From positions 32,001 through 96,000 of the forward strand of contig JABCSY010000001.1 of NCBI GenBank assembly GCA_018238625.1: a stretch of DNA of 64,000 nt, in the 5' to 3' direction. Below are positions 1 to 64,000 of the stretch, one piece after another. Position 1 is the first letter of the stretch. Every line of letters begins with the position of its first letter. The stretch is from Promethearchaeota archaeon (GTDB lineage: Archaea; Asgardarchaeota; Lokiarchaeia; Sigyniarchaeales; SOKP01). The notes under the pieces were generated by a model, which searched no databases, was not told the DNA's origin, and worked only from the letters and a program-made list of their open reading frames with translations. The translations under genes and the position numbers were made by a program.

Positions 1-2
1 GA

Positions 3-92
3 GATTATATGGAGTCAAAAAAATTCATGCCAATATGTCCAGGGTGTTGTATCTTATATTTAGCTGGTAAAAAGTTGAGAAAAAAAAGATAA
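3..92 (+). CDS. 3' end of a gene truncated by the window edge (..DYMESKKFMPICPGCCILYLAGKKLRKKR*)
   Basis: Frame open from the window start to TAA at 90-92, convergent with the next gene; Cys cluster CPGCC. Confidence 0.4.
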   Translation, partial: DYMESKKFMPICPGCCILYLAGKKLRKKR

Positions 93-95
93 TCC

Positions 96-383
96 TCAGC
101 ATTTATCATCGTCTTTTAAAAAACGAGAACAAGTTTCGTCTAATTTCTTTATTATATGATTTCGATCTTTCCACATAATCCAGGTGCTTCCTGATTTTTC
201 AAAATGAAAACCATCGTATTCTTCTTTTATTTTAGTTAGCGTTTTTTTCACGAAGCTCCAAGAAAATCCGGTTTTCTCAACTACTTCAGCGATTGCGATT
301 GGACGATTCATTTCAAGATTGTTGTTAAAGAAATTTATTATTTTTTGGAAACCGGTTTTAGGAGCTGAATCTTTTTCATTCAT
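96..383 (-). CDS. Small winged-helix/HTH-like protein
   Basis: IAIAEVVEKTGFSWSFVKKTL helix-turn-helix pattern followed by a beta-wing (FHFEKSGSTWIMW). Confidence 0.55.
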   Translation of the reverse strand: MNEKDSAPKTGFQKIINFFNNNLEMNRPIAIAEVVEKTGFSWSFVKKTLTKIKEEYDGFHFEKSGSTWIMWKDRNHIIKKLDETCSRFLKDDDKC

Positions 384-456
384 TTTTCATGAAGAAATAA
401 TTATATCGATTATTTAGGTTAATACTTGTTGTAAATTAATATTTATTCTTAAAAAA

Positions 457-1659
457 TTATTTTCTCATTTTTAGAAAATTTCCAGATTTCATTAAGTTGC
501 ACGGTCTAAAATAAGCGATTCCAGTAAAATCTGAAAGATCATCTAACATATGAGACCATCTTTCGTAGTTCTTTTTACCAGCTCCAAAAGGTCCGGGCAT
601 GTCCATTCCAGCTAACATCGTGTCGTCAATTACTTTATATCCCGAAACAATTTTTTCCTCTAATAATCTACAACCTTCGTTTAATTGGATCGCGTAATAG
701 TGCTCTGGACTAAATAATCCTGCTTTTTCATGAAAGCTAATTTTTGGCTTTCCTTCAAACCACTCATAAATACCTTTTCCCGATTTTCGTCCCAAATTTC
801 CCGCTTTAAGAAGATTTGTGAGCGTTTTGCCGGGGGTAAATTCGGGTGAAATCTCTTTAACAAAATAATTCATAACATCGCAAATAACATCTAAACCTAA
901 GTAATCCCATTTAGCTAAGGGGCCTAATTCAGGGGAAGATATAAAATCATTGTCAATTTTTTCGTAAGGTATTCCTTTATCCGTTGCCATATCTAAAAGC
1001 CAATTAAAAAGGAGATTTGCCGCAATGGTTAAACGGTTTACAATAAAGCCTGGACTTTCTTTTTCTATTTTTGCGATATATCTTTTGCCTTTGAGCGCGG
1101 GTAGCTTTTGACCAATTGCTACTCCTAAGTTAAACGCTTCTTGAGATGTTTTTTCTCCTTTAATTAATTCAATTAATCGGAGTAACGGAATAGGAATAAA
1201 AAAATGCATTCCAATTACTTGTTCGGGTCTGTTTGACGCTTCGGCGATTTTAGAAATGCTCATTGTTGACGTATTTGTTGCCAATACGGCATGTTCTGGC
1301 GCGTATTGCCCGAGTTCTTTAAATAAATTTCGCTTTAATTCCATTACTTCGGGTATCGCTTCCACGATAAAGTCTGCTTCTTTAATAGAATTAATTAGGT
1401 TTTTATCAATCTTAAGTTTTTTAATTAGAGAAAGCGTGGTTAATCCTTGGCCTAACTTTCCTTTAGATTCAATTTTTTCTATACCAAGTTTAATAAATTT
1501 TTTCGCGTTATTTAGAGCATTTTCGTTAATGTCGTTCAAAATAACACTGTCAAATATATCTGACATTAAAGCAACTTGGGCAATTTCTCTCCCCATGGTT
1601 CCAGCACCAATGACCGTAAATGTTTTGATAGAACTTAAATCAACCATTATTTCTTTCAC
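457..1659 (-). CDS. 3-hydroxyacyl-CoA dehydrogenase (duplicated C-terminal domain type)
   Basis: GAGTMG Rossmann motif, EAIPE, TNTST, GMHFF, PGFIVNR, LGRKSGKGIY. Confidence 0.93.
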   Translation of the reverse strand: MKEIMVDLSSIKTFTVIGAGTMGREIAQVALMSDIFDSVILNDINENALNNAKKFIKLGIEKIESKGKLGQGLTTLSLIKKLKIDKNLINSIKEADFIVEAIPEVMELKRNLFKELGQYAPEHAVLATNTSTMSISKIAEASNRPEQVIGMHFFIPIPLLRLIELIKGEKTSQEAFNLGVAIGQKLPALKGKRYIAKIEKESPGFIVNRLTIAANLLFNWLLDMATDKGIPYEKIDNDFISSPELGPLAKWDYLGLDVICDVMNYFVKEISPEFTPGKTLTNLLKAGNLGRKSGKGIYEWFEGKPKISFHEKAGLFSPEHYYAIQLNEGCRLLEEKIVSGYKVIDDTMLAGMDMPGPFGAGKKNYERWSHMLDDLSDFTGIAYFRPCNLMKSGNFLKMRK

Positions 1660-1671
1660 CTCTTAGAAATT

Positions 1672-2736
1672 TTAAAAAAAGATATTTAATGTAAATTGAG
1701 ACAGGAAAAAAGCACCTATGCCTAAGAAAATAGAAATTGGGAGTCCAGGCAGAATTTTATTTCTTTTTAATCCCGAAATTGTAATTCCTGTTCCGATCAG
1801 AATTGCAACTGTGGTAAAAACCATGATTATTACATTATTTGTATGAAGAAGGACGCTGGAAGTAAGTAGACTGTAAAAAGCTAAATCCCCGATACCAATC
1901 TCTAATTTTGATGTATCATAGATTATTTCACCGTTCTTAATTTTTTCTTTTATTTCTGTTTTTGTTAAGTTATTTTCATCGTCATTTTGAGAAGCTATAT
2001 CTATCATAGCTTTAATTGGACCATGTTTATAAAGAACACCAAAGATATCCCAAAGCGAGATGCCAATTAATATAGCTAAAGTGCTCCAAAAGGGCAAAAT
2101 AATACTCATCGAAGCACTAATTAATAAGCTGACGTATAAAACGATTAAGTTTTTTGTATTAATTGATTTTGAAGTATAATATTTGTAAAGTATTAGAAAG
2201 ACTAAAATTGCCGTCAGTGTTGGCAAGTAGATGTTAATTAATAGAAAATAAAGCTTCAAAACGAAAGTTGTTTCAGGAAATTGAACAAAGATTACATATA
2301 TAATTACCTCGGAAAACATTAGAGTCATAAAGAAACTTATAAAAGCAAAACTCAGGCCAAAAATGTATTTTAGAACATCTATTCCAAATTTTTTTATAAG
2401 AAAGACGATAACAAACGCTGAAACTACGGCCATTATAGTGAAAATAGCTCCATTTAATACTGCGGCCAAGGCACCAAACTCGGCTTCAGAGACATAGCTT
2501 TCTTCAATCTGGATACCCGCAACAAAAAATGTGAGGTAGGCTAAAATAGCTGCAAAAACAATAACTATTACTATAGGTAATGGATATAACAAAGATTTAA
2601 TTCTGTAAGTTGGTATAAAGTGAGGTACAAAATCTTTTTCTATTACTTCTTTTTGCTTCTCGTTAATTTCCAAATTTAATTGAGCATCTCTTTGGTCATC
2701 GTCTTGAGAATTTATTGATTTAGGACTATCCGACAT
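1672..2736 (-). CDS. Presenilin-family intramembrane aspartyl protease (GxGD)
   Basis: Multiple TM helices; WD (TM6), GIGD (TM7), PGLP (PAL-equivalent) motifs. Confidence 0.9.
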   Translation of the reverse strand: MSDSPKSINSQDDDQRDAQLNLEINEKQKEVIEKDFVPHFIPTYRIKSLLYPLPIVIVIVFAAILAYLTFFVAGIQIEESYVSEAEFGALAAVLNGAIFTIMAVVSAFVIVFLIKKFGIDVLKYIFGLSFAFISFFMTLMFSEVIIYVIFVQFPETTFVLKLYFLLINIYLPTLTAILVFLILYKYYTSKSINTKNLIVLYVSLLISASMSIILPFWSTLAILIGISLWDIFGVLYKHGPIKAMIDIASQNDDENNLTKTEIKEKIKNGEIIYDTSKLEIGIGDLAFYSLLTSSVLLHTNNVIIMVFTTVAILIGTGITISGLKRNKILPGLPISIFLGIGAFFLSQFTLNIFF

Positions 2737-2841
2737 TACAATAATAAGAAAGATTTTTATAATAATTATTTAAATTTATAAAATTTTTTATAACTTAAAT
2801 AGATAATATTTATGAATAAAAAAAGAGTATAACCGTTTTTT

Positions 2842-3543
2842 ATGTCAAAATTTCAAAATGGTAAAGATTTTTTAAATAAGCACACTCTAGTATTACCAAT
2901 AAATCAATCTACTAATAGACGAATTATATTTCCTTGTCATTTGGGAATTATCTTTATTGGTAATGTGTCAACTTCTATGTTAAAAAAGTTGAGATTTCAT
3001 TTGGAACAAACATTCGATTCTTTTTTTTTCGACATTCAGTTTATAGAAGATGCAAATTTACACCCTGACATATTTAAATTAAAAGCCAAGGAGGAGCATA
3101 ATTTATTAAATAAATCTTCAGAAAAGGTCCTCCTCCAACCAACTAATAGATTTTATGAAATTATTGTAAATAAAAAATTTGAATATAATTTTGATATTGG
3201 CATAGGATTGACAAATATACCAATCTATTCAAGTAGTAATGAAAATTTATTATTTTTATTTGGAGAGGCACATATTAAATACATGTGTGCTATAGTATCT
3301 ACTCATAACCTGATAGATTTGTTTACTTTTAAAGATGTTAAATTGAAAAAGATAGAAAGAAGGATCTACAAAGAAGTAATTCATGAAATTGGGCATTTAA
3401 TCTTCGGTTGTGAGCATTGTCTTAATGATTATTGTGTTATGCGCTTCTCTAAAAATATTAAAGAAATTGATAATAAATCTATTTATCTCTGTGAGAAATG
3501 TAAATTAAAACTAGAAAAAGTTAGAGCGAGAGATAATTTTTAA
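2842..3543 (+). CDS. Archaemetzincin-family zinc metalloprotease
   Basis: FLFGEA, HEIGHLIFGCEHC, CVMRFS Met-turn, C-terminal LCEKC. Confidence 0.85.
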   Translation: MSKFQNGKDFLNKHTLVLPINQSTNRRIIFPCHLGIIFIGNVSTSMLKKLRFHLEQTFDSFFFDIQFIEDANLHPDIFKLKAKEEHNLLNKSSEKVLLQPTNRFYEIIVNKKFEYNFDIGIGLTNIPIYSSSNENLLFLFGEAHIKYMCAIVSTHNLIDLFTFKDVKLKKIERRIYKEVIHEIGHLIFGCEHCLNDYCVMRFSKNIKEIDNKSIYLCEKCKLKLEKVRARDNF

Positions 3544-4802
3544 AAGGTTACGCTTGGCAATTGTAGGATAAATTCTTTTACTAACTCCACGCGAGTTTTT
3601 CTATCTTTTCCATTGTATCGTAAAGGATAGAGTTCGTTAATTGTGAAATTGTATAGTTTAATCCATGTTTTTGCGATTTCGCTTATTCTATAATCTTGAG
3701 CTACTTTTTGAGCATTTTTTCCAAATTCTGCCCTAAGATCGTCATCTTTTAATAACTTTATAACGTAATCTTTAAATTGATCGAGATTATTTGCTAAATA
3801 CCCCGTTTTGCCATGTCGAATTATATTGCTAATTCCACAAGCATTAGCTCCAACACTGGGAGTTCCCTGAGCCATCGCTTCGAGTAAGACAAGCCCTTCA
3901 GCTTCAATCCACGACCACAAGCAAGTTAGATCTGCTGTATTATATAATTTTAATAAATCTGGAAAAGGTATTCTACCAGCATACGAGACGAAATCTCGAT
4001 ATTGTTTCTTTTTAATTATTCTTTTTACGTGGTCAGTTGAAGGACCGTCGCTTCCAACTAATAATAAGTGAGCGTTAGGAATTGCTTTACGAACTTCTTT
4101 AAATATTTTAATAATATCTATAGGGTGCTTTTCTGGGGATAACCTCGATGCGTATAAAAGGACCTTTTTACCTTCTAAATTATATTTTTCACGAATACCA
4201 TTTTCTTTTAAATCTGTAAAATATAAATCGTGAATACCATTCGTCATGCAAATCATAGGTTCTTTAAATCTGTAATCTCTTAACAAATCTTTTTTGGATT
4301 TTGTAGCAACATGGACAACATCGTATTTATCCACTATATGGCGTTCGTATCTCCAAATAAGGTCGCCTTTTGTTAATAGGTTACCAATAACCGGAACATA
4401 TTGAGCCGTGTAATACTGCATAGGACTATTATGGGTCCCTATCATTGGAATCCCTAAATATTTAGACCAATTTACTGCCATGGATCCTACAACAGCATGC
4501 GTATGGATGTGGGAAATATCGAGATAATCGTGTTTGCAGAAAAAGATTTTATGTATAGGGGCACTTAAAACAAAACCCGTTTTAGGAGCAATCATTACAC
4601 CCCCAATTTCGTGAAAATGTAAAGTTTTCGGCTTTTTATACCCATTTTGAACTCGAGGAGCAAAAACATGAACATTGTGACCAAGATTTGCAATTGCTTC
4701 GGATAAAAATCGAACAGCGTGAGCAGTACCATTAACCTGACTGTACATTGTGCTGAAAAAACCGATATTAAGTGCTTGTTTAGCCATGGTTGTTATCCAC
4801 AA
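3540..4802 (-). CDS. GT4 (GT-B) glycosyltransferase
   Basis: QVNGTA N-terminal motif, SRLSPEK, EAEGLVLLEAMAQGTP (E-x7-E). Confidence 0.9.
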   Translation of the reverse strand: MWITTMAKQALNIGFFSTMYSQVNGTAHAVRFLSEAIANLGHNVHVFAPRVQNGYKKPKTLHFHEIGGVMIAPKTGFVLSAPIHKIFFCKHDYLDISHIHTHAVVGSMAVNWSKYLGIPMIGTHNSPMQYYTAQYVPVIGNLLTKGDLIWRYERHIVDKYDVVHVATKSKKDLLRDYRFKEPMICMTNGIHDLYFTDLKENGIREKYNLEGKKVLLYASRLSPEKHPIDIIKIFKEVRKAIPNAHLLLVGSDGPSTDHVKRIIKKKQYRDFVSYAGRIPFPDLLKLYNTADLTCLWSWIEAEGLVLLEAMAQGTPSVGANACGISNIIRHGKTGYLANNLDQFKDYVIKLLKDDDLRAEFGKNAQKVAQDYRISEIAKTWIKLYNFTINELYPLRYNGKDRKTRVELVKEFILQLPSVTF

Positions 4803-5043
4803 ACAAATATTTTAATTGTTTTATATGTTTATCTAGAAGTTTATTTATATTTTAAACATAAGTTTTTATTAAATTTTTCACGATTTCTTAATAAAACCGT
4901 TGAAACCGTTAGTTTTAAATACGATAAATTTTGATTGAGTTTATTTTTTTAAATAATAAAGTAATATCCAGAGGAATTACTTTTATTACGCAATTTTTAA
5001 GCATTCTTATTTGGAAATAATGATTTAAATATTAGATTGAGAT

Positions 5044-5526
5044 ATGCCGAAATATCATATGAAAAAAAAAGAAAGGGAAATAACGAATAAAAATACGATA
5101 ATTGAAATATTGAAAAATGGAAAATTTGCAACTATTTCAATGTGTAGAGCTAACGAACCTTACATCGTAACTTTAAGTTATGGTTTTGACTTAAAAAGAA
5201 ATTCTTTATACTTTCATAGTGCTAAAGAAGGGTTAAAGGGTGAGTTTTTAAGGGAAAACTCGAACGTGTGTGGCACAGTAGTGAATGATCTAGGTTATGT
5301 TATGAACGATTGTTCTCATAAGTACCGTTCTATCGTATTCTGGGGTCAAATGGTAATTGTAGAAGATTTGAAAGAAAAAAAATACGGATTTAACATCATT
5401 CTAAATCACTTAGAAGATAATCCAGATAAAGTGAAAAAAAGATTCCTTGAAAATGATCAAGCGTATGATAAAGTATGTATTATAAAATTAAATCTTATTG
5501 AGATGACTGGAAAAGCATTGTTGTAA
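5044..5526 (+). CDS. Pyridoxamine 5'-phosphate oxidase-like FMN-binding protein (NimA/NimC type)
   Basis: PYIVTLSYG, LYFHSAKEG-K, YRSIVFWG. Confidence 0.85.
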   Translation: MPKYHMKKKEREITNKNTIIEILKNGKFATISMCRANEPYIVTLSYGFDLKRNSLYFHSAKEGLKGEFLRENSNVCGTVVNDLGYVMNDCSHKYRSIVFWGQMVIVEDLKEKKYGFNIILNHLEDNPDKVKKRFLENDQAYDKVCIIKLNLIEMTGKALL

Positions 5527-5599
5527 GTAATTTTTATTTAAATAAATAATTTTTAGAAAAATAGAAAAATTTTTTTTAACTGCATGCTATTTTTATATT

Positions 5600-5779
5600 A
5601 TGGACACTGCTGAAGAAAAAATAATTGTCAACGAAATATTAAAAGATAGAGCGTTGTCTTATTCTATTGAATTATTAGAAGTTGAAGGAGACAAATATAC
5701 TGTACGAAATACTTTTGGCTTAACAATAATATATAAGAAAAAGGGAAGTAAATACTTCTTAGAGGACGAATTAGATTAG
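5600..5779 (+). CDS. Small hypothetical protein, 59 aa, absent from the ORF track
   Basis: ATG 5600 to TAG 5777-5779: MDTAEEKIIVNEILKDRALSYSIELLEVEGDKYTVRNTFGLTIIYKKKGSKYFLEDELD; protein-like composition filling an intergenic gap. Confidence 0.65.
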   Translation: MDTAEEKIIVNEILKDRALSYSIELLEVEGDKYTVRNTFGLTIIYKKKGSKYFLEDELD

Positions 5780-5956
5780 ATTTTTGCTTATTTAAGAGGT
5801 TAAGATCCCACAAAATTCTAAAAACCATATATTGAAATAATAAACTAACTATCTATGGTCTTTTTTAAATGAGTAATATTAATAAAAGACAATTATATTT
5901 TTTCATACATAAAATTATAAAATTATTTTTTTATTAATTTAACAATAGAATATTTT

Positions 5957-7150
5957 TTGGTTAGAATCATGAGAAAAAGAAAGCTTAAATCAAATAGTTT
6001 TGATGAGATGTACAACGAACAATTTCGAGCGGTAATAGACAATTGTACTTCTCTTTCAATATATAATAAAAAAAGAAGATCTTTTTGTATTATTCGAAAG
6101 AACTTAGCAAAAGATTATGAAATTGAAGTCGATGCTTCAGAAGCGCCAGTATTAAACAAATTGCTTGATTCACCGCAACCTTTTGAAAGCTCAATGGCTA
6201 ATTTAAATATTTTTGAGAATGAAATTTTTCCCTTAATTGATGCTTTTAAAAATGTTTTTGGAGAGGAAAAAGAGCTAAAATTAAAATCCATTAAATTAGC
6301 AATTGGAGGAAGTAATACTGATTATGTTACAATCAGAGAAAATGATTTAACAAAGTATGATGTAAAACCAACTCTCAGTGGATTGAGAGATTTCATTGAA
6401 GAAAACAATGATAGCATTTTAGGCTTTCTTGATAGTGAATATATTAGCGAAGAGGGAAATGTAATTTATTTAAACTGTGAAAAAAACGAAGTTTCTGATA
6501 ATATTTACTCGATAAAGATCAAAATCCTAGCGTCAATGCAACAACGAGGATATTTCCTCCAAGAAGAGCACAAATATTATGGTCTACAATTATTTATTAT
6601 CATAGAATCAAGAAAACCGAACGATGACAAATTATTTAAATTTTTAAAAGAGTTAGGAATCGATTGGGAATTGATCTTTTTTCGAAGAAGATTGGCAATT
6701 CACGATTGGACGGAGATTGAATGTCAAAATAATTCTGAAAACCTTAAATGCTTTATAAGAACAAAGTTTGACACCTTAAATTATTTTGACATAAACAACA
6801 TCATTAGAATAATAGTAAAAAATCAATTACCTTTCAATGTGGCGGACAAAATGGCTTCTTTATTATACAAGATGAAATCTGAAAGAGCTATAGAACTACA
6901 AGAAAAAAAATATCAATACGACCCATTTATTGATGAATCGATACAAAATGAGAGAAATTATCGAAAAACACGCTATATCGATCAAACACAACCAGTTGAC
7001 GAATATTCTCTAACCTTGAAAAAAGCTGAAATTGCTGCAGCAGCTAAAATAGCTTGCGCCTATTTAGGAATTCATACAGAAATTAAAATTGATAAAGATA
7101 TATCCAATGCAGAAATATTAAAATATCAAAGCGAATTAACTAATTTTTAG
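5957..7150 (+). CDS. Hypothetical protein
   Basis: 397-aa ORF; no motif recognised. Confidence 0.7.
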   Translation: MVRIMRKRKLKSNSFDEMYNEQFRAVIDNCTSLSIYNKKRRSFCIIRKNLAKDYEIEVDASEAPVLNKLLDSPQPFESSMANLNIFENEIFPLIDAFKNVFGEEKELKLKSIKLAIGGSNTDYVTIRENDLTKYDVKPTLSGLRDFIEENNDSILGFLDSEYISEEGNVIYLNCEKNEVSDNIYSIKIKILASMQQRGYFLQEEHKYYGLQLFIIIESRKPNDDKLFKFLKELGIDWELIFFRRRLAIHDWTEIECQNNSENLKCFIRTKFDTLNYFDINNIIRIIVKNQLPFNVADKMASLLYKMKSERAIELQEKKYQYDPFIDESIQNERNYRKTRYIDQTQPVDEYSLTLKKAEIAAAAKIACAYLGIHTEIKIDKDISNAEILKYQSELTNF

Positions 7151-7211
7151 ATTTTTGAATCGTAATTTAGCAGAAATAAAAAAAAATAGAGTAATATTGA
7201 TAAAGTTAATT

Positions 7212-8219
7212 TTAACTTAACTTATAGGACTCTTTTAATAAATTGTGGTTAATTTCACCAACTGTAATACTCTTTCCTGTTTGAACATTTGTTACCGTAT
7301 AAATTGCCGGAGCGAATAATCCTGGATCAATCGCATAGAAATCATAATTTGCTGCTTTAAATGTTTCTATAAATGGTTTTCCATAACTAGACGATGTATT
7401 TGCAGGAGCTTTTTTAAGCAGATCAAAAAGTTCATCTTGTTTGTCCTTTTCAACATCAATCGTATAGTAAGTCATACCGGCTGCACTAATAGAATCATTA
7501 GTTCGCCCCATAGCTCCAAGATCGTCTTTAGCAATAGGGGCTATTGTAGCCGTTCCAAAACCGTCTTTGAGCACATCTAAAGGAAAATGTATTTCATGGA
7601 GTTTATGTATGCCCGTTTCTACGATTCTAGCAGCAACTTGGATGGAGCCCGTTAAACACGCAGTAGGGGCGCAGACGGCATAAGTCTTACTTGCGTCTAC
7701 TCCACATTTTTCTGCTACTATTGCCATCACTTCTTCGTTAGGCAACTTTGCGGTTTCAAAAACAATCACAGCACAGTCCGAATCGTCGGCGTATTTAATT
7801 TCTTCGAATAACTTCTCTACTTTACTTTTAGCTCTAGCAGGTCCTGAACCTAATGATTGAAAAATTGTCTTTTTTTTTTTAACACCTTCTTTTTCTACTT
7901 CTTTTTTCAATTTTACGTTCCATCCCGCTAGTTGAGATGCCATACAAGATATTATTGGTTCGGAAGTATAAACATTGACACTCGGTATATAATGACCATC
8001 TAAGTTATAGGAAGTAAAGTCAACTGTTCCTAATCCGCCCATACAAATTTCACCAACTAGTTTTCCCCCGTTCCACGACGCATTTGTCATGTCTAAGACT
8101 GTAGCACCATTATCAAGTTTATGTATTTCGGCTTTATAAAATTCTTTATTTTCAATTATTTTTTCAACAAGCTTTAAAGTTAGCTCATTAATTTTAACAT
8201 GGTGTGTCATATTTTTCAC
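7212..8219 (-). CDS. mch: Methenyl-tetrahydromethanopterin cyclohydrolase
   Basis: EICMGGLG, CMASQLAGW, GSGPARA, GSIQVAARIVETGIHK, MGRTND, YDFYAIDPGLFAPA. Confidence 0.95.
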   Translation of the reverse strand: MKNMTHHVKINELTLKLVEKIIENKEFYKAEIHKLDNGATVLDMTNASWNGGKLVGEICMGGLGTVDFTSYNLDGHYIPSVNVYTSEPIISCMASQLAGWNVKLKKEVEKEGVKKKKTIFQSLGSGPARAKSKVEKLFEEIKYADDSDCAVIVFETAKLPNEEVMAIVAEKCGVDASKTYAVCAPTACLTGSIQVAARIVETGIHKLHEIHFPLDVLKDGFGTATIAPIAKDDLGAMGRTNDSISAAGMTYYTIDVEKDKQDELFDLLKKAPANTSSSYGKPFIETFKAANYDFYAIDPGLFAPAIYTVTNVQTGKSITVGEINHNLLKESYKLS

Positions 8220-8305
8220 TTAATATTTTTTTTTAATTGAGTATTTAATATTAAATTCTTATTTTAATATATTAAATTAAGTTTATATTAAAATTTTATA
8301 AAAAA

Positions 8306-9811
8306 ATGAATGAAAAACTTAAACTATTAACATCTGATCTAACAGAAACAATAAAATGGTTTCAAGATCATCTAAAAAAGTCTGAGGCTTCTGTTCAGAT
8401 ATATACTCATTTAGATGCAGATGGGTTAACCTCTGGGGCAATTCTTGGGAAAGCTCTATATAGGGAAGATATTCCTTTTCAGATTTCTGTGTTAAAACAA
8501 TTAGAAAGAGAAGAAATTATTAAAATCGCAGAAAAAGTTCAAGACTATAATAATGTAGTAATTTTTTCTGATTTTGGTAGCGGACAATATTTAGAACTTG
8601 AGGATAAATTAAATAGTAATAGTATAAAAACGCCTTATATTATTTTAGATCACCATTTTCCCCAAAATATTTCAGATAAGAATGACAAAAAAATTAAAGA
8701 TATTTATAAAAATTCGAAACCTTGGCATATCAATCCTTATTTTTATGAAATTGATGGTAGTAAAGAAATTTCTGGAGCAGGAATTTGTTACTTCTTCGCT
8801 AAAACATTAAATAAGAATAATATAGATCTGTCTCCAACAGCACTTATAGGAGCAACGGGTGATGTTCAAAATCGGGGACCTAATAATTCTTTTACCGGAT
8901 TAAATTCTATTATTTTAGAAGATGCCGTTAAGGTAGATTTAGTCGAAAAGGTAAATGACTTGAATTTTTCTCCTATTAAACCTCTAAACGAAGCAATAGC
9001 TTACTCCGGCGATATTAATTTACCAGGATTAAGTGGAAATACGAGTAAAATGTTAAAATTCTTACAAACTTTAGGAATTTTAATGGAAAAATCAGATGGA
9101 GATATAAGAACTTTAAATGATTTTAACCAAGAAGAAAAACAGAAGGTTTCTTCTGCCATAATTAGGTATGTATCTCTTAAACTCGATGTTGAGCCTTCTG
9201 AAATTATAAATAAGCTTATTATTAATAGGTATATATTAAAAAATGAATTAGTTGGTTCTGAATTACACGATTTAAAAGAATTTTCCTATCTTTTAAATTC
9301 ATGTGGGAGAAGTCACAATGGATCGTTAGGAATCGCTATTGCAATGGGCGATAGAAAAATTGCTTATAAGAAAGCAAGAGAGCATTTAATAGAGTATAAG
9401 AAATCTTTAGCCCAAGCATTATCATGGATACACGATGAAAATAAAATTCAACTCAAAGAACACATCCAATTTTTTTTTGGAGAAGAAGTTATACCAGAAG
9501 CTATTATCGGTACAATTGCCTCTATGTTAATGTTTAGCAAAAGCGATATAATAGATAAATCAAAACCTATTTTTGGGTGTGCCAAAAGAAAAGAGGAGGA
9601 TGTATATAAAATATCGAGTAGGGCGAACGATAATATTGTGAAAAAAGGGGTAAACCTTTCAGAGGCGATCAGAGAAGCACTAAAACTTTCAAATTTAGAC
9701 GCATTAGGCGGAGGTCATCCGCCAGCTGCGGGTACAATAGTTCCAGTTGATAAAATTGATACTTTTTTAGAAAATTGTAATAAAATAATTAAAAAACAAC
9801 TACAAGAATAA
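8306..9811 (+). CDS. Archaeal RecJ/Cdc45-like DHH phosphoesterase
   Basis: HLDADG, SDFGSG, LDHH, GATGD and DHHA1 GGGHPPAAG. Confidence 0.9.
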   Translation: MNEKLKLLTSDLTETIKWFQDHLKKSEASVQIYTHLDADGLTSGAILGKALYREDIPFQISVLKQLEREEIIKIAEKVQDYNNVVIFSDFGSGQYLELEDKLNSNSIKTPYIILDHHFPQNISDKNDKKIKDIYKNSKPWHINPYFYEIDGSKEISGAGICYFFAKTLNKNNIDLSPTALIGATGDVQNRGPNNSFTGLNSIILEDAVKVDLVEKVNDLNFSPIKPLNEAIAYSGDINLPGLSGNTSKMLKFLQTLGILMEKSDGDIRTLNDFNQEEKQKVSSAIIRYVSLKLDVEPSEIINKLIINRYILKNELVGSELHDLKEFSYLLNSCGRSHNGSLGIAIAMGDRKIAYKKAREHLIEYKKSLAQALSWIHDENKIQLKEHIQFFFGEEVIPEAIIGTIASMLMFSKSDIIDKSKPIFGCAKRKEEDVYKISSRANDNIVKKGVNLSEAIREALKLSNLDALGGGHPPAAGTIVPVDKIDTFLENCNKIIKKQLQE

Positions 9812-9839
9812 AGAGATTGTTCCTTTAATTTATGTTTTT

Positions 9840-11159
9840 CTATATCTTATAAGTTTCACCGATTTCAGGAGCAACTGAATTAAAACCTTTGTCTGACAAA
9901 TCGTAAGCAAATGATGTTGTTGATTTTGCATCTCCATGCATACAAAAAATAAATTTAGAATCGTTTTGAAACTTTAAATCTTCGATATATCTGTGTAAAT
10001 GAATTTTATCAGCGTGGCTAGAAAAATCATAATAATCTACATTACATTTTGCCTTGATAAAAATATCTCTAGTACGATAATTCCTACTATTGCTTTCTTT
10101 AAACTCGAAAATTCTTTCGTCAATTAATTTTCTTCCAGGAGTCCCTTCGACTTGATATCCCACAAGAAAAACAGCTGAGCTTGGGTCATTTAAGATTGAG
10201 CCGATATATTCAAGAGCTGCACCCCCCTTTAACATACCTGATGGAGATATGATTAAACCATCTGATCTCTTTTTAGCATTCTTTCTTTTTTCTTTAGATG
10301 TTATTAATTGAGCTTTTTTAAAAGCAGACTTATATTCAGCAAAATTTTTAAAAGAATTAGGAAATTGAGCGTACTCTATCGAAACTTTTCTTGCTAAACC
10401 ATCAAGAAATACTTCACTTTTAAAATTGTATTTTTGCAAAACTAACAAGATTTCTTGTGAGCGAGCAACCCCAAAAGCAGGAACGAGAACCTTTCCGCCG
10501 TTTTCGATAATATTTAGGGTATCATCAGTAAATCTTTTTTCAAGTTCCGCTCTTATAGGATGTTCTCTTAAAGAATACGTGGATTCCGTAATTAAAGCAT
10601 CAATTTCAGGCAATTTAGAAGGTTCAGCGGGAGAAACTAGGTTCGTTTCTTGAGTATTGATATCTCCCGTGTAAAGAATTCTCTTATTATCGACTTCTAC
10701 TAATATGGATACGCTACCAGGAATGTGTCCTGCGTCGTAAAATGTAATATAGAAATTATCGTCAATCTTCTGACGGACTCCGTTGCTAAGAAAAGAAGCG
10801 TTTTTAATTGTTTTTTGTAACTCTTTATACCCGAACGGGTAAGGATAATTGGAGATTTTAATCGTGTCTTTTATCAATATCTCTGACATTCTAAGCGTTA
10901 GAGGGTTGGTAAAGAGGGGAATGTCTTTGTTTTTAAATAAAAAAGGTAAAGCTCCAGAATGATCTACATGACAATGAGACAACGCAATAGCTTTAAGATT
11001 GCTAAAATCTCCATCTAAAGGTAATCTCTCTTCGCCCTTGAATCTAATGCCATAATCTAAAATACATTGTGCTCCATTTTTTGACTCAATTAGGACTGCT
11101 GACCTTCCTACTTCCCTACATCCCCCAAGAAATTTTATAACTGGCATTTGTGTCCTCAT
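9840..11159 (-). CDS. MBL-fold beta-CASP ribonuclease (CPSF-like, no KH domains)
   Basis: GGCREVGRS, HCHVDH, AGHIPG, YTGD, ESTY, FSSHAD, HGD. Confidence 0.9.
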   Translation of the reverse strand: MRTQMPVIKFLGGCREVGRSAVLIESKNGAQCILDYGIRFKGEERLPLDGDFSNLKAIALSHCHVDHSGALPFLFKNKDIPLFTNPLTLRMSEILIKDTIKISNYPYPFGYKELQKTIKNASFLSNGVRQKIDDNFYITFYDAGHIPGSVSILVEVDNKRILYTGDINTQETNLVSPAEPSKLPEIDALITESTYSLREHPIRAELEKRFTDDTLNIIENGGKVLVPAFGVARSQEILLVLQKYNFKSEVFLDGLARKVSIEYAQFPNSFKNFAEYKSAFKKAQLITSKEKRKNAKKRSDGLIISPSGMLKGGAALEYIGSILNDPSSAVFLVGYQVEGTPGRKLIDERIFEFKESNSRNYRTRDIFIKAKCNVDYYDFSSHADKIHLHRYIEDLKFQNDSKFIFCMHGDAKSTTSFAYDLSDKGFNSVAPEIGETYKI

Positions 11160-11261
11160 TTAGGAAAATTAAAAAAAAATATGATCCTTATTGAATAGAT
11201 TAAATTAGCATAAACTTTCAAAAAATTTCAATCTTCTGATTATTTAAAAAAAAGGAAGTAG

Positions 11262-12020
11262 TTATTTTATTTTCTTTATCGCATTTGTCAATAAAGCGAT
11301 AACATTATGAACATTTTTACCAAAGATTTCTAAGATATCATCCCAAGTTACAGGAGCTTCGTCATCTTTCCAGCAGTCATAATCTGTAGACATAGCTACA
11401 GCAGCATATGGAATTCCGGCTTCGTTTGCTAAAATTGTTTCAGGAGCTATACTCATATTTATTACATCAGCACCCCAGATTCTAAACATTTCAGATTCTG
11501 CTCTAGTCGAAAATCTAGGCCCTTCGATTGTAACCACAGTTCCTTTCTCATGATATTTGAGATTGAGTTCCTTAGAAGTTTCAATAAGAATCTTTCTTAA
11601 ATCTTCCGAATAGGGATAAGCCATTGCTGTGTGTTTAGCAGCACCTGGAGGAAATTCATCAAAAAAACTTACTTTTCTTAACCTCGTAAAATCAATAAAT
11701 TGATCAAGAATAATGAAATCGCCTCTTCCTATCTCTTCTCTCAAACTACCGCAAGCTGTTGTAGCTAAGATGTGAGTACATCCTTGATCTTTCAATGCTT
11801 GTATGTTAGCTCTATAATTTACCTGTGTTGGGGGAATTGTGTGCTCTCTCCCGTGTCTTGCTACGAGAACAATTTCAACATCGTTAATTTTCCCTAATTT
11901 TAGAGGTGAAGTTGGTTTTCCATATGGTGTACTAACTTCTATTTCTTTTACATCTTTTAAAATGTCTGGATTATCTAATCCAGAACCTCCTATTATTCCG
12001 ATTTTAACCATTTTACTCAC
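11262..12020 (-). CDS. mtnP: S-methyl-5'-thioadenosine phosphorylase
   Basis: IGIIGGSG, RHG-H-IPP, IEGPRFSTRAES, INMS, TDYDCW. Confidence 0.93.
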   Translation of the reverse strand: MSKMVKIGIIGGSGLDNPDILKDVKEIEVSTPYGKPTSPLKLGKINDVEIVLVARHGREHTIPPTQVNYRANIQALKDQGCTHILATTACGSLREEIGRGDFIILDQFIDFTRLRKVSFFDEFPPGAAKHTAMAYPYSEDLRKILIETSKELNLKYHEKGTVVTIEGPRFSTRAESEMFRIWGADVINMSIAPETILANEAGIPYAAVAMSTDYDCWKDDEAPVTWDDILEIFGKNVHNVIALLTNAIKKIK

Positions 12021-12110
12021 TATACTAAATTCTTAAAATATAATTTTTATAATATTTAAAATTGTTCAAATTTTATTTTATTTTGTTTAATAAAATAAAA
12101 ACTAAGTGAA

Positions 12111-12980
12111 ATGATTATGAAAGAAAAAGAAAGGACAGTTGATTTGGCAATAATAGGAGGGACTGGTTCTAATGTCACTCTTGATAATTTAGAAGAAGTA
12201 AAAGTCTATACCCCTTATGGTAGTACCTCAGCAGCGATAGCAATAGGTGATTTTAATGGGAAAAAGATTGCCTATATTCCTCGACATGGCATAGATCATT
12301 CAATTCCTCCTCATAGGATAAATTTCAGAGCAAATATATGGGCTTTAAAAAAATTAGGTGTAAAATTCATCATATCTCCATCAGCTGTTGGATCGTTAAA
12401 AAAAAAGCACAATAAAGAGAAATTTATCTTAGTAGACCAATATATTGACAGAACTAAAAAAAGAGTTGATACCTTTTATGAAAACGGTCAATTATGTCAT
12501 ATTGGACAAGCTGATCCATATTGTGATTATTTAAATAGACTTTTCTTTGAAACAGGAAAAGAATTAAATTTAGACATTCAAAATGGAGGAGTTTACATTT
12601 GTATTGAAGGTCCAAGGTTTTCGACAAGAGCAGAATCAAAAATATTTCGCCAATGGGGAGGGGATATAGTAGGAATGACAAATTATCCCGAAGTTGTTCT
12701 TTCAGCAGAAAAAGAAATTTGTTATTGCTGTATTGCGATGGTTACCGATCTGGATGTGTGGGCAGGCGAGTGCTCAGAATGTGGTATTGTTGAATTTGCT
12801 CAAAAATGTGAAATTTGTGGTGGAACCGTAGATAAGCTATCTGTTAATGTGCCAGAAGTTATAGAAACGATGGGTAAAAATGTTGAAAATTTAAAGAAAT
12901 TACTTGAATTAACTATTCAAAAAATAGATATTGAAAGAGAATGTCCATGTCATCATTCTCTTACAGACGCTCTATTATAG
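12111..12980 (+). CDS. MTAP/PNP-family nucleoside phosphorylase with a Cys4 insertion
   Basis: IIGGTG, RHG, EGPRFSTRAES, VGMT, TDLDVW followed by CSEC-x9-CEIC. Confidence 0.88.
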   Translation: MIMKEKERTVDLAIIGGTGSNVTLDNLEEVKVYTPYGSTSAAIAIGDFNGKKIAYIPRHGIDHSIPPHRINFRANIWALKKLGVKFIISPSAVGSLKKKHNKEKFILVDQYIDRTKKRVDTFYENGQLCHIGQADPYCDYLNRLFFETGKELNLDIQNGGVYICIEGPRFSTRAESKIFRQWGGDIVGMTNYPEVVLSAEKEICYCCIAMVTDLDVWAGECSECGIVEFAQKCEICGGTVDKLSVNVPEVIETMGKNVENLKKLLELTIQKIDIERECPCHHSLTDALL

Positions 12981-13014
12981 TATTGTAAAATAAGGTTATT
13001 TATTATTATTATTA

Positions 13015-14451
13015 TTATTCTTTTAGCACTGGATTTCTTGCGGCAATTACTGCGTCTAATCGTCCAATTGACGTGTTATGTGGCGCTGTTTTCAGGAGTT
13101 CTGGTTTATTTAACGCTTCCTCGTAAACCTTCAGCATTGCTTCGATGAATTTATCTAAGGAATGTTTGGATTCTGTTTCTGTCGGTTCAATCATTATTGC
13201 TCCATTTACAATTAAGGGGAAATAAATAGTTGGAGCGTAATAACCATAATCAAGAATTCTTTTAGCAACATCTTCAGTTGTAATATCGTTTGGTAAGTTT
13301 TTATCTGATAAAACAAATTCGTGTTGACACATGCGGTTATAGGGAAGGTCAAATTTCTTTTGTAGCAAGCATTTTAGGTAGTTAGCGTTTAAAACGGCTA
13401 TCTGGCCAACCCGTTTTAACCCATCTGCACCTAAAGAGAGTATATAAGTATATGCCCTTAAGATTATCCCAAAATTACCCCAAAAAGCTTTAATTCGGCC
13501 TATTGATTTATCATTATTCTGTTCGCAAACAATACCTCCATCAGTCGAAATTATACAGGGTTTTGGTAAAAATGGGATAAGTTCATTTATAACACCAATA
13601 GGGCCAGAACCAGGCCCTCCACCACCGTGAGGGGTTGAAAAAGTTTTATGTAAATTCAAATGAACTATATCAAAACCCATATCTCTGGGCCGACAAATTC
13701 CTAACATAGGGTTTAGATTTGCTCCATCGTAATAACATAATCCCCCATGCTTGTGGATGATTCTAGTTATATCTTTAATTTGCCTATCAAAAACACCTAA
13801 GGTGTTAGGATTTGTTAACATGATTCCTGCTACATCACCTTGTTCCATTGCAAATTCAAGATGGTCTAGTGGAACTTCACCGTATTCGTTTGATTGTAAT
13901 TCAATAATTGAAAACCCCGCCATTTTCGCCGACGCAGGGTTAGTGCCGTGAGCCGAATCTGGAACTATAATTTTATCTTTGATAATCCCTTTAGTCTCGA
14001 AATATTTTTTTATTATTAACAAACCAACTAATTCTCCATGCGCTCCAGCTGCAGGTTGTAATGTAAATCCGTCCATACCAGTAATTTCACCTAACGCTAT
14101 TGAAATATTGTATAGTAATTCAAGTGAACCTTCACTTTCATCCTGAAGTGGATGTATTTGCGAAAATTCATTCAATCGTACTGCTATCTCGTTAATTTTT
14201 GGGTTATACTTCATGGTACAAGAGCCTAACGGATAAATTCCGGAATCTACACCGTAGTTTATCGTGCTTAATTTAACATAATGGCGAACTATCTCAACCT
14301 CAGGAACGTCTGGAATTGGAAGTATCTCTCTTAAGAGATTTTCGGGAATGAAGTCCTCAAGTTTTTCTACTTTAATATCTATTTTTGGTATAAAGTTTTT
14401 TTGGGCGCGGTCAACCCCTTTTTCAAAAATCAAAGAATTATTATTATTCAT
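13015..14451 (-). CDS. gcvPB: Glycine dehydrogenase (decarboxylating) subunit 2
   Basis: PLGSCTMKYN, QPAAGAHGE, HGTNPAS, NLHKTFSTPHGGGGPG; start set at ATG 14451, overlapping the gcvPA stop (ATGAATAA). Confidence 0.95.
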   Translation of the reverse strand: MNNNNSLIFEKGVDRAQKNFIPKIDIKVEKLEDFIPENLLREILPIPDVPEVEIVRHYVKLSTINYGVDSGIYPLGSCTMKYNPKINEIAVRLNEFSQIHPLQDESEGSLELLYNISIALGEITGMDGFTLQPAAGAHGELVGLLIIKKYFETKGIIKDKIIVPDSAHGTNPASAKMAGFSIIELQSNEYGEVPLDHLEFAMEQGDVAGIMLTNPNTLGVFDRQIKDITRIIHKHGGLCYYDGANLNPMLGICRPRDMGFDIVHLNLHKTFSTPHGGGGPGSGPIGVINELIPFLPKPCIISTDGGIVCEQNNDKSIGRIKAFWGNFGIILRAYTYILSLGADGLKRVGQIAVLNANYLKCLLQKKFDLPYNRMCQHEFVLSDKNLPNDITTEDVAKRILDYGYYAPTIYFPLIVNGAIMIEPTETESKHSLDKFIEAMLKVYEEALNKPELLKTAPHNTSIGRLDAVIAARNPVLKE

Positions 14452-15802
14452 TTTTTTTTCCCTCCTTTTTGTTATATAGAGCATTCTTAGCCGCATTGAT
14501 AAACTTTTCAATTGATTCGCGAGAATTCATTTCTGTCACACACACTAAAACTATGTTCTCCAAATTTGGAAAATACTTTGAGAGACGAAGGGGAGGGAGC
14601 AAGTTTAATTGCTTGCACTCATGAGTAAAAGCATCAACATCTGGACATTTTACAATAAATTCGTTGTAAGTTGGTTTTTTGTTTAAAATTTCGTAACCAG
14701 GAATTTCGGTTAGTTTGTTTTTAACATAATTAGCTTTTTGAAAGTTTTGGGTTGCGATTTCGCGCAATCCTGTTTTTCCTAAAGATATAATATATATTAA
14801 GGCAGATAATGAACATAATGCTTGGTTTGTGCATATATTTGAACTCGCTTTTTCTCTTCTTATATGTTGTTCACGGGCTTGTAACGTTAGTAAAAATCCC
14901 TCGCGTTCGCCGTTGATTTCCTTTGTTTTGCCAACCAACCTACCGGGCATTTTTCTCAAATATTTTTTCTTTGCTGCAAAAATACCTAATCCAGGACCGC
15001 CAAATGAAGGACTAATTCCAAAAGACTGTCCTTCTGCTACAAATATATCTACATCAGTTTCCCCTGGTGGTTTCAGAACACCTAAACAGGTGGGGTCGGT
15101 CATACATTGTATCAATAAGCAATTAGGAACTTTTTCTTTCACCTTTTTTGCTAACAACGATATATCTTCAATGTCTCCAAAGAAATTTGGACTCTGAAAT
15201 AAAACAGCTGCAATATCTTTGTTTAACTCGTCTATTAATTCATTTTCAGCGATAATTCTAAGATCGATTCCTTGTCCCCAACAATAAGTCTTGACAACTT
15301 CAGAATATTCGGGATGAATGCCTTCTAATAATAATAGACTGTTTTTCCTTGTTATTATAGTTGCCATAATAGCTGCTTCCGCAAGAGCAGTAGATCCATC
15401 GTACATACTCGCATTAGCAACATCCATCTGAGTTAGTCGAGAAATTACGCTTTGATATTCATAGATCGCTTGTAAAAACCCTTGACTAGCTTCTGCTTGA
15501 TAGGGGGTGTATGAAGTATAGAACTCTGTACGACTTATTACAAAATCAACTAAAGAAGGGATGTAATGAAAATAATAACCTGCTCCCAAAAAGGAATTAG
15601 AATAAACTTTGTTCTTTTGAGAAAGTTCTTTTAAGTTTTTCAGAACATCTGGTTCGGATAAGCCTAAAGGTAAATTTAAACTGTTAATAATTAAATCTTT
15701 AGGAATATCTTGAAATAATTCTTCTAAATTATTAACGCCAATAACTTTAAGCATTTCAGTAATAGCTTTATCGTCATGAGGAATAAAATCCAAATTAATC
15801 AA
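14444..15802 (-). CDS. gcvPA: Glycine dehydrogenase (decarboxylating) subunit 1
   Basis: FYTSYTPYQAEASQG, NASMYDG, QAREQHIRREKASSNICTNQAL. Confidence 0.95.
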   Translation of the reverse strand: MINLDFIPHDDKAITEMLKVIGVNNLEELFQDIPKDLIINSLNLPLGLSEPDVLKNLKELSQKNKVYSNSFLGAGYYFHYIPSLVDFVISRTEFYTSYTPYQAEASQGFLQAIYEYQSVISRLTQMDVANASMYDGSTALAEAAIMATIITRKNSLLLLEGIHPEYSEVVKTYCWGQGIDLRIIAENELIDELNKDIAAVLFQSPNFFGDIEDISLLAKKVKEKVPNCLLIQCMTDPTCLGVLKPPGETDVDIFVAEGQSFGISPSFGGPGLGIFAAKKKYLRKMPGRLVGKTKEINGEREGFLLTLQAREQHIRREKASSNICTNQALCSLSALIYIISLGKTGLREIATQNFQKANYVKNKLTEIPGYEILNKKPTYNEFIVKCPDVDAFTHECKQLNLLPPLRLSKYFPNLENIVLVCVTEMNSRESIEKFINAAKNALYNKKEGKKNE

Positions 15803-15852
15803 CTCATACTTCTAAAATTTTAAGAAATAAAATTAAAAATTGGAAAAAAAGT

Positions 15853-16248
15853 TTATTTATTCTCTTCTTCTACTATTTTTTTATAATCTTCAACGGATAA
15901 AAGTTTGTTAATTTCGCTACTATTTGAAAGCTTTATCTTCATCATCCAACCAGTCCCATAAGGGGAAGAATTAATTGATTCGGGGCTTTCTATTATAATA
16001 GCGTTAACTTCAACGATTTCTCCGGATAATGGCATCAGAATTTCTCCAACGGCCTTAACAGATTCAATTTCACCAGCACTACTTTCTTTTTCTAGCATTC
16101 TTCCTATTTCGGGTAATTCAACATAAACTATATCGCCTAATTGATGCTGAGCAAAATCGGTAATGCCTATAGTAGCCGTATCGCCTTCAATTCGCACCCA
16201 TTCATGTGACTTCATATATTTTAAATCATCAGGAAATTCGTATTCCAT
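15853..16248 (-). CDS. gcvH: Glycine cleavage system H protein
   Basis: HEWV, GITDFAQ, lipoyl-Lys motif IESVKA. Confidence 0.95.
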   Translation of the reverse strand: MEYEFPDDLKYMKSHEWVRIEGDTATIGITDFAQHQLGDIVYVELPEIGRMLEKESSAGEIESVKAVGEILMPLSGEIVEVNAIIIESPESINSSPYGTGWMMKIKLSNSSEINKLLSVEDYKKIVEEENK

Positions 16249-16276
16249 AATTTTTCACTTTTTCTTTGTTGTATAA

Positions 16277-17371
16277 TCACACATTTCTATAAAACGGTGT
16301 AGCAACTACTTTTCCTCTCAAGAACTTATTGCGAATTTCAATTTCAAATTCCGTTCCTACTTCGCTATATTGTTTTTCAACAAGGCCTAAACCAATTGTT
16401 TTCTTAAGTGTAGGTGAATATCCTCCTGAAGTAACGAATCCAATTTCATTACCATTTTTAAAAATTTTATAATGCTCTCTAATAATACCTCTATCCAACA
16501 AATTCAACCCAACAATAGTTAGATCTGTTCCTTCAGATTTTTGTTTTAATAAAGTTTCTTTTCCAATATAATCAATACCCTCTTTAGGTTTGACGAGCCA
16601 AAAAAGTCCTGCTTCAATAGGCGTGATTGAGTCGCTAATTTCGTGACCATATAACGAGTAGGTTGCTTCTAATCTCAACGAATCTCGCGCCCCTAAACCT
16701 GCTGCTGAGGCTCCAGTTTTAATTAAATCATTCCATATTTTCTCAGCATATTTATTATCAAATGAAATTTCAAATCCTCGTTCACCAGTATATCCGGTTC
16801 TAGCTATAAATATTGGAGCCCCGTTTAACATAGTGTGAGCAAAATAAAACCTATTTATCGAAGATAAATCAACATCCACTAATGGTTGGAGATATTCGTC
16901 GGATTTTGGACCTTGAAACGCTAAACGACATCTTTTTGAGGATAAATTAGTAATTTTAACATCTTTACTTCCAATATGCTCGTTTAACCATTGAAAATCT
17001 TTTTCGACATTGCCAGCGTTAACGATCATTCTAAATCGCTCAGGTTCTTCCTCGTAATAAACAAGATCGTCAACAACAGTCCCATTTTCATAACACATAC
17101 ATGAATATTGTCCTTTTGTGGGTTCTAGTAGCTTTAAATCGTTAATCATTACATATTGAAGAAAGGATATTACATCTTTCCCTTCTAACAGGAATTCCCC
17201 CATATGTGAAACATCAAATATACCCGCTTTATTGCGTACCGCTTCGTGTTCTTTTATAATGCTTTCGTACTGCACTGGCATACTAAAACCAGCAAAGTCA
17301 ACCATCCTTGCTCCTAAATTCACGTGAATATTATAAAATGGAGTCTTTTTCAGTTCTTGAATCAAATCCAC
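16277..17371 (-). CDS. gcvT: Glycine cleavage system T protein (aminomethyltransferase)
   Basis: FDVSHMG, RTGYTGERGFE, GLGARDSLRLEA. Confidence 0.95.
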   Translation of the reverse strand: MDLIQELKKTPFYNIHVNLGARMVDFAGFSMPVQYESIIKEHEAVRNKAGIFDVSHMGEFLLEGKDVISFLQYVMINDLKLLEPTKGQYSCMCYENGTVVDDLVYYEEEPERFRMIVNAGNVEKDFQWLNEHIGSKDVKITNLSSKRCRLAFQGPKSDEYLQPLVDVDLSSINRFYFAHTMLNGAPIFIARTGYTGERGFEISFDNKYAEKIWNDLIKTGASAAGLGARDSLRLEATYSLYGHEISDSITPIEAGLFWLVKPKEGIDYIGKETLLKQKSEGTDLTIVGLNLLDRGIIREHYKIFKNGNEIGFVTSGGYSPTLKKTIGLGLVEKQYSEVGTEFEIEIRNKFLRGKVVATPFYRNV

Positions 17372-17494
17372 ACCTTGTAATGTGTTTATTTTAATACTGT
17401 GAGTATAAAGTACAGAGAATTATTTAAATTTTCAGCCTAAAAAATAAGGGTAATTATATGGGAAAAAAATGGGTGGATGTGTTTATTCCGTTTA

Positions 17495-18022
17495 CTATTC
17501 TTCAACAGCTACTTTAATCAGACTAATTATATCATAGCCTTCTAATTTGTCTCGACCATGTAAACTACCTGTAAGCTCAATAACAAATGCAATCCCCGTT
17601 ACGCTCCCACCTGCCTTTTCTATTAGATCGCAAGATGCTTTTGCAGTTCCTCCAGTTGCTAACAAATCATCAAACAATAACACTTTTTCACCTTCTTCTA
17701 TGGCATCCTTATGCATTTCAATAGTGTCAGTACCATATTCGAGTTCATATGTCTCACTAAATGTCTCAGCGGGTAGTTTTCCTGGTTTCCGTATCAATAC
17801 GAACCCAGCGCCCAATTTATACGCTAAAACTCCGCCCCACACGTAACCTCTAGCTTCGACAGCACAAACTTTCTTGATTCCTTTGTCTTTGAAATGATCT
17901 ATTAGTTTGTCACATGACTCCTTAAAAGAAGCGTGAACCTTACACAAAGTTGTGACGTCTTTAAATTGAATTCCTTTTATTGGAAAATCTGGGACATTCC
18001 TTATATAATCTTCTAAATTCAA
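17495..18022 (-). CDS. apt: Adenine phosphoribosyltransferase
   Basis: PDFPIKGIQFKD, EARG, RKPGKLP, YELEYG, DDLLATGGT. Confidence 0.95.
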   Translation of the reverse strand: MNLEDYIRNVPDFPIKGIQFKDVTTLCKVHASFKESCDKLIDHFKDKGIKKVCAVEARGYVWGGVLAYKLGAGFVLIRKPGKLPAETFSETYELEYGTDTIEMHKDAIEEGEKVLLFDDLLATGGTAKASCDLIEKAGGSVTGIAFVIELTGSLHGRDKLEGYDIISLIKVAVEE

Positions 18023-18252
18023 ATTCTTTCAATTCCTTTTATTGTTAGTTTAAAATATATTATTATTTAAATTAATTAAAAATTATATTTAATTGAATCA
18101 TCCATGCAATTAAAATCTAATAAATCGTATAATAATTAGAAAAAATTAAATAAACATTAATTTATAAAAAATATATTAGACGATTAATTATTTTTAAGAT
18201 TAAATCAATCGTCGCAATATTTTGAACATTAAAAGTATAACGGTGAAATAAA

Positions 18253-19206
18253 ATAAAAATACTCCTATTTGGCCCTGGTGGTGCGGGTAAAACGTCATTA
18301 ATGCGGACTACTTGTTTAGGTTATAATTTCATGAAAGTACTTAATCTGAAACCTACAAAAGGAGTCTCGAGGGAAAACTTTATATTTAGGGGAATAATGG
18401 AACTTTCCATCTGGGATTTAGGCGGTCAGGAACTTTATATGGAAAGATATTTCTCGGAAAAACAGCGAGAGCTTGTGTTTTCTGAAGTAACAGCTGCAGT
18501 TTTCATGGTTGATTCGGCAGCAGAAGAACCAAAACTAAAAGATACCTTTGGCAAATTCTTGAAATACCTTTTCGAATTTAGTCCTGAAGTAGGAAAAGTA
18601 TACGTCTTATTAAATAAAACTGATCTTCAAGAATCAAAAGAAGATGACATTTATGAACTATTAATTAAAGATCTTACAGACGATTTAAAAAGCAAAATTG
18701 CTTTTACACCTGTATCAGTAAAAGAGGGAAGTGCTCAACATCGATTGATCGAAATACTCGATTATAAAATTCAAGAGAACACATTAGCTTTACAAAGACT
18801 TGGGAAAATACGCCATTTGTTAGACCAATTGAAGATCAATACGCTTTCAGAATTTCTTTTGTTTAACCAACCAGATGGTTTATTAATAGCATCCACAATA
18901 GGAAAATTTGAAAGTCCAAATCTCCAATTCCTCCGTTTTGAAATAGGAAGCCTTGATTCAAATATATATCAAATCTATACAAAGATTATGGAACTTTCAG
19001 ATTCTTCGATTTCTCCTTTAGAATTATCGACAGTTATATATGAGAGCGAACATAACTACATCTTAGTGAAGGAAGTTAGCAATGGATCGGTACTGATGGT
19101 TGTTACTAAAGAGAAATCCATTAGTATTTTTAATACTGTGATGGACGACTTAAATGGCGAAAATTTCCAAAATTTGAAAAAATTCCTTAGTAGGGACGAT
19201 TTTTAA
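18253..19206 (+). CDS. Rag/Gtr-like small GTPase with C-terminal roadblock-like domain; probable ATA start
   Basis: In-frame upstream of the track's ATG 18301 lies (I)KILLFGPGGAGKTSL (G1); also PTKG (G2), WDLGGQ (G3), NKTD (G4); C-terminal LLFNQPDGLLIAST roadblock-like pattern. Confidence 0.85.
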   Translation: MKILLFGPGGAGKTSLMRTTCLGYNFMKVLNLKPTKGVSRENFIFRGIMELSIWDLGGQELYMERYFSEKQRELVFSEVTAAVFMVDSAAEEPKLKDTFGKFLKYLFEFSPEVGKVYVLLNKTDLQESKEDDIYELLIKDLTDDLKSKIAFTPVSVKEGSAQHRLIEILDYKIQENTLALQRLGKIRHLLDQLKINTLSEFLLFNQPDGLLIASTIGKFESPNLQFLRFEIGSLDSNIYQIYTKIMELSDSSISPLELSTVIYESEHNYILVKEVSNGSVLMVVTKEKSISIFNTVMDDLNGENFQNLKKFLSRDDF

Positions 19207-20227
19207 CTGATTCTAAATCAATTTTATTAGAAAATAATGTTCTATTAGAATGTTCTTCAATTATAGAAAACAAGTAATTATTTGTATTTTTGATTACAGG
19301 CGTTATAAACAATAATTCTTCTTCTGGAAGGCATTTTTCAACTTTTTCGTTTAATACCTCTTTTTCAAAAAACTCTTTAATGTAAGTAATTCGGATGATG
19401 AGATCGTTGAATTCCTTTTTGCTGTTATTCTTTACTAAAACTTCTATTTCCTGAAAATTGTTAATAATATTTATGTTTGTTATTTTAAATTGATCTTTTA
19501 TTCCTAATTTTTGTTGAACAACTCTATCGTAATCAAATAATCGAATTTTAGAAAACGATTCATTTTGAGCGTCCATAACAATGTGGTCAATATCAATTCC
19601 TTTAAATGTTAAATAAGAAATTGCTTTTTGCAATTTGAAAGAAGTCGCATCAGTTTGTTTAATTACCGATGAAAAATGTTCCTCACAAGTAAGGTTAATT
19701 ATTGCTTTTATTTCTTCTTTTATTTGGTCTCCTTTTTTTATTACATTGATTAATTTTTCCGTTTTAATAACTTCCAGTTTCGCAATTTCTGACTCTATTA
19801 CCTGATAAAGCGTATTTTCAAATTGATCGATTATTTTTTTCGTTAATAAATTTATTAATTCGCCCCCAAAAACATCTAAATCTGTTGGCAACACAAGTAT
19901 CAACACAACAATTTCACCCCTTTTTTGGAAAGACCCTGCTCTTCTTTTGACCCTTTTAGATTCAACAATAAATTTCTTCGCAAAATACATATTATTACTG
20001 TATTCTAAATCAATTCGGTTAATTGTAGTTTTATCTTTAAGCTCTAAAAACCAAATTGGATGGTATCTTATAAGATGCATTTTTCCTGAGTCATCATCTA
20101 GCGCGTTTTCTGGACAAATAAGAAGTGGGACATGGCCTATAGTCTCATCAAAATAAAACAAAAGAGTCTCACATAATTCCTTAAATGGACAATCTGTATT
20201 GGCGTTATTTAAGCGATTTTCTTCCAA
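19187..20227 (-). CDS. Hypothetical protein with possible N-terminal longin/uDENN-like domain and C-terminal beta-sandwich
   Basis: LLFYFDETIGHVPLLICP resembles the FD-x3-G opening hairpin of longin/uDENN modules; fold call is inference. Confidence 0.5.
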   Translation of the reverse strand: MEENRLNNANTDCPFKELCETLLFYFDETIGHVPLLICPENALDDDSGKMHLIRYHPIWFLELKDKTTINRIDLEYSNNMYFAKKFIVESKRVKRRAGSFQKRGEIVVLILVLPTDLDVFGGELINLLTKKIIDQFENTLYQVIESEIAKLEVIKTEKLINVIKKGDQIKEEIKAIINLTCEEHFSSVIKQTDATSFKLQKAISYLTFKGIDIDHIVMDAQNESFSKIRLFDYDRVVQQKLGIKDQFKITNINIINNFQEIEVLVKNNSKKEFNDLIIRITYIKEFFEKEVLNEKVEKCLPEEELLFITPVIKNTNNYLFSIIEEHSNRTLFSNKIDLESVKNRPY

Positions 20228-20285
20228 TTTAAGTCAACCTCTTCTATATTAGATTAATTACATTTAATTTTTATGATTTTTAACG

Positions 20286-21590
20286 TTAATGAGAAGCGCA
20301 CGATATGCAAGGATCAAATGCTCTTATCATTATTTGAGTTTTTTCTTTAACAGACTCGATATCTTCTTTTTCATATAGCTTCTTAGCATATTCAGTGATC
20401 ATTTTGTTAATAATAGGCAAATTTATTTCGGTTGCAATGAAAAGCTTTACTTGATCAACGGTTTTAGCTTTATTTAAGTGATAATGATGCATTAGTATAC
20501 CTCTTGGTGCTTCGATAACCCCTATCCCATTTGATTTTTTTATTGAGTTTAGTTGTTTAAGTTGTGTTTTACTTTTTAGTGAAGTAGTATTTAATATTTC
20601 AATACTTTTTTGAATTTCGCAATAGCTTTCAATTAATTGTAAAAAGTTTAAAAATAATAAATTGCTTTTCCATTTTTTTCCAAAATTACCCATATATTCG
20701 GATATTTTATCTATCCCATAATTTTGAGTTAACCTATAGCGCGCTATTGGTCCTGTTAAAATCTTATTTTTCGAATTCGACTTAAAAGTAATCCCATAAA
20801 GATTAGAGTCTTTATCAAAATATTTTGAATAATTTTTCGCTTGAAAATCGTCGTAAGTTGTTTCACTTCGTTTAATTCTAAGGTCTCCTTCATACCTATC
20901 AAACCCCATATTATTCTTTAAGCCGAAATATATAGGGTTAGAAAGATTAAATTCTGTAGGAGGTTCAAAAGCAGAAAATAAATCTATAAAATTTTCAATT
21001 AAGGTTTCTATGTAGTAAATTCCCTTTTTTAGATATTTCTCCGTAAAAATTAAACTTTTTCGAGTAGGATTGAATATTAATCCTCCCGGAATCGGAGTAA
21101 TTGGATGTAGTGCCCTTCCTCCTATTAATTTGTTTATTTCTGAACCAATTTTTATTAAATTAAATACATTTGTCGCTAAATGAGGATTGTAATTAATTAA
21201 ATTATAAGAATCGTTATCAATAGTTTTAATTTTAAATATTTTTAATAAATCTGGAAAGGACTGTAAAAAATAATGCATAATGTGCGATTTTATTAATTCT
21301 CCAGACAATAATACCTTTCTAAGCAAAATTGATTGGTGTGATGGTTCTATTCCGTATATACTTTCTATTGCTTTGCAACTTGCAATTGTTTGAGATGCGG
21401 AGCATTGTCCACAAATTCTAGATGCAATTTTTGGAATATCTAATAGCTTTTTACCTACTAAAATATTTTCAAATCCTCTAAATACTGAAAAACTCAATTC
21501 AGTTTGATAAATTTCATCGTTTTTTAAATAAATGTTTAAGTTTCCACAACCTTCAACCCTTGTGCATGCTTCTACAACTTTATCCATCAA
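20286..21590 (-). CDS. [NiFe]-hydrogenase large subunit, group 3-like, no C-terminal extension
   Basis: TRVEG, L1 RICGQC, EAPRG, L2 RAFDPCISCASH immediately followed by TAA. Confidence 0.9.
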   Translation of the reverse strand: MMDKVVEACTRVEGCGNLNIYLKNDEIYQTELSFSVFRGFENILVGKKLLDIPKIASRICGQCSASQTIASCKAIESIYGIEPSHQSILLRKVLLSGELIKSHIMHYFLQSFPDLLKIFKIKTIDNDSYNLINYNPHLATNVFNLIKIGSEINKLIGGRALHPITPIPGGLIFNPTRKSLIFTEKYLKKGIYYIETLIENFIDLFSAFEPPTEFNLSNPIYFGLKNNMGFDRYEGDLRIKRSETTYDDFQAKNYSKYFDKDSNLYGITFKSNSKNKILTGPIARYRLTQNYGIDKISEYMGNFGKKWKSNLLFLNFLQLIESYCEIQKSIEILNTTSLKSKTQLKQLNSIKKSNGIGVIEAPRGILMHHYHLNKAKTVDQVKLFIATEINLPIINKMITEYAKKLYEKEDIESVKEKTQIMIRAFDPCISCASH

Positions 21591-22351
21591 TCCTTCCCTC
21601 CTACATGTGATTTTGAGAACCTATAATAAATCCCTTTATATTTTCTTAGATCTTTAGAAAGATTAAAAAGGCTTAAGAAATTGATTAAATTCGAGGTAAA
21701 CCCCTTTGAAACAGGACCTAAACATCCTTCACAGGGTAATCCTTGATTTATGCAGAGATGGTCGCAGCCATCCCGAGTAACAGGGCCTAAACATAAAATC
21801 CCATCGTTCAAAAAACACGATAAATTTTCTTCCGGAAAACGAATTTCATCGTTTCTTGGAACTATCTTTTCTATTGTTAATGGTAAATCTAATTTTGCTT
21901 GGTTGTTTAAAGGACAAGTAGAACACATATTTTTTGAGCTTAGCTCGAATTTTTTGTTCTCAACTAGCCTTAATAAACAATTTCCTAAAAGTATAGATGG
22001 AGGCGGGCATCCAGGTATAATACCATCAACTTCTACAAACTTTGAAATAGGATACGCTTCTTTTTTATTTGAGAGACTAAGAATTCCCCCAAACGCTGAG
22101 CATGTACCTAATGCATATAGTTTTTTTGCATTTTTTCGTATTTCTTGAAGATACTCGATTTGATTCTTTTCTGATACGCACCCCTCTACTAGCGCTATAT
22201 CGCATTCTTTAATCTCTAAATTATCAGATATAAATGGAAAATATTCGATTTTCGTTCTTTCAAGAAATTGTGGAAATATATCTAGCGATATTAATGCTGA
22301 TATACATCCAGTACAAGAAGTTAAAGATGTAATTAAAAATTTAAGCCTCAC
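21587..22351 (-). CDS. [NiFe]-hydrogenase small subunit (MvhG/HydD-like)
   Basis: SCTGC, GTCSAFGG, PGCPP, CSTC, CLGPVTRDGC, PCEGCLGP. Confidence 0.9.
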   Translation of the reverse strand: MRLKFLITSLTSCTGCISALISLDIFPQFLERTKIEYFPFISDNLEIKECDIALVEGCVSEKNQIEYLQEIRKNAKKLYALGTCSAFGGILSLSNKKEAYPISKFVEVDGIIPGCPPPSILLGNCLLRLVENKKFELSSKNMCSTCPLNNQAKLDLPLTIEKIVPRNDEIRFPEENLSCFLNDGILCLGPVTRDGCDHLCINQGLPCEGCLGPVSKGFTSNLINFLSLFNLSKDLRKYKGIYYRFSKSHVGGKD

Positions 22352-24887
22352 TTTTAATCTCCTCCTTTAGTAAATTATAGAATTTATTAGAGATTTCAGC
22401 AAATAGCTGTCCTTCTACTCCGTTTAAACTCATCACTATTATCCGTCTGCTTAACTTTGGTCCTAGAATCTTTTTTAAAAGCCCAACTCTTTTTTTTAAT
22501 TTTTCAATCCCGTCAATATATCTACAAGAATCCTTTCTGCAACCGATAATCATAACTCCGTCAAACCCCATTTCAAGAGATTTAACAATGAATTCAGTAT
22601 CAATACGGCCAGTACAAGGAACAGAGATTATAAAAACATTAGGTTGATATAACAATTTCTTTAATCCTGCATTGTCAGCGGCAGCGTAACCGCACGATTG
22701 GCAACAAAAAGCGATGATTTTTGGTTTTTTATTGAATTTTGAGAAAATTTCGATCGTTTTTAAAATCTTTTCTGATGTATTTATATTCATTTCGATGGCA
22801 TTAGTAGGACAAACACTAACACACATACCACAAGCTTTACATTTAAACTTATCAACAGTAATTTTTTCGGAGTTTATGCTTATTGCATTGTAAGGGCAAG
22901 AAATAACGCAGAGGTTACACAATCCACATTTGTCTTCATTAATCTCTATTCCAGTATATTCTGTTATTAAATAATCGTTTGAAAGAAGTGATATTACTTT
23001 TAACGCTATGTTATTGGTGGTTGCTATAGTCGAGTGATAATTTAATGGGCCAAATATTGTTCCAACACCATAAATACCAGAAGCTAAAGTTTCTTCACTC
23101 ATAAAACCATAATCATTTAAAGTGAAGTCCATAATCTTTCTTAGAGATTTCAAATCCTTATTTGGAATTAATTTAAGGTTTAAAACAATCAAATCACTTT
23201 GAAACTCAATAGAATCCGCAATTACATAGTTAATATTCTCTTTTGTCTCAATTAATACTTTATTAGCGTAAAGAAATCTCGGATGAGTAGATTTTAGTAT
23301 TATCTCGTCTTTTTCTTTTAGTTTACTTAAATCGTAAAAAACATTAACTTCACAATCAGGGCTCTTTACTTTAATAACATCTATATACTTTAGGGTTAAA
23401 ATATCCGAATATTCACATAGATAGTTTGAAGATCCAACTTCTTGAATAATTGATATTGTTTTTACTGGTTTCCCATCAGATAATTTTACTATCTTTCCAT
23501 CAGTTAGGCCATCTGAACATAAAATTCGTTCAAATTCTGCTGAAGTTATAATATTATTTTGTGGATTATAATTATATTCTTTTAAATTTGAAGAAAGATC
23601 TGAACCAATAGCTATAACTTTAGCGCCTACTTTAATTCTTAATTCCTTAGGCTTTTCTCTTAAATTAATTGCTTTATTTGCACAAGCACGTTCACATATT
23701 CCACATTCAAGGCAGCTTTTAATATCTTCATCGTCAATAACAGGAACATAAGGATAACAATATTGAAAAGGAAAGTGAATTATTTTTCTATGCGTTAAAC
23801 CAAATTCATATAGATTAACTTTCTCTCGAGCACACACATCCACACATTGCTTACAACCTGTACATTTTGTCTCATCAACATAGCGAGGATTTTTAATTAA
23901 ACTTATAGTAAAATTGCCAACTTCTCCCGATACGCTAATTATTTCCGTATTTGTCAAGATCTCAATATTATTTTCTTTCACAATTTCCCCAATTAATTCG
24001 GAGATTAAACAAGTAGAGCAATCTCCCATATTTGAAATCTTTTGCCATCTTGCTACTTTTCCTCCTAATGTAGGAGACTTTTCAATTAGGTAACACTTAA
24101 TACCTGCCCTTGATAAGTTTAACGCTATATTCATACCAGCAATCCCTCCTCCCAGAATTGCGCAACTTTTTTCAACTTCAACTCTTTTTATCTTAATTGG
24201 TTTTTGAAGACTTACTCGATTAACTGAGGCTTCAATAAGTAATTGCGCTTTTTTCAAAGTTAAAAGGCTATCAATGTGCTTTTTACTTGAATAATGTACC
24301 CAACAACATTGTTCTCTTATATTTGCAATCTCAATATTAGCATTATCAATTATATTATGAAAAAGACGTTCAAATACATGTTGATGTGTTTTAGGAGAAC
24401 AGGCAGCGATAACAATTTTATTTACGAAGTTATCAGTAATCCAATTATTAATTTTATCTTGGTTTTTTTCTTGACATAAATTATCAAGAATTTTAACTGA
24501 GACTACATTATTTATTTTACTTGCATAGTTTTCTAAGGAATTAATGTTAAGGACATTTGAAACTTCTGTATTACAATTACAGATGATAACACCTATTCTG
24601 TTTATTTCGCTTCCTTTTGATTTTAAATAGTCTATTTCCTCTCCAGATAAAATTCTTTTATTTAATCCTAATATCCTTAAAACTCTTTTACCGTCATCTG
24701 TTAAATAATATGATTTTTTGTCTTTACTTACTAAATTATTAAGCTTTTTCAAATGAAAATTTAATTGCCCTGTTTGTTCTATACCTAACTTCATCATTAA
24801 TTCAGTATATGGAATAAAACCTTCTTCTTCGAGAATGTATAAGAGTTTTCTTCTGATTGGATGAGCTAAAATTGAATAAATATCCAT
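22341..24887 (-). CDS. ArsR-type wHTH - HdrA-like flavo/FeS protein - MvhD fusion
   Basis: N-terminal LAHPIRRKLL..QLNFHLKKL..YYLTDDG (wHTH); HdrA motifs AACSP, NIREQCCWVH, GGGIAG, DCSTC and ferredoxin motifs; C-terminal MvhD FCCQSC, PCTGR, GC-x4-CRY. Confidence 0.88.
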   Translation of the reverse strand: MDIYSILAHPIRRKLLYILEEEGFIPYTELMMKLGIEQTGQLNFHLKKLNNLVSKDKKSYYLTDDGKRVLRILGLNKRILSGEEIDYLKSKGSEINRIGVIICNCNTEVSNVLNINSLENYASKINNVVSVKILDNLCQEKNQDKINNWITDNFVNKIVIAACSPKTHQHVFERLFHNIIDNANIEIANIREQCCWVHYSSKKHIDSLLTLKKAQLLIEASVNRVSLQKPIKIKRVEVEKSCAILGGGIAGMNIALNLSRAGIKCYLIEKSPTLGGKVARWQKISNMGDCSTCLISELIGEIVKENNIEILTNTEIISVSGEVGNFTISLIKNPRYVDETKCTGCKQCVDVCAREKVNLYEFGLTHRKIIHFPFQYCYPYVPVIDDEDIKSCLECGICERACANKAINLREKPKELRIKVGAKVIAIGSDLSSNLKEYNYNPQNNIITSAEFERILCSDGLTDGKIVKLSDGKPVKTISIIQEVGSSNYLCEYSDILTLKYIDVIKVKSPDCEVNVFYDLSKLKEKDEIILKSTHPRFLYANKVLIETKENINYVIADSIEFQSDLIVLNLKLIPNKDLKSLRKIMDFTLNDYGFMSEETLASGIYGVGTIFGPLNYHSTIATTNNIALKVISLLSNDYLITEYTGIEINEDKCGLCNLCVISCPYNAISINSEKITVDKFKCKACGMCVSVCPTNAIEMNINTSEKILKTIEIFSKFNKKPKIIAFCCQSCGYAAADNAGLKKLLYQPNVFIISVPCTGRIDTEFIVKSLEMGFDGVMIIGCRKDSCRYIDGIEKLKKRVGLLKKILGPKLSRRIIVMSLNGVEGQLFAEISNKFYNLLKEEIKSEA

Positions 24888-25083
24888 TTCTGAGCTTTCC
24901 TATTGATTTTTTATTTTAAATTTATTTTGTTAAAAAAAAAAATTTGACAAATTATTTTTTCTTCATGACAATATATGTTGTAAAAATATATAAATGTGTT
25001 AGAAAATGATCATATGATCCGCGAATTTCATTAATAAAAATGACGATTTTCGATTAACTAAAAAATTTGTTTAGAAAATAATT

Positions 25084-25140
25084 TTGATAATATTTCTTAT
25101 CAATATGTTAAAAAATTTTCTTGTCAAATTCTTTTTATTT
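25084..25140 (+). promoter_or_regulatory. Operator-like inverted repeat plus half-site upstream of a probable TATA box
   Basis: TTGATAA-N6-TTATCAA (25084-25103, perfect palindrome), TTGTCAA at 25121-25127, then ATTCTTTTTATT. Confidence 0.65.
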
Positions 25141-25209
25141 TAGGCTTATGACAATTTAATTAGGTAAGTATTTTTTTAAAAAGTTGAAATAAAAGAGGTG
25201 TATTATTAT

Positions 25210-25827
25210 ATGGAAGTATTGGAATTGAAACCAGTAAAAAATAAAAAAATAATAGTGTATATGTCCTCAAAAGAAAATGGTAGGTATTTTCAAAATCAAG
25301 ATACATCAAGATTAACTGATTTTCTCAAAAAGAAAGATGTTAACTTTGTAACCGTAGATTTTCAAGTAGATATGAAAGTGTTTAAGAAAACACCTTTTGC
25401 ACAAACATTAGATAAACTTGGAATACCATATATTCAAGTAGATATTCCAGATTATGCAATGGGATATCTTTACGAAGAAATTGTCGAAAAACAAGAACTT
25501 CAAAATGAATTATTTGAAGAATACGACAATATGAGCGATAAAGAATCTTTCAAAGGGCAAAGTCTAAAAAATTGGATTGACATGCTAAGCGAAGAAATTC
25601 AAGAAAGAGAGATTTTTTTAAGCTTGAAACTAAGACCACAGTGGATCGTAAAAAAAATGCTAGATTTTGCAAATCGTTTTGAAAATGAAGTGGTTTCTTT
25701 TGTACATTTTGTTCAAGAGGATATTTGCGAGGATATTTGCCCTCAAGTCGTTGCAAATTTAAGAGATTTGGGAGTAAAAGTAATTTCCTATACTAAAAAA
25801 CACACAATTCAAAATATTATATTTTAA
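25210..25827 (+). CDS. Hypothetical alpha/beta protein with helical-hairpin insert; paralogue of the next gene
   Basis: GAGGTG SD then ATG 25210; N-terminus MEVLELKP shared with the next ORF. Confidence 0.8.
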   Translation: MEVLELKPVKNKKIIVYMSSKENGRYFQNQDTSRLTDFLKKKDVNFVTVDFQVDMKVFKKTPFAQTLDKLGIPYIQVDIPDYAMGYLYEEIVEKQELQNELFEEYDNMSDKESFKGQSLKNWIDMLSEEIQEREIFLSLKLRPQWIVKKMLDFANRFENEVVSFVHFVQEDICEDICPQVVANLRDLGVKVISYTKKHTIQNIIF

Positions 25828-25850
25828 TTAAAAAAAAGGAGTTAAAAAAA

Positions 25851-26582
25851 ATGCCAGAAGTATTAGAATTAAAGCCATTAAAAGATAAGCATTTAAAGCT
25901 TATCATGGTAGAAAGTGAGTTTCCAATAGATTGGTGGTTCGAAGTTCCTAAAGAAAAAAAGGAAGATTTGCTATGGTCTTTACATCTTATTAGCAAAGAA
26001 TATCTTCAGCTCATCGATGGTTTAATAGACAAATATTCACCTGATTTTGCTTTAGAAGAAAAACCTAATTTTTGGGATGACCCGTTAAACCCTAACGATC
26101 CTCTAAAAACATTACTCAAAAAGAAAGGAATTCGATTTAAACATGCTGATATCTCTGAAAATGCGGAATTTTATCTTTCTGCTGCTTTGGATGAACACAG
26201 AAGTATGCTACAAACACTTGAAAAACGAATCAAAGAGATAATTACAGAAAATGGTGGTGTTCCTTCCGAAGATGAACTTTTCCAACAATTAGTTTTATGG
26301 AAGGACTATCTCAAAAATGATTATGACTCACAAGAAGATGAAATACGATATAAAGTTAGAGAAGCTTGGATGATGATGAATACTCTAAACCTTGCAAAGG
26401 AGATTAAAGGGAAAAAATTAAAGGGGTTATTTATTTGCGATTTAAGGCACTTTGAAGGCTTAGATAAGTTAGCAAACGATTTAGGCATCGATACAGAGCA
26501 GATTAAAATTAAAAGAACTATTAAAACCGCAGAAATCGAAAAAGAGTATGAAGAAGAGGTAGAAGTTGAAATATCTAAATAA
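25851..26582 (+). CDS. Hypothetical protein, possible TraB/TIKI/ChaN-superfamily fold
   Basis: AGGAG SD; PDFALEE and REAWM..LFICDLRHFEGL resemble TraB-type motifs (inference). Confidence 0.6.
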   Translation: MPEVLELKPLKDKHLKLIMVESEFPIDWWFEVPKEKKEDLLWSLHLISKEYLQLIDGLIDKYSPDFALEEKPNFWDDPLNPNDPLKTLLKKKGIRFKHADISENAEFYLSAALDEHRSMLQTLEKRIKEIITENGGVPSEDELFQQLVLWKDYLKNDYDSQEDEIRYKVREAWMMMNTLNLAKEIKGKKLKGLFICDLRHFEGLDKLANDLGIDTEQIKIKRTIKTAEIEKEYEEEVEVEISK

Positions 26583-26636
26583 TTTTTTTTTTAGTTATAA
26601 TTTCTATGAATTTTATAGTTTAAATAACGATGTGAG

Positions 26637-27650
26637 ATGAGAAAAATTACTCAAAATGATGAAATTGGAAATAAAATTGAAAGTATTCTCGGTAAAAAAT
26701 CAATAATAGAATTGACGCCAATTAAAATAAAGAAAAAGGATAGTTCAGATAAGATTTGCTATTTTTTTGACACGGATGATAACGCTTCTCCGTTTGACAT
26801 AAACATGGCTTACGACGCTGGTTTTGATATCGTTGTGCCAATAAGTAAAATGACGGCGGATCAAGTTCCTAAACTTGTCCAGGATGCTATATTTTCACGT
26901 AAACCTAAAGCACGGACAACATTTTTTATTGGGGGATCTAATGTAAAGGAGGGGGAAAAAATCGCTAGGAAAGTCATTGAATCCTTAGTACCTCCATTTG
27001 AATGTCCCGTAATAATAGATCCAAGGGGTTCTCATACTACTGCTTCTGCTGTTGTAGCTAAGACTTTATACGACGCTAAAAATATCCATAAAATTAGTGA
27101 TTTAAAAGGAGAAAAAGTCGTAATCTATGGGGCAGGCCCAGTTGCCAGAATTGCTGCTATATTAGCAGCAAAAGAAGGGTTGAATGTATTTTTAGTTGAA
27201 ACTTGGGATAAATCGAACGAAGAATTTATAAAAAATCTTGCTAAAGAAGTAACCGAAGAAGCTGGCGAGGGTGCAACCGAGATTAAAGGGGTGTTTGCGC
27301 CTGAAAAAGAACAAAGATATGATGTTGCTAAAGATGCGCTTATTATCTGGTCTTTAGCTGCTGCTGGTGTTGAAATTTTATCAAGCAATCTAATGGAAAG
27401 ATTAGAAGGTAAGAAAATTGTAGTAGATATCAATTTAGTTCCCCCTTATGGAATTGAAGGAATAAGACCAAAACACGATAATAAAGAAATATATTCAGGA
27501 ATTTTTGGAATCGGAGCATTAGCATTAGGTCGATTAAAAGCAAATTCGGAGGGAGAAATATTGAAAGAAGCAACAAAAACTAAAGGTACAAAGGTATTTG
27601 ATTATAGCTATGCGTTCGAAGTTGCTAAAAAATTGTTATCTAAGATTTAA
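26637..27650 (+). CDS. NAD(P)-dependent methylene-H4MPT/H4F dehydrogenase (MtdA/MtdB type) with N-terminal extension
   Basis: FDTDDNASPFDINMAYDAG, LVQDAIFSR, FIGG, DPRGSHTTA, DINLVPPYGIEG. Confidence 0.88.
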   Translation: MRKITQNDEIGNKIESILGKKSIIELTPIKIKKKDSSDKICYFFDTDDNASPFDINMAYDAGFDIVVPISKMTADQVPKLVQDAIFSRKPKARTTFFIGGSNVKEGEKIARKVIESLVPPFECPVIIDPRGSHTTASAVVAKTLYDAKNIHKISDLKGEKVVIYGAGPVARIAAILAAKEGLNVFLVETWDKSNEEFIKNLAKEVTEEAGEGATEIKGVFAPEKEQRYDVAKDALIIWSLAAAGVEILSSNLMERLEGKKIVVDINLVPPYGIEGIRPKHDNKEIYSGIFGIGALALGRLKANSEGEILKEATKTKGTKVFDYSYAFEVAKKLLSKI

Positions 27651-27712
27651 ATTCTTAAATTTTTATTTTTTTTTTTTATTGATTTATTAAATAGTTTTTA
27701 AAGGGGAATAAA

Positions 27713-29986
27713 ATGGTTGAGAATATTGATGGGATTGTAAGTAAAGTAAGGATAAAAGACGCATTCAAAGAAGACGCAGGGAGAGGTATTGTAAGAGTAG
27801 ACCCAGAAATAGTTTCAAATTTAAAACTTAAGGTAGGTGATGTAATTAAAATCATCCATCCTGTAGTAAATAAAAAAACTGTTGCTTCTTTGTCAACAGG
27901 AAAAAATGAAGATAAAGGAAAAAAGATTATTCGTATGGATCCCTCCCTAAGACGAAATTTAGGAGCCTCAATTGATGACCTTGTTGAAATAAAAAAAATC
28001 AGTGTAGATATTGCCAATACAATAACCTTTGCTGGGTTAGATAATTCATTAATCCCACGAGATCCTCAAGCTTTAGCTAGAAAACTAGAAAATAGGGCAA
28101 TTACAAAAGGAGATAGCTTAAGTTTCTACGCTATGGCTCGCAGAATTGACCTTGTAATCGTTGATTACACTCCTAATTCTGAAGCGGTTAAAATTCAACT
28201 TGATACAAAAATATTATTTAGTGAAAAATCAACTCAAGAAATTAGCGAAATAAAAAAAAAAGAAATAACATATGAAGGAATTAGTGATTTAGAACAGAGA
28301 TTACAAGAGATTCAGGGAAAAATAACATACGAAGATATAGGTGGTTTAGAGGATTCGATTCAAAAGATTAGAGAAATGATTGAACTACCAATTAGACATC
28401 CTGAACTTTTTGAAAGAATTGGAATTGACCCTCCAAAAGGAGTTCTGCTCCATGGGGCTCCAGGTACAGGTAAAACATTACTAGCAAAAGCAGTAGCTTA
28501 TGAGACTGATGCCTATTTTATAAATATTAGTGGCCCTGAAATAATGAGTAAATTTTTTGGTCAAAGTGAAGAAAATCTTCGAAATAGATTTGAAGAAGCA
28601 AAAAATAACGCCCCCTCTATTATTTTTCTCGATGAATTAGATTCAATTGCTCATAAAAGGGATGAAAATAAAGGTCAAGTAGAATCAAGAGTTGTGGCTC
28701 AACTTTTATCTCTTATGGATGGTTTAGAAGGGAGAGGTGAAGTCATAGTCATTGGTGCAACGAATAAAATAAATAATATTGATATAGCACTAAGAAGACC
28801 AGGTCGTTTTGACAGAGAAATTGAAATTAAAGTACCTGATACTAAAGGCCGCTATGAAGTTTTATTGATCCATACTCGAGGAATGCCTTTAAATGAGGAA
28901 ATTGATCTAAATCTTATTGCTGAAAAAACACATGGTTTTGTCGGTGCAGATATAAAATCTTTATGCAAAGAGGCAGCTATGCTTGCGATTAGGGAGATAC
29001 TACCTAATATTGACTTAGATAAACCTATACCGGAAGAAATTTTAAACAAATTAATAATCAAAATGACACATTTTATTACAGCATTAAATAGTATTGAGCC
29101 ATCTGCATTAAGAGAAGTGTTCGTTACACAGCCAACTGAGACTTGGGAGGATATTGGCGGATTAGAAGATGCAAAGCAGCAATTAAGAGAAATAGTTGAA
29201 TGGCCATTTAAGTACTCGGGGTTCTATAAACATATGAAATCAAGACCCCCTAATGGAATTTTAATATTTGGTCTTCCTGGGACCGGTAAGACATTAATGG
29301 CTAAAGCGCTTGCCCATGAAACCGAAGTAAATTTTATTTCAGTAAAGGGTCCTGAATTTTTATCAAAATGGGTTGGTGAAAGTGCTAAAGCTGTAAGAGA
29401 AGTATTTCGAAAAGCAAGAACGGCTGCTCCTTGTATTATATTTTTTGACGAAATTGATGCTATCGCAGCAAGAAGGTCAACATCCTCAAGTTCAAGGGTT
29501 ATTGAACAAGTTGTAGCGCAATTTTTAACAGAAATGGATGGTTTAGAAGAATTAAAAGATGTTATATTAATAGCGGCTACAAATAGACCCGATATTCTCG
29601 ATCCTGCCATTCTGCGTTCAGGAAGATTCGGAAGGCATATAGAAGTTCCATTACCAAATAAAATATCTCGAATTAAGATATTTAAAATACACCTCGCTAA
29701 TCGTCCAATAGATAATAATATTGATATTGAAAAACTGGCAGAAAGGTTAGAAGGAAATACAGGAGCGGATATAAAAGCAATCTGCGAAGAAGCTACACTT
29801 TTAGCCATTCGCAGAAGTGTCATTAACAATAATATAGATACACAAAATCCTGATTCATATAAAAAGGTTAAAATTTCTCAAGCTGATTTTGAAAAAGCAA
29901 TAGAAAAAGTACAATTAGGCGCTAATAAAGCTAAAAGGGCTTATAAAGAAACTATTAAAGAAACTGTCGAAGATATTTACAGATAA
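27713..29986 (+). CDS. cdc48: Cdc48/VCP-family AAA+ ATPase
   Basis: N-domain [10 protein letters not shown]; two AAA modules ([28 protein letters not shown]) with SRH; C-terminal IYR (HbYX). Confidence 0.95.
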
Positions 29987-30018
29987 AAAAAATTAATTAA
30001 ACTTGTCAAGGATATTTT

Positions 30019-30074
30019 TTGAAAAATAAAATTATCAATTTATCAAAAATTTTTCTTATCAAATTCTTTAAATT
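30019..30074 (+). promoter_or_regulatory. Second copy of the operator-like element
   Basis: TTGAAAA-N6-TTATCAA (30019-30038), TTATCAA at 30056-30062, then ATTCTTTAAATT; same spacing as the 25084 element. Confidence 0.65.
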
Positions 30075-30139
30075 TGTCGCTTAAGAGTATTTAATTAGAA
30101 TGTATAAAAAAATTAAATAAAAATTAAAAGGTGTATATA

Positions 30140-30391
30140 ATGGTGATAAGTTTGGTTAATGAAGTAAATAGTTTTGAAGAAAAAATCGTTTTATCTTCTA
30201 AAAGTGAATTTATATCTGAATTTGCTCGAGGTTACTTTGAAGCGGAGATAATTGAAAAAGAAACACAATTAAATGAATATTTAAATGCGTATAATGCTAT
30301 TCGTGAGAAAGACTCATTTAATAAACAATACATAGAAACTTTAATATATTTATTAAAATCTGAAATAAAGGGAATCCAAAAATTGTTTTGA
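30140..30391 (+). CDS. Small helical protein homologous to the internal hairpin of the 25210 protein
   Basis: AGGTG SD then ATG 30140; ungapped similarity to the 25210 protein (A.GY...EI.EK....NE....Y......K.SF..Q). Confidence 0.75.
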   Translation: MVISLVNEVNSFEEKIVLSSKSEFISEFARGYFEAEIIEKETQLNEYLNAYNAIREKDSFNKQYIETLIYLLKSEIKGIQKLF

Positions 30392-30412
30392 AAGGATTCC
30401 CTTAATTTTTTT
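30368..30412 (+). terminator. Stem-loop followed by T-tract
   Basis: AAGGGAATCC (30368-77) / GGATTCCCTT (30394-403), perfect 10-bp stem with 16-nt loop, then AATTTTTTT. Confidence 0.55.
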
Positions 30413-30487
30413 AGTATTATTGTTTATTCTAAGAAATTAAATTAAAAAAATAAGAATTTTTAAAAAAATATATTTTAATAGTAATAA

Positions 30488-31336
30488 TTAAGCTTCTTTT
30501 TCGTGCAGCTTTCTCTTGGTTAAAAGATGTTGCTTAGAATGATGAGGTGTTCTCAATACTGTATCGTTAGATTTTTCTATTTCTCTGGCTTGTGTGCATA
30601 ATTCAGCAGCTGTTTTCATCATTTCGTGAGATGCAGCTAATAAAGGCATATATTCGGCTCTATCTTTTAAAACAAAGCACGCTCTTCCCGTAATCTTAGA
30701 AACTGAAGCTGCTAATTCAAAAGCTGCAATAGCTTTAGCTTGGGCGTAAGGATTTGAAAAGCCTGCTGCCTCTGTAGCGTTAGTGGCTTTAATCTCGATT
30801 TGAGGTAAAGTAGGGGCCTTCCCTTCTAACATATCCATTATAACTTTATTTAATTCGTTAGTTATTATATTAAAAGCACCAGTAATCGCAAGAACTTTTA
30901 ATAGATCTGCATTGAAACAACTCATCTCGACAGTGTCTAGAAATGGACGCCTTGCTCCTATCATAGAGTCACAGCCTACTATTATATATCCCATGTTTTT
31001 TTCTTTAAATTCTTCGATAGCCTTTTTTGCTGGAGCATCAGAGATTATAATCGTAGGAATATTTCCTGCTAATTCTCTTGCTGCTTTCGGTCCTTTTAAC
31101 GCTGCATTTGGGCTGGACATTAAGATTAATTCCGGTTCAAATTCTAATAATTTTTTCATAGTTTCTACGCATTCCTCTGGAGGGTTCATCTTCGCTCCCG
31201 AGGTAACTTCTCGCACAACTATATTCTTAGATTCTGCCCTTTCATCCAGTAAAAAAGCAAGTAATAACGAAGAACCAATTGTTCCATTCTTAAGTATCCC
31301 AATTTTTAAAACTTTTTCTTCACTCATTTTTGACAA
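30488..31336 (-). CDS. mtd: F420-dependent methylene-H4MPT dehydrogenase
   Basis: LLDERA, SGAKM, SPNAALKGP, DSMIGARRPFLD-VEM, AREIEKSNDTVLRTPH. Confidence 0.93.
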   Translation of the reverse strand: MSKMSEEKVLKIGILKNGTIGSSLLLAFLLDERAESKNIVVREVTSGAKMNPPEECVETMKKLLEFEPELILMSSPNAALKGPKAARELAGNIPTIIISDAPAKKAIEEFKEKNMGYIIVGCDSMIGARRPFLDTVEMSCFNADLLKVLAITGAFNIITNELNKVIMDMLEGKAPTLPQIEIKATNATEAAGFSNPYAQAKAIAAFELAASVSKITGRACFVLKDRAEYMPLLAASHEMMKTAAELCTQAREIEKSNDTVLRTPHHSKQHLLTKRKLHEKEA

Positions 31337-31500
31337 CTTTAAACTTATTAAAAATCATAAAGATTCTATTATGAATTTCTTAAATTGATAATTAATTAAA
31401 ATTTTTAGCTTTTTTTCTTAAAAATTTTATATATTATTGCGCTCTATTAAAATTTATAATATTAGGATTTAAATTACATAATAGAAATGTTGATTAAAAA

Positions 31501-32412
31501 ATGGAAATAAATGGAGTAGAAATTGAAGATACTTTCTGTGAAGCGTTTGGAGCTGTTTTTACTAGAATTTTAGTAACTACCATAAATGAAAAATGGGCGA
31601 AAATTGTTGCTCAAATCGCAACTGGTTATGGAACATCAACGATCCATTGCGATTCAGAAGCCGGTATAGATGTATTTGTTTCTGCTGAAAAAACACCCGA
31701 TAACCGACCTGGAGTTGTATTGATGTTTTTTAAGACTAAAAAAGATAAAATGGACGGTGTTTTATTGAATAGAATGGGTCAATGTGTATTAACATGCCCA
31801 ACAACTGCTTGTTTTGACGCATTTAATGGTTCTCTTGTTCCAGAGAAAGAATTTGAAATAAAAACAGGATATAAGCTAAAATTTTTCGGTGATAAATTTG
31901 AAGAAAAAATAGAAGGAGTTTATCCTTTTGAAGCCTGGAAAATTCCCGTTATGGACGGTGAATTTATCGTTCAAAGCACATTTAAAGTTGGAAAAGGAAT
32001 CGCGGGAGGAAATTTCTTAATTTATGGTGAAACTCAAGAGGCAGCCTTAGAAGCTGCAGAAAAGGCAATAGATGCTATAAAAGATTTAGAAAATATAATA
32101 GCTCCTTTTCCAGGTGGGATCGCACGGTCTGGTTCAAAAGTAGGCTCACAATATAGTTTTTTAAATGCTTCAACAAACGATCCTCTTTGTCCAACCCTAC
32201 GTGGAAAAACTGAGAATTCTTTACTCGGAGAGAAAGATAATTACGTGTATGAAGTAATCCTTGACGGTGCTAATGAAGAAGTTATAAAAGAAGCTTTGAA
32301 GTTAGGGATTAAAGCGGCTGTTCAAGTCCCGGGTGTTTCAAAAATCAGTGCAGGGAATTATGGCGGTAAGCTAGGAAAATTTCAATACAGATTGTATGAT
32401 ATTTTGGCTTAA
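31501..32412 (+). CDS. ftr: Formylmethanofuran:H4MPT formyltransferase
   Basis: MEINGVEIEDTFCEAF, TPDNRPG, GQCVLTCPTT, GIAGGN, SGSKVGS, ISAGNYGGKLG. Confidence 0.96.
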   Translation: MEINGVEIEDTFCEAFGAVFTRILVTTINEKWAKIVAQIATGYGTSTIHCDSEAGIDVFVSAEKTPDNRPGVVLMFFKTKKDKMDGVLLNRMGQCVLTCPTTACFDAFNGSLVPEKEFEIKTGYKLKFFGDKFEEKIEGVYPFEAWKIPVMDGEFIVQSTFKVGKGIAGGNFLIYGETQEAALEAAEKAIDAIKDLENIIAPFPGGIARSGSKVGSQYSFLNASTNDPLCPTLRGKTENSLLGEKDNYVYEVILDGANEEVIKEALKLGIKAAVQVPGVSKISAGNYGGKLGKFQYRLYDILA

Positions 32413-32456
32413 AAAATTAGAAAAAATGTTTTGAAAATAAATTTAAAAAAATTCTT

Positions 32457-34178
32457 TTATTTTAATTTTCTTTTTATTTTTCTTTGAGGTTCTTTTGGTA
32501 TTTCTTTGGTTTCTTGAGGTTCAACTTTAGCATCTTCTTCCACTACAACTTCTTTTTTAGAAGGCTTAGTTTTAGGTTTCTTTGATATTTTTTTAGAAGT
32601 AGGCTTTTTTGGGGCAGTAACTTTTGGTTCGCTATATACACCCTTAAATTTTTTATACAACAAACCAATACCGGCTAATACACCAATCGCAACACCAAGC
32701 ATAAACCCAAGCCATGGAAGAATGGGTGATAATAAATCAGGGATTACCCTAATTTCCTGTGGAGCTAAACCATAATCTGAATTTAGATAAGTAGTTGCGC
32801 CATCAATGTCTGTCACAGAAATATAAACATACCAAACGCCCGTTATTAATTCTTCCGTTCTGACTAAGATATTCATGCTGGGTGTATACGCCCTTGAAAG
32901 ATTATACCAATTATTTTCTGCGTCTAAAAGAGAGACTTTGATATATGCAATCGTGTTTTCCACATCAGAAACATCAAAAGTAAAAATTAAATCTTCACCA
33001 TAATTTACTGAAACACTCTGATTCATGTTTAATCCGTTAACTGAATAGCTTTGAATTTCAGGAGCATTGTTATCAACATATAAGAGAGCCGTATGAGAAT
33101 CCATTCCATTATATTGGTCTTCTGCTTCAATAATGATTTGGTATTTTCCTATTGGATTATTTATGCTTATCGAAAAAGTTGTTGTAAATGTCCAATTATT
33201 ATTGTTAGTTAATTCAATAGGAGACTGTAATTCACCAGTAGGATTTTGAATTGTCATAGAGACGGATATATTTTCTGGTAAGGTATAAATATCAACATCG
33301 GTAACATTTAGCGTAAGAGTACATTCTTCTGCTCTCTTTATCCTGTTTGGTGAAAAAATTATCGCCGAAACATCAATTTCCGGTAAAGAATTTAAAGCTT
33401 TAAAAGGAAAATACGCTGCTGCTTTCAGGTTATTCGATGTATCTGACATATTGACTTTTACGTAATAAATCTTATTAGTATGATTAAATCTGTCGTCAAT
33501 TTCAAAAGAAAATTGCTCTAGATTATTACCAACATCAAAAATATTATTTTGAAGAGTTTCGTTGTCACTATCAACAATTGTTACGTTCCAATCGAAGTTG
33601 TACGGTTGAGGTTCATCACTTACAATTAATTCTGCGAAGAGCGTTTCACCTTTACTATATTCTATGCTATTAAGTACCAACAAATAATTGGTTGTGATCG
33701 TGAAGTTAGTAATTGGAACATCCAAACTTAAGAGAACATTAGTTTCGTTGTAAATTAAGAAACTTACATTGCTAAACCCTAATGGGGCGTCGTATTTGGG
33801 GTTGTAAGTATAAGTAAAATTGTTTCCGATAATAGGATCCATGTTAAATTCTTCTACTACATTATTTGAATAATGGATTTGCATAACAGTGTAATTTGGG
33901 TTAGTAAATTTAGAAGCGTTGATATCAAATTGTAAAGATTCAAATAACCTATAAATTGTAGTTGCGTTTTGAAATATTGATGTATATTCTAAAGGGGGGT
34001 TTCCGTTATCAGAACTTCTTAAATCAAAAATTCGGTTAAAATCACTGCCGTCACTAATTTTTTCGTTATCAAAGTACTCGCTATTATAACTAATTGAAAT
34101 AACCCAAAAGTTAAACGAGATAGCAGTTAAAGTAAATATTATCAAAAAAATACTAATAAAATGTTTTTGTCTAATCAT
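32457..34178 (-). CDS. Membrane-anchored surface protein with tandem beta-sandwich (Ig-like) repeats
   Basis: N-terminal hydrophobic segment, N-x-S/T-rich body, N-x-x-P-E-I repeat starts, C-terminal TM plus Lys/Pro-rich tail. Confidence 0.7.
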   Translation of the reverse strand: MIRQKHFISIFLIIFTLTAISFNFWVISISYNSEYFDNEKISDGSDFNRIFDLRSSDNGNPPLEYTSIFQNATTIYRLFESLQFDINASKFTNPNYTVMQIHYSNNVVEEFNMDPIIGNNFTYTYNPKYDAPLGFSNVSFLIYNETNVLLSLDVPITNFTITTNYLLVLNSIEYSKGETLFAELIVSDEPQPYNFDWNVTIVDSDNETLQNNIFDVGNNLEQFSFEIDDRFNHTNKIYYVKVNMSDTSNNLKAAAYFPFKALNSLPEIDVSAIIFSPNRIKRAEECTLTLNVTDVDIYTLPENISVSMTIQNPTGELQSPIELTNNNNWTFTTTFSISINNPIGKYQIIIEAEDQYNGMDSHTALLYVDNNAPEIQSYSVNGLNMNQSVSVNYGEDLIFTFDVSDVENTIAYIKVSLLDAENNWYNLSRAYTPSMNILVRTEELITGVWYVYISVTDIDGATTYLNSDYGLAPQEIRVIPDLLSPILPWLGFMLGVAIGVLAGIGLLYKKFKGVYSEPKVTAPKKPTSKKISKKPKTKPSKKEVVVEEDAKVEPQETKEIPKEPQRKIKRKLK

Positions 34179-34185
34179 TTTTCAA

Positions 34186-36960
34186 TCATCTTCTTAATAG
34201 TCTGTGTTTAATCTCTTTATTTTTATATAGTAAAATAACGCCTATTGGAATTAAAATTGGAACAATATAAAAGAAAACTAAATTAAAAGGTGATAATTCT
34301 AATTTAACTTCGAAGTAATATTGGACAACGGGTTCGCCAGAGCTGTCTCTTAATTCAAATGTATAAGAAACAATCCCAAAATCATAAGGATTTATGCTAG
34401 GGATTACTTCAGCAACAAGCCTATTAATTCCAGGTCCCAATCCATCAATATTGGTTTCTACAGGCTCACCATTCATATATAGCGTAAAGGTTTCAGATTG
34501 ATCTTGATTGTTTTGAATAATCATAATAAACTGAGCAGCAACGCCTTGAGAAATAATTTCAGGAAAAAATACATTTATTATTTCAAATTTTTGAATGATT
34601 TCAACGTAAAATTGCTTAGTGTAGAAGACTGTAGAATCCTTTGAAATCTCCATTGTTACATTAACAAGATGTGTTTCTGTATCAGAAATATTCAAATCAT
34701 AATATACACTTTTGATTTCGTTTTTAAGTAAAAATACTTCTTCTTTAAGAACTAAAGAATCATCTTCAAAGAAACTCACATTAAATGTTTGAGTGTTATT
34801 TGGTAGGAAATTAACTAAATTCATTGAGACAAACGCACTTTCTCCACTTACAATATAACTTTCATAAATTAGATTGGTATAGTCAAATGAATGCCCAATA
34901 TCAATAATTATAACTATTTCTAAATAGGTAATGTTTCCGTATTTGAAATTAATGCTAAGTGTATGGGGGCCTATGCTGGCTCCGAGGGTAGTAGTAAGGT
35001 TAAATGAAACGTTAGTTAAAACGAGAGTATTAAAAGTAATATTTTGAATTTCATTAATTATATTATCCCCTTCTAGGGAGACTGTTAAATTAACATCGTT
35101 ATTGCGGGTGTTATTGACGGGAATTGTAATGTTTAAAACAGGACCTTGATATAATATTTCTGGTAAACCTTGGATCGGGTGATTTATCAATCCAGAAACT
35201 ACATTAAACTGTTTTAAAATTTGTGCTGTGCCAAAATTTGAACAGTTAGCAAAAATTTGGAGGAAATACCCATCTCCTATTTCGAATGTATCAGTTACAG
35301 TATGCAATAAAGTTGTAGAATTTTCAGTAATTTGTTGTGTCGTTGTGTTCAAGATTACCTTCTCTGGATTTTTGAAAAGATAACTAATTGTTGCACTGTC
35401 AATATTATATTCAATTGTAAATTGTTCATAAGTTTTTGTTGTAACATTGTAATATTGATTAGATTTTACGAAAGAATAAATACTGGTAATGTTTAGGGTG
35501 TCTTGATTAAATATATAATCAGGAATTTCATTAGTTGCGTTGTAAAACGAGTTTAGCGTTGTACTGTTATATATTTCGTATGCATTTAAATAAGCCTCAC
35601 ACAGTTTAAGGTTCGCGTGAAAATTCTTATCGTTATCTACTGGAGAATCTATTGATGTTTTGTAAGAATTAACTGCTCCATCATAAAAGGAACTTTCAAA
35701 AGTGTTAAATAATTGCCAAGCTCTATCGTAATAAGTATTATTTCCTGTGTATTCAAAAAGTTTTAAACAAGCTGACATCATAACAGCATTTGGTTCTAAT
35801 TCTATGGAGTGACTTTCTCCTGAAGTACCCCAGTTATTACCTCGATTTTTTTCATATGCATTGAACCCTGAATCCCATAATACTTCTAATTTGTCAAATA
35901 AGAAAGTCGCTTTTTGTAAAAAGAGGGAATCATGTTGCATTCCAGATTCAATCCAGTATTCTAATAGAGTTATAATTCCTAAAGCGTTAATTTGTAAATA
36001 TTTTAAATCACTAAATGCTCCTGCATGAGACCAATCATTGTTACTGTAATTAGAAAAACCTCCTCCATTTGAAGTGTCCCATAACCCATCTATAAGTTTA
36101 TTTATTGTAATATTTGCCAATTCAAGAGCTCTATTCTTCATAACGCTATTCAAATTAAGCTCTTCGTAAATTCGGTGAATTTGAAGCATAGCTAATACCG
36201 CATGCATGTTACTTTCTGCGTATTTGTAAGTTGTTGCGTTATGATCGTAAAACCCTTCATAAGTATCATCCCAAAATTGAGTTGAATCAAGTAAATCAAA
36301 AATCTCTTCAATTGAATCTTTAGGATAAATGCTATTAATGGTAAAGCTGTTGATGTCATTGCCAATATTTTCAATTAATAGAGATATCGGCATAAGATTG
36401 TCAGTTAAATATCTTCTATCGTCAAATATTTGACCCGTAGTGTTATCAACTGACCCTATAAAACCATAAGCATCAGCTTCGGTACTGCTTTGATACCATA
36501 AAGGTGACTCCTTTAATTTCAAATAAGTATCAAACGTTTCAAATGCATTCATATCATCTTTCAAAAGGGTTTTATATAAAAGCAAATTGTCAATAGGATA
36601 CACTTTATCATCGGTTATGACTCCTACATTATTACCTTCTCGAAAATATGTGTTTATATCTAAGGCTAAATCTGATTCATAATTAGCTTTAAAAAAGTTC
36701 CAAATATCATCAAAATTAACTTTGAATGGGTCTTGAAAAATTTCTGGACCCGCTGCAAGATTTATTTCATCAACATTAAATTCGATATTATCTTGGGAAA
36801 AATACTCGTTTTGAGGATTAATATTTTGAAAGTAGTTATCATTAAAGTATAATACATTAAATACAATAATAAATATGAAGAATATACATAAAATTAATTT
36901 AGGCTTTCTAAGTCCTTTATTTCCTTTCATTTTTAGAGCAAAAACGTTGATAAAATTCAT
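34186..36960 (-). CDS. Large surface protein: (alpha/alpha)6-barrel-like region, Ig/CARDB-like domains, C-terminal TM anchor
   Basis: Repeated (L/F)WD-x3-GGF and K..(N)A motifs typical of GH76/AGE-like barrels; beta-rich C-half; TM followed by KNKEIKHRLLRR. Confidence 0.65.
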   Translation of the reverse strand: MNFINVFALKMKGNKGLRKPKLILCIFFIFIIVFNVLYFNDNYFQNINPQNEYFSQDNIEFNVDEINLAAGPEIFQDPFKVNFDDIWNFFKANYESDLALDINTYFREGNNVGVITDDKVYPIDNLLLYKTLLKDDMNAFETFDTYLKLKESPLWYQSSTEADAYGFIGSVDNTTGQIFDDRRYLTDNLMPISLLIENIGNDINSFTINSIYPKDSIEEIFDLLDSTQFWDDTYEGFYDHNATTYKYAESNMHAVLAMLQIHRIYEELNLNSVMKNRALELANITINKLIDGLWDTSNGGGFSNYSNNDWSHAGAFSDLKYLQINALGIITLLEYWIESGMQHDSLFLQKATFLFDKLEVLWDSGFNAYEKNRGNNWGTSGESHSIELEPNAVMMSACLKLFEYTGNNTYYDRAWQLFNTFESSFYDGAVNSYKTSIDSPVDNDKNFHANLKLCEAYLNAYEIYNSTTLNSFYNATNEIPDYIFNQDTLNITSIYSFVKSNQYYNVTTKTYEQFTIEYNIDSATISYLFKNPEKVILNTTTQQITENSTTLLHTVTDTFEIGDGYFLQIFANCSNFGTAQILKQFNVVSGLINHPIQGLPEILYQGPVLNITIPVNNTRNNDVNLTVSLEGDNIINEIQNITFNTLVLTNVSFNLTTTLGASIGPHTLSINFKYGNITYLEIVIIIDIGHSFDYTNLIYESYIVSGESAFVSMNLVNFLPNNTQTFNVSFFEDDSLVLKEEVFLLKNEIKSVYYDLNISDTETHLVNVTMEISKDSTVFYTKQFYVEIIQKFEIINVFFPEIISQGVAAQFIMIIQNNQDQSETFTLYMNGEPVETNIDGLGPGINRLVAEVIPSINPYDFGIVSYTFELRDSSGEPVVQYYFEVKLELSPFNLVFFYIVPILIPIGVILLYKNKEIKHRLLRR

Positions 36961-37075
36961 AATAAATCTTTAAAATTATTTTTTAATAGTATAGTTTTAA
37001 AAAAAATGTTCTTCTCTTTAATATTTTTTTCTGAAAACCTCTGTTATTTAAGGATATTTTAACGTTATTTTTTTC

Positions 37076-38560
37076 TTAATTTTTATTGATTATTTTCAGA
37101 ATTTCTGAAATTGATACTCTCTTTTGATCCATAGTGTCCCTATATCTAAGGGTAACCGTATTATCATCTAAAGAATCGTAATCTATAGTTATGCAATAAG
37201 GCGTTCCTAACTCGTCTTGTCTTCTATATCTCTTTCCAATTGATCCTGCTGAATCAAAAAATGAAGTATTTCGATTGTCAAGTATTTGTTTATGTACTTT
37301 TTTCGCCAATTTTACAATATTTTCTTTATTTCTTACTAACGGAAATACTGCAACGAGGTTGGGGGCAAGTTGAGGATTTAACTTTAAAATTATTCTCTCA
37401 TCTTCAACATTAAAGATAGATTCAAGGAGAGTGTATATAATTCTATCGGGACCAAAAGCAATTTCAAGAATTTGGGGGATTTCTTTTAAATTCGTATCCT
37501 TACTCATTGGAATTTCAAAATTTTGATTTGAATAACTTCCATGCCTTTTTAAATCGTAGTTTGTTCTATCGTGAATTCCACAAATTTCTATCCACCCATA
37601 TTGTTTAGTGTTTATTTCTAAATCCCACGCATCGTCTGCATAGTGAGCCATTTCTGTGGGAGAGTGTTGCCTAAACCTAATAGTGTCCTTCGGAAATCCC
37701 AATTTCGAGAGGAGGTAATCTGCTAAAAATAGACAATAGGCAAAAGCAGGTTTTTTAAGTATACCTGTGTTTATTGCTTCTTCTAGTGATATGCTACTTG
37801 GAATAATTATTTTATTTTCTTGTGAATTCCAGTCCAGTAATGGTAATTTTGTGTTCTTTATTTCTTCAAATTCTTCATAATTCATTTCTTGATCTTTTCC
37901 AATAAATAACTGGATTTCGAATTGTTCGAAAGCTCTCATGCGAAGAACTTGTTGTCTAGGAGATATTTCGTTTCTATAAGCCTTTCCGTATTGGAAAACT
38001 TTTAGAGGGTATTGCTTTCGTGCGTCCTGGTTCAAGCGATTAAACAACAAGTACGTTGTTGTTGCGGTTTCTGGTCGTAAATAAGCGGTAACATTATTCC
38101 CGACCGATGTTTTTAGCATTAAATTGTATTCTTCAATTTTTTCAAACGGAGTATCGCATTTTAGACAAGTAAATCCGTGTTGTTCTATCAATTTGTCCAT
38201 GTCTTCAAAAGATAACCCATCAATCGTTTCATCTGGAAGCTGTTCTTGGAGAAATTTATCGGCTCTTATCATCGTATTACACTTTTTACAGCGGATTACA
38301 GGATCTATAAAGCGTTCTAAATGTCCTGATGCTTCCCATACGATTTTAGGCAAAATTTCAGGACACTCGACTTCACCAAATCCAAAAGCTCGGAGTTCGC
38401 GCCTAAAAATTGAAATTACATTATTTTTTAAAGCTTTTCCAGCCGGACCGTACGAATAAAATCCCGCTAAACCACCATATATCTCTGGAAAAGGTCCCCA
38501 AATAAATCCACGTCGTCGAAGTAATGAATTAAATGTTTCAATATTGTCCTCGATCTTCAT
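37076..38560 (-). CDS. glyS: Glycine--tRNA ligase (archaeal/eukaryotic type)
   Basis: RRRGF, IYGGLAG, LRPETA, RNEISPRQ, MAHYA, SIGKRYRRQDELGTP. Confidence 0.96.
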   Translation of the reverse strand: MKIEDNIETFNSLLRRRGFIWGPFPEIYGGLAGFYSYGPAGKALKNNVISIFRRELRAFGFGEVECPEILPKIVWEASGHLERFIDPVIRCKKCNTMIRADKFLQEQLPDETIDGLSFEDMDKLIEQHGFTCLKCDTPFEKIEEYNLMLKTSVGNNVTAYLRPETATTTYLLFNRLNQDARKQYPLKVFQYGKAYRNEISPRQQVLRMRAFEQFEIQLFIGKDQEMNYEEFEEIKNTKLPLLDWNSQENKIIIPSSISLEEAINTGILKKPAFAYCLFLADYLLSKLGFPKDTIRFRQHSPTEMAHYADDAWDLEINTKQYGWIEICGIHDRTNYDLKRHGSYSNQNFEIPMSKDTNLKEIPQILEIAFGPDRIIYTLLESIFNVEDERIILKLNPQLAPNLVAVFPLVRNKENIVKLAKKVHKQILDNRNTSFFDSAGSIGKRYRRQDELGTPYCITIDYDSLDDNTVTLRYRDTMDQKRVSISEILKIINKN

Positions 38561-38766
38561 TTTTAATCAAAACTTTACATTAATAGTTTTTAGAATTATC
38601 GATAATATTTGTATTTTAAGATTATTCCTTAGTTTGGATGAAGCAATCAGATTTGAGATTATAGTTTTATAATATAAATTTTTATATAACAAAAAGATAG
38701 TATTATTATAATTTTAAGTTATTAAATCAAATAAATTTGTAGAATAAAATTGGTGTTTGATTAAAC

Positions 38767-39621
38767 ATGATTTTTCAAGGGAACTTCCAGTACTTCGATA
38801 TTTGGGACTCAGTAGAGTCGGGCCTTTACTACGCAATAGTAGGTTTTTATTTTCTCATATTTGCATATTTCCTTTTGATGAGATTTAGAACCTCTAAAAA
38901 AATTTATTGGTTATATTTTTCACTATTATTCTTATGTCTTGCTGCTGGGAGAGTTTTTTTCATTATTTATTATTTTTACTTTCCAGAACTTTTAGGAACG
39001 ATGACCAATTTAGAGTTAGTTGGATTACTCATGATACAATATCGATTAGCTACATTTTCAACTTGGTTGGGAATAGCTTGCTTGATGGGCCTTTTTGGTA
39101 CTCTGATTTTTCCTTCATATACTGAAGAAGTAAAGCCATCAGAAAAAGAGGATTTAAAATTCAAAATTAAAACGCTTTTAAAAAAGGATCGTGTTAGAAT
39201 ATCTCTTAAGATCTTATTGATCATCTTCCCAATTGTAATAGGAATGTTCGCACTTACTTTACCGGACTCGCTTTTTATGGATCCAGATTTTAATAAAGCT
39301 CCTTATAGTGTAGGTATTGAATTAATAACAATATTTGGGTACCCCGCAGGTAGATTTGTACTTAACTTTATTCTTTTACCTTTAATGGTAATAGTTATTC
39401 CGATCTTATTTGTATATCTAGCTTTAAAAACATTTGGGGTCCTAAGGAGGTCTTATGCGTTAAATGCGATCGGGTTTTTCATCTATTTTTTCGGAAGAAT
39501 AACTCAAGGTTTAATGGAAACACTTGGGTTTTATCACGTAAGAGCTACTTTGTCTCCTTTATTGATTTTATTAGCATTGCTGATAATTGTAATTGCCAAC
39601 CACTACGAACAACTAAAATAA
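38767..39621 (+). CDS. Polytopic membrane protein (about 7 TM)
   Basis: About seven hydrophobic segments; no soluble output domain. Confidence 0.75.
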   Translation: MIFQGNFQYFDIWDSVESGLYYAIVGFYFLIFAYFLLMRFRTSKKIYWLYFSLLFLCLAAGRVFFIIYYFYFPELLGTMTNLELVGLLMIQYRLATFSTWLGIACLMGLFGTLIFPSYTEEVKPSEKEDLKFKIKTLLKKDRVRISLKILLIIFPIVIGMFALTLPDSLFMDPDFNKAPYSVGIELITIFGYPAGRFVLNFILLPLMVIVIPILFVYLALKTFGVLRRSYALNAIGFFIYFFGRITQGLMETLGFYHVRATLSPLLILLALLIIVIANHYEQLK

Positions 39622-39770
39622 ATCTCTAAATTTTCTTTTACAATTCTTTTTAATCTTTTTAAAAAAAAATTTGAAAATCAATATAAAAAAAATAGAATTT
39701 TTAGTAATGATTAATTAGATATTTTTAATCAGTAATAATTAACCAAATTATAATCGGAAGAGCTCATTTT

Positions 39771-41408
39771 ATGTCAATCCATGGCAATCAGCAAATCTTA
39801 CCCTTATTTACCACCCGTCAAAACTTACCACCCATTAAAGAATATGACGAATTAGCATTAGCATTTTATCTGTTAACAAAGAATTTAAAACATAACGAGA
39901 GTGTTATCTCATTTTCTAGATTATTATGGCCATTTCTTTGTGTCCAAGGTGCTATCGGCACACATATAGTTTTAGATGGGCTCGATGTTTTTTCAAAAAA
40001 AGGAAAGCTTTCTAACCCTCCAAGACAGCCTGTAATTGGGCACCTTTTGAGAAACATTGAAAACCTTACGAAATCTGAGCAATTAAACAAAATAATCGAG
40101 GTTTTATCTTATATTGATAAAGAAGCAGAAGAAATTGGTCTAGGGGAAGATTCAAAATTTCAGAAGTTAAAAATTGACTCTTTAATTAATCCAGAATTTC
40201 TTCAAACTTTAGTAAAGTTATTACCCTTAGTAGAATTCAAGCCTGTTTCAGAGTATATGCCTTTAGAGACGATCTTTACGACTGAACAGGCTTTAGATGT
40301 TGCTGAAAAATATCGAAAAACAATTGATTATATGAAAGGAAATGCTTTAAGATGGGACACTCAGACTGAATTAATTGGAAAAGAAGTAGACAAATGGTTA
40401 ATTGATTTAAACGTTCAATTAAAAGATACTAACACCCGATACTCCTCTCAAATAAATAAGACATCCCAGATAATTGATTCTAATCAGATGAAAGATCAAA
40501 TTGCGTTAGAAGGCGATAAAAGCGATCAATGGAAGGTTAATGAAAAAAGGAAAGTAATTGAAAACATATCAGTATTATTTAAAACAGCTGAAAGGCAACT
40601 AGAAGATATTACTAAAAAGAACAAATTCTATACCCAAAGTGAGATATTAAAGGGTAGGGTTTTTAATGATCTTACTGAACCTTTTGAGAAACACTTCCAG
40701 TATTTGATAAACGAAGGCAATAATTTTGTTAGCATGGTAACTTCACTAACTCAAAAATATGTGGATTTAAAAGACCGAGCGCTCCAAATTGATGTACAAG
40801 CAAAGAAAAAATTGGAGGATTTTGGTTCGTCATTAGATCTTAAGTTAAAAGATAGAGATAAAGATTTATCTGCATTTGAAAAAGAAAAACAAGAAAAAAT
40901 TTCGGAAATTGAGTCTATACGAACAAGGTTAGAAGAGCTGTATTTACAAATAAAAAATATTATTCAAACTAGTAATGGAAATTGTCTACAAGAAGCAAGG
41001 GGCTTGTTATCTTGGTCATTAAACGATAATCAATCAAAATTATTTTCCCGACCAATTCAGTGGATTTACATGCCTTTATATGTTATGTTTATTGAAAATA
41101 AAGATTCAATGGAAGAAAAAATGGATTTAATTCTCCCAGGTATCGTTACAAATGACCCAAATAATATTTATCAAGAAATTTCTGATACAATGGTTAATTT
41201 TAAAAAAACATTCATCGAAAGAATTGAAGAAGACATGGCTTTAAGATCTAATTTTGAATTTTCGAGCGAAAATAAAAATCTAATTGATGATAAAAGTTTA
41301 ACCAAAAAAATCCAGCAAGGAATCTCGATTTTAAGAAGTCGCGCTATAATAAATGATGAAATCGAAAAAACCATAAGAAGTAATTTAAATTTAATATTAA
41401 AATCCTAA
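39771..41408 (+). CDS. Coiled-coil hypothetical protein
   Basis: Long central heptad-rich region flanked by globular ends. Confidence 0.75.
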   Translation: MSIHGNQQILPLFTTRQNLPPIKEYDELALAFYLLTKNLKHNESVISFSRLLWPFLCVQGAIGTHIVLDGLDVFSKKGKLSNPPRQPVIGHLLRNIENLTKSEQLNKIIEVLSYIDKEAEEIGLGEDSKFQKLKIDSLINPEFLQTLVKLLPLVEFKPVSEYMPLETIFTTEQALDVAEKYRKTIDYMKGNALRWDTQTELIGKEVDKWLIDLNVQLKDTNTRYSSQINKTSQIIDSNQMKDQIALEGDKSDQWKVNEKRKVIENISVLFKTAERQLEDITKKNKFYTQSEILKGRVFNDLTEPFEKHFQYLINEGNNFVSMVTSLTQKYVDLKDRALQIDVQAKKKLEDFGSSLDLKLKDRDKDLSAFEKEKQEKISEIESIRTRLEELYLQIKNIIQTSNGNCLQEARGLLSWSLNDNQSKLFSRPIQWIYMPLYVMFIENKDSMEEKMDLILPGIVTNDPNNIYQEISDTMVNFKKTFIERIEEDMALRSNFEFSSENKNLIDDKSLTKKIQQGISILRSRAIINDEIEKTIRSNLNLILKS

Positions 41409-41425
41409 ATCTCCTTTAGAATAAG

Positions 41426-42091
41426 ATGAGTCAAAAAGGAAAAAGTTTGAAGAGGAAACTAGATTTTAAAAAGAAAGCCCTAAGAACTTATTTTTTTCAC
41501 ATTGAAGAAAGCGGTAAAAAGGGTGAAATTAGCAAAATCCAAAAAGAGATTCTCGATCAGGGGATGGTCTATCTCCAAATGAGATTACCTATCAACAAAA
41601 TTACTACGGAATATGAAAATTCCTTAAAAGAAAAGATTGAACATAAGATTTTTCACGCTAATATCCGTGAAGCAACAGAAAAGGACCTTGCAACCGTGAA
41701 AAATATCTATAATAGAGCTTGGTTAACATCTAATACTCCTTTTAGACCTATCGAAAAAGACTCTCTAAAAAAAATATTTAACGCTCCAGATACAGTTTTT
41801 CTCATAGCAAAGATTTACAATATCGATGGGGGATTCATTATTTTAGACTTTGAAGGTGAAAGTCAAGAGTTTGGAGTTATAGCAGGGCTTGGGGTCCTAC
41901 CGCGCTTTCAAGGTAAGGGATTAGGTACAATATTAGGTATGGCGGCGTGGAACTTTTTTAAAGAGAAAGGTTTGAAGGAATTAAGATGTGAAGTTTATAA
42001 GGATAATCAAGTATCTTATAATTTTATTAAAGGATTAAATTTCGAAGAATTTGGAACAAAAGTTTATCGCAAAGAAGATTTTGAGTTATAG
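41426..42091 (+). CDS. GNAT acetyltransferase
   Basis: LGVLPRFQGKGLG acetyl-CoA motif; N-x-x-S-x-x-F-x-x-x-L-x-F. Confidence 0.9.
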   Translation: MSQKGKSLKRKLDFKKKALRTYFFHIEESGKKGEISKIQKEILDQGMVYLQMRLPINKITTEYENSLKEKIEHKIFHANIREATEKDLATVKNIYNRAWLTSNTPFRPIEKDSLKKIFNAPDTVFLIAKIYNIDGGFIILDFEGESQEFGVIAGLGVLPRFQGKGLGTILGMAAWNFFKEKGLKELRCEVYKDNQVSYNFIKGLNFEEFGTKVYRKEDFEL

Positions 42092-42175
42092 TATTAGTAC
42101 TTCATAAAACCTTTTTATTTTTTGATCATTTAATAATACTAGTTGATTAATTCAATTAATAAAATCTAGCATATC

Positions 42176-42823
42176 ATGACAGAATCAAAAATAAGTTTAA
42201 AGAAAAGAAAAGTTCGTAGCTTCATGCTGGCTTTTGAAAAAAAAGATAAAACAGAAGAAGCAATCGAGAACGAATTAGCTACAACGGGAATGGAGTACAT
42301 TCAAATGAAATTACCCGTTGCTAAAATTACGCCCGAATTTGAGGAGATGCTTACAGAAAAAGTGGAGCATAATATTCTTCGAGCCAAGATAAGAGAAGCT
42401 AAAGTAGAGGATTTAGAAAGCATTGCTTATTTATATAACAGAAGTTGGCTTACGAGCTCAACGCCCTACTCTATGATTACAATTGAATCTTTAAAAACAA
42501 TTTTAGAATATCCAGAAACAATAATTTTAATAGCTAGAGTATATGGATCTGATGCCGCATTTGTTATACTAGACTATGAAGGACCTAAAAATGAATACGG
42601 TATAATCGCAGGACTAGGAGTAATCCCTCGTTTTCAACGTAAAGGGCTTGGGACAGTTATAGGTATGGCAGCATGGAACTATTTTAAAAAGAAAGGCGTT
42701 AAAGAGCTTAGATGTGAAGTGTATAAAGACAATATAGTGTCTTACAACTTCATAAAATCTATAGGATTCGAGGAATTTGCTAGAAAAGTTTATAAAAGCG
42801 ACGATTTTGATATTGACTCCTAA
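42176..42823 (+). CDS. GNAT acetyltransferase, tandem paralogue
   Basis: LGVIPRFQRKGLG; highly similar to the preceding gene. Confidence 0.9.
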   Translation: MTESKISLKKRKVRSFMLAFEKKDKTEEAIENELATTGMEYIQMKLPVAKITPEFEEMLTEKVEHNILRAKIREAKVEDLESIAYLYNRSWLTSSTPYSMITIESLKTILEYPETIILIARVYGSDAAFVILDYEGPKNEYGIIAGLGVIPRFQRKGLGTVIGMAAWNYFKKKGVKELRCEVYKDNIVSYNFIKSIGFEEFARKVYKSDDFDIDS

Positions 42824-42852
42824 AATCATTTATTTCTAACTTTTTTCTAATA

Positions 42853-44277
42853 CTATCTATTTGGTTCAGTTTCCTTCAAAGAATTTATTTTCCCTAATAC
42901 AAGATTTTTGTTATATTCGTCTTCTATTTCAGCATAATACTTTTTCGCCCTCTCAAAGTTACCTGAAGCAAGCTCAAACATTTGATTAGAAACATAAATA
43001 TCCCCTAATTTGTTCAAAATTTCTGCAGCCATCTTTGCATTGTTTAAACTTTCAAATATTTCTAAAGCTTCTTCAAAAGATAGTATCGCTTTTTGCTCAT
43101 CTTGGATGTAATCTTGAAAAATTTTTGCGACTTCATATTTCATCTCAGCAATTTTGAGTTTATCTCCAAATTTTTGATATATTTCTGTAGAATAGCTATA
43201 ATGTTCGATTGCTTTATCGTCTTCCCCTTTTAACGAATAAAACTTAGCTATTGTTTCAAAAACTATCCCTTCTTTAACATTCTCTCGAATTCCAAACGTT
43301 CTTATTGCTTCTAAGCTGTTTAATAGGTAATGTTCTGCCTCTGAATCGTTATCCCATAGCAAATGTAATTTTCCTAAATAGAGAAAGGATTCCCATTCTA
43401 ATTTTTTTTTTATAAAAATAGATATTTGGCTTTTTATAGTATCAACAAGCTCTAATACGTTGGTAAAGCTCTGATAGGATTGGTCATAATACTCTTCTCC
43501 AAGGTAATAATATAATTTCCCATATTTTATACGAGTTTGAATGATCCCATAAACATCGTTGGTTTTCGTAAAGAATTCCAGGTTATTTTTCAATATTTTG
43601 GTAACACGGTCGTAATCCTTTAAAGAAATTAGGATTTCAACTAAATTACTTGAAGTTTTAATTGCTTCTAATTCTAGATTTTCTTTTTCGGTTAAATCTA
43701 GCGCTTTTTGATAATATTTGTTAGAGCTTTTTAAATCATTGACTAAATAATAGACATTTCCTAAGTTATTCAAAACTTGAACTTTCTTCTGAATATCTTC
43801 AAGATCTTCTAAAATTATAAGAGCCCTATCAAAATGATAGATTGCTTGATCAAAGAATCCTGTTTCTTCATGAATTATACCTAATTCGTTATGACATATG
43901 ACTGTGTTTAAGAATTCTTTTTCGTCAAGAAAATTTTCTAGTGCCAACTCTAAATTTTTTAAAGCGTTAGGGAAATCTCTTTTTTTATAAAATAAACTTG
44001 CTTTCTTTAATAAGAGATCTCCCATATTTTTTCCTAATCTTTCACTCTCTGCTAGTTGATCTTCTAATTCGCTCAGCTCGCGTTCAGTAACCTCATCGTC
44101 GAGAATGTTGATGTCATAATAATCTTCTTCAAGGTTGTTATTATAAAATGAAGCTTCATCGTGAGAGTCTCTTATATTTAATTCGTTATCAAGGTTCGTA
44201 ATTAAGGGCTTATTACAATTACGGCAATAGGTCCAATGTAGCTCGATTGGCTTCTTACAAAATGGACAATATTTCAT
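42853..44277 (-). CDS. Zinc-ribbon + TPR protein
   Basis: CPFC-x10-CRNC, acidic linker, repeated LG-x-x-Y..A-x-x-x-Y/F TPR motifs. Confidence 0.85.
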   Translation of the reverse strand: MKYCPFCKKPIELHWTYCRNCNKPLITNLDNELNIRDSHDEASFYNNNLEEDYYDINILDDEVTERELSELEDQLAESERLGKNMGDLLLKKASLFYKKRDFPNALKNLELALENFLDEKEFLNTVICHNELGIIHEETGFFDQAIYHFDRALIILEDLEDIQKKVQVLNNLGNVYYLVNDLKSSNKYYQKALDLTEKENLELEAIKTSSNLVEILISLKDYDRVTKILKNNLEFFTKTNDVYGIIQTRIKYGKLYYYLGEEYYDQSYQSFTNVLELVDTIKSQISIFIKKKLEWESFLYLGKLHLLWDNDSEAEHYLLNSLEAIRTFGIRENVKEGIVFETIAKFYSLKGEDDKAIEHYSYSTEIYQKFGDKLKIAEMKYEVAKIFQDYIQDEQKAILSFEEALEIFESLNNAKMAAEILNKLGDIYVSNQMFELASGNFERAKKYYAEIEDEYNKNLVLGKINSLKETEPNR

Positions 44278-44389
44278 TACTGAGTGAACACTCTAAGTAT
44301 TTTATTTAGATTACTTTAATTAAAAATGAAAATTCGTTCATTTATAATTTTTTAAATTGTGTTTTGAAACATGATTATTTTCCAATTTA

Positions 44390-45322
44390 CTAGTTATTGT
44401 TATTTTTCCTAAGGTTTCGATAATTTCTTAGCTCTTTTTCTATTTTTTCCTCATTAAAACCTAATGATTTTAAAAGAATTTTTATTTGAATAACTGAATT
44501 CTTTACTTTAAATTTTTCAGCAGTGCTTAATGCTTTAATATATACTTCTTTAGCATCATTCATCTTACCTTGGTAAACCAAAATCTCCCCAACATATCCT
44601 AATCCTTTTAAAATCAGCTCTATATAATTTGAATCAATTGCAATATTAGTCCCTTTTTTAAAATATCTAATAGCTTGATTAAAATCGCTCCCTCTTTTTT
44701 TAAGGATGCCTAAATTAAAATAAGAAACGATAGTACCCTTGTCATCTTCTAATTCTTTAAAAGCTTTGAGAATTTTTTTGTATAATTCAAATACAACATC
44801 CCAATTCTCTCGTTTTTCATGAATATAAATCAAATTACCTAAACAGTCCAATAAGTTGTAAATATCGTTGTATTCTGAACATAAAGCGCTACATTCAAGT
44901 AAGTTATCACATGCTTCGTCAAATTGGTTTAATTTAATTAGATTGATCCCAATTCCTTTTAAGCAAGTAATTTGTTCTTGTACCTGATTAAACTCTTTAT
45001 AAATTTCATGTGCCATATTGTAATAATCAATAGATTTCTGGTATGCTTCACTTTTGAAATGTAAAATTCCTAGAATCCCATAAACAGCAGCTTTTCCTAA
45101 TTTATCTTTTTGTTTTATGAAATGTTTTAAACAAACTTGTAAATTTTTTTCTGAGTTTGTGTATTGTTCAACTTCAAGTTGCAAGAATGCTAAATTACTT
45201 AATTCTTTAATATATCCTGAGTGTTTACCGTGCTTTTCTAATTCTTTTAATCTCTCTTCAGTTTCTTTAATTAATCTTTCGATTTCTTCTCTTGTTAGCT
45301 CAATTTGTTCTTTAACGTGAAT
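44390..45322 (-). CDS. TPR protein; N-terminus probably extends about 46 codons upstream of the track's TTG
   Basis: TPR repeats; frame open upstream to TGA at 45334-45332, which lies inside a GGTGA SD-like motif; candidate ATT start at 45322. Confidence 0.75.
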   Translation of the reverse strand: MHVKEQIELTREEIERLIKETEERLKELEKHGKHSGYIKELSNLAFLQLEVEQYTNSEKNLQVCLKHFIKQKDKLGKAAVYGILGILHFKSEAYQKSIDYYNMAHEIYKEFNQVQEQITCLKGIGINLIKLNQFDEACDNLLECSALCSEYNDIYNLLDCLGNLIYIHEKRENWDVVFELYKKILKAFKELEDDKGTIVSYFNLGILKKRGSDFNQAIRYFKKGTNIAIDSNYIELILKGLGYVGEILVYQGKMNDAKEVYIKALSTAEKFKVKNSVIQIKILLKSLGFNEEKIEKELRNYRNLRKNNNN

Positions 45323-45368
45323 ATTCTTATTTCACCATTTAGTTTTATTATTTCCTTATGCAATCTTC

Positions 45369-45827
45369 TTATAATATATCTTCTAAAATCATTGCAGAAT
45401 CTTTTACATATTGAAAGCACTTCTTTTCAAAAAAATCATTTTGATCGTAGTAGTCTTTTCCTTCAGGCGTATTGATATCACAACCAAGCAATTCTTTACA
45501 AACTATTGAGCCATGAATTTCTTGAAATCGATTTGAGAATTCTCTTATGACTTGATATGTCTTTTCTCTCGCTTCTGTATCGTCATTTATTCCCATACCA
45601 TATCTTAAACCAATAGCCATAAAAGCCCCAGACACTGCACCACAGGTATTCTGTAACCGAGCCATTCCCCCTCCAAATCCGGTAGATAATCTTAGAGCTG
45701 TATTTCTATCTAATCCATATTGAGTGGTAAAAGAACTTAATATTGATTGAGCACAATTAAAATTTCCTCTAAAGGAAGAAATAGCTTTTTCTATTCCGGA
45801 TATTTCGAACAACTCCTTTTTTTTCAT
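45369..45827 (-). CDS. C_GCAxxG_C_C family putative redox protein
   Basis: NCAQS, GFGGGM, TCGAVSG, CKELL, KC. Confidence 0.9.
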   Translation of the reverse strand: MKKKELFEISGIEKAISSFRGNFNCAQSILSSFTTQYGLDRNTALRLSTGFGGGMARLQNTCGAVSGAFMAIGLRYGMGINDDTEAREKTYQVIREFSNRFQEIHGSIVCKELLGCDINTPEGKDYYDQNDFFEKKCFQYVKDSAMILEDIL

Positions 45828-45924
45828 AAATATTTCAATTTAAATGTATAAGAAATATAAAATTTCTTACCATTATTTAATTAATGAATTAATTGATAAT
45901 TTTTTGACAAAGTACTGATTTAAA

Positions 45925-47025
45925 ATGAAATTTAAAGCAAGATTGTGGGATTCACTGGAAGATAATAAAGTAAAATGTCATGTTTGCGCCAATGAGTGTG
46001 TTATCCTACCCGGAAAAGTAGGAATTTGCAGAACTCGAAAAAATTTTGATGGAGAATTATTTACTCTTATATATGGATCAATGATATCTAGTGGAAGTTT
46101 AGACCCGATTGAAAAGAAACCTTTATATAATTTTTGGCCTGGTGCTACAGCTTATTCGATCGCTTCCATAGGGTGTTCTTTTAAATGCCAGAATTGCCAA
46201 AATTGGAATATAAGCCAGGCAACTCCTTCTGATAACGGTAAAAATGGGTTTTATTCTTTAGAAGGACTAGAAAATCGAAAAATGTCTTTAGTAGAAATAA
46301 CACCAGAACAACTTGTTAAAAATGTTAAAAAAAGCGGCGCTACAACATTGGCATACACATATAACGAACCATTAATCTGGCACGAATGGATATTAGATAC
46401 CACGGTATTACTTAAACAAGAAAATATTAAAACTATTTTAGTCACAAACGGATATTCTACGATAGAAGCTACAAAAGAGTTAATTGAGGTTGGAATTGAT
46501 GCTGCTAACATCGATATAAAATCTATGTCAGATGAGTTCTATAAGACAATATGTGGCGTTAAATCAGTACAGCCTGTTTTGGACACTGCAATAAGATTGA
46601 AATCAAATGGAATTCATGTAGAAATCACCAACCTGATCATTCCAGAGTTGAACGATAGCAACGCTGAAATTGAAAAATTATCTAATTGGATTGTCGAGAA
46701 TCTAGGAGTTAATACCCCTACACACTTCTCTGCTTATCATCCAGACTTTAAGCAGCCTTCTATAAAAAGAACTCCATTTAAAACCTTAGATAATGCTTAT
46801 AAGATCGCCAAAAGAGCAGGTATAAATTACGTATATGTTGGCAATATAAAACACGAAAAAGGAGGTAATACTTACTGTCCAAACTGTAATCATTTAATTA
46901 TAGGTAGAAGCGGTTACAGATTTACTAAAATTGATATTACAGACGCAAAACATTGCCCGAAGTGTCAATACGATTTAAGTAAAGATATTAAAGGAAAAAT
47001 TAGCGGAAAATCCTCTCTTAGATAA
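45925..47025 (+). CDS. AmmeMemoRadiSam-type radical SAM enzyme
   Basis: N-terminal CHVC..C..C, DPIEKKPL, GCSFKCQNCQNW, YTYNEP, YVYVGN, CPNC..CPKC. Confidence 0.92.
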   Translation: MKFKARLWDSLEDNKVKCHVCANECVILPGKVGICRTRKNFDGELFTLIYGSMISSGSLDPIEKKPLYNFWPGATAYSIASIGCSFKCQNCQNWNISQATPSDNGKNGFYSLEGLENRKMSLVEITPEQLVKNVKKSGATTLAYTYNEPLIWHEWILDTTVLLKQENIKTILVTNGYSTIEATKELIEVGIDAANIDIKSMSDEFYKTICGVKSVQPVLDTAIRLKSNGIHVEITNLIIPELNDSNAEIEKLSNWIVENLGVNTPTHFSAYHPDFKQPSIKRTPFKTLDNAYKIAKRAGINYVYVGNIKHEKGGNTYCPNCNHLIIGRSGYRFTKIDITDAKHCPKCQYDLSKDIKGKISGKSSLR

Positions 47026-47073
47026 TATTAGATGTAAACAAAAAAGAAAAAATATAATAAATAATAAAAAAAA

Positions 47074-47745
47074 TTAGAAAATTCCTGAAATTGAAACTCC
47101 TACGACTAGGAGCAAGAATCCTTGGATCAAACAAAATCCTGCGACTATAAACGCTAAAACTGGCCATGAAATTGCCTTCGAAATTGACATTAAAGCTCCA
47201 ATGTAAAATTTTACTGTAAGTGCGACAATTGCAAACACTACAATAAAAATAATTACTAATAGCAACTTTGGATTAATATATACTGCAATTACTTGAACAA
47301 CATGGTCAGGAATAGCCATTGAAGTAACGACGACGACTATAGAGGCTAATAAAATTCCTAAAACGCTTGAAATAGGGAGATCGTTTAATGGTTTTAAAAG
47401 CGTTAGTGTCCCTAGAATGATAAGGAAAACAGAAGTAAATATACTTTTAGTGTCTTGAGTATTAGCCGCGTATGCTACGCTTGGCGCTTGATCGAGAATA
47501 AGCCCACCAACACCGCTAAGTAAACCAAAAATACCGACAACTATTCCTAAATATGTGAAAAATTTCAAGAACTTTGTAACATCGAAGTTCCAATCCTCTA
47601 CCTTTCTATTTTTGACGGACCCTCTTCTTTTAGCTTCGTAAACTGCGTAGACTAACCACATAGCGCCAAGAACTAACGTAAAGAATCCAGCGAATTCTGC
47701 TAAAGGTCTTAAAAAACTTTCTGTAAAATCAAATTGATATATCAA
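47074..47745 (-). CDS. Membrane protein (about 6 TM)
   Basis: Hydrophobic segments; TTG start after GAGTGA. Confidence 0.75.
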   Translation of the reverse strand: MIYQFDFTESFLRPLAEFAGFFTLVLGAMWLVYAVYEAKRRGSVKNRKVEDWNFDVTKFLKFFTYLGIVVGIFGLLSGVGGLILDQAPSVAYAANTQDTKSIFTSVFLIILGTLTLLKPLNDLPISSVLGILLASIVVVVTSMAIPDHVVQVIAVYINPKLLLVIIFIVVFAIVALTVKFYIGALMSISKAISWPVLAFIVAGFCLIQGFLLLVVGVSISGIF

Positions 47746-47871
47746 TAAATTTCACTCTTTTAAATTTGTTATTATGTTGAATATTACTTTTTAAGTATTT
47801 ATATTTCATCTAGTCCAATTTTTAAGATGCATGATATTGAATAAAGTGTAAAAATAAGATTTGTTCTATAA

Positions 47872-49566
47872 TTATAGTATGAATGAAACTGTTTTCTTAA
47901 TGTAATCCAAATAATTATTGATTTCTTTTTTGGTTGTTTCGTCACTCCAAGAATATTCTTTCTGCATAATCTTTGCCACTTTTTCTGCGGCTTCCGAAGT
48001 GTCTCGATGGTGTATCCAGAGCGACATTTCTGTTCGTCGGCAGAACACATCTATCAAATGAGGTGTTAATTCGTATCTTAACACGTAAACAATTTCCGCC
48101 TTAATAAAGTTGTTGTCTTCCATCACTCGTTCTTTTAGTGATTCATCCTCTTTTATCATATCGAGGATTTTAATGGCACCTTTTCCATATTGTTGATATA
48201 AGTGATCCGCAATATCCTCATCTAAAACAATACCTGAACTTTTTAATTTATCCGGCCAATCTTCTTTCTTTAGCCCTATAATGAATGGTTGCCTTGACCA
48301 ATATTTCTCTCTTTTAATATCGAGAAAGATTTTCCTTTTTTCAACATGCTCAAATAAATCTTCCGCCATAGCACGCCATGTTGTTAACTTTCCCCCCGTT
48401 ATGGTGAGTAATCCATCATCAGAGAAAAAAACAAGATGTTTTCGGGAGACTTCGCTTTCAAGTTTTCCTTTTTGCATTACTAATGGTCTTATTCCAGCAT
48501 AAGTGGAAAGAATATTTTTATATTCTAATTCCGCGCTTGGAAAATAATATTTTACAGAATGAATTAAATAATCTGCATCCTCTTTATTACAATATGGATT
48601 AGCTAATTCATCTTGATAATCTGTATCCGTTGTCCCTATAAGGGTAAAATCTTTATCTCTTGGTAAAACAAAGAAAGCTCTCCCATCTGAAATTGAGTTG
48701 ATAATAGTTGCCATTCGGTTTTTTATATGCTTTCGCCTATATAATAGGTGTACCCCTTTAGTGGGACGAATTAGGGGTTGAGGGACTTCTTCGGGACGCT
48801 TTTCTAGTAATTTATCAGTCCAAATACCAGTTGCATTTACAACCAAAGTTGCTTTCACTTCAAAATCAAGATTACTTTCCAAATCTCTACACTTTACGCT
48901 TAATATCTTTCCATTATCTTTAACATAACCGGTTACTTTGCAATAATTTACTGCGGTTGTACCTCTTATTATCGCTTCTTTAAGTACCTCAATTGTCAAT
49001 CTTACATCGTCAACATTGGTATCGTAGTAGACAGCCCCCCCTAAATTTCCCTCCTTAATATATTCAGGTTCCATTTCAAAAATTTCTTCTGGAGTATAAA
49101 ATTGATGCTTCTTAAAATTTTTAAATTCTGAATTTTTATCGCTTAAAAAATCATAAACCTTAACTGCAGCTTTTATGTCCCGTTTTTTGTATTTCCCACC
49201 TTCTATTTCTATAAAAAGAAATGGAATTGGTCTGATTATATGGGGAATATGAGCTCGCATCCAATTTCTCTCTTGAGTAGCTTCCTTTACCAAGTCAAGG
49301 TCTCCGTGGGCAATATATCTTATTCCACCATGGGCTAATTTGGAGCTTCTTGAAGATGTGCCTGCTGAAAAATCTTGCATATCTACTATAGCTACTTTAA
49401 GCCCCCTCATCGCTGCTTCTCGAGCTACCCCAACTCCCGTAATTCCTGCCCCTATTATAAAAATGTCGAAACTTTCTTCTCTTAATTTCTTAATAAAAAC
49501 ATCTCTGTTTTTATAATTCCAAGTTGGATCAAATAATTTTTTTTCCAAATCTTCCATTTTAACCAT
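47872..49566 (-). CDS. FAD-dependent glycerol-3-phosphate dehydrogenase (GlpA/GlpD family)
   Basis: GAGITG, GTSSRSSKLAHGGIRY, NATGIW, GTTD, GIRPL, GGKLTT. Confidence 0.93.
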   Translation of the reverse strand: MVKMEDLEKKLFDPTWNYKNRDVFIKKLREESFDIFIIGAGITGVGVAREAAMRGLKVAIVDMQDFSAGTSSRSSKLAHGGIRYIAHGDLDLVKEATQERNWMRAHIPHIIRPIPFLFIEIEGGKYKKRDIKAAVKVYDFLSDKNSEFKNFKKHQFYTPEEIFEMEPEYIKEGNLGGAVYYDTNVDDVRLTIEVLKEAIIRGTTAVNYCKVTGYVKDNGKILSVKCRDLESNLDFEVKATLVVNATGIWTDKLLEKRPEEVPQPLIRPTKGVHLLYRRKHIKNRMATIINSISDGRAFFVLPRDKDFTLIGTTDTDYQDELANPYCNKEDADYLIHSVKYYFPSAELEYKNILSTYAGIRPLVMQKGKLESEVSRKHLVFFSDDGLLTITGGKLTTWRAMAEDLFEHVEKRKIFLDIKREKYWSRQPFIIGLKKEDWPDKLKSSGIVLDEDIADHLYQQYGKGAIKILDMIKEDESLKERVMEDNNFIKAEIVYVLRYELTPHLIDVFCRRTEMSLWIHHRDTSEAAEKVAKIMQKEYSWSDETTKKEINNYLDYIKKTVSFIL

Positions 49567-49685
49567 GTTTAGAAAGTTCCGGACTATAAATAAGGTTTCT
49601 TAATGTTTCTATTATCAATACATTTGATTTTTAAGGTATAAATAAATTGAAATACTTGTAATCTAATTGTTTTATATATTATAAG

Positions 49686-50126
49686 GTGATTAAAATGCTA
49701 AATTCAGAATTATTAAATGAAGTTAAATTGAAATTATCTGATGGTAGCGCTATACCTGGAGATTGTCTCAAACTTTTCGAAATATATAAACAGATTTCAT
49801 CAGAACATGCGGGATTAAGAGAAGAATTCGAAGATATGGCCATGTTAGATATGGATTTCTTAGGACAAATAATCATATCTGACGAAAACAAGAAATATTG
49901 GCTTAAATTCAAAGAGGGTAAAGTGGATTATGGAGAAGGTGATGTTACTAATCCTTCATTAGCCTTTACAACCAACATGGCGACATTTACAGGAATTCTT
50001 TTTGGAACAATTGAGATTTCTGGTGCGCATGAAGCCGGAGATGTTAGTTTTGATGGTGGCAGTGAAGCCTTAATGGATCTTCAGGCTATTACATCAGTTT
50101 TGAATGATTTTTTACAAAATATTTAA
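49686..50126 (+). CDS. SCP2 sterol/lipid-binding domain protein
   Basis: YWLKFKEGKV..GEG..PSL..FTGILFG..GDVSFDG SCP2 pattern. Confidence 0.75.
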   Translation: MIKMLNSELLNEVKLKLSDGSAIPGDCLKLFEIYKQISSEHAGLREEFEDMAMLDMDFLGQIIISDENKKYWLKFKEGKVDYGEGDVTNPSLAFTTNMATFTGILFGTIEISGAHEAGDVSFDGGSEALMDLQAITSVLNDFLQNI

Positions 50127-51988
50127 CGAACCCCCCATAACTGCCCAGATGCTCGTTGTGCTCTATCTAATTGAGAGTCTTTTTTATTCAATCGAGCTCT
50201 ACCAGTTTTTGTGTCCCTTCGGAAAGTTACATCAATTTCTTTCAGAAAGAGGTTCATCCCTTCGCGTTTATTTAAGGGTCCAATGGTTTTTCCATGAACT
50301 CCTGGCTTTCCAGTAAAAAGAAGAAGTCGGTCAATTAAAGTATCAGCGATTTGAATATCGTGTTCTATACAAATAGCAACAGCATTATTTCTTTTTGTAA
50401 TAGTACGAATTATTTGACCTATATGAATTCTTTCTTCTACATCAAGATATGCTGAAGGCTCATCAAGAATATATAGATCTGCGCGTTTAGCAAGGCAATA
50501 ACATATAAACACACGCTGAAGTTCACCTCCTGAGAGTGCTGATATTTGTAAATCGAATAATTTATCAACACCTAAAGGTCTATATAATACTCGTAAAATT
50601 TCTTCAGAAAAATTGTAGTTTAGAGACCGTTCTATGATGAAATCTCTCACAGTTTGAGAAGATTCTTGAGTAATATATTGTGGTTTGTAAGAGACAATAG
50701 CTTGAATTCCTTCAAAATCAGATCCAAAGTCTGGTTGGAGCTCACCCGCAAGGATTTTTGCAAAGGTAGACTTACCACATCCATTTTCACCAACAATACC
50801 CAAAATCTCAGAAGCATAAATAGTTCCAGGGTTCACAGATAAATGAAACGACTCAAAAGTCTTTGAAATATTTCCATAACGCGCAAAAATCTTCGCGTTG
50901 CTCCATGTCCGACCGCTAGTTGAGCGTTTAAAGCCATATTCTTTTTCTCGGAACTCTATGTTTTCTGCCTTTAAAAAACCAGTTAAATACGCGTTAATAC
51001 CCTTTTTTGTTGTCAAAGGTTTTGAGATAATGCCAAATTGATGAGGTACCCCATAAAACAGTTGGATTACATCTGATAGATAATCTAATATCGCTAAATC
51101 GTGCTCAACTACTAATATAGGACATTGTTTCTCATTCCCAAACCCTTGAGCACGCTCGCGCAATAATTGGGCTAATTTGATTCGTTTTTGTACATCTAGA
51201 AAAGTACATGGTTCGTCAATAATGTAAATATCTGCTTCTTTAATAAGAACGGAAGCAATAGCAAATCTCTGCAACTCTCCACCAGAACATTGCTCTAGAA
51301 TTCGATTAGCAATAGCACTTATGTCCAAATAATCTCGAATCTTATTGAAAAATAATAAACTTACTTCATTTTCTGCATTTAAAATGTCAATAACTTTCTT
51401 TCCTTGATATTTTTCAAACAAAACGCGCAGAATTTGTTGTTTATATGCGATTTTTCTATAATTTTGGGACAAGCTTGTAAAATGATTTCGCATTTCACTT
51501 TCTTTTACTTTTTTTATGACATCTTTCCATTGGATTTGATTAGATTTTAAATCAGAATTTCCAAAATTTGGTTTTAATTTTCCTGAAATTATATTTAAGA
51601 CAGTGGTCTTTCCTATTCCGTTTGGACCGCATAATCCGGAAACTTTTCCCGAGATCAGAGTTGGCAAATTATATAGACGAAAACCCTCTGATTCTTCCTC
51701 GTTGGGATATTTATGAGTAGGAACCAATTCAGTTGGCTCTTCTAAAACATTTTTTACATATATTGCTTTTGCAGGGCAAACATTGACGCACACACCACAT
51801 TTCAAGCAAGTTTCGCTATTTATTTTAATTTGTTTTGTAGATTTTTGAAACCAAATCGGGACTTCTTGCTTCTTCTTATTTGGTTTTAATCTTGCGTTTG
51901 AAAGCGTTATGGGACATTTCTTAATGCATTGTCGGCCGCAAAACCGTAGATTACAAGAATCGTAATCAACCAAATAAACTTTTTTCAT
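50123..51988 (-). CDS. ABCE1/RLI ribosome-recycling ATPase
   Basis: N-terminal 2x[4Fe-4S] Cys motifs, two NBDs (GPNGIGKT, GENGCGKS; SGGELQR), TFRRD..R.NK.DSQLD. Confidence 0.92.
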   Translation of the reverse strand: MKKVYLVDYDSCNLRFCGRQCIKKCPITLSNARLKPNKKKQEVPIWFQKSTKQIKINSETCLKCGVCVNVCPAKAIYVKNVLEEPTELVPTHKYPNEEESEGFRLYNLPTLISGKVSGLCGPNGIGKTTVLNIISGKLKPNFGNSDLKSNQIQWKDVIKKVKESEMRNHFTSLSQNYRKIAYKQQILRVLFEKYQGKKVIDILNAENEVSLLFFNKIRDYLDISAIANRILEQCSGGELQRFAIASVLIKEADIYIIDEPCTFLDVQKRIKLAQLLRERAQGFGNEKQCPILVVEHDLAILDYLSDVIQLFYGVPHQFGIISKPLTTKKGINAYLTGFLKAENIEFREKEYGFKRSTSGRTWSNAKIFARYGNISKTFESFHLSVNPGTIYASEILGIVGENGCGKSTFAKILAGELQPDFGSDFEGIQAIVSYKPQYITQESSQTVRDFIIERSLNYNFSEEILRVLYRPLGVDKLFDLQISALSGGELQRVFICYCLAKRADLYILDEPSAYLDVEERIHIGQIIRTITKRNNAVAICIEHDIQIADTLIDRLLLFTGKPGVHGKTIGPLNKREGMNLFLKEIDVTFRRDTKTGRARLNKKDSQLDRAQRASGQLWGVR

Positions 51989-51994
51989 TGTATT

Positions 51995-53179
51995 TTAAGG
52001 AAAATTAGGGTTATCATTACCAATAAATTCCATATATCTACTTATAAATTGAGATAATTGATTAAAGTTTGGAGAATTTCCAGTTCTTACAAAAATAGCC
52101 GTTAGAGCGTTGCCCATGAGGATTGCTTCAGGAGGGGTAAGACCACACGATAAACCTAAAACCGTTCCCGAATGAAAATAATCGCCTGCGCCAACTGTAA
52201 ATTTAGGTTTTGAAGTAAATCCTTCAGTTACCCAATAATGATCTTCTACAGTAGAGATCGTTGCGAAATGAGGGGAATGAATAACCAAATAGGATAAATT
52301 CATTTCTTTATTAAGCCGTTTTCCGCCGTCAATATAGTCAGTTGAATTTTCTTGATATGGAGCGAAAGTTTTAACATTTGCTAAGACTTTAGAAAGGAAA
52401 CAAGCTTCCAGTTCGTTTGCGCTTAGCATAACTGGAACTAGTTGGTCTATTTTTTGAAGAATTTTTACCAAATCTAAAAGATCCTGTCTCGAACGTTTTC
52501 TTATATCAGCTATGTCTACAAAAAATATTTTTTCTTTTAAATTGGATATAGAAGGAAAGATCTCATCTAAGAAATGTTGCCATATATCGTTTAAGTTTGG
52601 TATTAAAGCCCAATGTCCAAAACCCATAATATTAGATGCTTCTATTATCTTAATTAACTTACCTAGTTTTACATTATCCATTAGCGTTTTCCAATCAATG
52701 TTTAAAATGGGGGTAAAATCAGTTATCATAACTTTTCCATCATCAAATTCTAAACCTAATGTTTGACCAGGATTAGAAATTGGAATTGATTCTACTTCAG
52801 GTAGTTGATAATAAAATTCGTTAAGTTTAGGATGTCCTAAAGCCGCAATCAAATATATGTTTACGCCAAAAGCATTCAACGCTCGACAAGTGTTAGGAGC
52901 AAAACCGCCAAAGATCCTCTTTTTTAAAACTCTCTCAATATTTGCCGAACTTCCAGCAACATTAATTAATAATTCTCCAAAAGCCTTCATGCTCTCCATT
53001 CTTGTCCATTGTTTTGCGCTCATCCTGCTCTGGACTAAAGAATAAAGAGAATCAACATACCCATCAAAACCTAAAAAACAAGACTTTTTTATTACAGTAG
53101 TTTGAACGGTTTCCAATTTTTTAGTTATTGAATCTAAAGTTTCTAAAGTAACATCGTAGTCGTTTAGCTTTTTATACAT
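51995..53179 (-). CDS. PfkB/ribokinase-like carbohydrate kinase
   Basis: GFDGYVD, GG..N, NELEA, TVGAGDYF. Confidence 0.8.
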   Translation of the reverse strand: MYKKLNDYDVTLETLDSITKKLETVQTTVIKKSCFLGFDGYVDSLYSLVQSRMSAKQWTRMESMKAFGELLINVAGSSANIERVLKKRIFGGFAPNTCRALNAFGVNIYLIAALGHPKLNEFYYQLPEVESIPISNPGQTLGLEFDDGKVMITDFTPILNIDWKTLMDNVKLGKLIKIIEASNIMGFGHWALIPNLNDIWQHFLDEIFPSISNLKEKIFFVDIADIRKRSRQDLLDLVKILQKIDQLVPVMLSANELEACFLSKVLANVKTFAPYQENSTDYIDGGKRLNKEMNLSYLVIHSPHFATISTVEDHYWVTEGFTSKPKFTVGAGDYFHSGTVLGLSCGLTPPEAILMGNALTAIFVRTGNSPNFNQLSQFISRYMEFIGNDNPNFP

Positions 53180-53208
53180 AAGTAGAGATATAATTTATTT
53201 CTAATAAA

Positions 53209-54186
53209 TCATACTTCCAATAATTTTTGAAGAATTAATGGCATGGAATAAATATCCCAATAGTTATGTTCAATAATTTCTTTTACTAATCCCACATATC
53301 TTAAAGAATCTTCCAAATACTTTTTGTAGCACAATCCAACTAATCCACTTGGTAACTCATTATCCCTTTTCAGATTTAATAGCTTGTCTTCCATGTTTGT
53401 TAGCGTGTATTTCTCGAAACTTCCTCTGTATTTCCTTCGGCAATTGTGATATAGGTCTATATGGTGAAATTTTGTGTTAAACCTCTCGTAAGGCTCTTCC
53501 TCGTTAGTAATCATCGGATTTTCGTCAAAAAAATACAGAAAACGGTTGGCAATGTAAGGAATATCAAATGATTTTCCGTTATAGCTAATTAGACATTTAA
53601 ACTTGGGTAAAATTTCCGTTTTAAAGTGCTCATACATTGCGATCTCCTCTTCCAAATCTCGTGCGAAAAGTATGTGGATTTCAAATTTATCGTTGTTAAA
53701 AAATCCTAACCCTATAACAATTATGGGGCTATCATACAATCCTAAAGTTTCTATATCGAGAAAAAGGAAATCCTCCTTATCAAAACAAAAAGCAACATCC
53801 AAATCGTAAATAGATCTATTTCTACACAGAAGGTTGTATTTTCTATTTTTAATTAATTCCAAGATATGATGGGCAGATGCGCTGTATTTTAAATTAAATC
53901 TCAAATCGTACAGAGATTGTACTCCTTTTCTATTTAGTTGATGTTCTATATTTTCACCAATATAATAAACCGTCTTTAAGTTACGAAGAAGTTTATTCCT
54001 TGAGAGAGTTAAATTTAAGTCGCATGAAAAAGTCTCTTCTTTCCAAGTAATTTCCATGAACTGCCCCATGCTATTTCTTACAATGGTGTGATTGCGGAAA
54101 ATATCTTCGATTTTCTTGTCCCTAAATTGATCTGTTAAGTGAGTTATATCAAATGTCTCGAAGTTATAGAAGTAATCCATTATCAA
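53209..54186 (-). CDS. YprB-like RNase H-fold (DEDD) exonuclease
   Basis: FLDIETLGL, YNGKSFDIP, HIDLY, HNYWD. Confidence 0.85.
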   Translation of the reverse strand: MIMDYFYNFETFDITHLTDQFRDKKIEDIFRNHTIVRNSMGQFMEITWKEETFSCDLNLTLSRNKLLRNLKTVYYIGENIEHQLNRKGVQSLYDLRFNLKYSASAHHILELIKNRKYNLLCRNRSIYDLDVAFCFDKEDFLFLDIETLGLYDSPIIVIGLGFFNNDKFEIHILFARDLEEEIAMYEHFKTEILPKFKCLISYNGKSFDIPYIANRFLYFFDENPMITNEEEPYERFNTKFHHIDLYHNCRRKYRGSFEKYTLTNMEDKLLNLKRDNELPSGLVGLCYKKYLEDSLRYVGLVKEIIEHNYWDIYSMPLILQKLLEV

Positions 54187-54268
54187 TAATAAATAAGGAT
54201 TTTTATTTAATAATTCAAACTCTGAAAATTTATAATAAAACTAAATAAATAAGGAATAACAAATTTTT

Positions 54269-55603
54269 TTAATAGTTAATTTTAGGGATATAATCTTCAT
54301 TTTTTCTGCGTGGAGGTTTGTATTTGAAAAATCTTCGAGATTCGCTATCTTCAAGCACATAGTTACTACCCCCGCCATGGATCATGCAATATGGATCAAA
54401 GAGACCGATTTCATTGGCGTATTGTCTAGTAAAACCTCGGCCACCCATAGTTCTAAAGCAATGAATGGCGCTTTCGAATCCTAGTTCCGTTGTACTTATT
54501 TTTAAGCCCATTGTATTGGCTGCCATTAATTTAGAACCCGCTAATTCGGGATGTTCGTCTAATTGCCTTACATATTGTATCATAGCGGAAATCAGCAAAT
54601 TCAACTCGCGAATTTTTCGAGATATTGGAAATCGTATAACTTGATATTGATGTAATCTGTGTTTAAATTGTTTACGCTGGAGGGCGTAGGCATGAGAATA
54701 AATCAGTTTTTTCATGGTATCACCTAATGCCTCGGCACTTATAACCAAACGCTCTTCTGTTAATTGATGAAACATTATATCCAATCCATGTCCTTTAAGC
54801 AGATTTTCTTTTGGAATTTCAGTTCTGTCAAATATCAATCGACTGACAAACGCATCGGTCATGCCATATGTTCTAACCCGAGTACTTAGGAAGTTTTTTA
54901 ACTTCTGATTCTCAGTATCGACAATAACGGCGGCTAATTGTCCTTTATTTAATCTTCCATATAAAATAATGTAATCAGCGATCATACCGTTAGTTATAAA
55001 CAGTTTTTTACCTTTTGCTATTATTTTATCGTCTTTTTCTAGTAAAGCTAATTCCATATTAAAAATATCAGATCCTGCGTTGAATTCAGTCATAGCAGAA
55101 GCGCCAATTTGCCCATCTTTTGCGACAGGAGTCAAAAACTTTTCTTTTTGAGCTTCATTGGAAGCGTAATTCACAGGATTGCAATAAAGCGTGCCTCCTG
55201 CAAGTCGCCCCATCTCTACGCTATAATTCCCCGCAATATATTGTTCGCTATATTCGCTCCATCGGCCACCACATAGGGCATAGGCAATTAAAGCGTTCCT
55301 AGTAATCCGCCCGACTTCGTAATCTTCTACGTTAAGAATTGTGGAATAATATCCTTTATTGGATAACTTTTTCATTATTCCAATAACTAATTCTTTCTTT
55401 TTGTCTTGAGTAGGTTCCTCAACAAGATAGTTTAAATCTTCTAACTTCCTCAGTTCTGGATCGAGTTCTTTCTCCATAAACTCATAAAGTTCTGCTAAAA
55501 ATTCTTTTTCTTGAGCGTTAAGCACGGGATTATTCAGTAAATCTAATTCTGGTACATATTTTTGAATTTTGATCTTTTCAAACTCTCTGATTCTTGTATC
55601 CAT
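54269..55603 (-). CDS. Acyl-CoA dehydrogenase
   Basis: AMTEFNAGSD, GKKLFITNG, RKQF, MGGRGF. Confidence 0.9.
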   Translation of the reverse strand: MDTRIREFEKIKIQKYVPELDLLNNPVLNAQEKEFLAELYEFMEKELDPELRKLEDLNYLVEEPTQDKKKELVIGIMKKLSNKGYYSTILNVEDYEVGRITRNALIAYALCGGRWSEYSEQYIAGNYSVEMGRLAGGTLYCNPVNYASNEAQKEKFLTPVAKDGQIGASAMTEFNAGSDIFNMELALLEKDDKIIAKGKKLFITNGMIADYIILYGRLNKGQLAAVIVDTENQKLKNFLSTRVRTYGMTDAFVSRLIFDRTEIPKENLLKGHGLDIMFHQLTEERLVISAEALGDTMKKLIYSHAYALQRKQFKHRLHQYQVIRFPISRKIRELNLLISAMIQYVRQLDEHPELAGSKLMAANTMGLKISTTELGFESAIHCFRTMGGRGFTRQYANEIGLFDPYCMIHGGGSNYVLEDSESRRFFKYKPPRRKNEDYIPKINY

Positions 55604-55788
55604 ATTATTTCAATCATTTTTTTAATTTTTAAACTTTATTTTAGTTCTAATTAATTCTTTTGTGAATAAAATTTAAATTGATCATAATTAGAAATCTTTT
55701 AATCATAGTGAAATTAAAATATCATATCAATTAGATATTTAAAATCTAATTATTAAAAAAGAATTTTATTAAAAAAAGTGAATAAAAA

Positions 55789-57210
55789 ATGATTAAATTT
55801 AGCGATAAACAACTGAAAATCCCCAAAATGTCTAAACCGGTATACTTAGCAACTGTAGGCATGTCAAAATTCGACCGTGCGTTCCCTGAAACTCGAACGG
55901 AGGAATTATGTGTCCAAGCTTTAACGGCAGCAGCTGATTTTGTTAAGATGACCCCTTCTGAATTGAAAAGTTTCATTCATACTGCTTATTACGGTCATTT
56001 TGCGGATCACTTTGGAGATCAATTATTAGGAGAAGCAGTCATTCACGATAGACTTGGTCTAGATCCACTAGGAACCATCGGTGTCAAAACGGGTGGAGCT
56101 ACGGGAGGGTCAACTATGTGGGAGGCAATAAAAACCGTTGCATCGGGGTATAGCGATTGTGCCCTTGCCTTAGGTTGGGAGAGAATGGATGAAGTTCCAA
56201 CTGACGAAGGTAATCATCTCATTTCTGCAGCCGCAGATAAGGATTGGGAAACACCATTAGGTCATATTTATACTGGTTATTACGCTGTAATGGCTCAAAG
56301 ATATTGGCAAATATTTGGTAAGGCAGAGGATTCTTTTAGAAAAACTATGGCAGAAATTGCTGTTAAAAACCGTGGTTATGCGAGAATGAACCCTTACGCA
56401 CATGGGCCAATGAAAATCACCGTTGAAGATGTAATCAATTCTCCTGTCATTGCTTATCCCTTACGTGCCTTGGATTGCTGTTTAATGAGCGTAGGGTCTG
56501 CTTGTGGCGTTGTTTGCGATGAAAAAACTGCATATGAGATAACCGATAATCCTCTTCGGATATGGATAGGTGCAGGAAGTCATACATTAAGAGTAGCTGA
56601 TCGGCGTAATATGGAAATACCACTTTTACCAAACGAAAAGCCAGGACAATACGATAATTTAGGTAAAAGATTCCCCGGAGCTGATAGGTATCCTGGATTT
56701 AGCAGTTTTTTAGCTGCTCGTGTGGCGGCTTATTATGCCTATAACATGACTGGTGTTGTTGATCCAATTGATGACCTTGATGTTGTAGAACTCCACGATG
56801 CCTTCACAATTAGTGATATTCAAACTTATGAGGACATAGGCATTACACCTTATGGAGACGGGCGTAGTTATATTGAGTCTGGTGAAGCATACCATACAAA
56901 CCCAAACACTAAAAAACCAGGCAAATTACCTAGCAATTTATGTGGTGGATTAATCGGTTGTATGCATGCTGTTGGAGCAACCGGGCTTATGCAAATTGCA
57001 GAAATTGGATATCATTTATGGAATCGATGGGACGAAATTCATGAGCCCCAAGAAAAATGGGACGCTTTTGGTAGAGAAAAACCGAAAGATTGGACAAGTC
57101 TTCAAGTAAAAGGGGCAAAAAGAGGTTTAGCAATAAGTCATGCTGGTGTGGGTTCTCATGTGACATGTGCGATTTTAATGGATCCAAATCACTTAATTAA
57201 GGAGGAATAA
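55789..57210 (+). CDS. Thiolase-fold protein (SCP-x type) lacking the nucleophilic Cys
   Basis: KTGGATGG in place of CASG; ELHDAF, GGL..HAVGATG. Confidence 0.85.
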   Translation: MIKFSDKQLKIPKMSKPVYLATVGMSKFDRAFPETRTEELCVQALTAAADFVKMTPSELKSFIHTAYYGHFADHFGDQLLGEAVIHDRLGLDPLGTIGVKTGGATGGSTMWEAIKTVASGYSDCALALGWERMDEVPTDEGNHLISAAADKDWETPLGHIYTGYYAVMAQRYWQIFGKAEDSFRKTMAEIAVKNRGYARMNPYAHGPMKITVEDVINSPVIAYPLRALDCCLMSVGSACGVVCDEKTAYEITDNPLRIWIGAGSHTLRVADRRNMEIPLLPNEKPGQYDNLGKRFPGADRYPGFSSFLAARVAAYYAYNMTGVVDPIDDLDVVELHDAFTISDIQTYEDIGITPYGDGRSYIESGEAYHTNPNTKKPGKLPSNLCGGLIGCMHAVGATGLMQIAEIGYHLWNRWDEIHEPQEKWDAFGREKPKDWTSLQVKGAKRGLAISHAGVGSHVTCAILMDPNHLIKEE

Positions 57211-57215
57211 AAAAA

Positions 57216-57815
57216 ATGCCAAAAACTGAAGATGAAAAGGGTTTTGTTTCCATAATTAATGGAAGATATAAACCAAAAGGAAAGTTTCATATCATTGAGG
57301 CAAATCAACCGATTTTTAACGAAGATACAGGAAAATTAGCGGGTGTTACAAATCCTAGAGACATGACTTATATCCACTCTTATGGTGGTGAAGCTATTTT
57401 TTTCGAATCTCTTAGTAAGGGAAAATTGATGGCTACAAGATGCGATAATGATAAATGTAAATTCAAAGGATCAATCTACATGCCTTTCAGGATTTTTTGT
57501 CCAGATTGCTTAAGAAAAATGACTGTAATTGATTATACTGAGAAAGCAAAAAATAGCGCTAAAATATATTCCTTCATTATAACCCATCGATCGGGAGCGT
57601 TTAATACCCTAAAAAAGCCAATAAAATTCATTAATATAGAATTTGATGATGTAGTCACAATACTAATGAGTTATCTATCGGTAGGAGACCCCGAACTAGA
57701 AAAACGCGTGATACCCATTTTTAAAACAAAAAATCCCACTCATACAATAATGGATCTCTCATTTGTTCTCGAAGGAACCTCAGAATCGGAATTACCTGAA
57801 GGATTTACTTTTTAA
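57216..57815 (+). CDS. DUF35 Zn-ribbon/OB-fold protein
   Basis: FFESLSKGKLMATRC..C..CPDC; adjacent to a thiolase-fold gene. Confidence 0.85.
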   Translation: MPKTEDEKGFVSIINGRYKPKGKFHIIEANQPIFNEDTGKLAGVTNPRDMTYIHSYGGEAIFFESLSKGKLMATRCDNDKCKFKGSIYMPFRIFCPDCLRKMTVIDYTEKAKNSAKIYSFIITHRSGAFNTLKKPIKFINIEFDDVVTILMSYLSVGDPELEKRVIPIFKTKNPTHTIMDLSFVLEGTSESELPEGFTF

Positions 57816-57958
57816 GTTTTAAAATTTTCTTATTTTTTTTAATTCCTTTTAAAATGTTTAATGAGTATAATCTTCTTTTAATAAATGAAAATTTTGATTT
57901 AGTAAAATTGCAATCAATAATTTAAAAAAAAAAAGTAAAAGAATTTTTAATCAATTTT

Positions 57959-58846
57959 TTATTGTTGATAAAGATGTAATATTTTTCTCGCTTCTTCAGG
58001 CGTAGCAACTTCTCTCCCTGCCATTTTCGTAACTTTAGCTGCCCATTCTACTTGTTCCCAGGAACCTTTAGCTAATGCCCCATCGACTGTGCGGATATTA
58101 TCTTCTAAACCAACTCTTATGTGTCCTCCCATTGCTGCGGCGCACATTCCTGCTTGAAATTGATTTTTTGCTACCCCACACACGCTCCAAGTATCGTCAG
58201 GTGGTTTTAAATTAAGTAAATGAGCTAAATTTTCGAAAGAAAAAGGGACGCCTCCCAAAACTCCAAAAACAAATTGGTAGTGAAGAGGTGGATCCAGAAT
58301 CACCTTCGCTTGTTTCCTAAGATGTAGAATGTTATACATGCCTCCAAAATCATATACTTCGATTTCTGGTTTGACTTGATTTTTTTTCATAGCTTTAGCG
58401 AATTTTTGAATCGTATTAAATGAATTCGCGAATATAGCTTTAGCACCAAGTCCAACGGCTCCTGTTTTATGGTCTCCAACAGCAAAATTCATTGAATTGG
58501 AATTTAAGGAAGCAATTGGAGGTTTAAATGTTATAATAGGGGCTATTCTTTGTTTATCAGTTACTATTAAACTGATAGCAGAACTTAAGTTGATTAGAAG
58601 ATCTGGAGCCTTTTCTTTGATGTTATCTAATACGGCTTTAATTTTTTCTAATTCGTGCGTTGGATTACCTTTTTCGGGGTCTCTTGCGTGGATATGCACA
58701 ATTGCTGCTCCTGCATCGTAACATTTTTTTGCTTCATCCCCAAATTCTTCGGGTGTATATGGAACAGCGGGATTCTGAGATTTTATCGTCGCAGCACCGG
58801 TTAGAGCTGCTGTTATAACTAATTTTTTTGATAAGTCTTCTGACAT
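57959..58846 (-). CDS. Beta-keto acid cleavage enzyme (BKACE/DUF849)
   Basis: ITAALTG, PYTPEE, GAAIVHIHAR, KPEIE, GGHIRVGLEDN. Confidence 0.92.
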   Translation of the reverse strand: MSEDLSKKLVITAALTGAATIKSQNPAVPYTPEEFGDEAKKCYDAGAAIVHIHARDPEKGNPTHELEKIKAVLDNIKEKAPDLLINLSSAISLIVTDKQRIAPIITFKPPIASLNSNSMNFAVGDHKTGAVGLGAKAIFANSFNTIQKFAKAMKKNQVKPEIEVYDFGGMYNILHLRKQAKVILDPPLHYQFVFGVLGGVPFSFENLAHLLNLKPPDDTWSVCGVAKNQFQAGMCAAAMGGHIRVGLEDNIRTVDGALAKGSWEQVEWAAKVTKMAGREVATPEEARKILHLYQQ

Positions 58847-58879
58847 TTTATATACCTATTTTTATATACCTATTTTTAT
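58846..58879. repeat. 14-bp tandem repeat (TTTTATATACCTAT, about 2.4 copies) covering the RBS of the first BKACE gene
   Basis: Direct reading of 58846-58859, 58860-58873 and a partial third copy. Confidence 0.7.
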
Positions 58880-58995
58880 TTTCGATTTTATTAAATTTAA
58901 AAATTTTTTCTTATTTTTTTAATTCTTTGTAAAAATACTATAAAAAAAAATAAAATGGTTTAGAATTAAACTTGAGTTTAAATTCAAGCTAATCC

Positions 58996-59895
58996 TTATA
59001 GTGACACATGTTCTTGCTTTAGATGAAATATTTTTCTTGCTTCTTCACCTTGTGCTAGTTCTCTCCCGGCTATTTTTGCAACTTTAGCGGCCCATTCTAC
59101 TTGTTCCCACGAGCCTTTAGCTAACTCACCTGAAATGGCACGAGTGTTGTCCTCTAAACCAACACGGATATGTCCACCCCATGCAGCAGCACATAATCCC
59201 GCTTGAAATTGTTGCTTAGAAACGCCACAAACACTCCAGGTAGCATTCGAAGGCTTTAGATCGAGCATTAAAGCGAGATTTCTTGGCGTGAATGGAATTC
59301 CTCCAAGTACGCCCCATACATACTGGAAATGAAGCGGTTGGGTGAATGCACCTTCTTGTCTATTTAGGAAAAGCATACTATACATGCCTCCTAGGTCGTA
59401 AATTTCCATTTCCGGTTTAGTTCCAGCTTTTTTCATCTCTTTCGCAAATTTCGCAATAGTTTTAAATGTATTTGCGAAGATATTTCCGGCTCCCAAACCA
59501 ACTTTTCCTGTTCTGTAATCACCAACTGCGAAATTCATAGACGCAGTATTTAACGAAGCTAAAGGTGGTTTGAAGGTTTGAACCGGGGCTATTCTTTGTT
59601 TATCAGTAGCAACTGAACTAATTGCAGAACTTAAATTGATTATTACATCAGGTGCTTTTGATTTAATATTATCTAACACTGCTTTTATTAAATCTAACTC
59701 ATGCGTTGGATTACCCTTTTCGGGATGTCGAGCATGAATATGGACAATCGCAGCACCTGCATCGTAACATTTTTTCGCTTCGTCTCCAAACTCTTCTGCA
59801 GTATATGGAACATTTGGATTATTTTCCTTTGTTGTAATTGCACCAGCTAATGCTGCTGAAATGACTAACTTATTTTCTGGGTTCGATTCTGACAT
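58996..59895 (-). CDS. Beta-keto acid cleavage enzyme, tandem paralogue
   Basis: Same motifs; highly similar to the neighbouring copy. Confidence 0.92.
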   Translation of the reverse strand: MSESNPENKLVISAALAGAITTKENNPNVPYTAEEFGDEAKKCYDAGAAIVHIHARHPEKGNPTHELDLIKAVLDNIKSKAPDVIINLSSAISSVATDKQRIAPVQTFKPPLASLNTASMNFAVGDYRTGKVGLGAGNIFANTFKTIAKFAKEMKKAGTKPEMEIYDLGGMYSMLFLNRQEGAFTQPLHFQYVWGVLGGIPFTPRNLALMLDLKPSNATWSVCGVSKQQFQAGLCAAAWGGHIRVGLEDNTRAISGELAKGSWEQVEWAAKVAKIAGRELAQGEEARKIFHLKQEHVSL

Positions 59896-60187
59896 TTTTT
59901 ATACCTATTTTTAATAGTATGGATTGTAATAAATATCAATAATTTATTGTTGAATAAAAATTAAGTATCTTTCTATTTAAATTTTAAAAGTATTGTAATT
60001 CTCAAAAAATTTTGGTGTAAAAATTTCATTTGAGAGATTTACAAAATAGATCATAAAGCGATGCAAGATTATTAAAAATGATAATTTTCAAAAAATACTA
60101 TTGAAAATTTTTTATATCTAATTCAATAATTATGATTATAGCTTTTTAATAAATATTTTAAATAAAATAAAAAGGAAAAAAACAGAT

Positions 60188-61330
60188 ATGGATAAAGTAG
60201 GAATAGTTGGATGCGCACAAACTAAATATGAAGCAGATAAAATCGATCAACCTTACTCCGAACTTGTTTTTGAAGTTGTAAAAAAGCTTCACAACGAATT
60301 AGGAATTACTAACGACGATATAGGGTGTGTGATTACTAGTTCCAACGATTTTAACGATGGTAGAACGATCGCAAACATGGCTATACAAGATGCCGTAGGC
60401 TCTGTCAGAAAAGCAGAGTCTAGAGTCTCTGGAGATGGTGCTTTCGCTTATATTTACGGAGCAATGAGAATTTTGTCAGAGTCGTTCGATACAGTATTAG
60501 TAGTTTCACATTGTAAATGCTCTGAAGTTAACCAATACTTAGTAAACAATACTATTTTTGATCCTTATTATCAAAGACATTTAGGCTTAGACCAAATTTC
60601 ATCTGCTGGTTTAATGGCTAACATGTATATGAATAAATATGGTGTGACTGAAGACCAAGCTGCTAAAGTTGTAGTTAAAAATCGGAAAAATGCTCTCAAT
60701 AATCCTTATGCGCATTTACAGAAAGAAGTTACAATAGGCGATGTTCTTAATTCAAAGATGATGGCACATCCTTTAAAAGAATTAGATTTCCCTCCTTTCT
60801 CAGATGGTGCTGTGGCTATGCTATTAGCAAAAGAAGATATAGCTAAAAAGATGACAGACACGCCAGTTTGGCTTAAGGGTTATGGAAGTTGTACTGACGC
60901 GTATTACTTAGGCCATAGAAACATGACGGATTTGGTAGGTTTAGAATTAGCCGCGAAACAAGCTTATAAAATGGCGGGTATTACCGATCCTATTAAAGAA
61001 TTAGATGTTTGTGAAGTAAGCGAAAACTTCAGTACTCACGAATTAATGATTTACGAATCACTAGGTTTATGCGCCCCTGGAGAAGGTGGTAAATTTATAG
61101 AGGATGGGGAAACAGAAATGAATGGTTCTATTCCAGTAAATCCCTCTGGAGGAGTGTTATCAAGTAATCCTATCATGGCAAATGGTTTAATTAGAGTTGC
61201 TGAAATTGCGTTACAATTAAAGGGTAAAGCTGATAAAAGACAAGTTCCTAACGCAAAGACTGGTTTAGCTTATGGTATGAACGGGATCTGTTCTCAGGGA
61301 AACTGTGTATTAATATTTGGAGGTGAATGA
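60188..61330 (+). CDS. Thiolase-fold protein, Ltp4-like
   Basis: ESRVSGDGAFAY..RILS..DTVLV, no active-site Cys; VNPSGG. Confidence 0.8.
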   Translation: MDKVGIVGCAQTKYEADKIDQPYSELVFEVVKKLHNELGITNDDIGCVITSSNDFNDGRTIANMAIQDAVGSVRKAESRVSGDGAFAYIYGAMRILSESFDTVLVVSHCKCSEVNQYLVNNTIFDPYYQRHLGLDQISSAGLMANMYMNKYGVTEDQAAKVVVKNRKNALNNPYAHLQKEVTIGDVLNSKMMAHPLKELDFPPFSDGAVAMLLAKEDIAKKMTDTPVWLKGYGSCTDAYYLGHRNMTDLVGLELAAKQAYKMAGITDPIKELDVCEVSENFSTHELMIYESLGLCAPGEGGKFIEDGETEMNGSIPVNPSGGVLSSNPIMANGLIRVAEIALQLKGKADKRQVPNAKTGLAYGMNGICSQGNCVLIFGGE

Positions 61331-62499
61331 AAATGCCAAAACACGATGTTGCCGTTGTCGGCATAGGTCAAACTAAATTTAGAAGCAAGAGAAGAGATGT
61401 CAATATCCCTGAAATGGTATACGAAGCAGTTAAAATGGCTCTTGATGATGCTCAACTTGAACCTAAAGAGATAGATGCCATAATAATCGGGAATATGGAC
61501 CATTTTGAAGGGATCAATTTCTCTGAATTATTATGTGGAATTGAAGGTGCTCCTGGATATTTAAAACCGGTAGTTAAGGTTGCTACAGGTGGCACAACAG
61601 GTAGTTCCTTAGCTATATGTGGTTATCACAATGTTGCCTCAGGAATTTATGACAAGGTTTTAGTCGTTGGTTGGGAAAAATTAAACGAAGGTGGAGCTAC
61701 TACTGGTATAATAACAGCATTTGATCCTGTGTGGGAAAGACCCTCTTTAGCTGGTGCTCTCGGCCCACTAGCCCTTATGGCGGGTATGTATTCTGCCAAA
61801 TATGGAATAACACCAGAACAAGCAGCAAAAGTTACGGTGAAAAATAGGAGCAACGCGGCAAATAATCCATTTGCCCATTTACAGATGCCAAATATTACCA
61901 TTGATTACGTTATGAGCTCTCAAATGATATCGTATCCTTTAAGACTACACGATGTTTGCCCTCAAAGTGAAGGCGCTTGTGCTTTAATTTACGCTAATGA
62001 GGGAGAAACTAAAAAGATAACCGATAACCCCGCTTGGTTCCACGCGGTAGAAACCGCTCATTATTACACTTTTGGCACTGATGATAAGATGTATGACCTC
62101 CCTACAGCTACATTCGCGTCTAAGAAAGCCTATAAAAAAGCAGGCATTAAAAACCCCGTAAAGGATTTAGATGTAGCAGAAATCTATGAACCAACATCTT
62201 GGAGCGAACTATCATGGACTGAAGCGTTAGGATTTTGCAAACCTGGTGAAGGTGGAAAACTCTTAGACGAAGGAATAACATTAATGAGTGGAGAGTTTCC
62301 TGTCAACCCCTCAGGTGGCGTTTTAAGCACAAATCCTATTGGAGCTACAGCAATGGTGCGAGTAGCAGAAGCTGCAATTCAAGTAATGGGAAGGGGTGAG
62401 AAAAGACAAGTACCCGACGTAGAAAAAGCTCTCGCAATGGGATTTGGCGGAAGTCTTTGGACTGAAATTTTAATATTAGGAAAAGAACCTTTGAGGTGA
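61327..62499 (+). CDS. Thiolase-fold protein, Ltp3-like
   Basis: KPVVKVATGGTTG..SG.Y.KVLVVGWEK, AEIYEP, VNPSGGVLSTNPIGA. Confidence 0.8.
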   Translation: MKMPKHDVAVVGIGQTKFRSKRRDVNIPEMVYEAVKMALDDAQLEPKEIDAIIIGNMDHFEGINFSELLCGIEGAPGYLKPVVKVATGGTTGSSLAICGYHNVASGIYDKVLVVGWEKLNEGGATTGIITAFDPVWERPSLAGALGPLALMAGMYSAKYGITPEQAAKVTVKNRSNAANNPFAHLQMPNITIDYVMSSQMISYPLRLHDVCPQSEGACALIYANEGETKKITDNPAWFHAVETAHYYTFGTDDKMYDLPTATFASKKAYKKAGIKNPVKDLDVAEIYEPTSWSELSWTEALGFCKPGEGGKLLDEGITLMSGEFPVNPSGGVLSTNPIGATAMVRVAEAAIQVMGRGEKRQVPDVEKALAMGFGGSLWTEILILGKEPLR

Positions 62500-62503
62500 T
62501 ATT

Positions 62504-62992
62504 ATGAGTAAAAAAAAAGGTCAAGAAAAAGTATTTGAAATTAAATGGAAAACTAACTTACCCTATAGATATTCAATTGGCAAACTTGCAGTTAAATTTT
62601 TCGAGGAACTCAAGAAAAATAAAAAGATAATGGGAAGTAAATGCTCAAAATGTGGCAAGGTAAATTTTCCACCAAGAGCAGTTTGTGCCGATTGCATGGT
62701 TGAAATGACTGTCGACGATATGGTTGAATTACCCCCTAAAGGTACCTTGGAAGGTTTCACGGTAGTTAATTATCCTTTCACTGATCCTAACACTGGGGGG
62801 ATGCGCCCCTTTCCATATGGTTACGCACTATTTAAATTGGATGGCGCTGATACTTATACAATGCACTTTATTAACGAAACAGATCACACCAAGATGAAAG
62901 TTGGACAACGCGTTGAGGCCGTTTTTAAAGAAGAAAGAGAAGGTAACATAGGAGACATTATGTATTATAAAGTTATTAAAGAGGAGGGATAA
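62504..62992 (+). CDS. DUF35 Zn-ribbon/OB-fold protein
   Basis: CSKC..PPR..CADC, KLDGADT, GQRVEAVF. Confidence 0.9.
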   Translation: MSKKKGQEKVFEIKWKTNLPYRYSIGKLAVKFFEELKKNKKIMGSKCSKCGKVNFPPRAVCADCMVEMTVDDMVELPPKGTLEGFTVVNYPFTDPNTGGMRPFPYGYALFKLDGADTYTMHFINETDHTKMKVGQRVEAVFKEEREGNIGDIMYYKVIKEEG

Positions 62993-62995
62993 AAA

Positions 62996-63445
62996 ATGAG
63001 CCAAGAGATTGAGAAAAAAGTATTTAGAGGTAGAATTAAAGTACCTTATAAACACACTGCCGGAGCTTATGTTGAAAAATTTATTACCGAAATTGGAAAA
63101 AACAACAAAATCTTCGGCGTAAAATGCCCAAAATGCCAAAAAATTTACGTTCCTCCCAAAATGATTTGTTTCGAATGTTTCGAAAAAATGGAAGAATGGG
63201 TCGAAGTCGGAAACCAAGGAACCGTTAAAGGCTTTACTGTTATCACGCACTCAACACCAGTATTACCCTTAGAGCCACCTTTTGCTTATGGAATTATCAC
63301 GCTCGATGGGGCAGATACAGATTTTGTGCACATAATAAAAGAAAGCGATCCAAAAAAGCTGAAAATAGGTATGAGAGTAGAGGCTGTGTTTAAAGAGGCA
63401 CCACGAAAAAGAATATTGGATATAGAATATTTCAATCCAATATAA
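62996..63445 (+). CDS. DUF35 Zn-ribbon/OB-fold protein
   Basis: CPKC..PP..CFEC, LDGADT, GMRVEAVF. Confidence 0.9.
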   Translation: MSQEIEKKVFRGRIKVPYKHTAGAYVEKFITEIGKNNKIFGVKCPKCQKIYVPPKMICFECFEKMEEWVEVGNQGTVKGFTVITHSTPVLPLEPPFAYGIITLDGADTDFVHIIKESDPKKLKIGMRVEAVFKEAPRKRILDIEYFNPI

Positions 63446-63527
63446 GATAATTTATTTATAACTTTTTTTTATTTCTATTATTATTATATTAATTAGTTAA
63501 TGAATTGAATTTTAAAAGTGATAAAAG

Positions 63528-64000
63528 ATGGATAGTAATATTGTTTTAGTAGAGGAAAATGAAGAAAAAACGATAACTACGATCACCCTTAACCGGTTAG
63601 CTAAAAGAAATGCTATAAATTATGAAATGTTAATAGCATTTGAGAAAGCTCTAGATCGCATTGAACGCACTAACACTAGAGTTGTCATAATAACAGGTGG
63701 TGAGGATATTTTTAGTGCTGGTATCGATTTAAATTTTTTAACTGGACAAGAAAAAGATCCTGAAGGAGCCATTCCAGATTTAAAAATACCTCGCAATTTT
63801 AGATATTTTATGAATACTAGACTACAACCTGTTTTTACAAAAATTGAAAAAATGGAGAAACCCGTGATAGCTAAAATTAACGGCTACTGCTTCGGAATGG
63901 CGTTTGAATTAGCTTTAGCGTGTGATTTCCGGTTTTGTCGAGATTCTGCGATCTTTAGCCTACTAGAAACTAAGATGTCAATAAATCCAGATGTAGGGGG
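63528..64000 (+). CDS. Enoyl-CoA hydratase/isomerase, truncated by the window end
   Basis: Manual translation from ATG 63528: ITLNRLAKRNAI, VVIITG, FSAGIDL, KPVIAKINGYCFGMAFELALACDFR. Confidence 0.9.
   Translation, partial: MDSNIVLVEENEEKTITTITLNRLAKRNAINYEMLIAFEKALDRIERTNTRVVIITGGEDIFSAGIDLNFLTGQEKDPEGAIPDLKIPRNFRYFMNTRLQPVFTKIEKMEKPVIAKINGYCFGMAFELALACDFRFCRDSAIFSLLETKMSINPDVG

Follow-up and report, generated by a model that had tools for sequence, protein, structure and literature searches.

Can a hydrogenase whose electron-transfer partner carries a DNA-binding domain control genes itself? This question is raised by a locus in a 64,000-nucleotide stretch of a Lokiarchaeial genome (referred to throughout as the window), in which a gene encoding a wHTH-HdrA-MvhD fusion overlaps the gene of a [NiFe] hydrogenase small subunit by 11 nt, which in turn overlaps the large-subunit gene by 4 nt (Table 1). 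The ORFs and domain searches confirmed this arrangement of three overlapping genes as given in a preliminary description of the locus. The same description had reported that hdrBC and maturation genes are missing from the window and, indeed, the CCG/HdrB, Hyp and HycI families were absent from the 55 window ORFs scanned; neither HdrB nor HdrC was found in the window, and 43 CCG-domain matches lie elsewhere in the genome. It had further stated that no system of this kind had been characterised, in agreement with our literature search, which found no description of a wHTH-HdrA-MvhD fusion. The gene downstream of the large subunit, orf346, is possibly co-transcribed with the hydrogenase genes, and we saw no T-tract in the 58-nt gap between the two.

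Table 1. Features of the locus, with positions counted from the first nucleotide of the window
Feature	Position	Strand	Basis or remark
orf346	19187..20227	-	downstream of large subunit in 9/20 loci; no Pfam family
[NiFe] hydrogenase large subunit, 434 aa	20286..21590	-	NCBIfam ShyA 2.7e-51, VhuA 4.3e-45; PDB 7t2r_D 4.9e-49, 5odc_F 1.8e-44
[NiFe] hydrogenase small subunit, 254 aa	21587..22351	-	PF01058 1.5e-19; VhuG-like 3.6e-33
wHTH-HdrA-MvhD fusion gene (hdrA)	22341..24887	-	ORF of 848 aa; Pfam and NCBIfam domains
MvhD domain, residues 721-841	22365..22727	-	PF02662 E 2.3e-33; PDB 5odc_D
HdrA part, residues 97-713	22749..24599	-	alignments
Low-confidence linker between wHTH and HdrA N-terminal domain, residues 83-93	24609..24641	-	pLDDT <50, AF2 model
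ArsR-type wHTH, residues 1-80	24648..24887	-	recognition helix 39-48, wing 53-62, C-terminal helix 64-80
Candidate operator O1, hdrA promoter	24966..24983		one mismatch to TGAYAA-N6-TTRTCA
TATA-like box of hdrA promoter, TTTATATA	24987..24994	-	sequence
Promoter block common to orf209 and orf86 promoters	25082..25164	+	alignment A1, columns 43-125
Candidate operator O2, TGATAATATTTCTTATCA, upstream of orf209	25085..25102		perfect copy
orf209	25210..25827	+	Asgard-only family; paralogue of orf243, hhalign probability 99.5%
orf243	25851..26582	+	Asgard-only family; 162 homologues, all unnamed
MtdA-like NAD(P)-type methylene-H4MPT dehydrogenase homologue	26637..27650	+	PDB matches; PF09176 5.5e-26
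T-tract	27656..27680	+	sequence
Cdc48 AAA ATPase	27713..29986	+	TIGR01243, 909 bits
Candidate operator O3, upstream of orf86	30020..30037		one mismatch
orf86, small helical protein	30140..30391	+	promoter paralogous to orf209 promoter

Domain searches placed a DUF7347 winged helix at residues 2-72 of the 848-aa fusion (E 2e-10), followed by a match to almost the whole HdrA2 profile (residues 97-842, profile positions 1-770 of 777, E 1.5e-166) that includes an MvhD/FlpD match at residues 724-841. Among PDB profiles, 8rvu_a matches residues 93-713 (4e-106) and the MvhD chains match residues 721-841 at 1e-20 (5odc_D, 1.2e-20). The HdrA part keeps the FAD motif, the cysteines of the N-terminal cluster and both ferredoxin domains (16 invariant cysteines), and the alignments show that the cysteine pair C290/C293 and the MvhD cysteines are retained as well.

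The worry that the fusion might be an artefact of a single assembly was dispelled by its presence in 119 of 400 Asgard genomes (first 150 residues, E<=1e-25), mostly within ORFs of about 850 aa, with a few shorter ones cut by contig ends. At the protein level, 134 sequences match residues 1-100 of the fusion at E<=1e-3, and most of the 120 listed are 816-863 aa long with DUF7347, HdrA and MvhD domains; the six shorter ones span 474-751 aa, and three of these carry the label partial. Furthermore, the hydrogenase genes follow the fusion in all 20 loci checked. The compared genomes are related and such counts therefore overstate independence, yet taken together the sequence comparisons support a fusion that is real and conserved.

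On the plus strand, orf209, orf243 and the MtdA-like gene form a cassette. The product of the latter is, by sequence, an MtdA/MtdB-type homologue with predicted activity and cofactor: it matches PDB entries 6TLK, 6TGE and 1LU9 at 2e-28 to 3e-28, with residues 37-333 aligned on chain positions 2-287, so that the homology is full-length and covers both the Mpt_N and the Rossmann domain. At other loci orf243 is naturally fused to the MtdA-like protein, as in a second cassette, orf209/orf243::mtdA, on contig C162, where the fusion product is 556 aa long and the palindrome discussed below lies upstream; such a natural fusion would predict that the two proteins form a complex. Neither orf209, orf243 and orf86 nor orf346 has a credible Pfam match at E<=1; for orf243, a PDB profile search returned nothing below E 0.07 and a Foldseek search of its model against the PDB gave no match at E<=1e-3. 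The orf243 model has an alpha/beta fold, which is not of a DNA-binding type, and its VIA-align scores are middling (CbiL N-domain 8.8, ChaN 8.8, HopBA1 8.4, EreC 7.7); a ChaN/EreA-like fold (Z 8.8 and 7.7) is a tentative lead from this model rather than an assignment.

The preliminary description had given a four-gene operon here, with Cdc48 as one of the regulated targets. More likely, there are three genes followed by a T-tract, which is likely an archaeal terminator, with Cdc48 being a separate gene. Cdc48 is probably not a target, because the T-tract separates it from the cassette and because it is a neighbour within one family only (8 of the 20 loci, all of family f1), and we rejected it as a member of the regulon. 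The likely start codons of orf209 and orf86 were corrected to ATG 25210 and ATG 30140. In one locus (L049), orf86 lies directly ahead of orf209, and in family f12 (L057) the cassette and the hydrogenase genes belong to one run of genes on the same strand. When the fusion and the orf243 family were scored across the 400 Asgard genomes, 110 had both, 9 only the fusion, 26 only the cassette and 255 neither. Five near-complete genomes of the family without the fusion also lack an orthologous large subunit, and the cassette is absent in all five, with which a separate orf243 search of four of them agrees.

The N-terminus of the fusion resembles ArsR-type repressors. Among 13 orthologues, DUF7347 was found in all 13 and HTH_20 in 11, and the profile of the domain matches PDB 1Y0U, a putative ArsR repressor (1.2e-5). 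In the AF2 model the domain has a pLDDT of about 85 and a secondary structure that fits a winged helix. Conservation is especially high in the recognition helix, where G40, N43, H45 and L46 are invariant and K48 is invariant in one alignment (A4) and nearly so in another (A5); 103 of 117 family members have its motif. Over the first 100 residues, identity within the family ranges from 54 to 96%. Sequence and model thus support an ArsR-type DNA-binding fold, from which we infer DNA binding. The likeness to ArsR/SmtB repressors lies in the sequence and predicted fold of the winged helix, and the candidate operator is palindromic here; the difference is the fusion of the domain to a redox protein some 750 aa long.

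An 18-bp palindrome, TGAYAA-N6-TTRTCA, occurs on three promoters of the window. The copy upstream of orf209 is perfect and the one upstream of orf86 has one mismatch. The presence of the element on both plus-strand promoters had been correctly noted in the preliminary description, which had missed the third copy on the promoter of hdrA. There, operator O1 starts 3 nt past the TATA box, and a TATA-like octamer ends 1-3 nt ahead of a site in 12 of 21 orthologous loci. For the orf209 and C162 promoters the operator was placed by sequence, not relative to a mapped TATA box or transcription start. The promoters of orf209 and orf86 align over about 80 nt, and a 19-nt core occurs in two exact copies, or in 7 when up to 3 mismatches are allowed, against 0.84 expected. 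Searching the 420 nt upstream of hdrA with up to 1 mismatch allowed gave 29 sites, spread over 17 of the 21 loci; other spacer lengths gave 0-5 sites, and in shuffled sequences a site occurred in 0.4 loci on average and never in more than 3. L045 and L046 are without a site in this interval, as is family f16, in which the fusion is present without the cassette.

At the genome level (4.29 Mb), only four perfect copies of the palindrome exist. Both intergenic ones precede orf209/orf243/MtdA-like cassettes; the two others, on C150 and C176, lie within ORFs and were set aside as chance occurrences. With up to 1 mismatch there are 117 sites, which equals the background of other spacers (86-113) and thus argues against a large regulon. 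Promoters of the second cassette carry the operator in 8 of 10 genomes having the fusion versus 1 of 8 without it. These comparisons support the view that a rare, conserved palindrome marks the promoter of the fusion and those of the MtdA-like cassettes, including the one on another contig. A scan for sigma-70 promoters and terminators, which is inapplicable to archaea and was discarded, had returned 35 promoter-like sites versus 27.6 expected. Metatranscriptome contigs from one sample of one study (X16 and X19), 90-99% alike, fall on hdrA and on orf209 through Cdc48, with none covering 24513-25013; they are weak evidence of RNA, since contigs reveal nothing about transcription starts or levels, and DNA can be present in libraries of this type.

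The HdrA, MvhD and both [NiFe] subunits are homologous over their full length to those of MvhAGD-HdrABC and of HdrA2-type HdrA-MvhD fusions, with which they share the FAD site, the N-terminal cluster, both ferredoxin domains and the C290/C293 pair. The locus differs from MvhAGD-HdrABC in the extra N-terminal winged helix, in having an MtdA-like cassette rather than hdrBC among its genes, in a large subunit that ends in ...DPCISCASH without a C-terminal extension, and in an incomplete set of [4Fe-4S] clusters. The missing motif, CxG...CSxxCC, which we ascribe by elimination to HA4, occurs neither in the window protein nor in any of the 117 full-length fusion proteins checked; it is kept in four deeper fusions (L055, L056, L057 and P0267) and in an unfused HdrA paralogue on C48, and the fusion to the winged helix is older than its loss. 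In complexes of the MvhAGD-HdrABC type, HA4 is the cluster that feeds HdrBC, as described in an excerpt of PMC13580544.

Such losses bear on the proposal, made in the preliminary description, that the complex has no metabolic role and that the hydrogenase merely reports H2 to a transcription factor by way of the latter's flavin/iron-sulfur chain; this would make the system a one-component equivalent of regulatory hydrogenases. The HA4-type motif has disappeared from the close family members, all 10 family f1 large subunits examined stop at the final His, like that of the H2 sensor HoxC, and in the window genome the L1 motif is RVEGCG (EGC) and the L2 motif, RICGQCSASQ, lacks the usual His. The motif loss and the unusual L1 and L2 are no less compatible with a sensor than with an enzyme. 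Moreover, a separate Vhu-type [NiFeSe] hydrogenase beside HdrC/HdrB and unfused HdrA paralogues elsewhere in the genome could do the metabolic work, and the module is dispensable, given the five near-complete genomes without it. Nevertheless, we consider a sensor devoid of metabolic function unlikely: the four Ni-Fe cysteines, all kept within RICGQC and DPCISC, together with the retained FAD, N-terminal cluster, ferredoxin domains and MvhD cysteines, amount to a full electron wire to a ferredoxin-type partner, which exceeds what a sensor needs, and the fusion arose before HA4 was lost. Compared with group 2b HoxBC/HupUV and its HoxJ/HoxA relay, the likeness is a hydrogenase linked to gene control and a large subunit without extension. 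Here, however, the best family and PDB matches of the hydrogenase are group 3 enzymes and not group 2b (an assignment by best hits, not by tree), the electron-transfer subunit itself contains the DNA-binding domain, and domain scans of 55 window ORFs revealed neither a kinase family nor, in the locus, a response regulator.

Two other readings concern the winged helix itself. It might occupy the operator in every redox state and do no more than adjust how much of the complex and of its partner cassette is made, as would happen, for instance, if unassembled HdrA repressed its own synthesis. The recurrent position of the operator right after the TATA box of the fusion's own promoter would suit such autoregulation, and no redox switch is visible in the sequence. 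We nonetheless regard it as quite improbable, as operators on unlinked cassette promoters go beyond what dosage control of the complex requires, and as the tether joins the winged helix to the HdrA N-terminal domain, part of a mobile arm whose movement depends on turnover in methanogen complexes (excerpt of PMC13580544). Very unlikely, in our estimate, is a winged helix that serves in protein docking or dimerisation without binding DNA, with a different factor reading the palindrome. Winged helices can mediate protein contacts, the fusions of family f16 occur without a palindrome, and the operator is correlated both with the cassette and with the fusion; against this stand the invariant residues of the recognition helix and the high identity of the first 100 residues, and the conserved gene set contains no further DNA-binding domain, with the orf243 model having a different fold.

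The best reading of the sequence evidence, to which we assign a probability of roughly 0.55, is that the hydrogenase complex is a trigger enzyme comparable to PutA that also regulates genes, or a redox sensor, with predicted DNA binding and repression of its own operon and of the cassette. The fusion-bearing enzyme probably switches genes itself: an enzyme and a DNA-binding domain share one chain, and a candidate operator lies on their own promoter, although the protein that binds the palindrome could be another one. The switch of PutA is membrane association upon flavin reduction. This trifunctional flavoenzyme and autorepressor of E. coli and Salmonella likewise combines a flavoenzyme and an N-terminal DNA-binding domain in one polypeptide, with operators on its own regulon, where it acts as a repressor (excerpt of PMC5293562); it differs in that its DNA-binding fold is ribbon-helix-helix instead of an ArsR-type winged helix, and in that the enzyme described here belongs to a multi-subunit hydrogenase complex.

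According to the trigger-enzyme reading, the three co-translated genes would encode a cytoplasmic group-3-type [NiFe] hydrogenase, whose electron-transfer partner, HdrA-MvhD, is linked to an ArsR-type winged helix by a short tether (about 10-15 residues). Solved methanogen complexes contain HdrA as a dimer; if the fusion dimerised in the same way, it would place two winged helices next to each other, and these could then bind the 18-bp palindrome. A protein on the operator so close to the hdrA TATA box would block the recruitment of RNA polymerase and hence cause autorepression, and the further copies of the operator would extend control to orf209-orf243-mtdA-like, to orf86 and to the second cassette on another contig. 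In methanogen complexes, the HdrA N-terminal domain is part of a mobile arm that swings during turnover (excerpt of PMC13580544). As the winged helix hangs on this domain, we infer that operator occupancy could vary with the reduction state that H2 and ferredoxin impose, and that an NAD(P)-linked C1 dehydrogenase module would in this way be expressed according to hydrogen or redox status. A more far-reaching version is tentative and rather doubtful: the hydrogenase-HdrA complex might turn the hydrogen or ferredoxin redox state directly into transcription, the pair of winged helices on the mobile arms clamping the operator according to the reduction state, so that H2 partial pressure would set the hydrogenase and an NAD(P)-linked C1-oxidation module without kinase or second messenger, with the loss of HA4 and of the C-terminal extension in Lokiarchaeial lineages marking a drift towards a dedicated sensor.

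Current models of Asgard syntrophy and of eukaryote origins give hydrogen exchange a central place, and to our knowledge the mechanism by which Asgard archaea sense hydrogen is not known. Known H2 sensors act via kinases, and a DNA-binding electron-transfer subunit would, if our reading is true, represent a new coupling of H2 or redox status to gene expression. On a practical matter, routine annotation of this gene set as 'MvhADG-HdrABC' calls for caution: the cluster feeding HdrBC appears to be gone in this lineage. The predicted regulon is small and testable: it comprises the operon of the fusion itself, the C1 cassettes with the MtdA-like gene, and two protein families found only in Asgard archaea. 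If the proposed coupling holds, H2 partial pressure would set transcription in close archaeal relatives of eukaryotes.

Sequence comparison across Asgard genomes supports regulation of a C1 cassette by the wHTH-HdrA-MvhD fusion, a putative DNA binder. The fusion itself is conserved across these genomes, and the possibility of a single-assembly artefact was not borne out: 119 of 400 Asgard-phylum genomes match its first 150 residues (E<=1e-25), as a rule with a single match per genome and mostly within ORFs near 850 aa in length. It occurs in 90 of the 134 genomes of its own family (f1) and also in families f29, f30, f31, f12, f19, f16 and f7. At the protein level, 134 sequences match residues 1-100 at E<=1e-3. 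Among the 120 of these listed, identity over this region is 54-96% and lengths fall mostly between 816 and 863 aa; six are shorter (474-751 aa), of which three carry the label partial. All contain DUF7347 and HdrA, and the full-length ones also MvhD, and the labels of these homologues put the organism with Loki-type Asgard archaea. DNA near-identical to window 21500-31400 is present in marine-sediment, cold-seep and other sediment metagenomes, and ten metagenome runs, one of which may be the DNA's own source, hold at least half of the sampled words of this stretch.

The core observation of the preliminary description was confirmed, as the fusion, the hydrogenase genes and the palindromes are all present, and ORF and domain scans returned the same layout of three overlapping minus-strand genes. 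These genes are translationally coupled, and in all 20 loci fetched the fusion gene is followed by those for the small and large subunits. Within the fusion, the domain scan placed a DUF7347 winged helix at residues 2-72, an HdrA2-type HdrA at 97-842 (NCBIfam profile positions 1-770 of 777, E 1.5e-166) and, inside the latter match, MvhD at 724-841; in a search of solved structures, residues 93-713 resembled methanogen HdrA (8rvu_a, 4e-106) and residues 721-841 MvhD chains. Since the large subunit matches best to 7t2r_D (4.9e-49), MvhA (5odc_F, 1.8e-44) and the NCBIfam families ShyA and VhuA, the hydrogenase probably belongs to group 3, a placement made by best matches to families and structures. 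The stated absence of hdrBC and maturation genes from the window also held, with no CCG/HdrB, Hyp or HycI family among the 55 window ORFs scanned; HypD and one HycI-like peptidase are encoded elsewhere in the genome. In 9 of 20 loci the 346-aa orf346, with no assigned function, comes 3' of the large subunit gene, and no T-tract separates the two. A gene for a Gtr1/RagA-like small GTPase (301 aa), convergent with orf346, adjoins the locus, the GTPase gene and orf346 together spanning window 18301-20227.

Genes of the fusion locus and copies of the palindrome TGAYAA-N6-TTRTCA at its promoters
Feature	Position	Strand	Details
[NiFe] large subunit gene	20286-21590	-	434 aa; 4-nt overlap with small subunit gene
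[NiFe] small subunit gene	21587-22351	-	254 aa; 11-nt overlap with fusion gene
Fusion gene	22341-24887	-	848 aa
Palindrome copy, hdrA promoter	24966-24983		1 mismatch
Palindrome copy, orf209 promoter	25085-25102		perfect
Palindrome copy, orf86 promoter	30020-30037		1 mismatch

The N-terminal region resembles known DNA-binding domains. A profile of 13 orthologues, all with DUF7347 and 11 with HTH_20 and HTH_24, matches the putative ArsR repressor 1Y0U at 1.2e-5, and the AF2 model (mean pLDDT 84.6) is a classical winged helix, with helices at 2-6, 10-22, 27-34, 39-48 and 64-80 and a wing at 53-62, followed by a linker (residues 83-93, pLDDT <50) and the HdrA N-terminal domain. The recognition helix is near-invariant in the orthologue alignments (G40, N43, H45 and L46 invariant, K48 nearly so). 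Standalone relatives of this winged helix are common, with 972 matches among representative proteins, mostly of 100-500 aa. The literature searched as full text describes no HdrA or hydrogenase subunit with a DNA-binding domain and gave no mention of DUF7347, in agreement with the earlier statement that no such system had been characterised; the HdrA fusions listed in the available part of PMC11237513 include none with an HTH.

The candidate operator emerged from inspection of upstream sequence at 21 orthologous loci, and the palindromic element previously noticed on both plus-strand promoters corresponds to its copies before orf209 and orf86, whose promoters are paralogous along roughly 80 nt. 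In 17 of the 21 loci, one or more sites with no more than one mismatch lie within 420 nt of the hdrA start (29 sites in total), counts that are not independent because the loci come from related genomes, as against a mean of 0.4 loci and a maximum of 3 in shuffled sequences. Other spacer lengths gave 0-5 sites in the same upstream regions; no such site was found within this distance in loci L045, L046, L055 and L056. Across loci the half-sites are constant and the spacer bases vary. On the hdrA promoter, a TATA-like octamer ends 1-3 nt before a site (up to two mismatches) in 12 of 21 loci. In archaeal repressors, a site just past the TATA box is the layout that blocks polymerase recruitment, and by analogy the arrangement seen here would be of the repressor type.

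The fusion, cassette and palindrome also tend to occur together. Among 400 genomes, the fusion and the orf243 family coincide in 110; in 9 the fusion occurs without the cassette, in 26 the cassette without the fusion, and 255 have neither. Of the nine genomes with the fusion alone, four are from f16, in which the palindrome is missing too. Five near-complete genomes of the own family lack the fusion, the orthologous large subunit (a paralogue of 26-27% identity remains in four) and the cassette, indicating that the whole module comes and goes as a unit. The synteny with the divergent operon proposed earlier was found in part: of 20 loci, 12 have the MtdA-like gene beside the fusion and 14 have one or more cassette genes there, including a locus of family f12 (L057) with the cassette 3' of the large subunit gene on the same strand, but Cdc48 neighbours the cassette in only eight, all from f1 and in one case 3.9 kb away. 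Given this f1-only adjacency and a T-tract (27656-27680) after the MtdA-like stop codon, we take the cassette to be a unit of three genes beside which Cdc48 happens to lie, so that of the four-gene operon and regulon originally described the C1 cassette is backed by comparative evidence and Cdc48 is not.

The 337-aa cassette protein is homologous over its full length to MtdA, the NADP-dependent methylene-H4MPT dehydrogenase (1LU9, 6TGE and 6TLK, 2e-28 to 3e-28). The paralogous orf209 and orf243 (hhalign 99.5%) form a family of 162 unnamed proteins with Asgard labels, except for one labelled Nanopelagicaceae (P0305), and their predicted fold is at best ChaN/erythromycin-esterase-like (Z 8.8 and 7.7, within the noise range). 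The window carries many C1 genes, grouped around the locus at 7212-8219, 13015-17371 and 30488-32412: Mch, glycine cleavage T/H/P1/P2, F420-type Mtd and Ftr. It also encodes a presenilin-family intramembrane protease homologue (1672-2736, minus strand; PF01080, 4.7e-21).

Only four perfect palindrome copies exist in the 4.29-Mb genome, and sites with up to one mismatch (117) are close to the background of other spacers (86-113), pointing to an operator private to a small regulon. Two perfect copies lie inside ORFs; the intergenic ones precede orf209 and, by about 100 nt, a second cassette on contig C162. The latter pairs a paralogue of orf209 (33% identity, 9e-37) with a 556-aa protein in which orf243 (43%, 2e-53) and the MtdA-like protein (57%, 4e-116) are naturally fused, and this natural fusion indicates that orf243 and the MtdA-like protein work together. 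The C162 copy provides an independent within-genome test, and its outcome speaks in favour of the operator-cassette link; the palindrome lies on second-cassette promoters in 8 of 10 fusion-bearing genomes versus 1 of 8 that lack the fusion. Genes for a 294-aa DHODB_Fe-S_bind protein and a 914-aa Fer4+FrhB+Fer4_20+Pyr_redox_2 fusion (Nfn/GltD-like; L060, 4639-8254, plus strand) run divergently from the second cassette, share its palindrome-bearing intergenic region and are possible further regulon members. Another one-mismatch copy in the window (39581-39598) falls at the end of ORF 38767-39621, with an unnamed 545-aa ORF beginning some 170 nt further on; this copy may be there by chance.

As to an enzymatic or sensory role, the fusion keeps the FAD motif, the N-terminal cluster cysteines, both ferredoxin domains, the C290/C293 pair and the MvhD cysteines, and the large subunit keeps the four Ni-Fe cysteines, with EGC in its L1 motif and without the usual His in L2. 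All 10 f1 large subunits examined end at the last His, and those of deeper lineages have tails of 7-13 residues. The CxG...CSxxCC motif, which we take to be HA4 by elimination, is missing from all 117 close family members; an unfused paralogue on contig C48 and the deep-branching fusions L055, L056, L057 and P0267 keep it, and this argues that gain of the wHTH preceded loss of the cluster. According to PMC13580544, HA4 is the cluster through which the high-potential electron moves on towards HdrB. Unfused HdrA paralogues on C119, C32 and C26 (L003-L005) have 2-4 in-frame TGA codons each and may be selenoproteins, and C144, C138 and C68 carry very long HdrA-type fusions (ORFs of 1007-1163 aa).

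A second hydrogenase, a split Vhu-type [NiFeSe] enzyme on C95 (L058, 5441-9772), is encoded in the order small subunit (438 aa), large subunit (438 aa), 57-aa VhuU-like ORF, HdrC-like and HdrB-like; its large subunit stops before the C-terminal CxxC motif, and the 57-aa ORF (6936-7109, minus strand) reads ...DCULSCAAH... with TGA as selenocysteine. A division of labour with this enzyme fits a specialised regulatory role of the window module, without proving it. In methanogen complexes the HdrA N-terminal domain is part of a mobile arm that swings as the enzyme turns over (PMC13580544). With the winged helix tethered to this domain, it is plausible that the redox state of the fusion could alter its binding to the operator.
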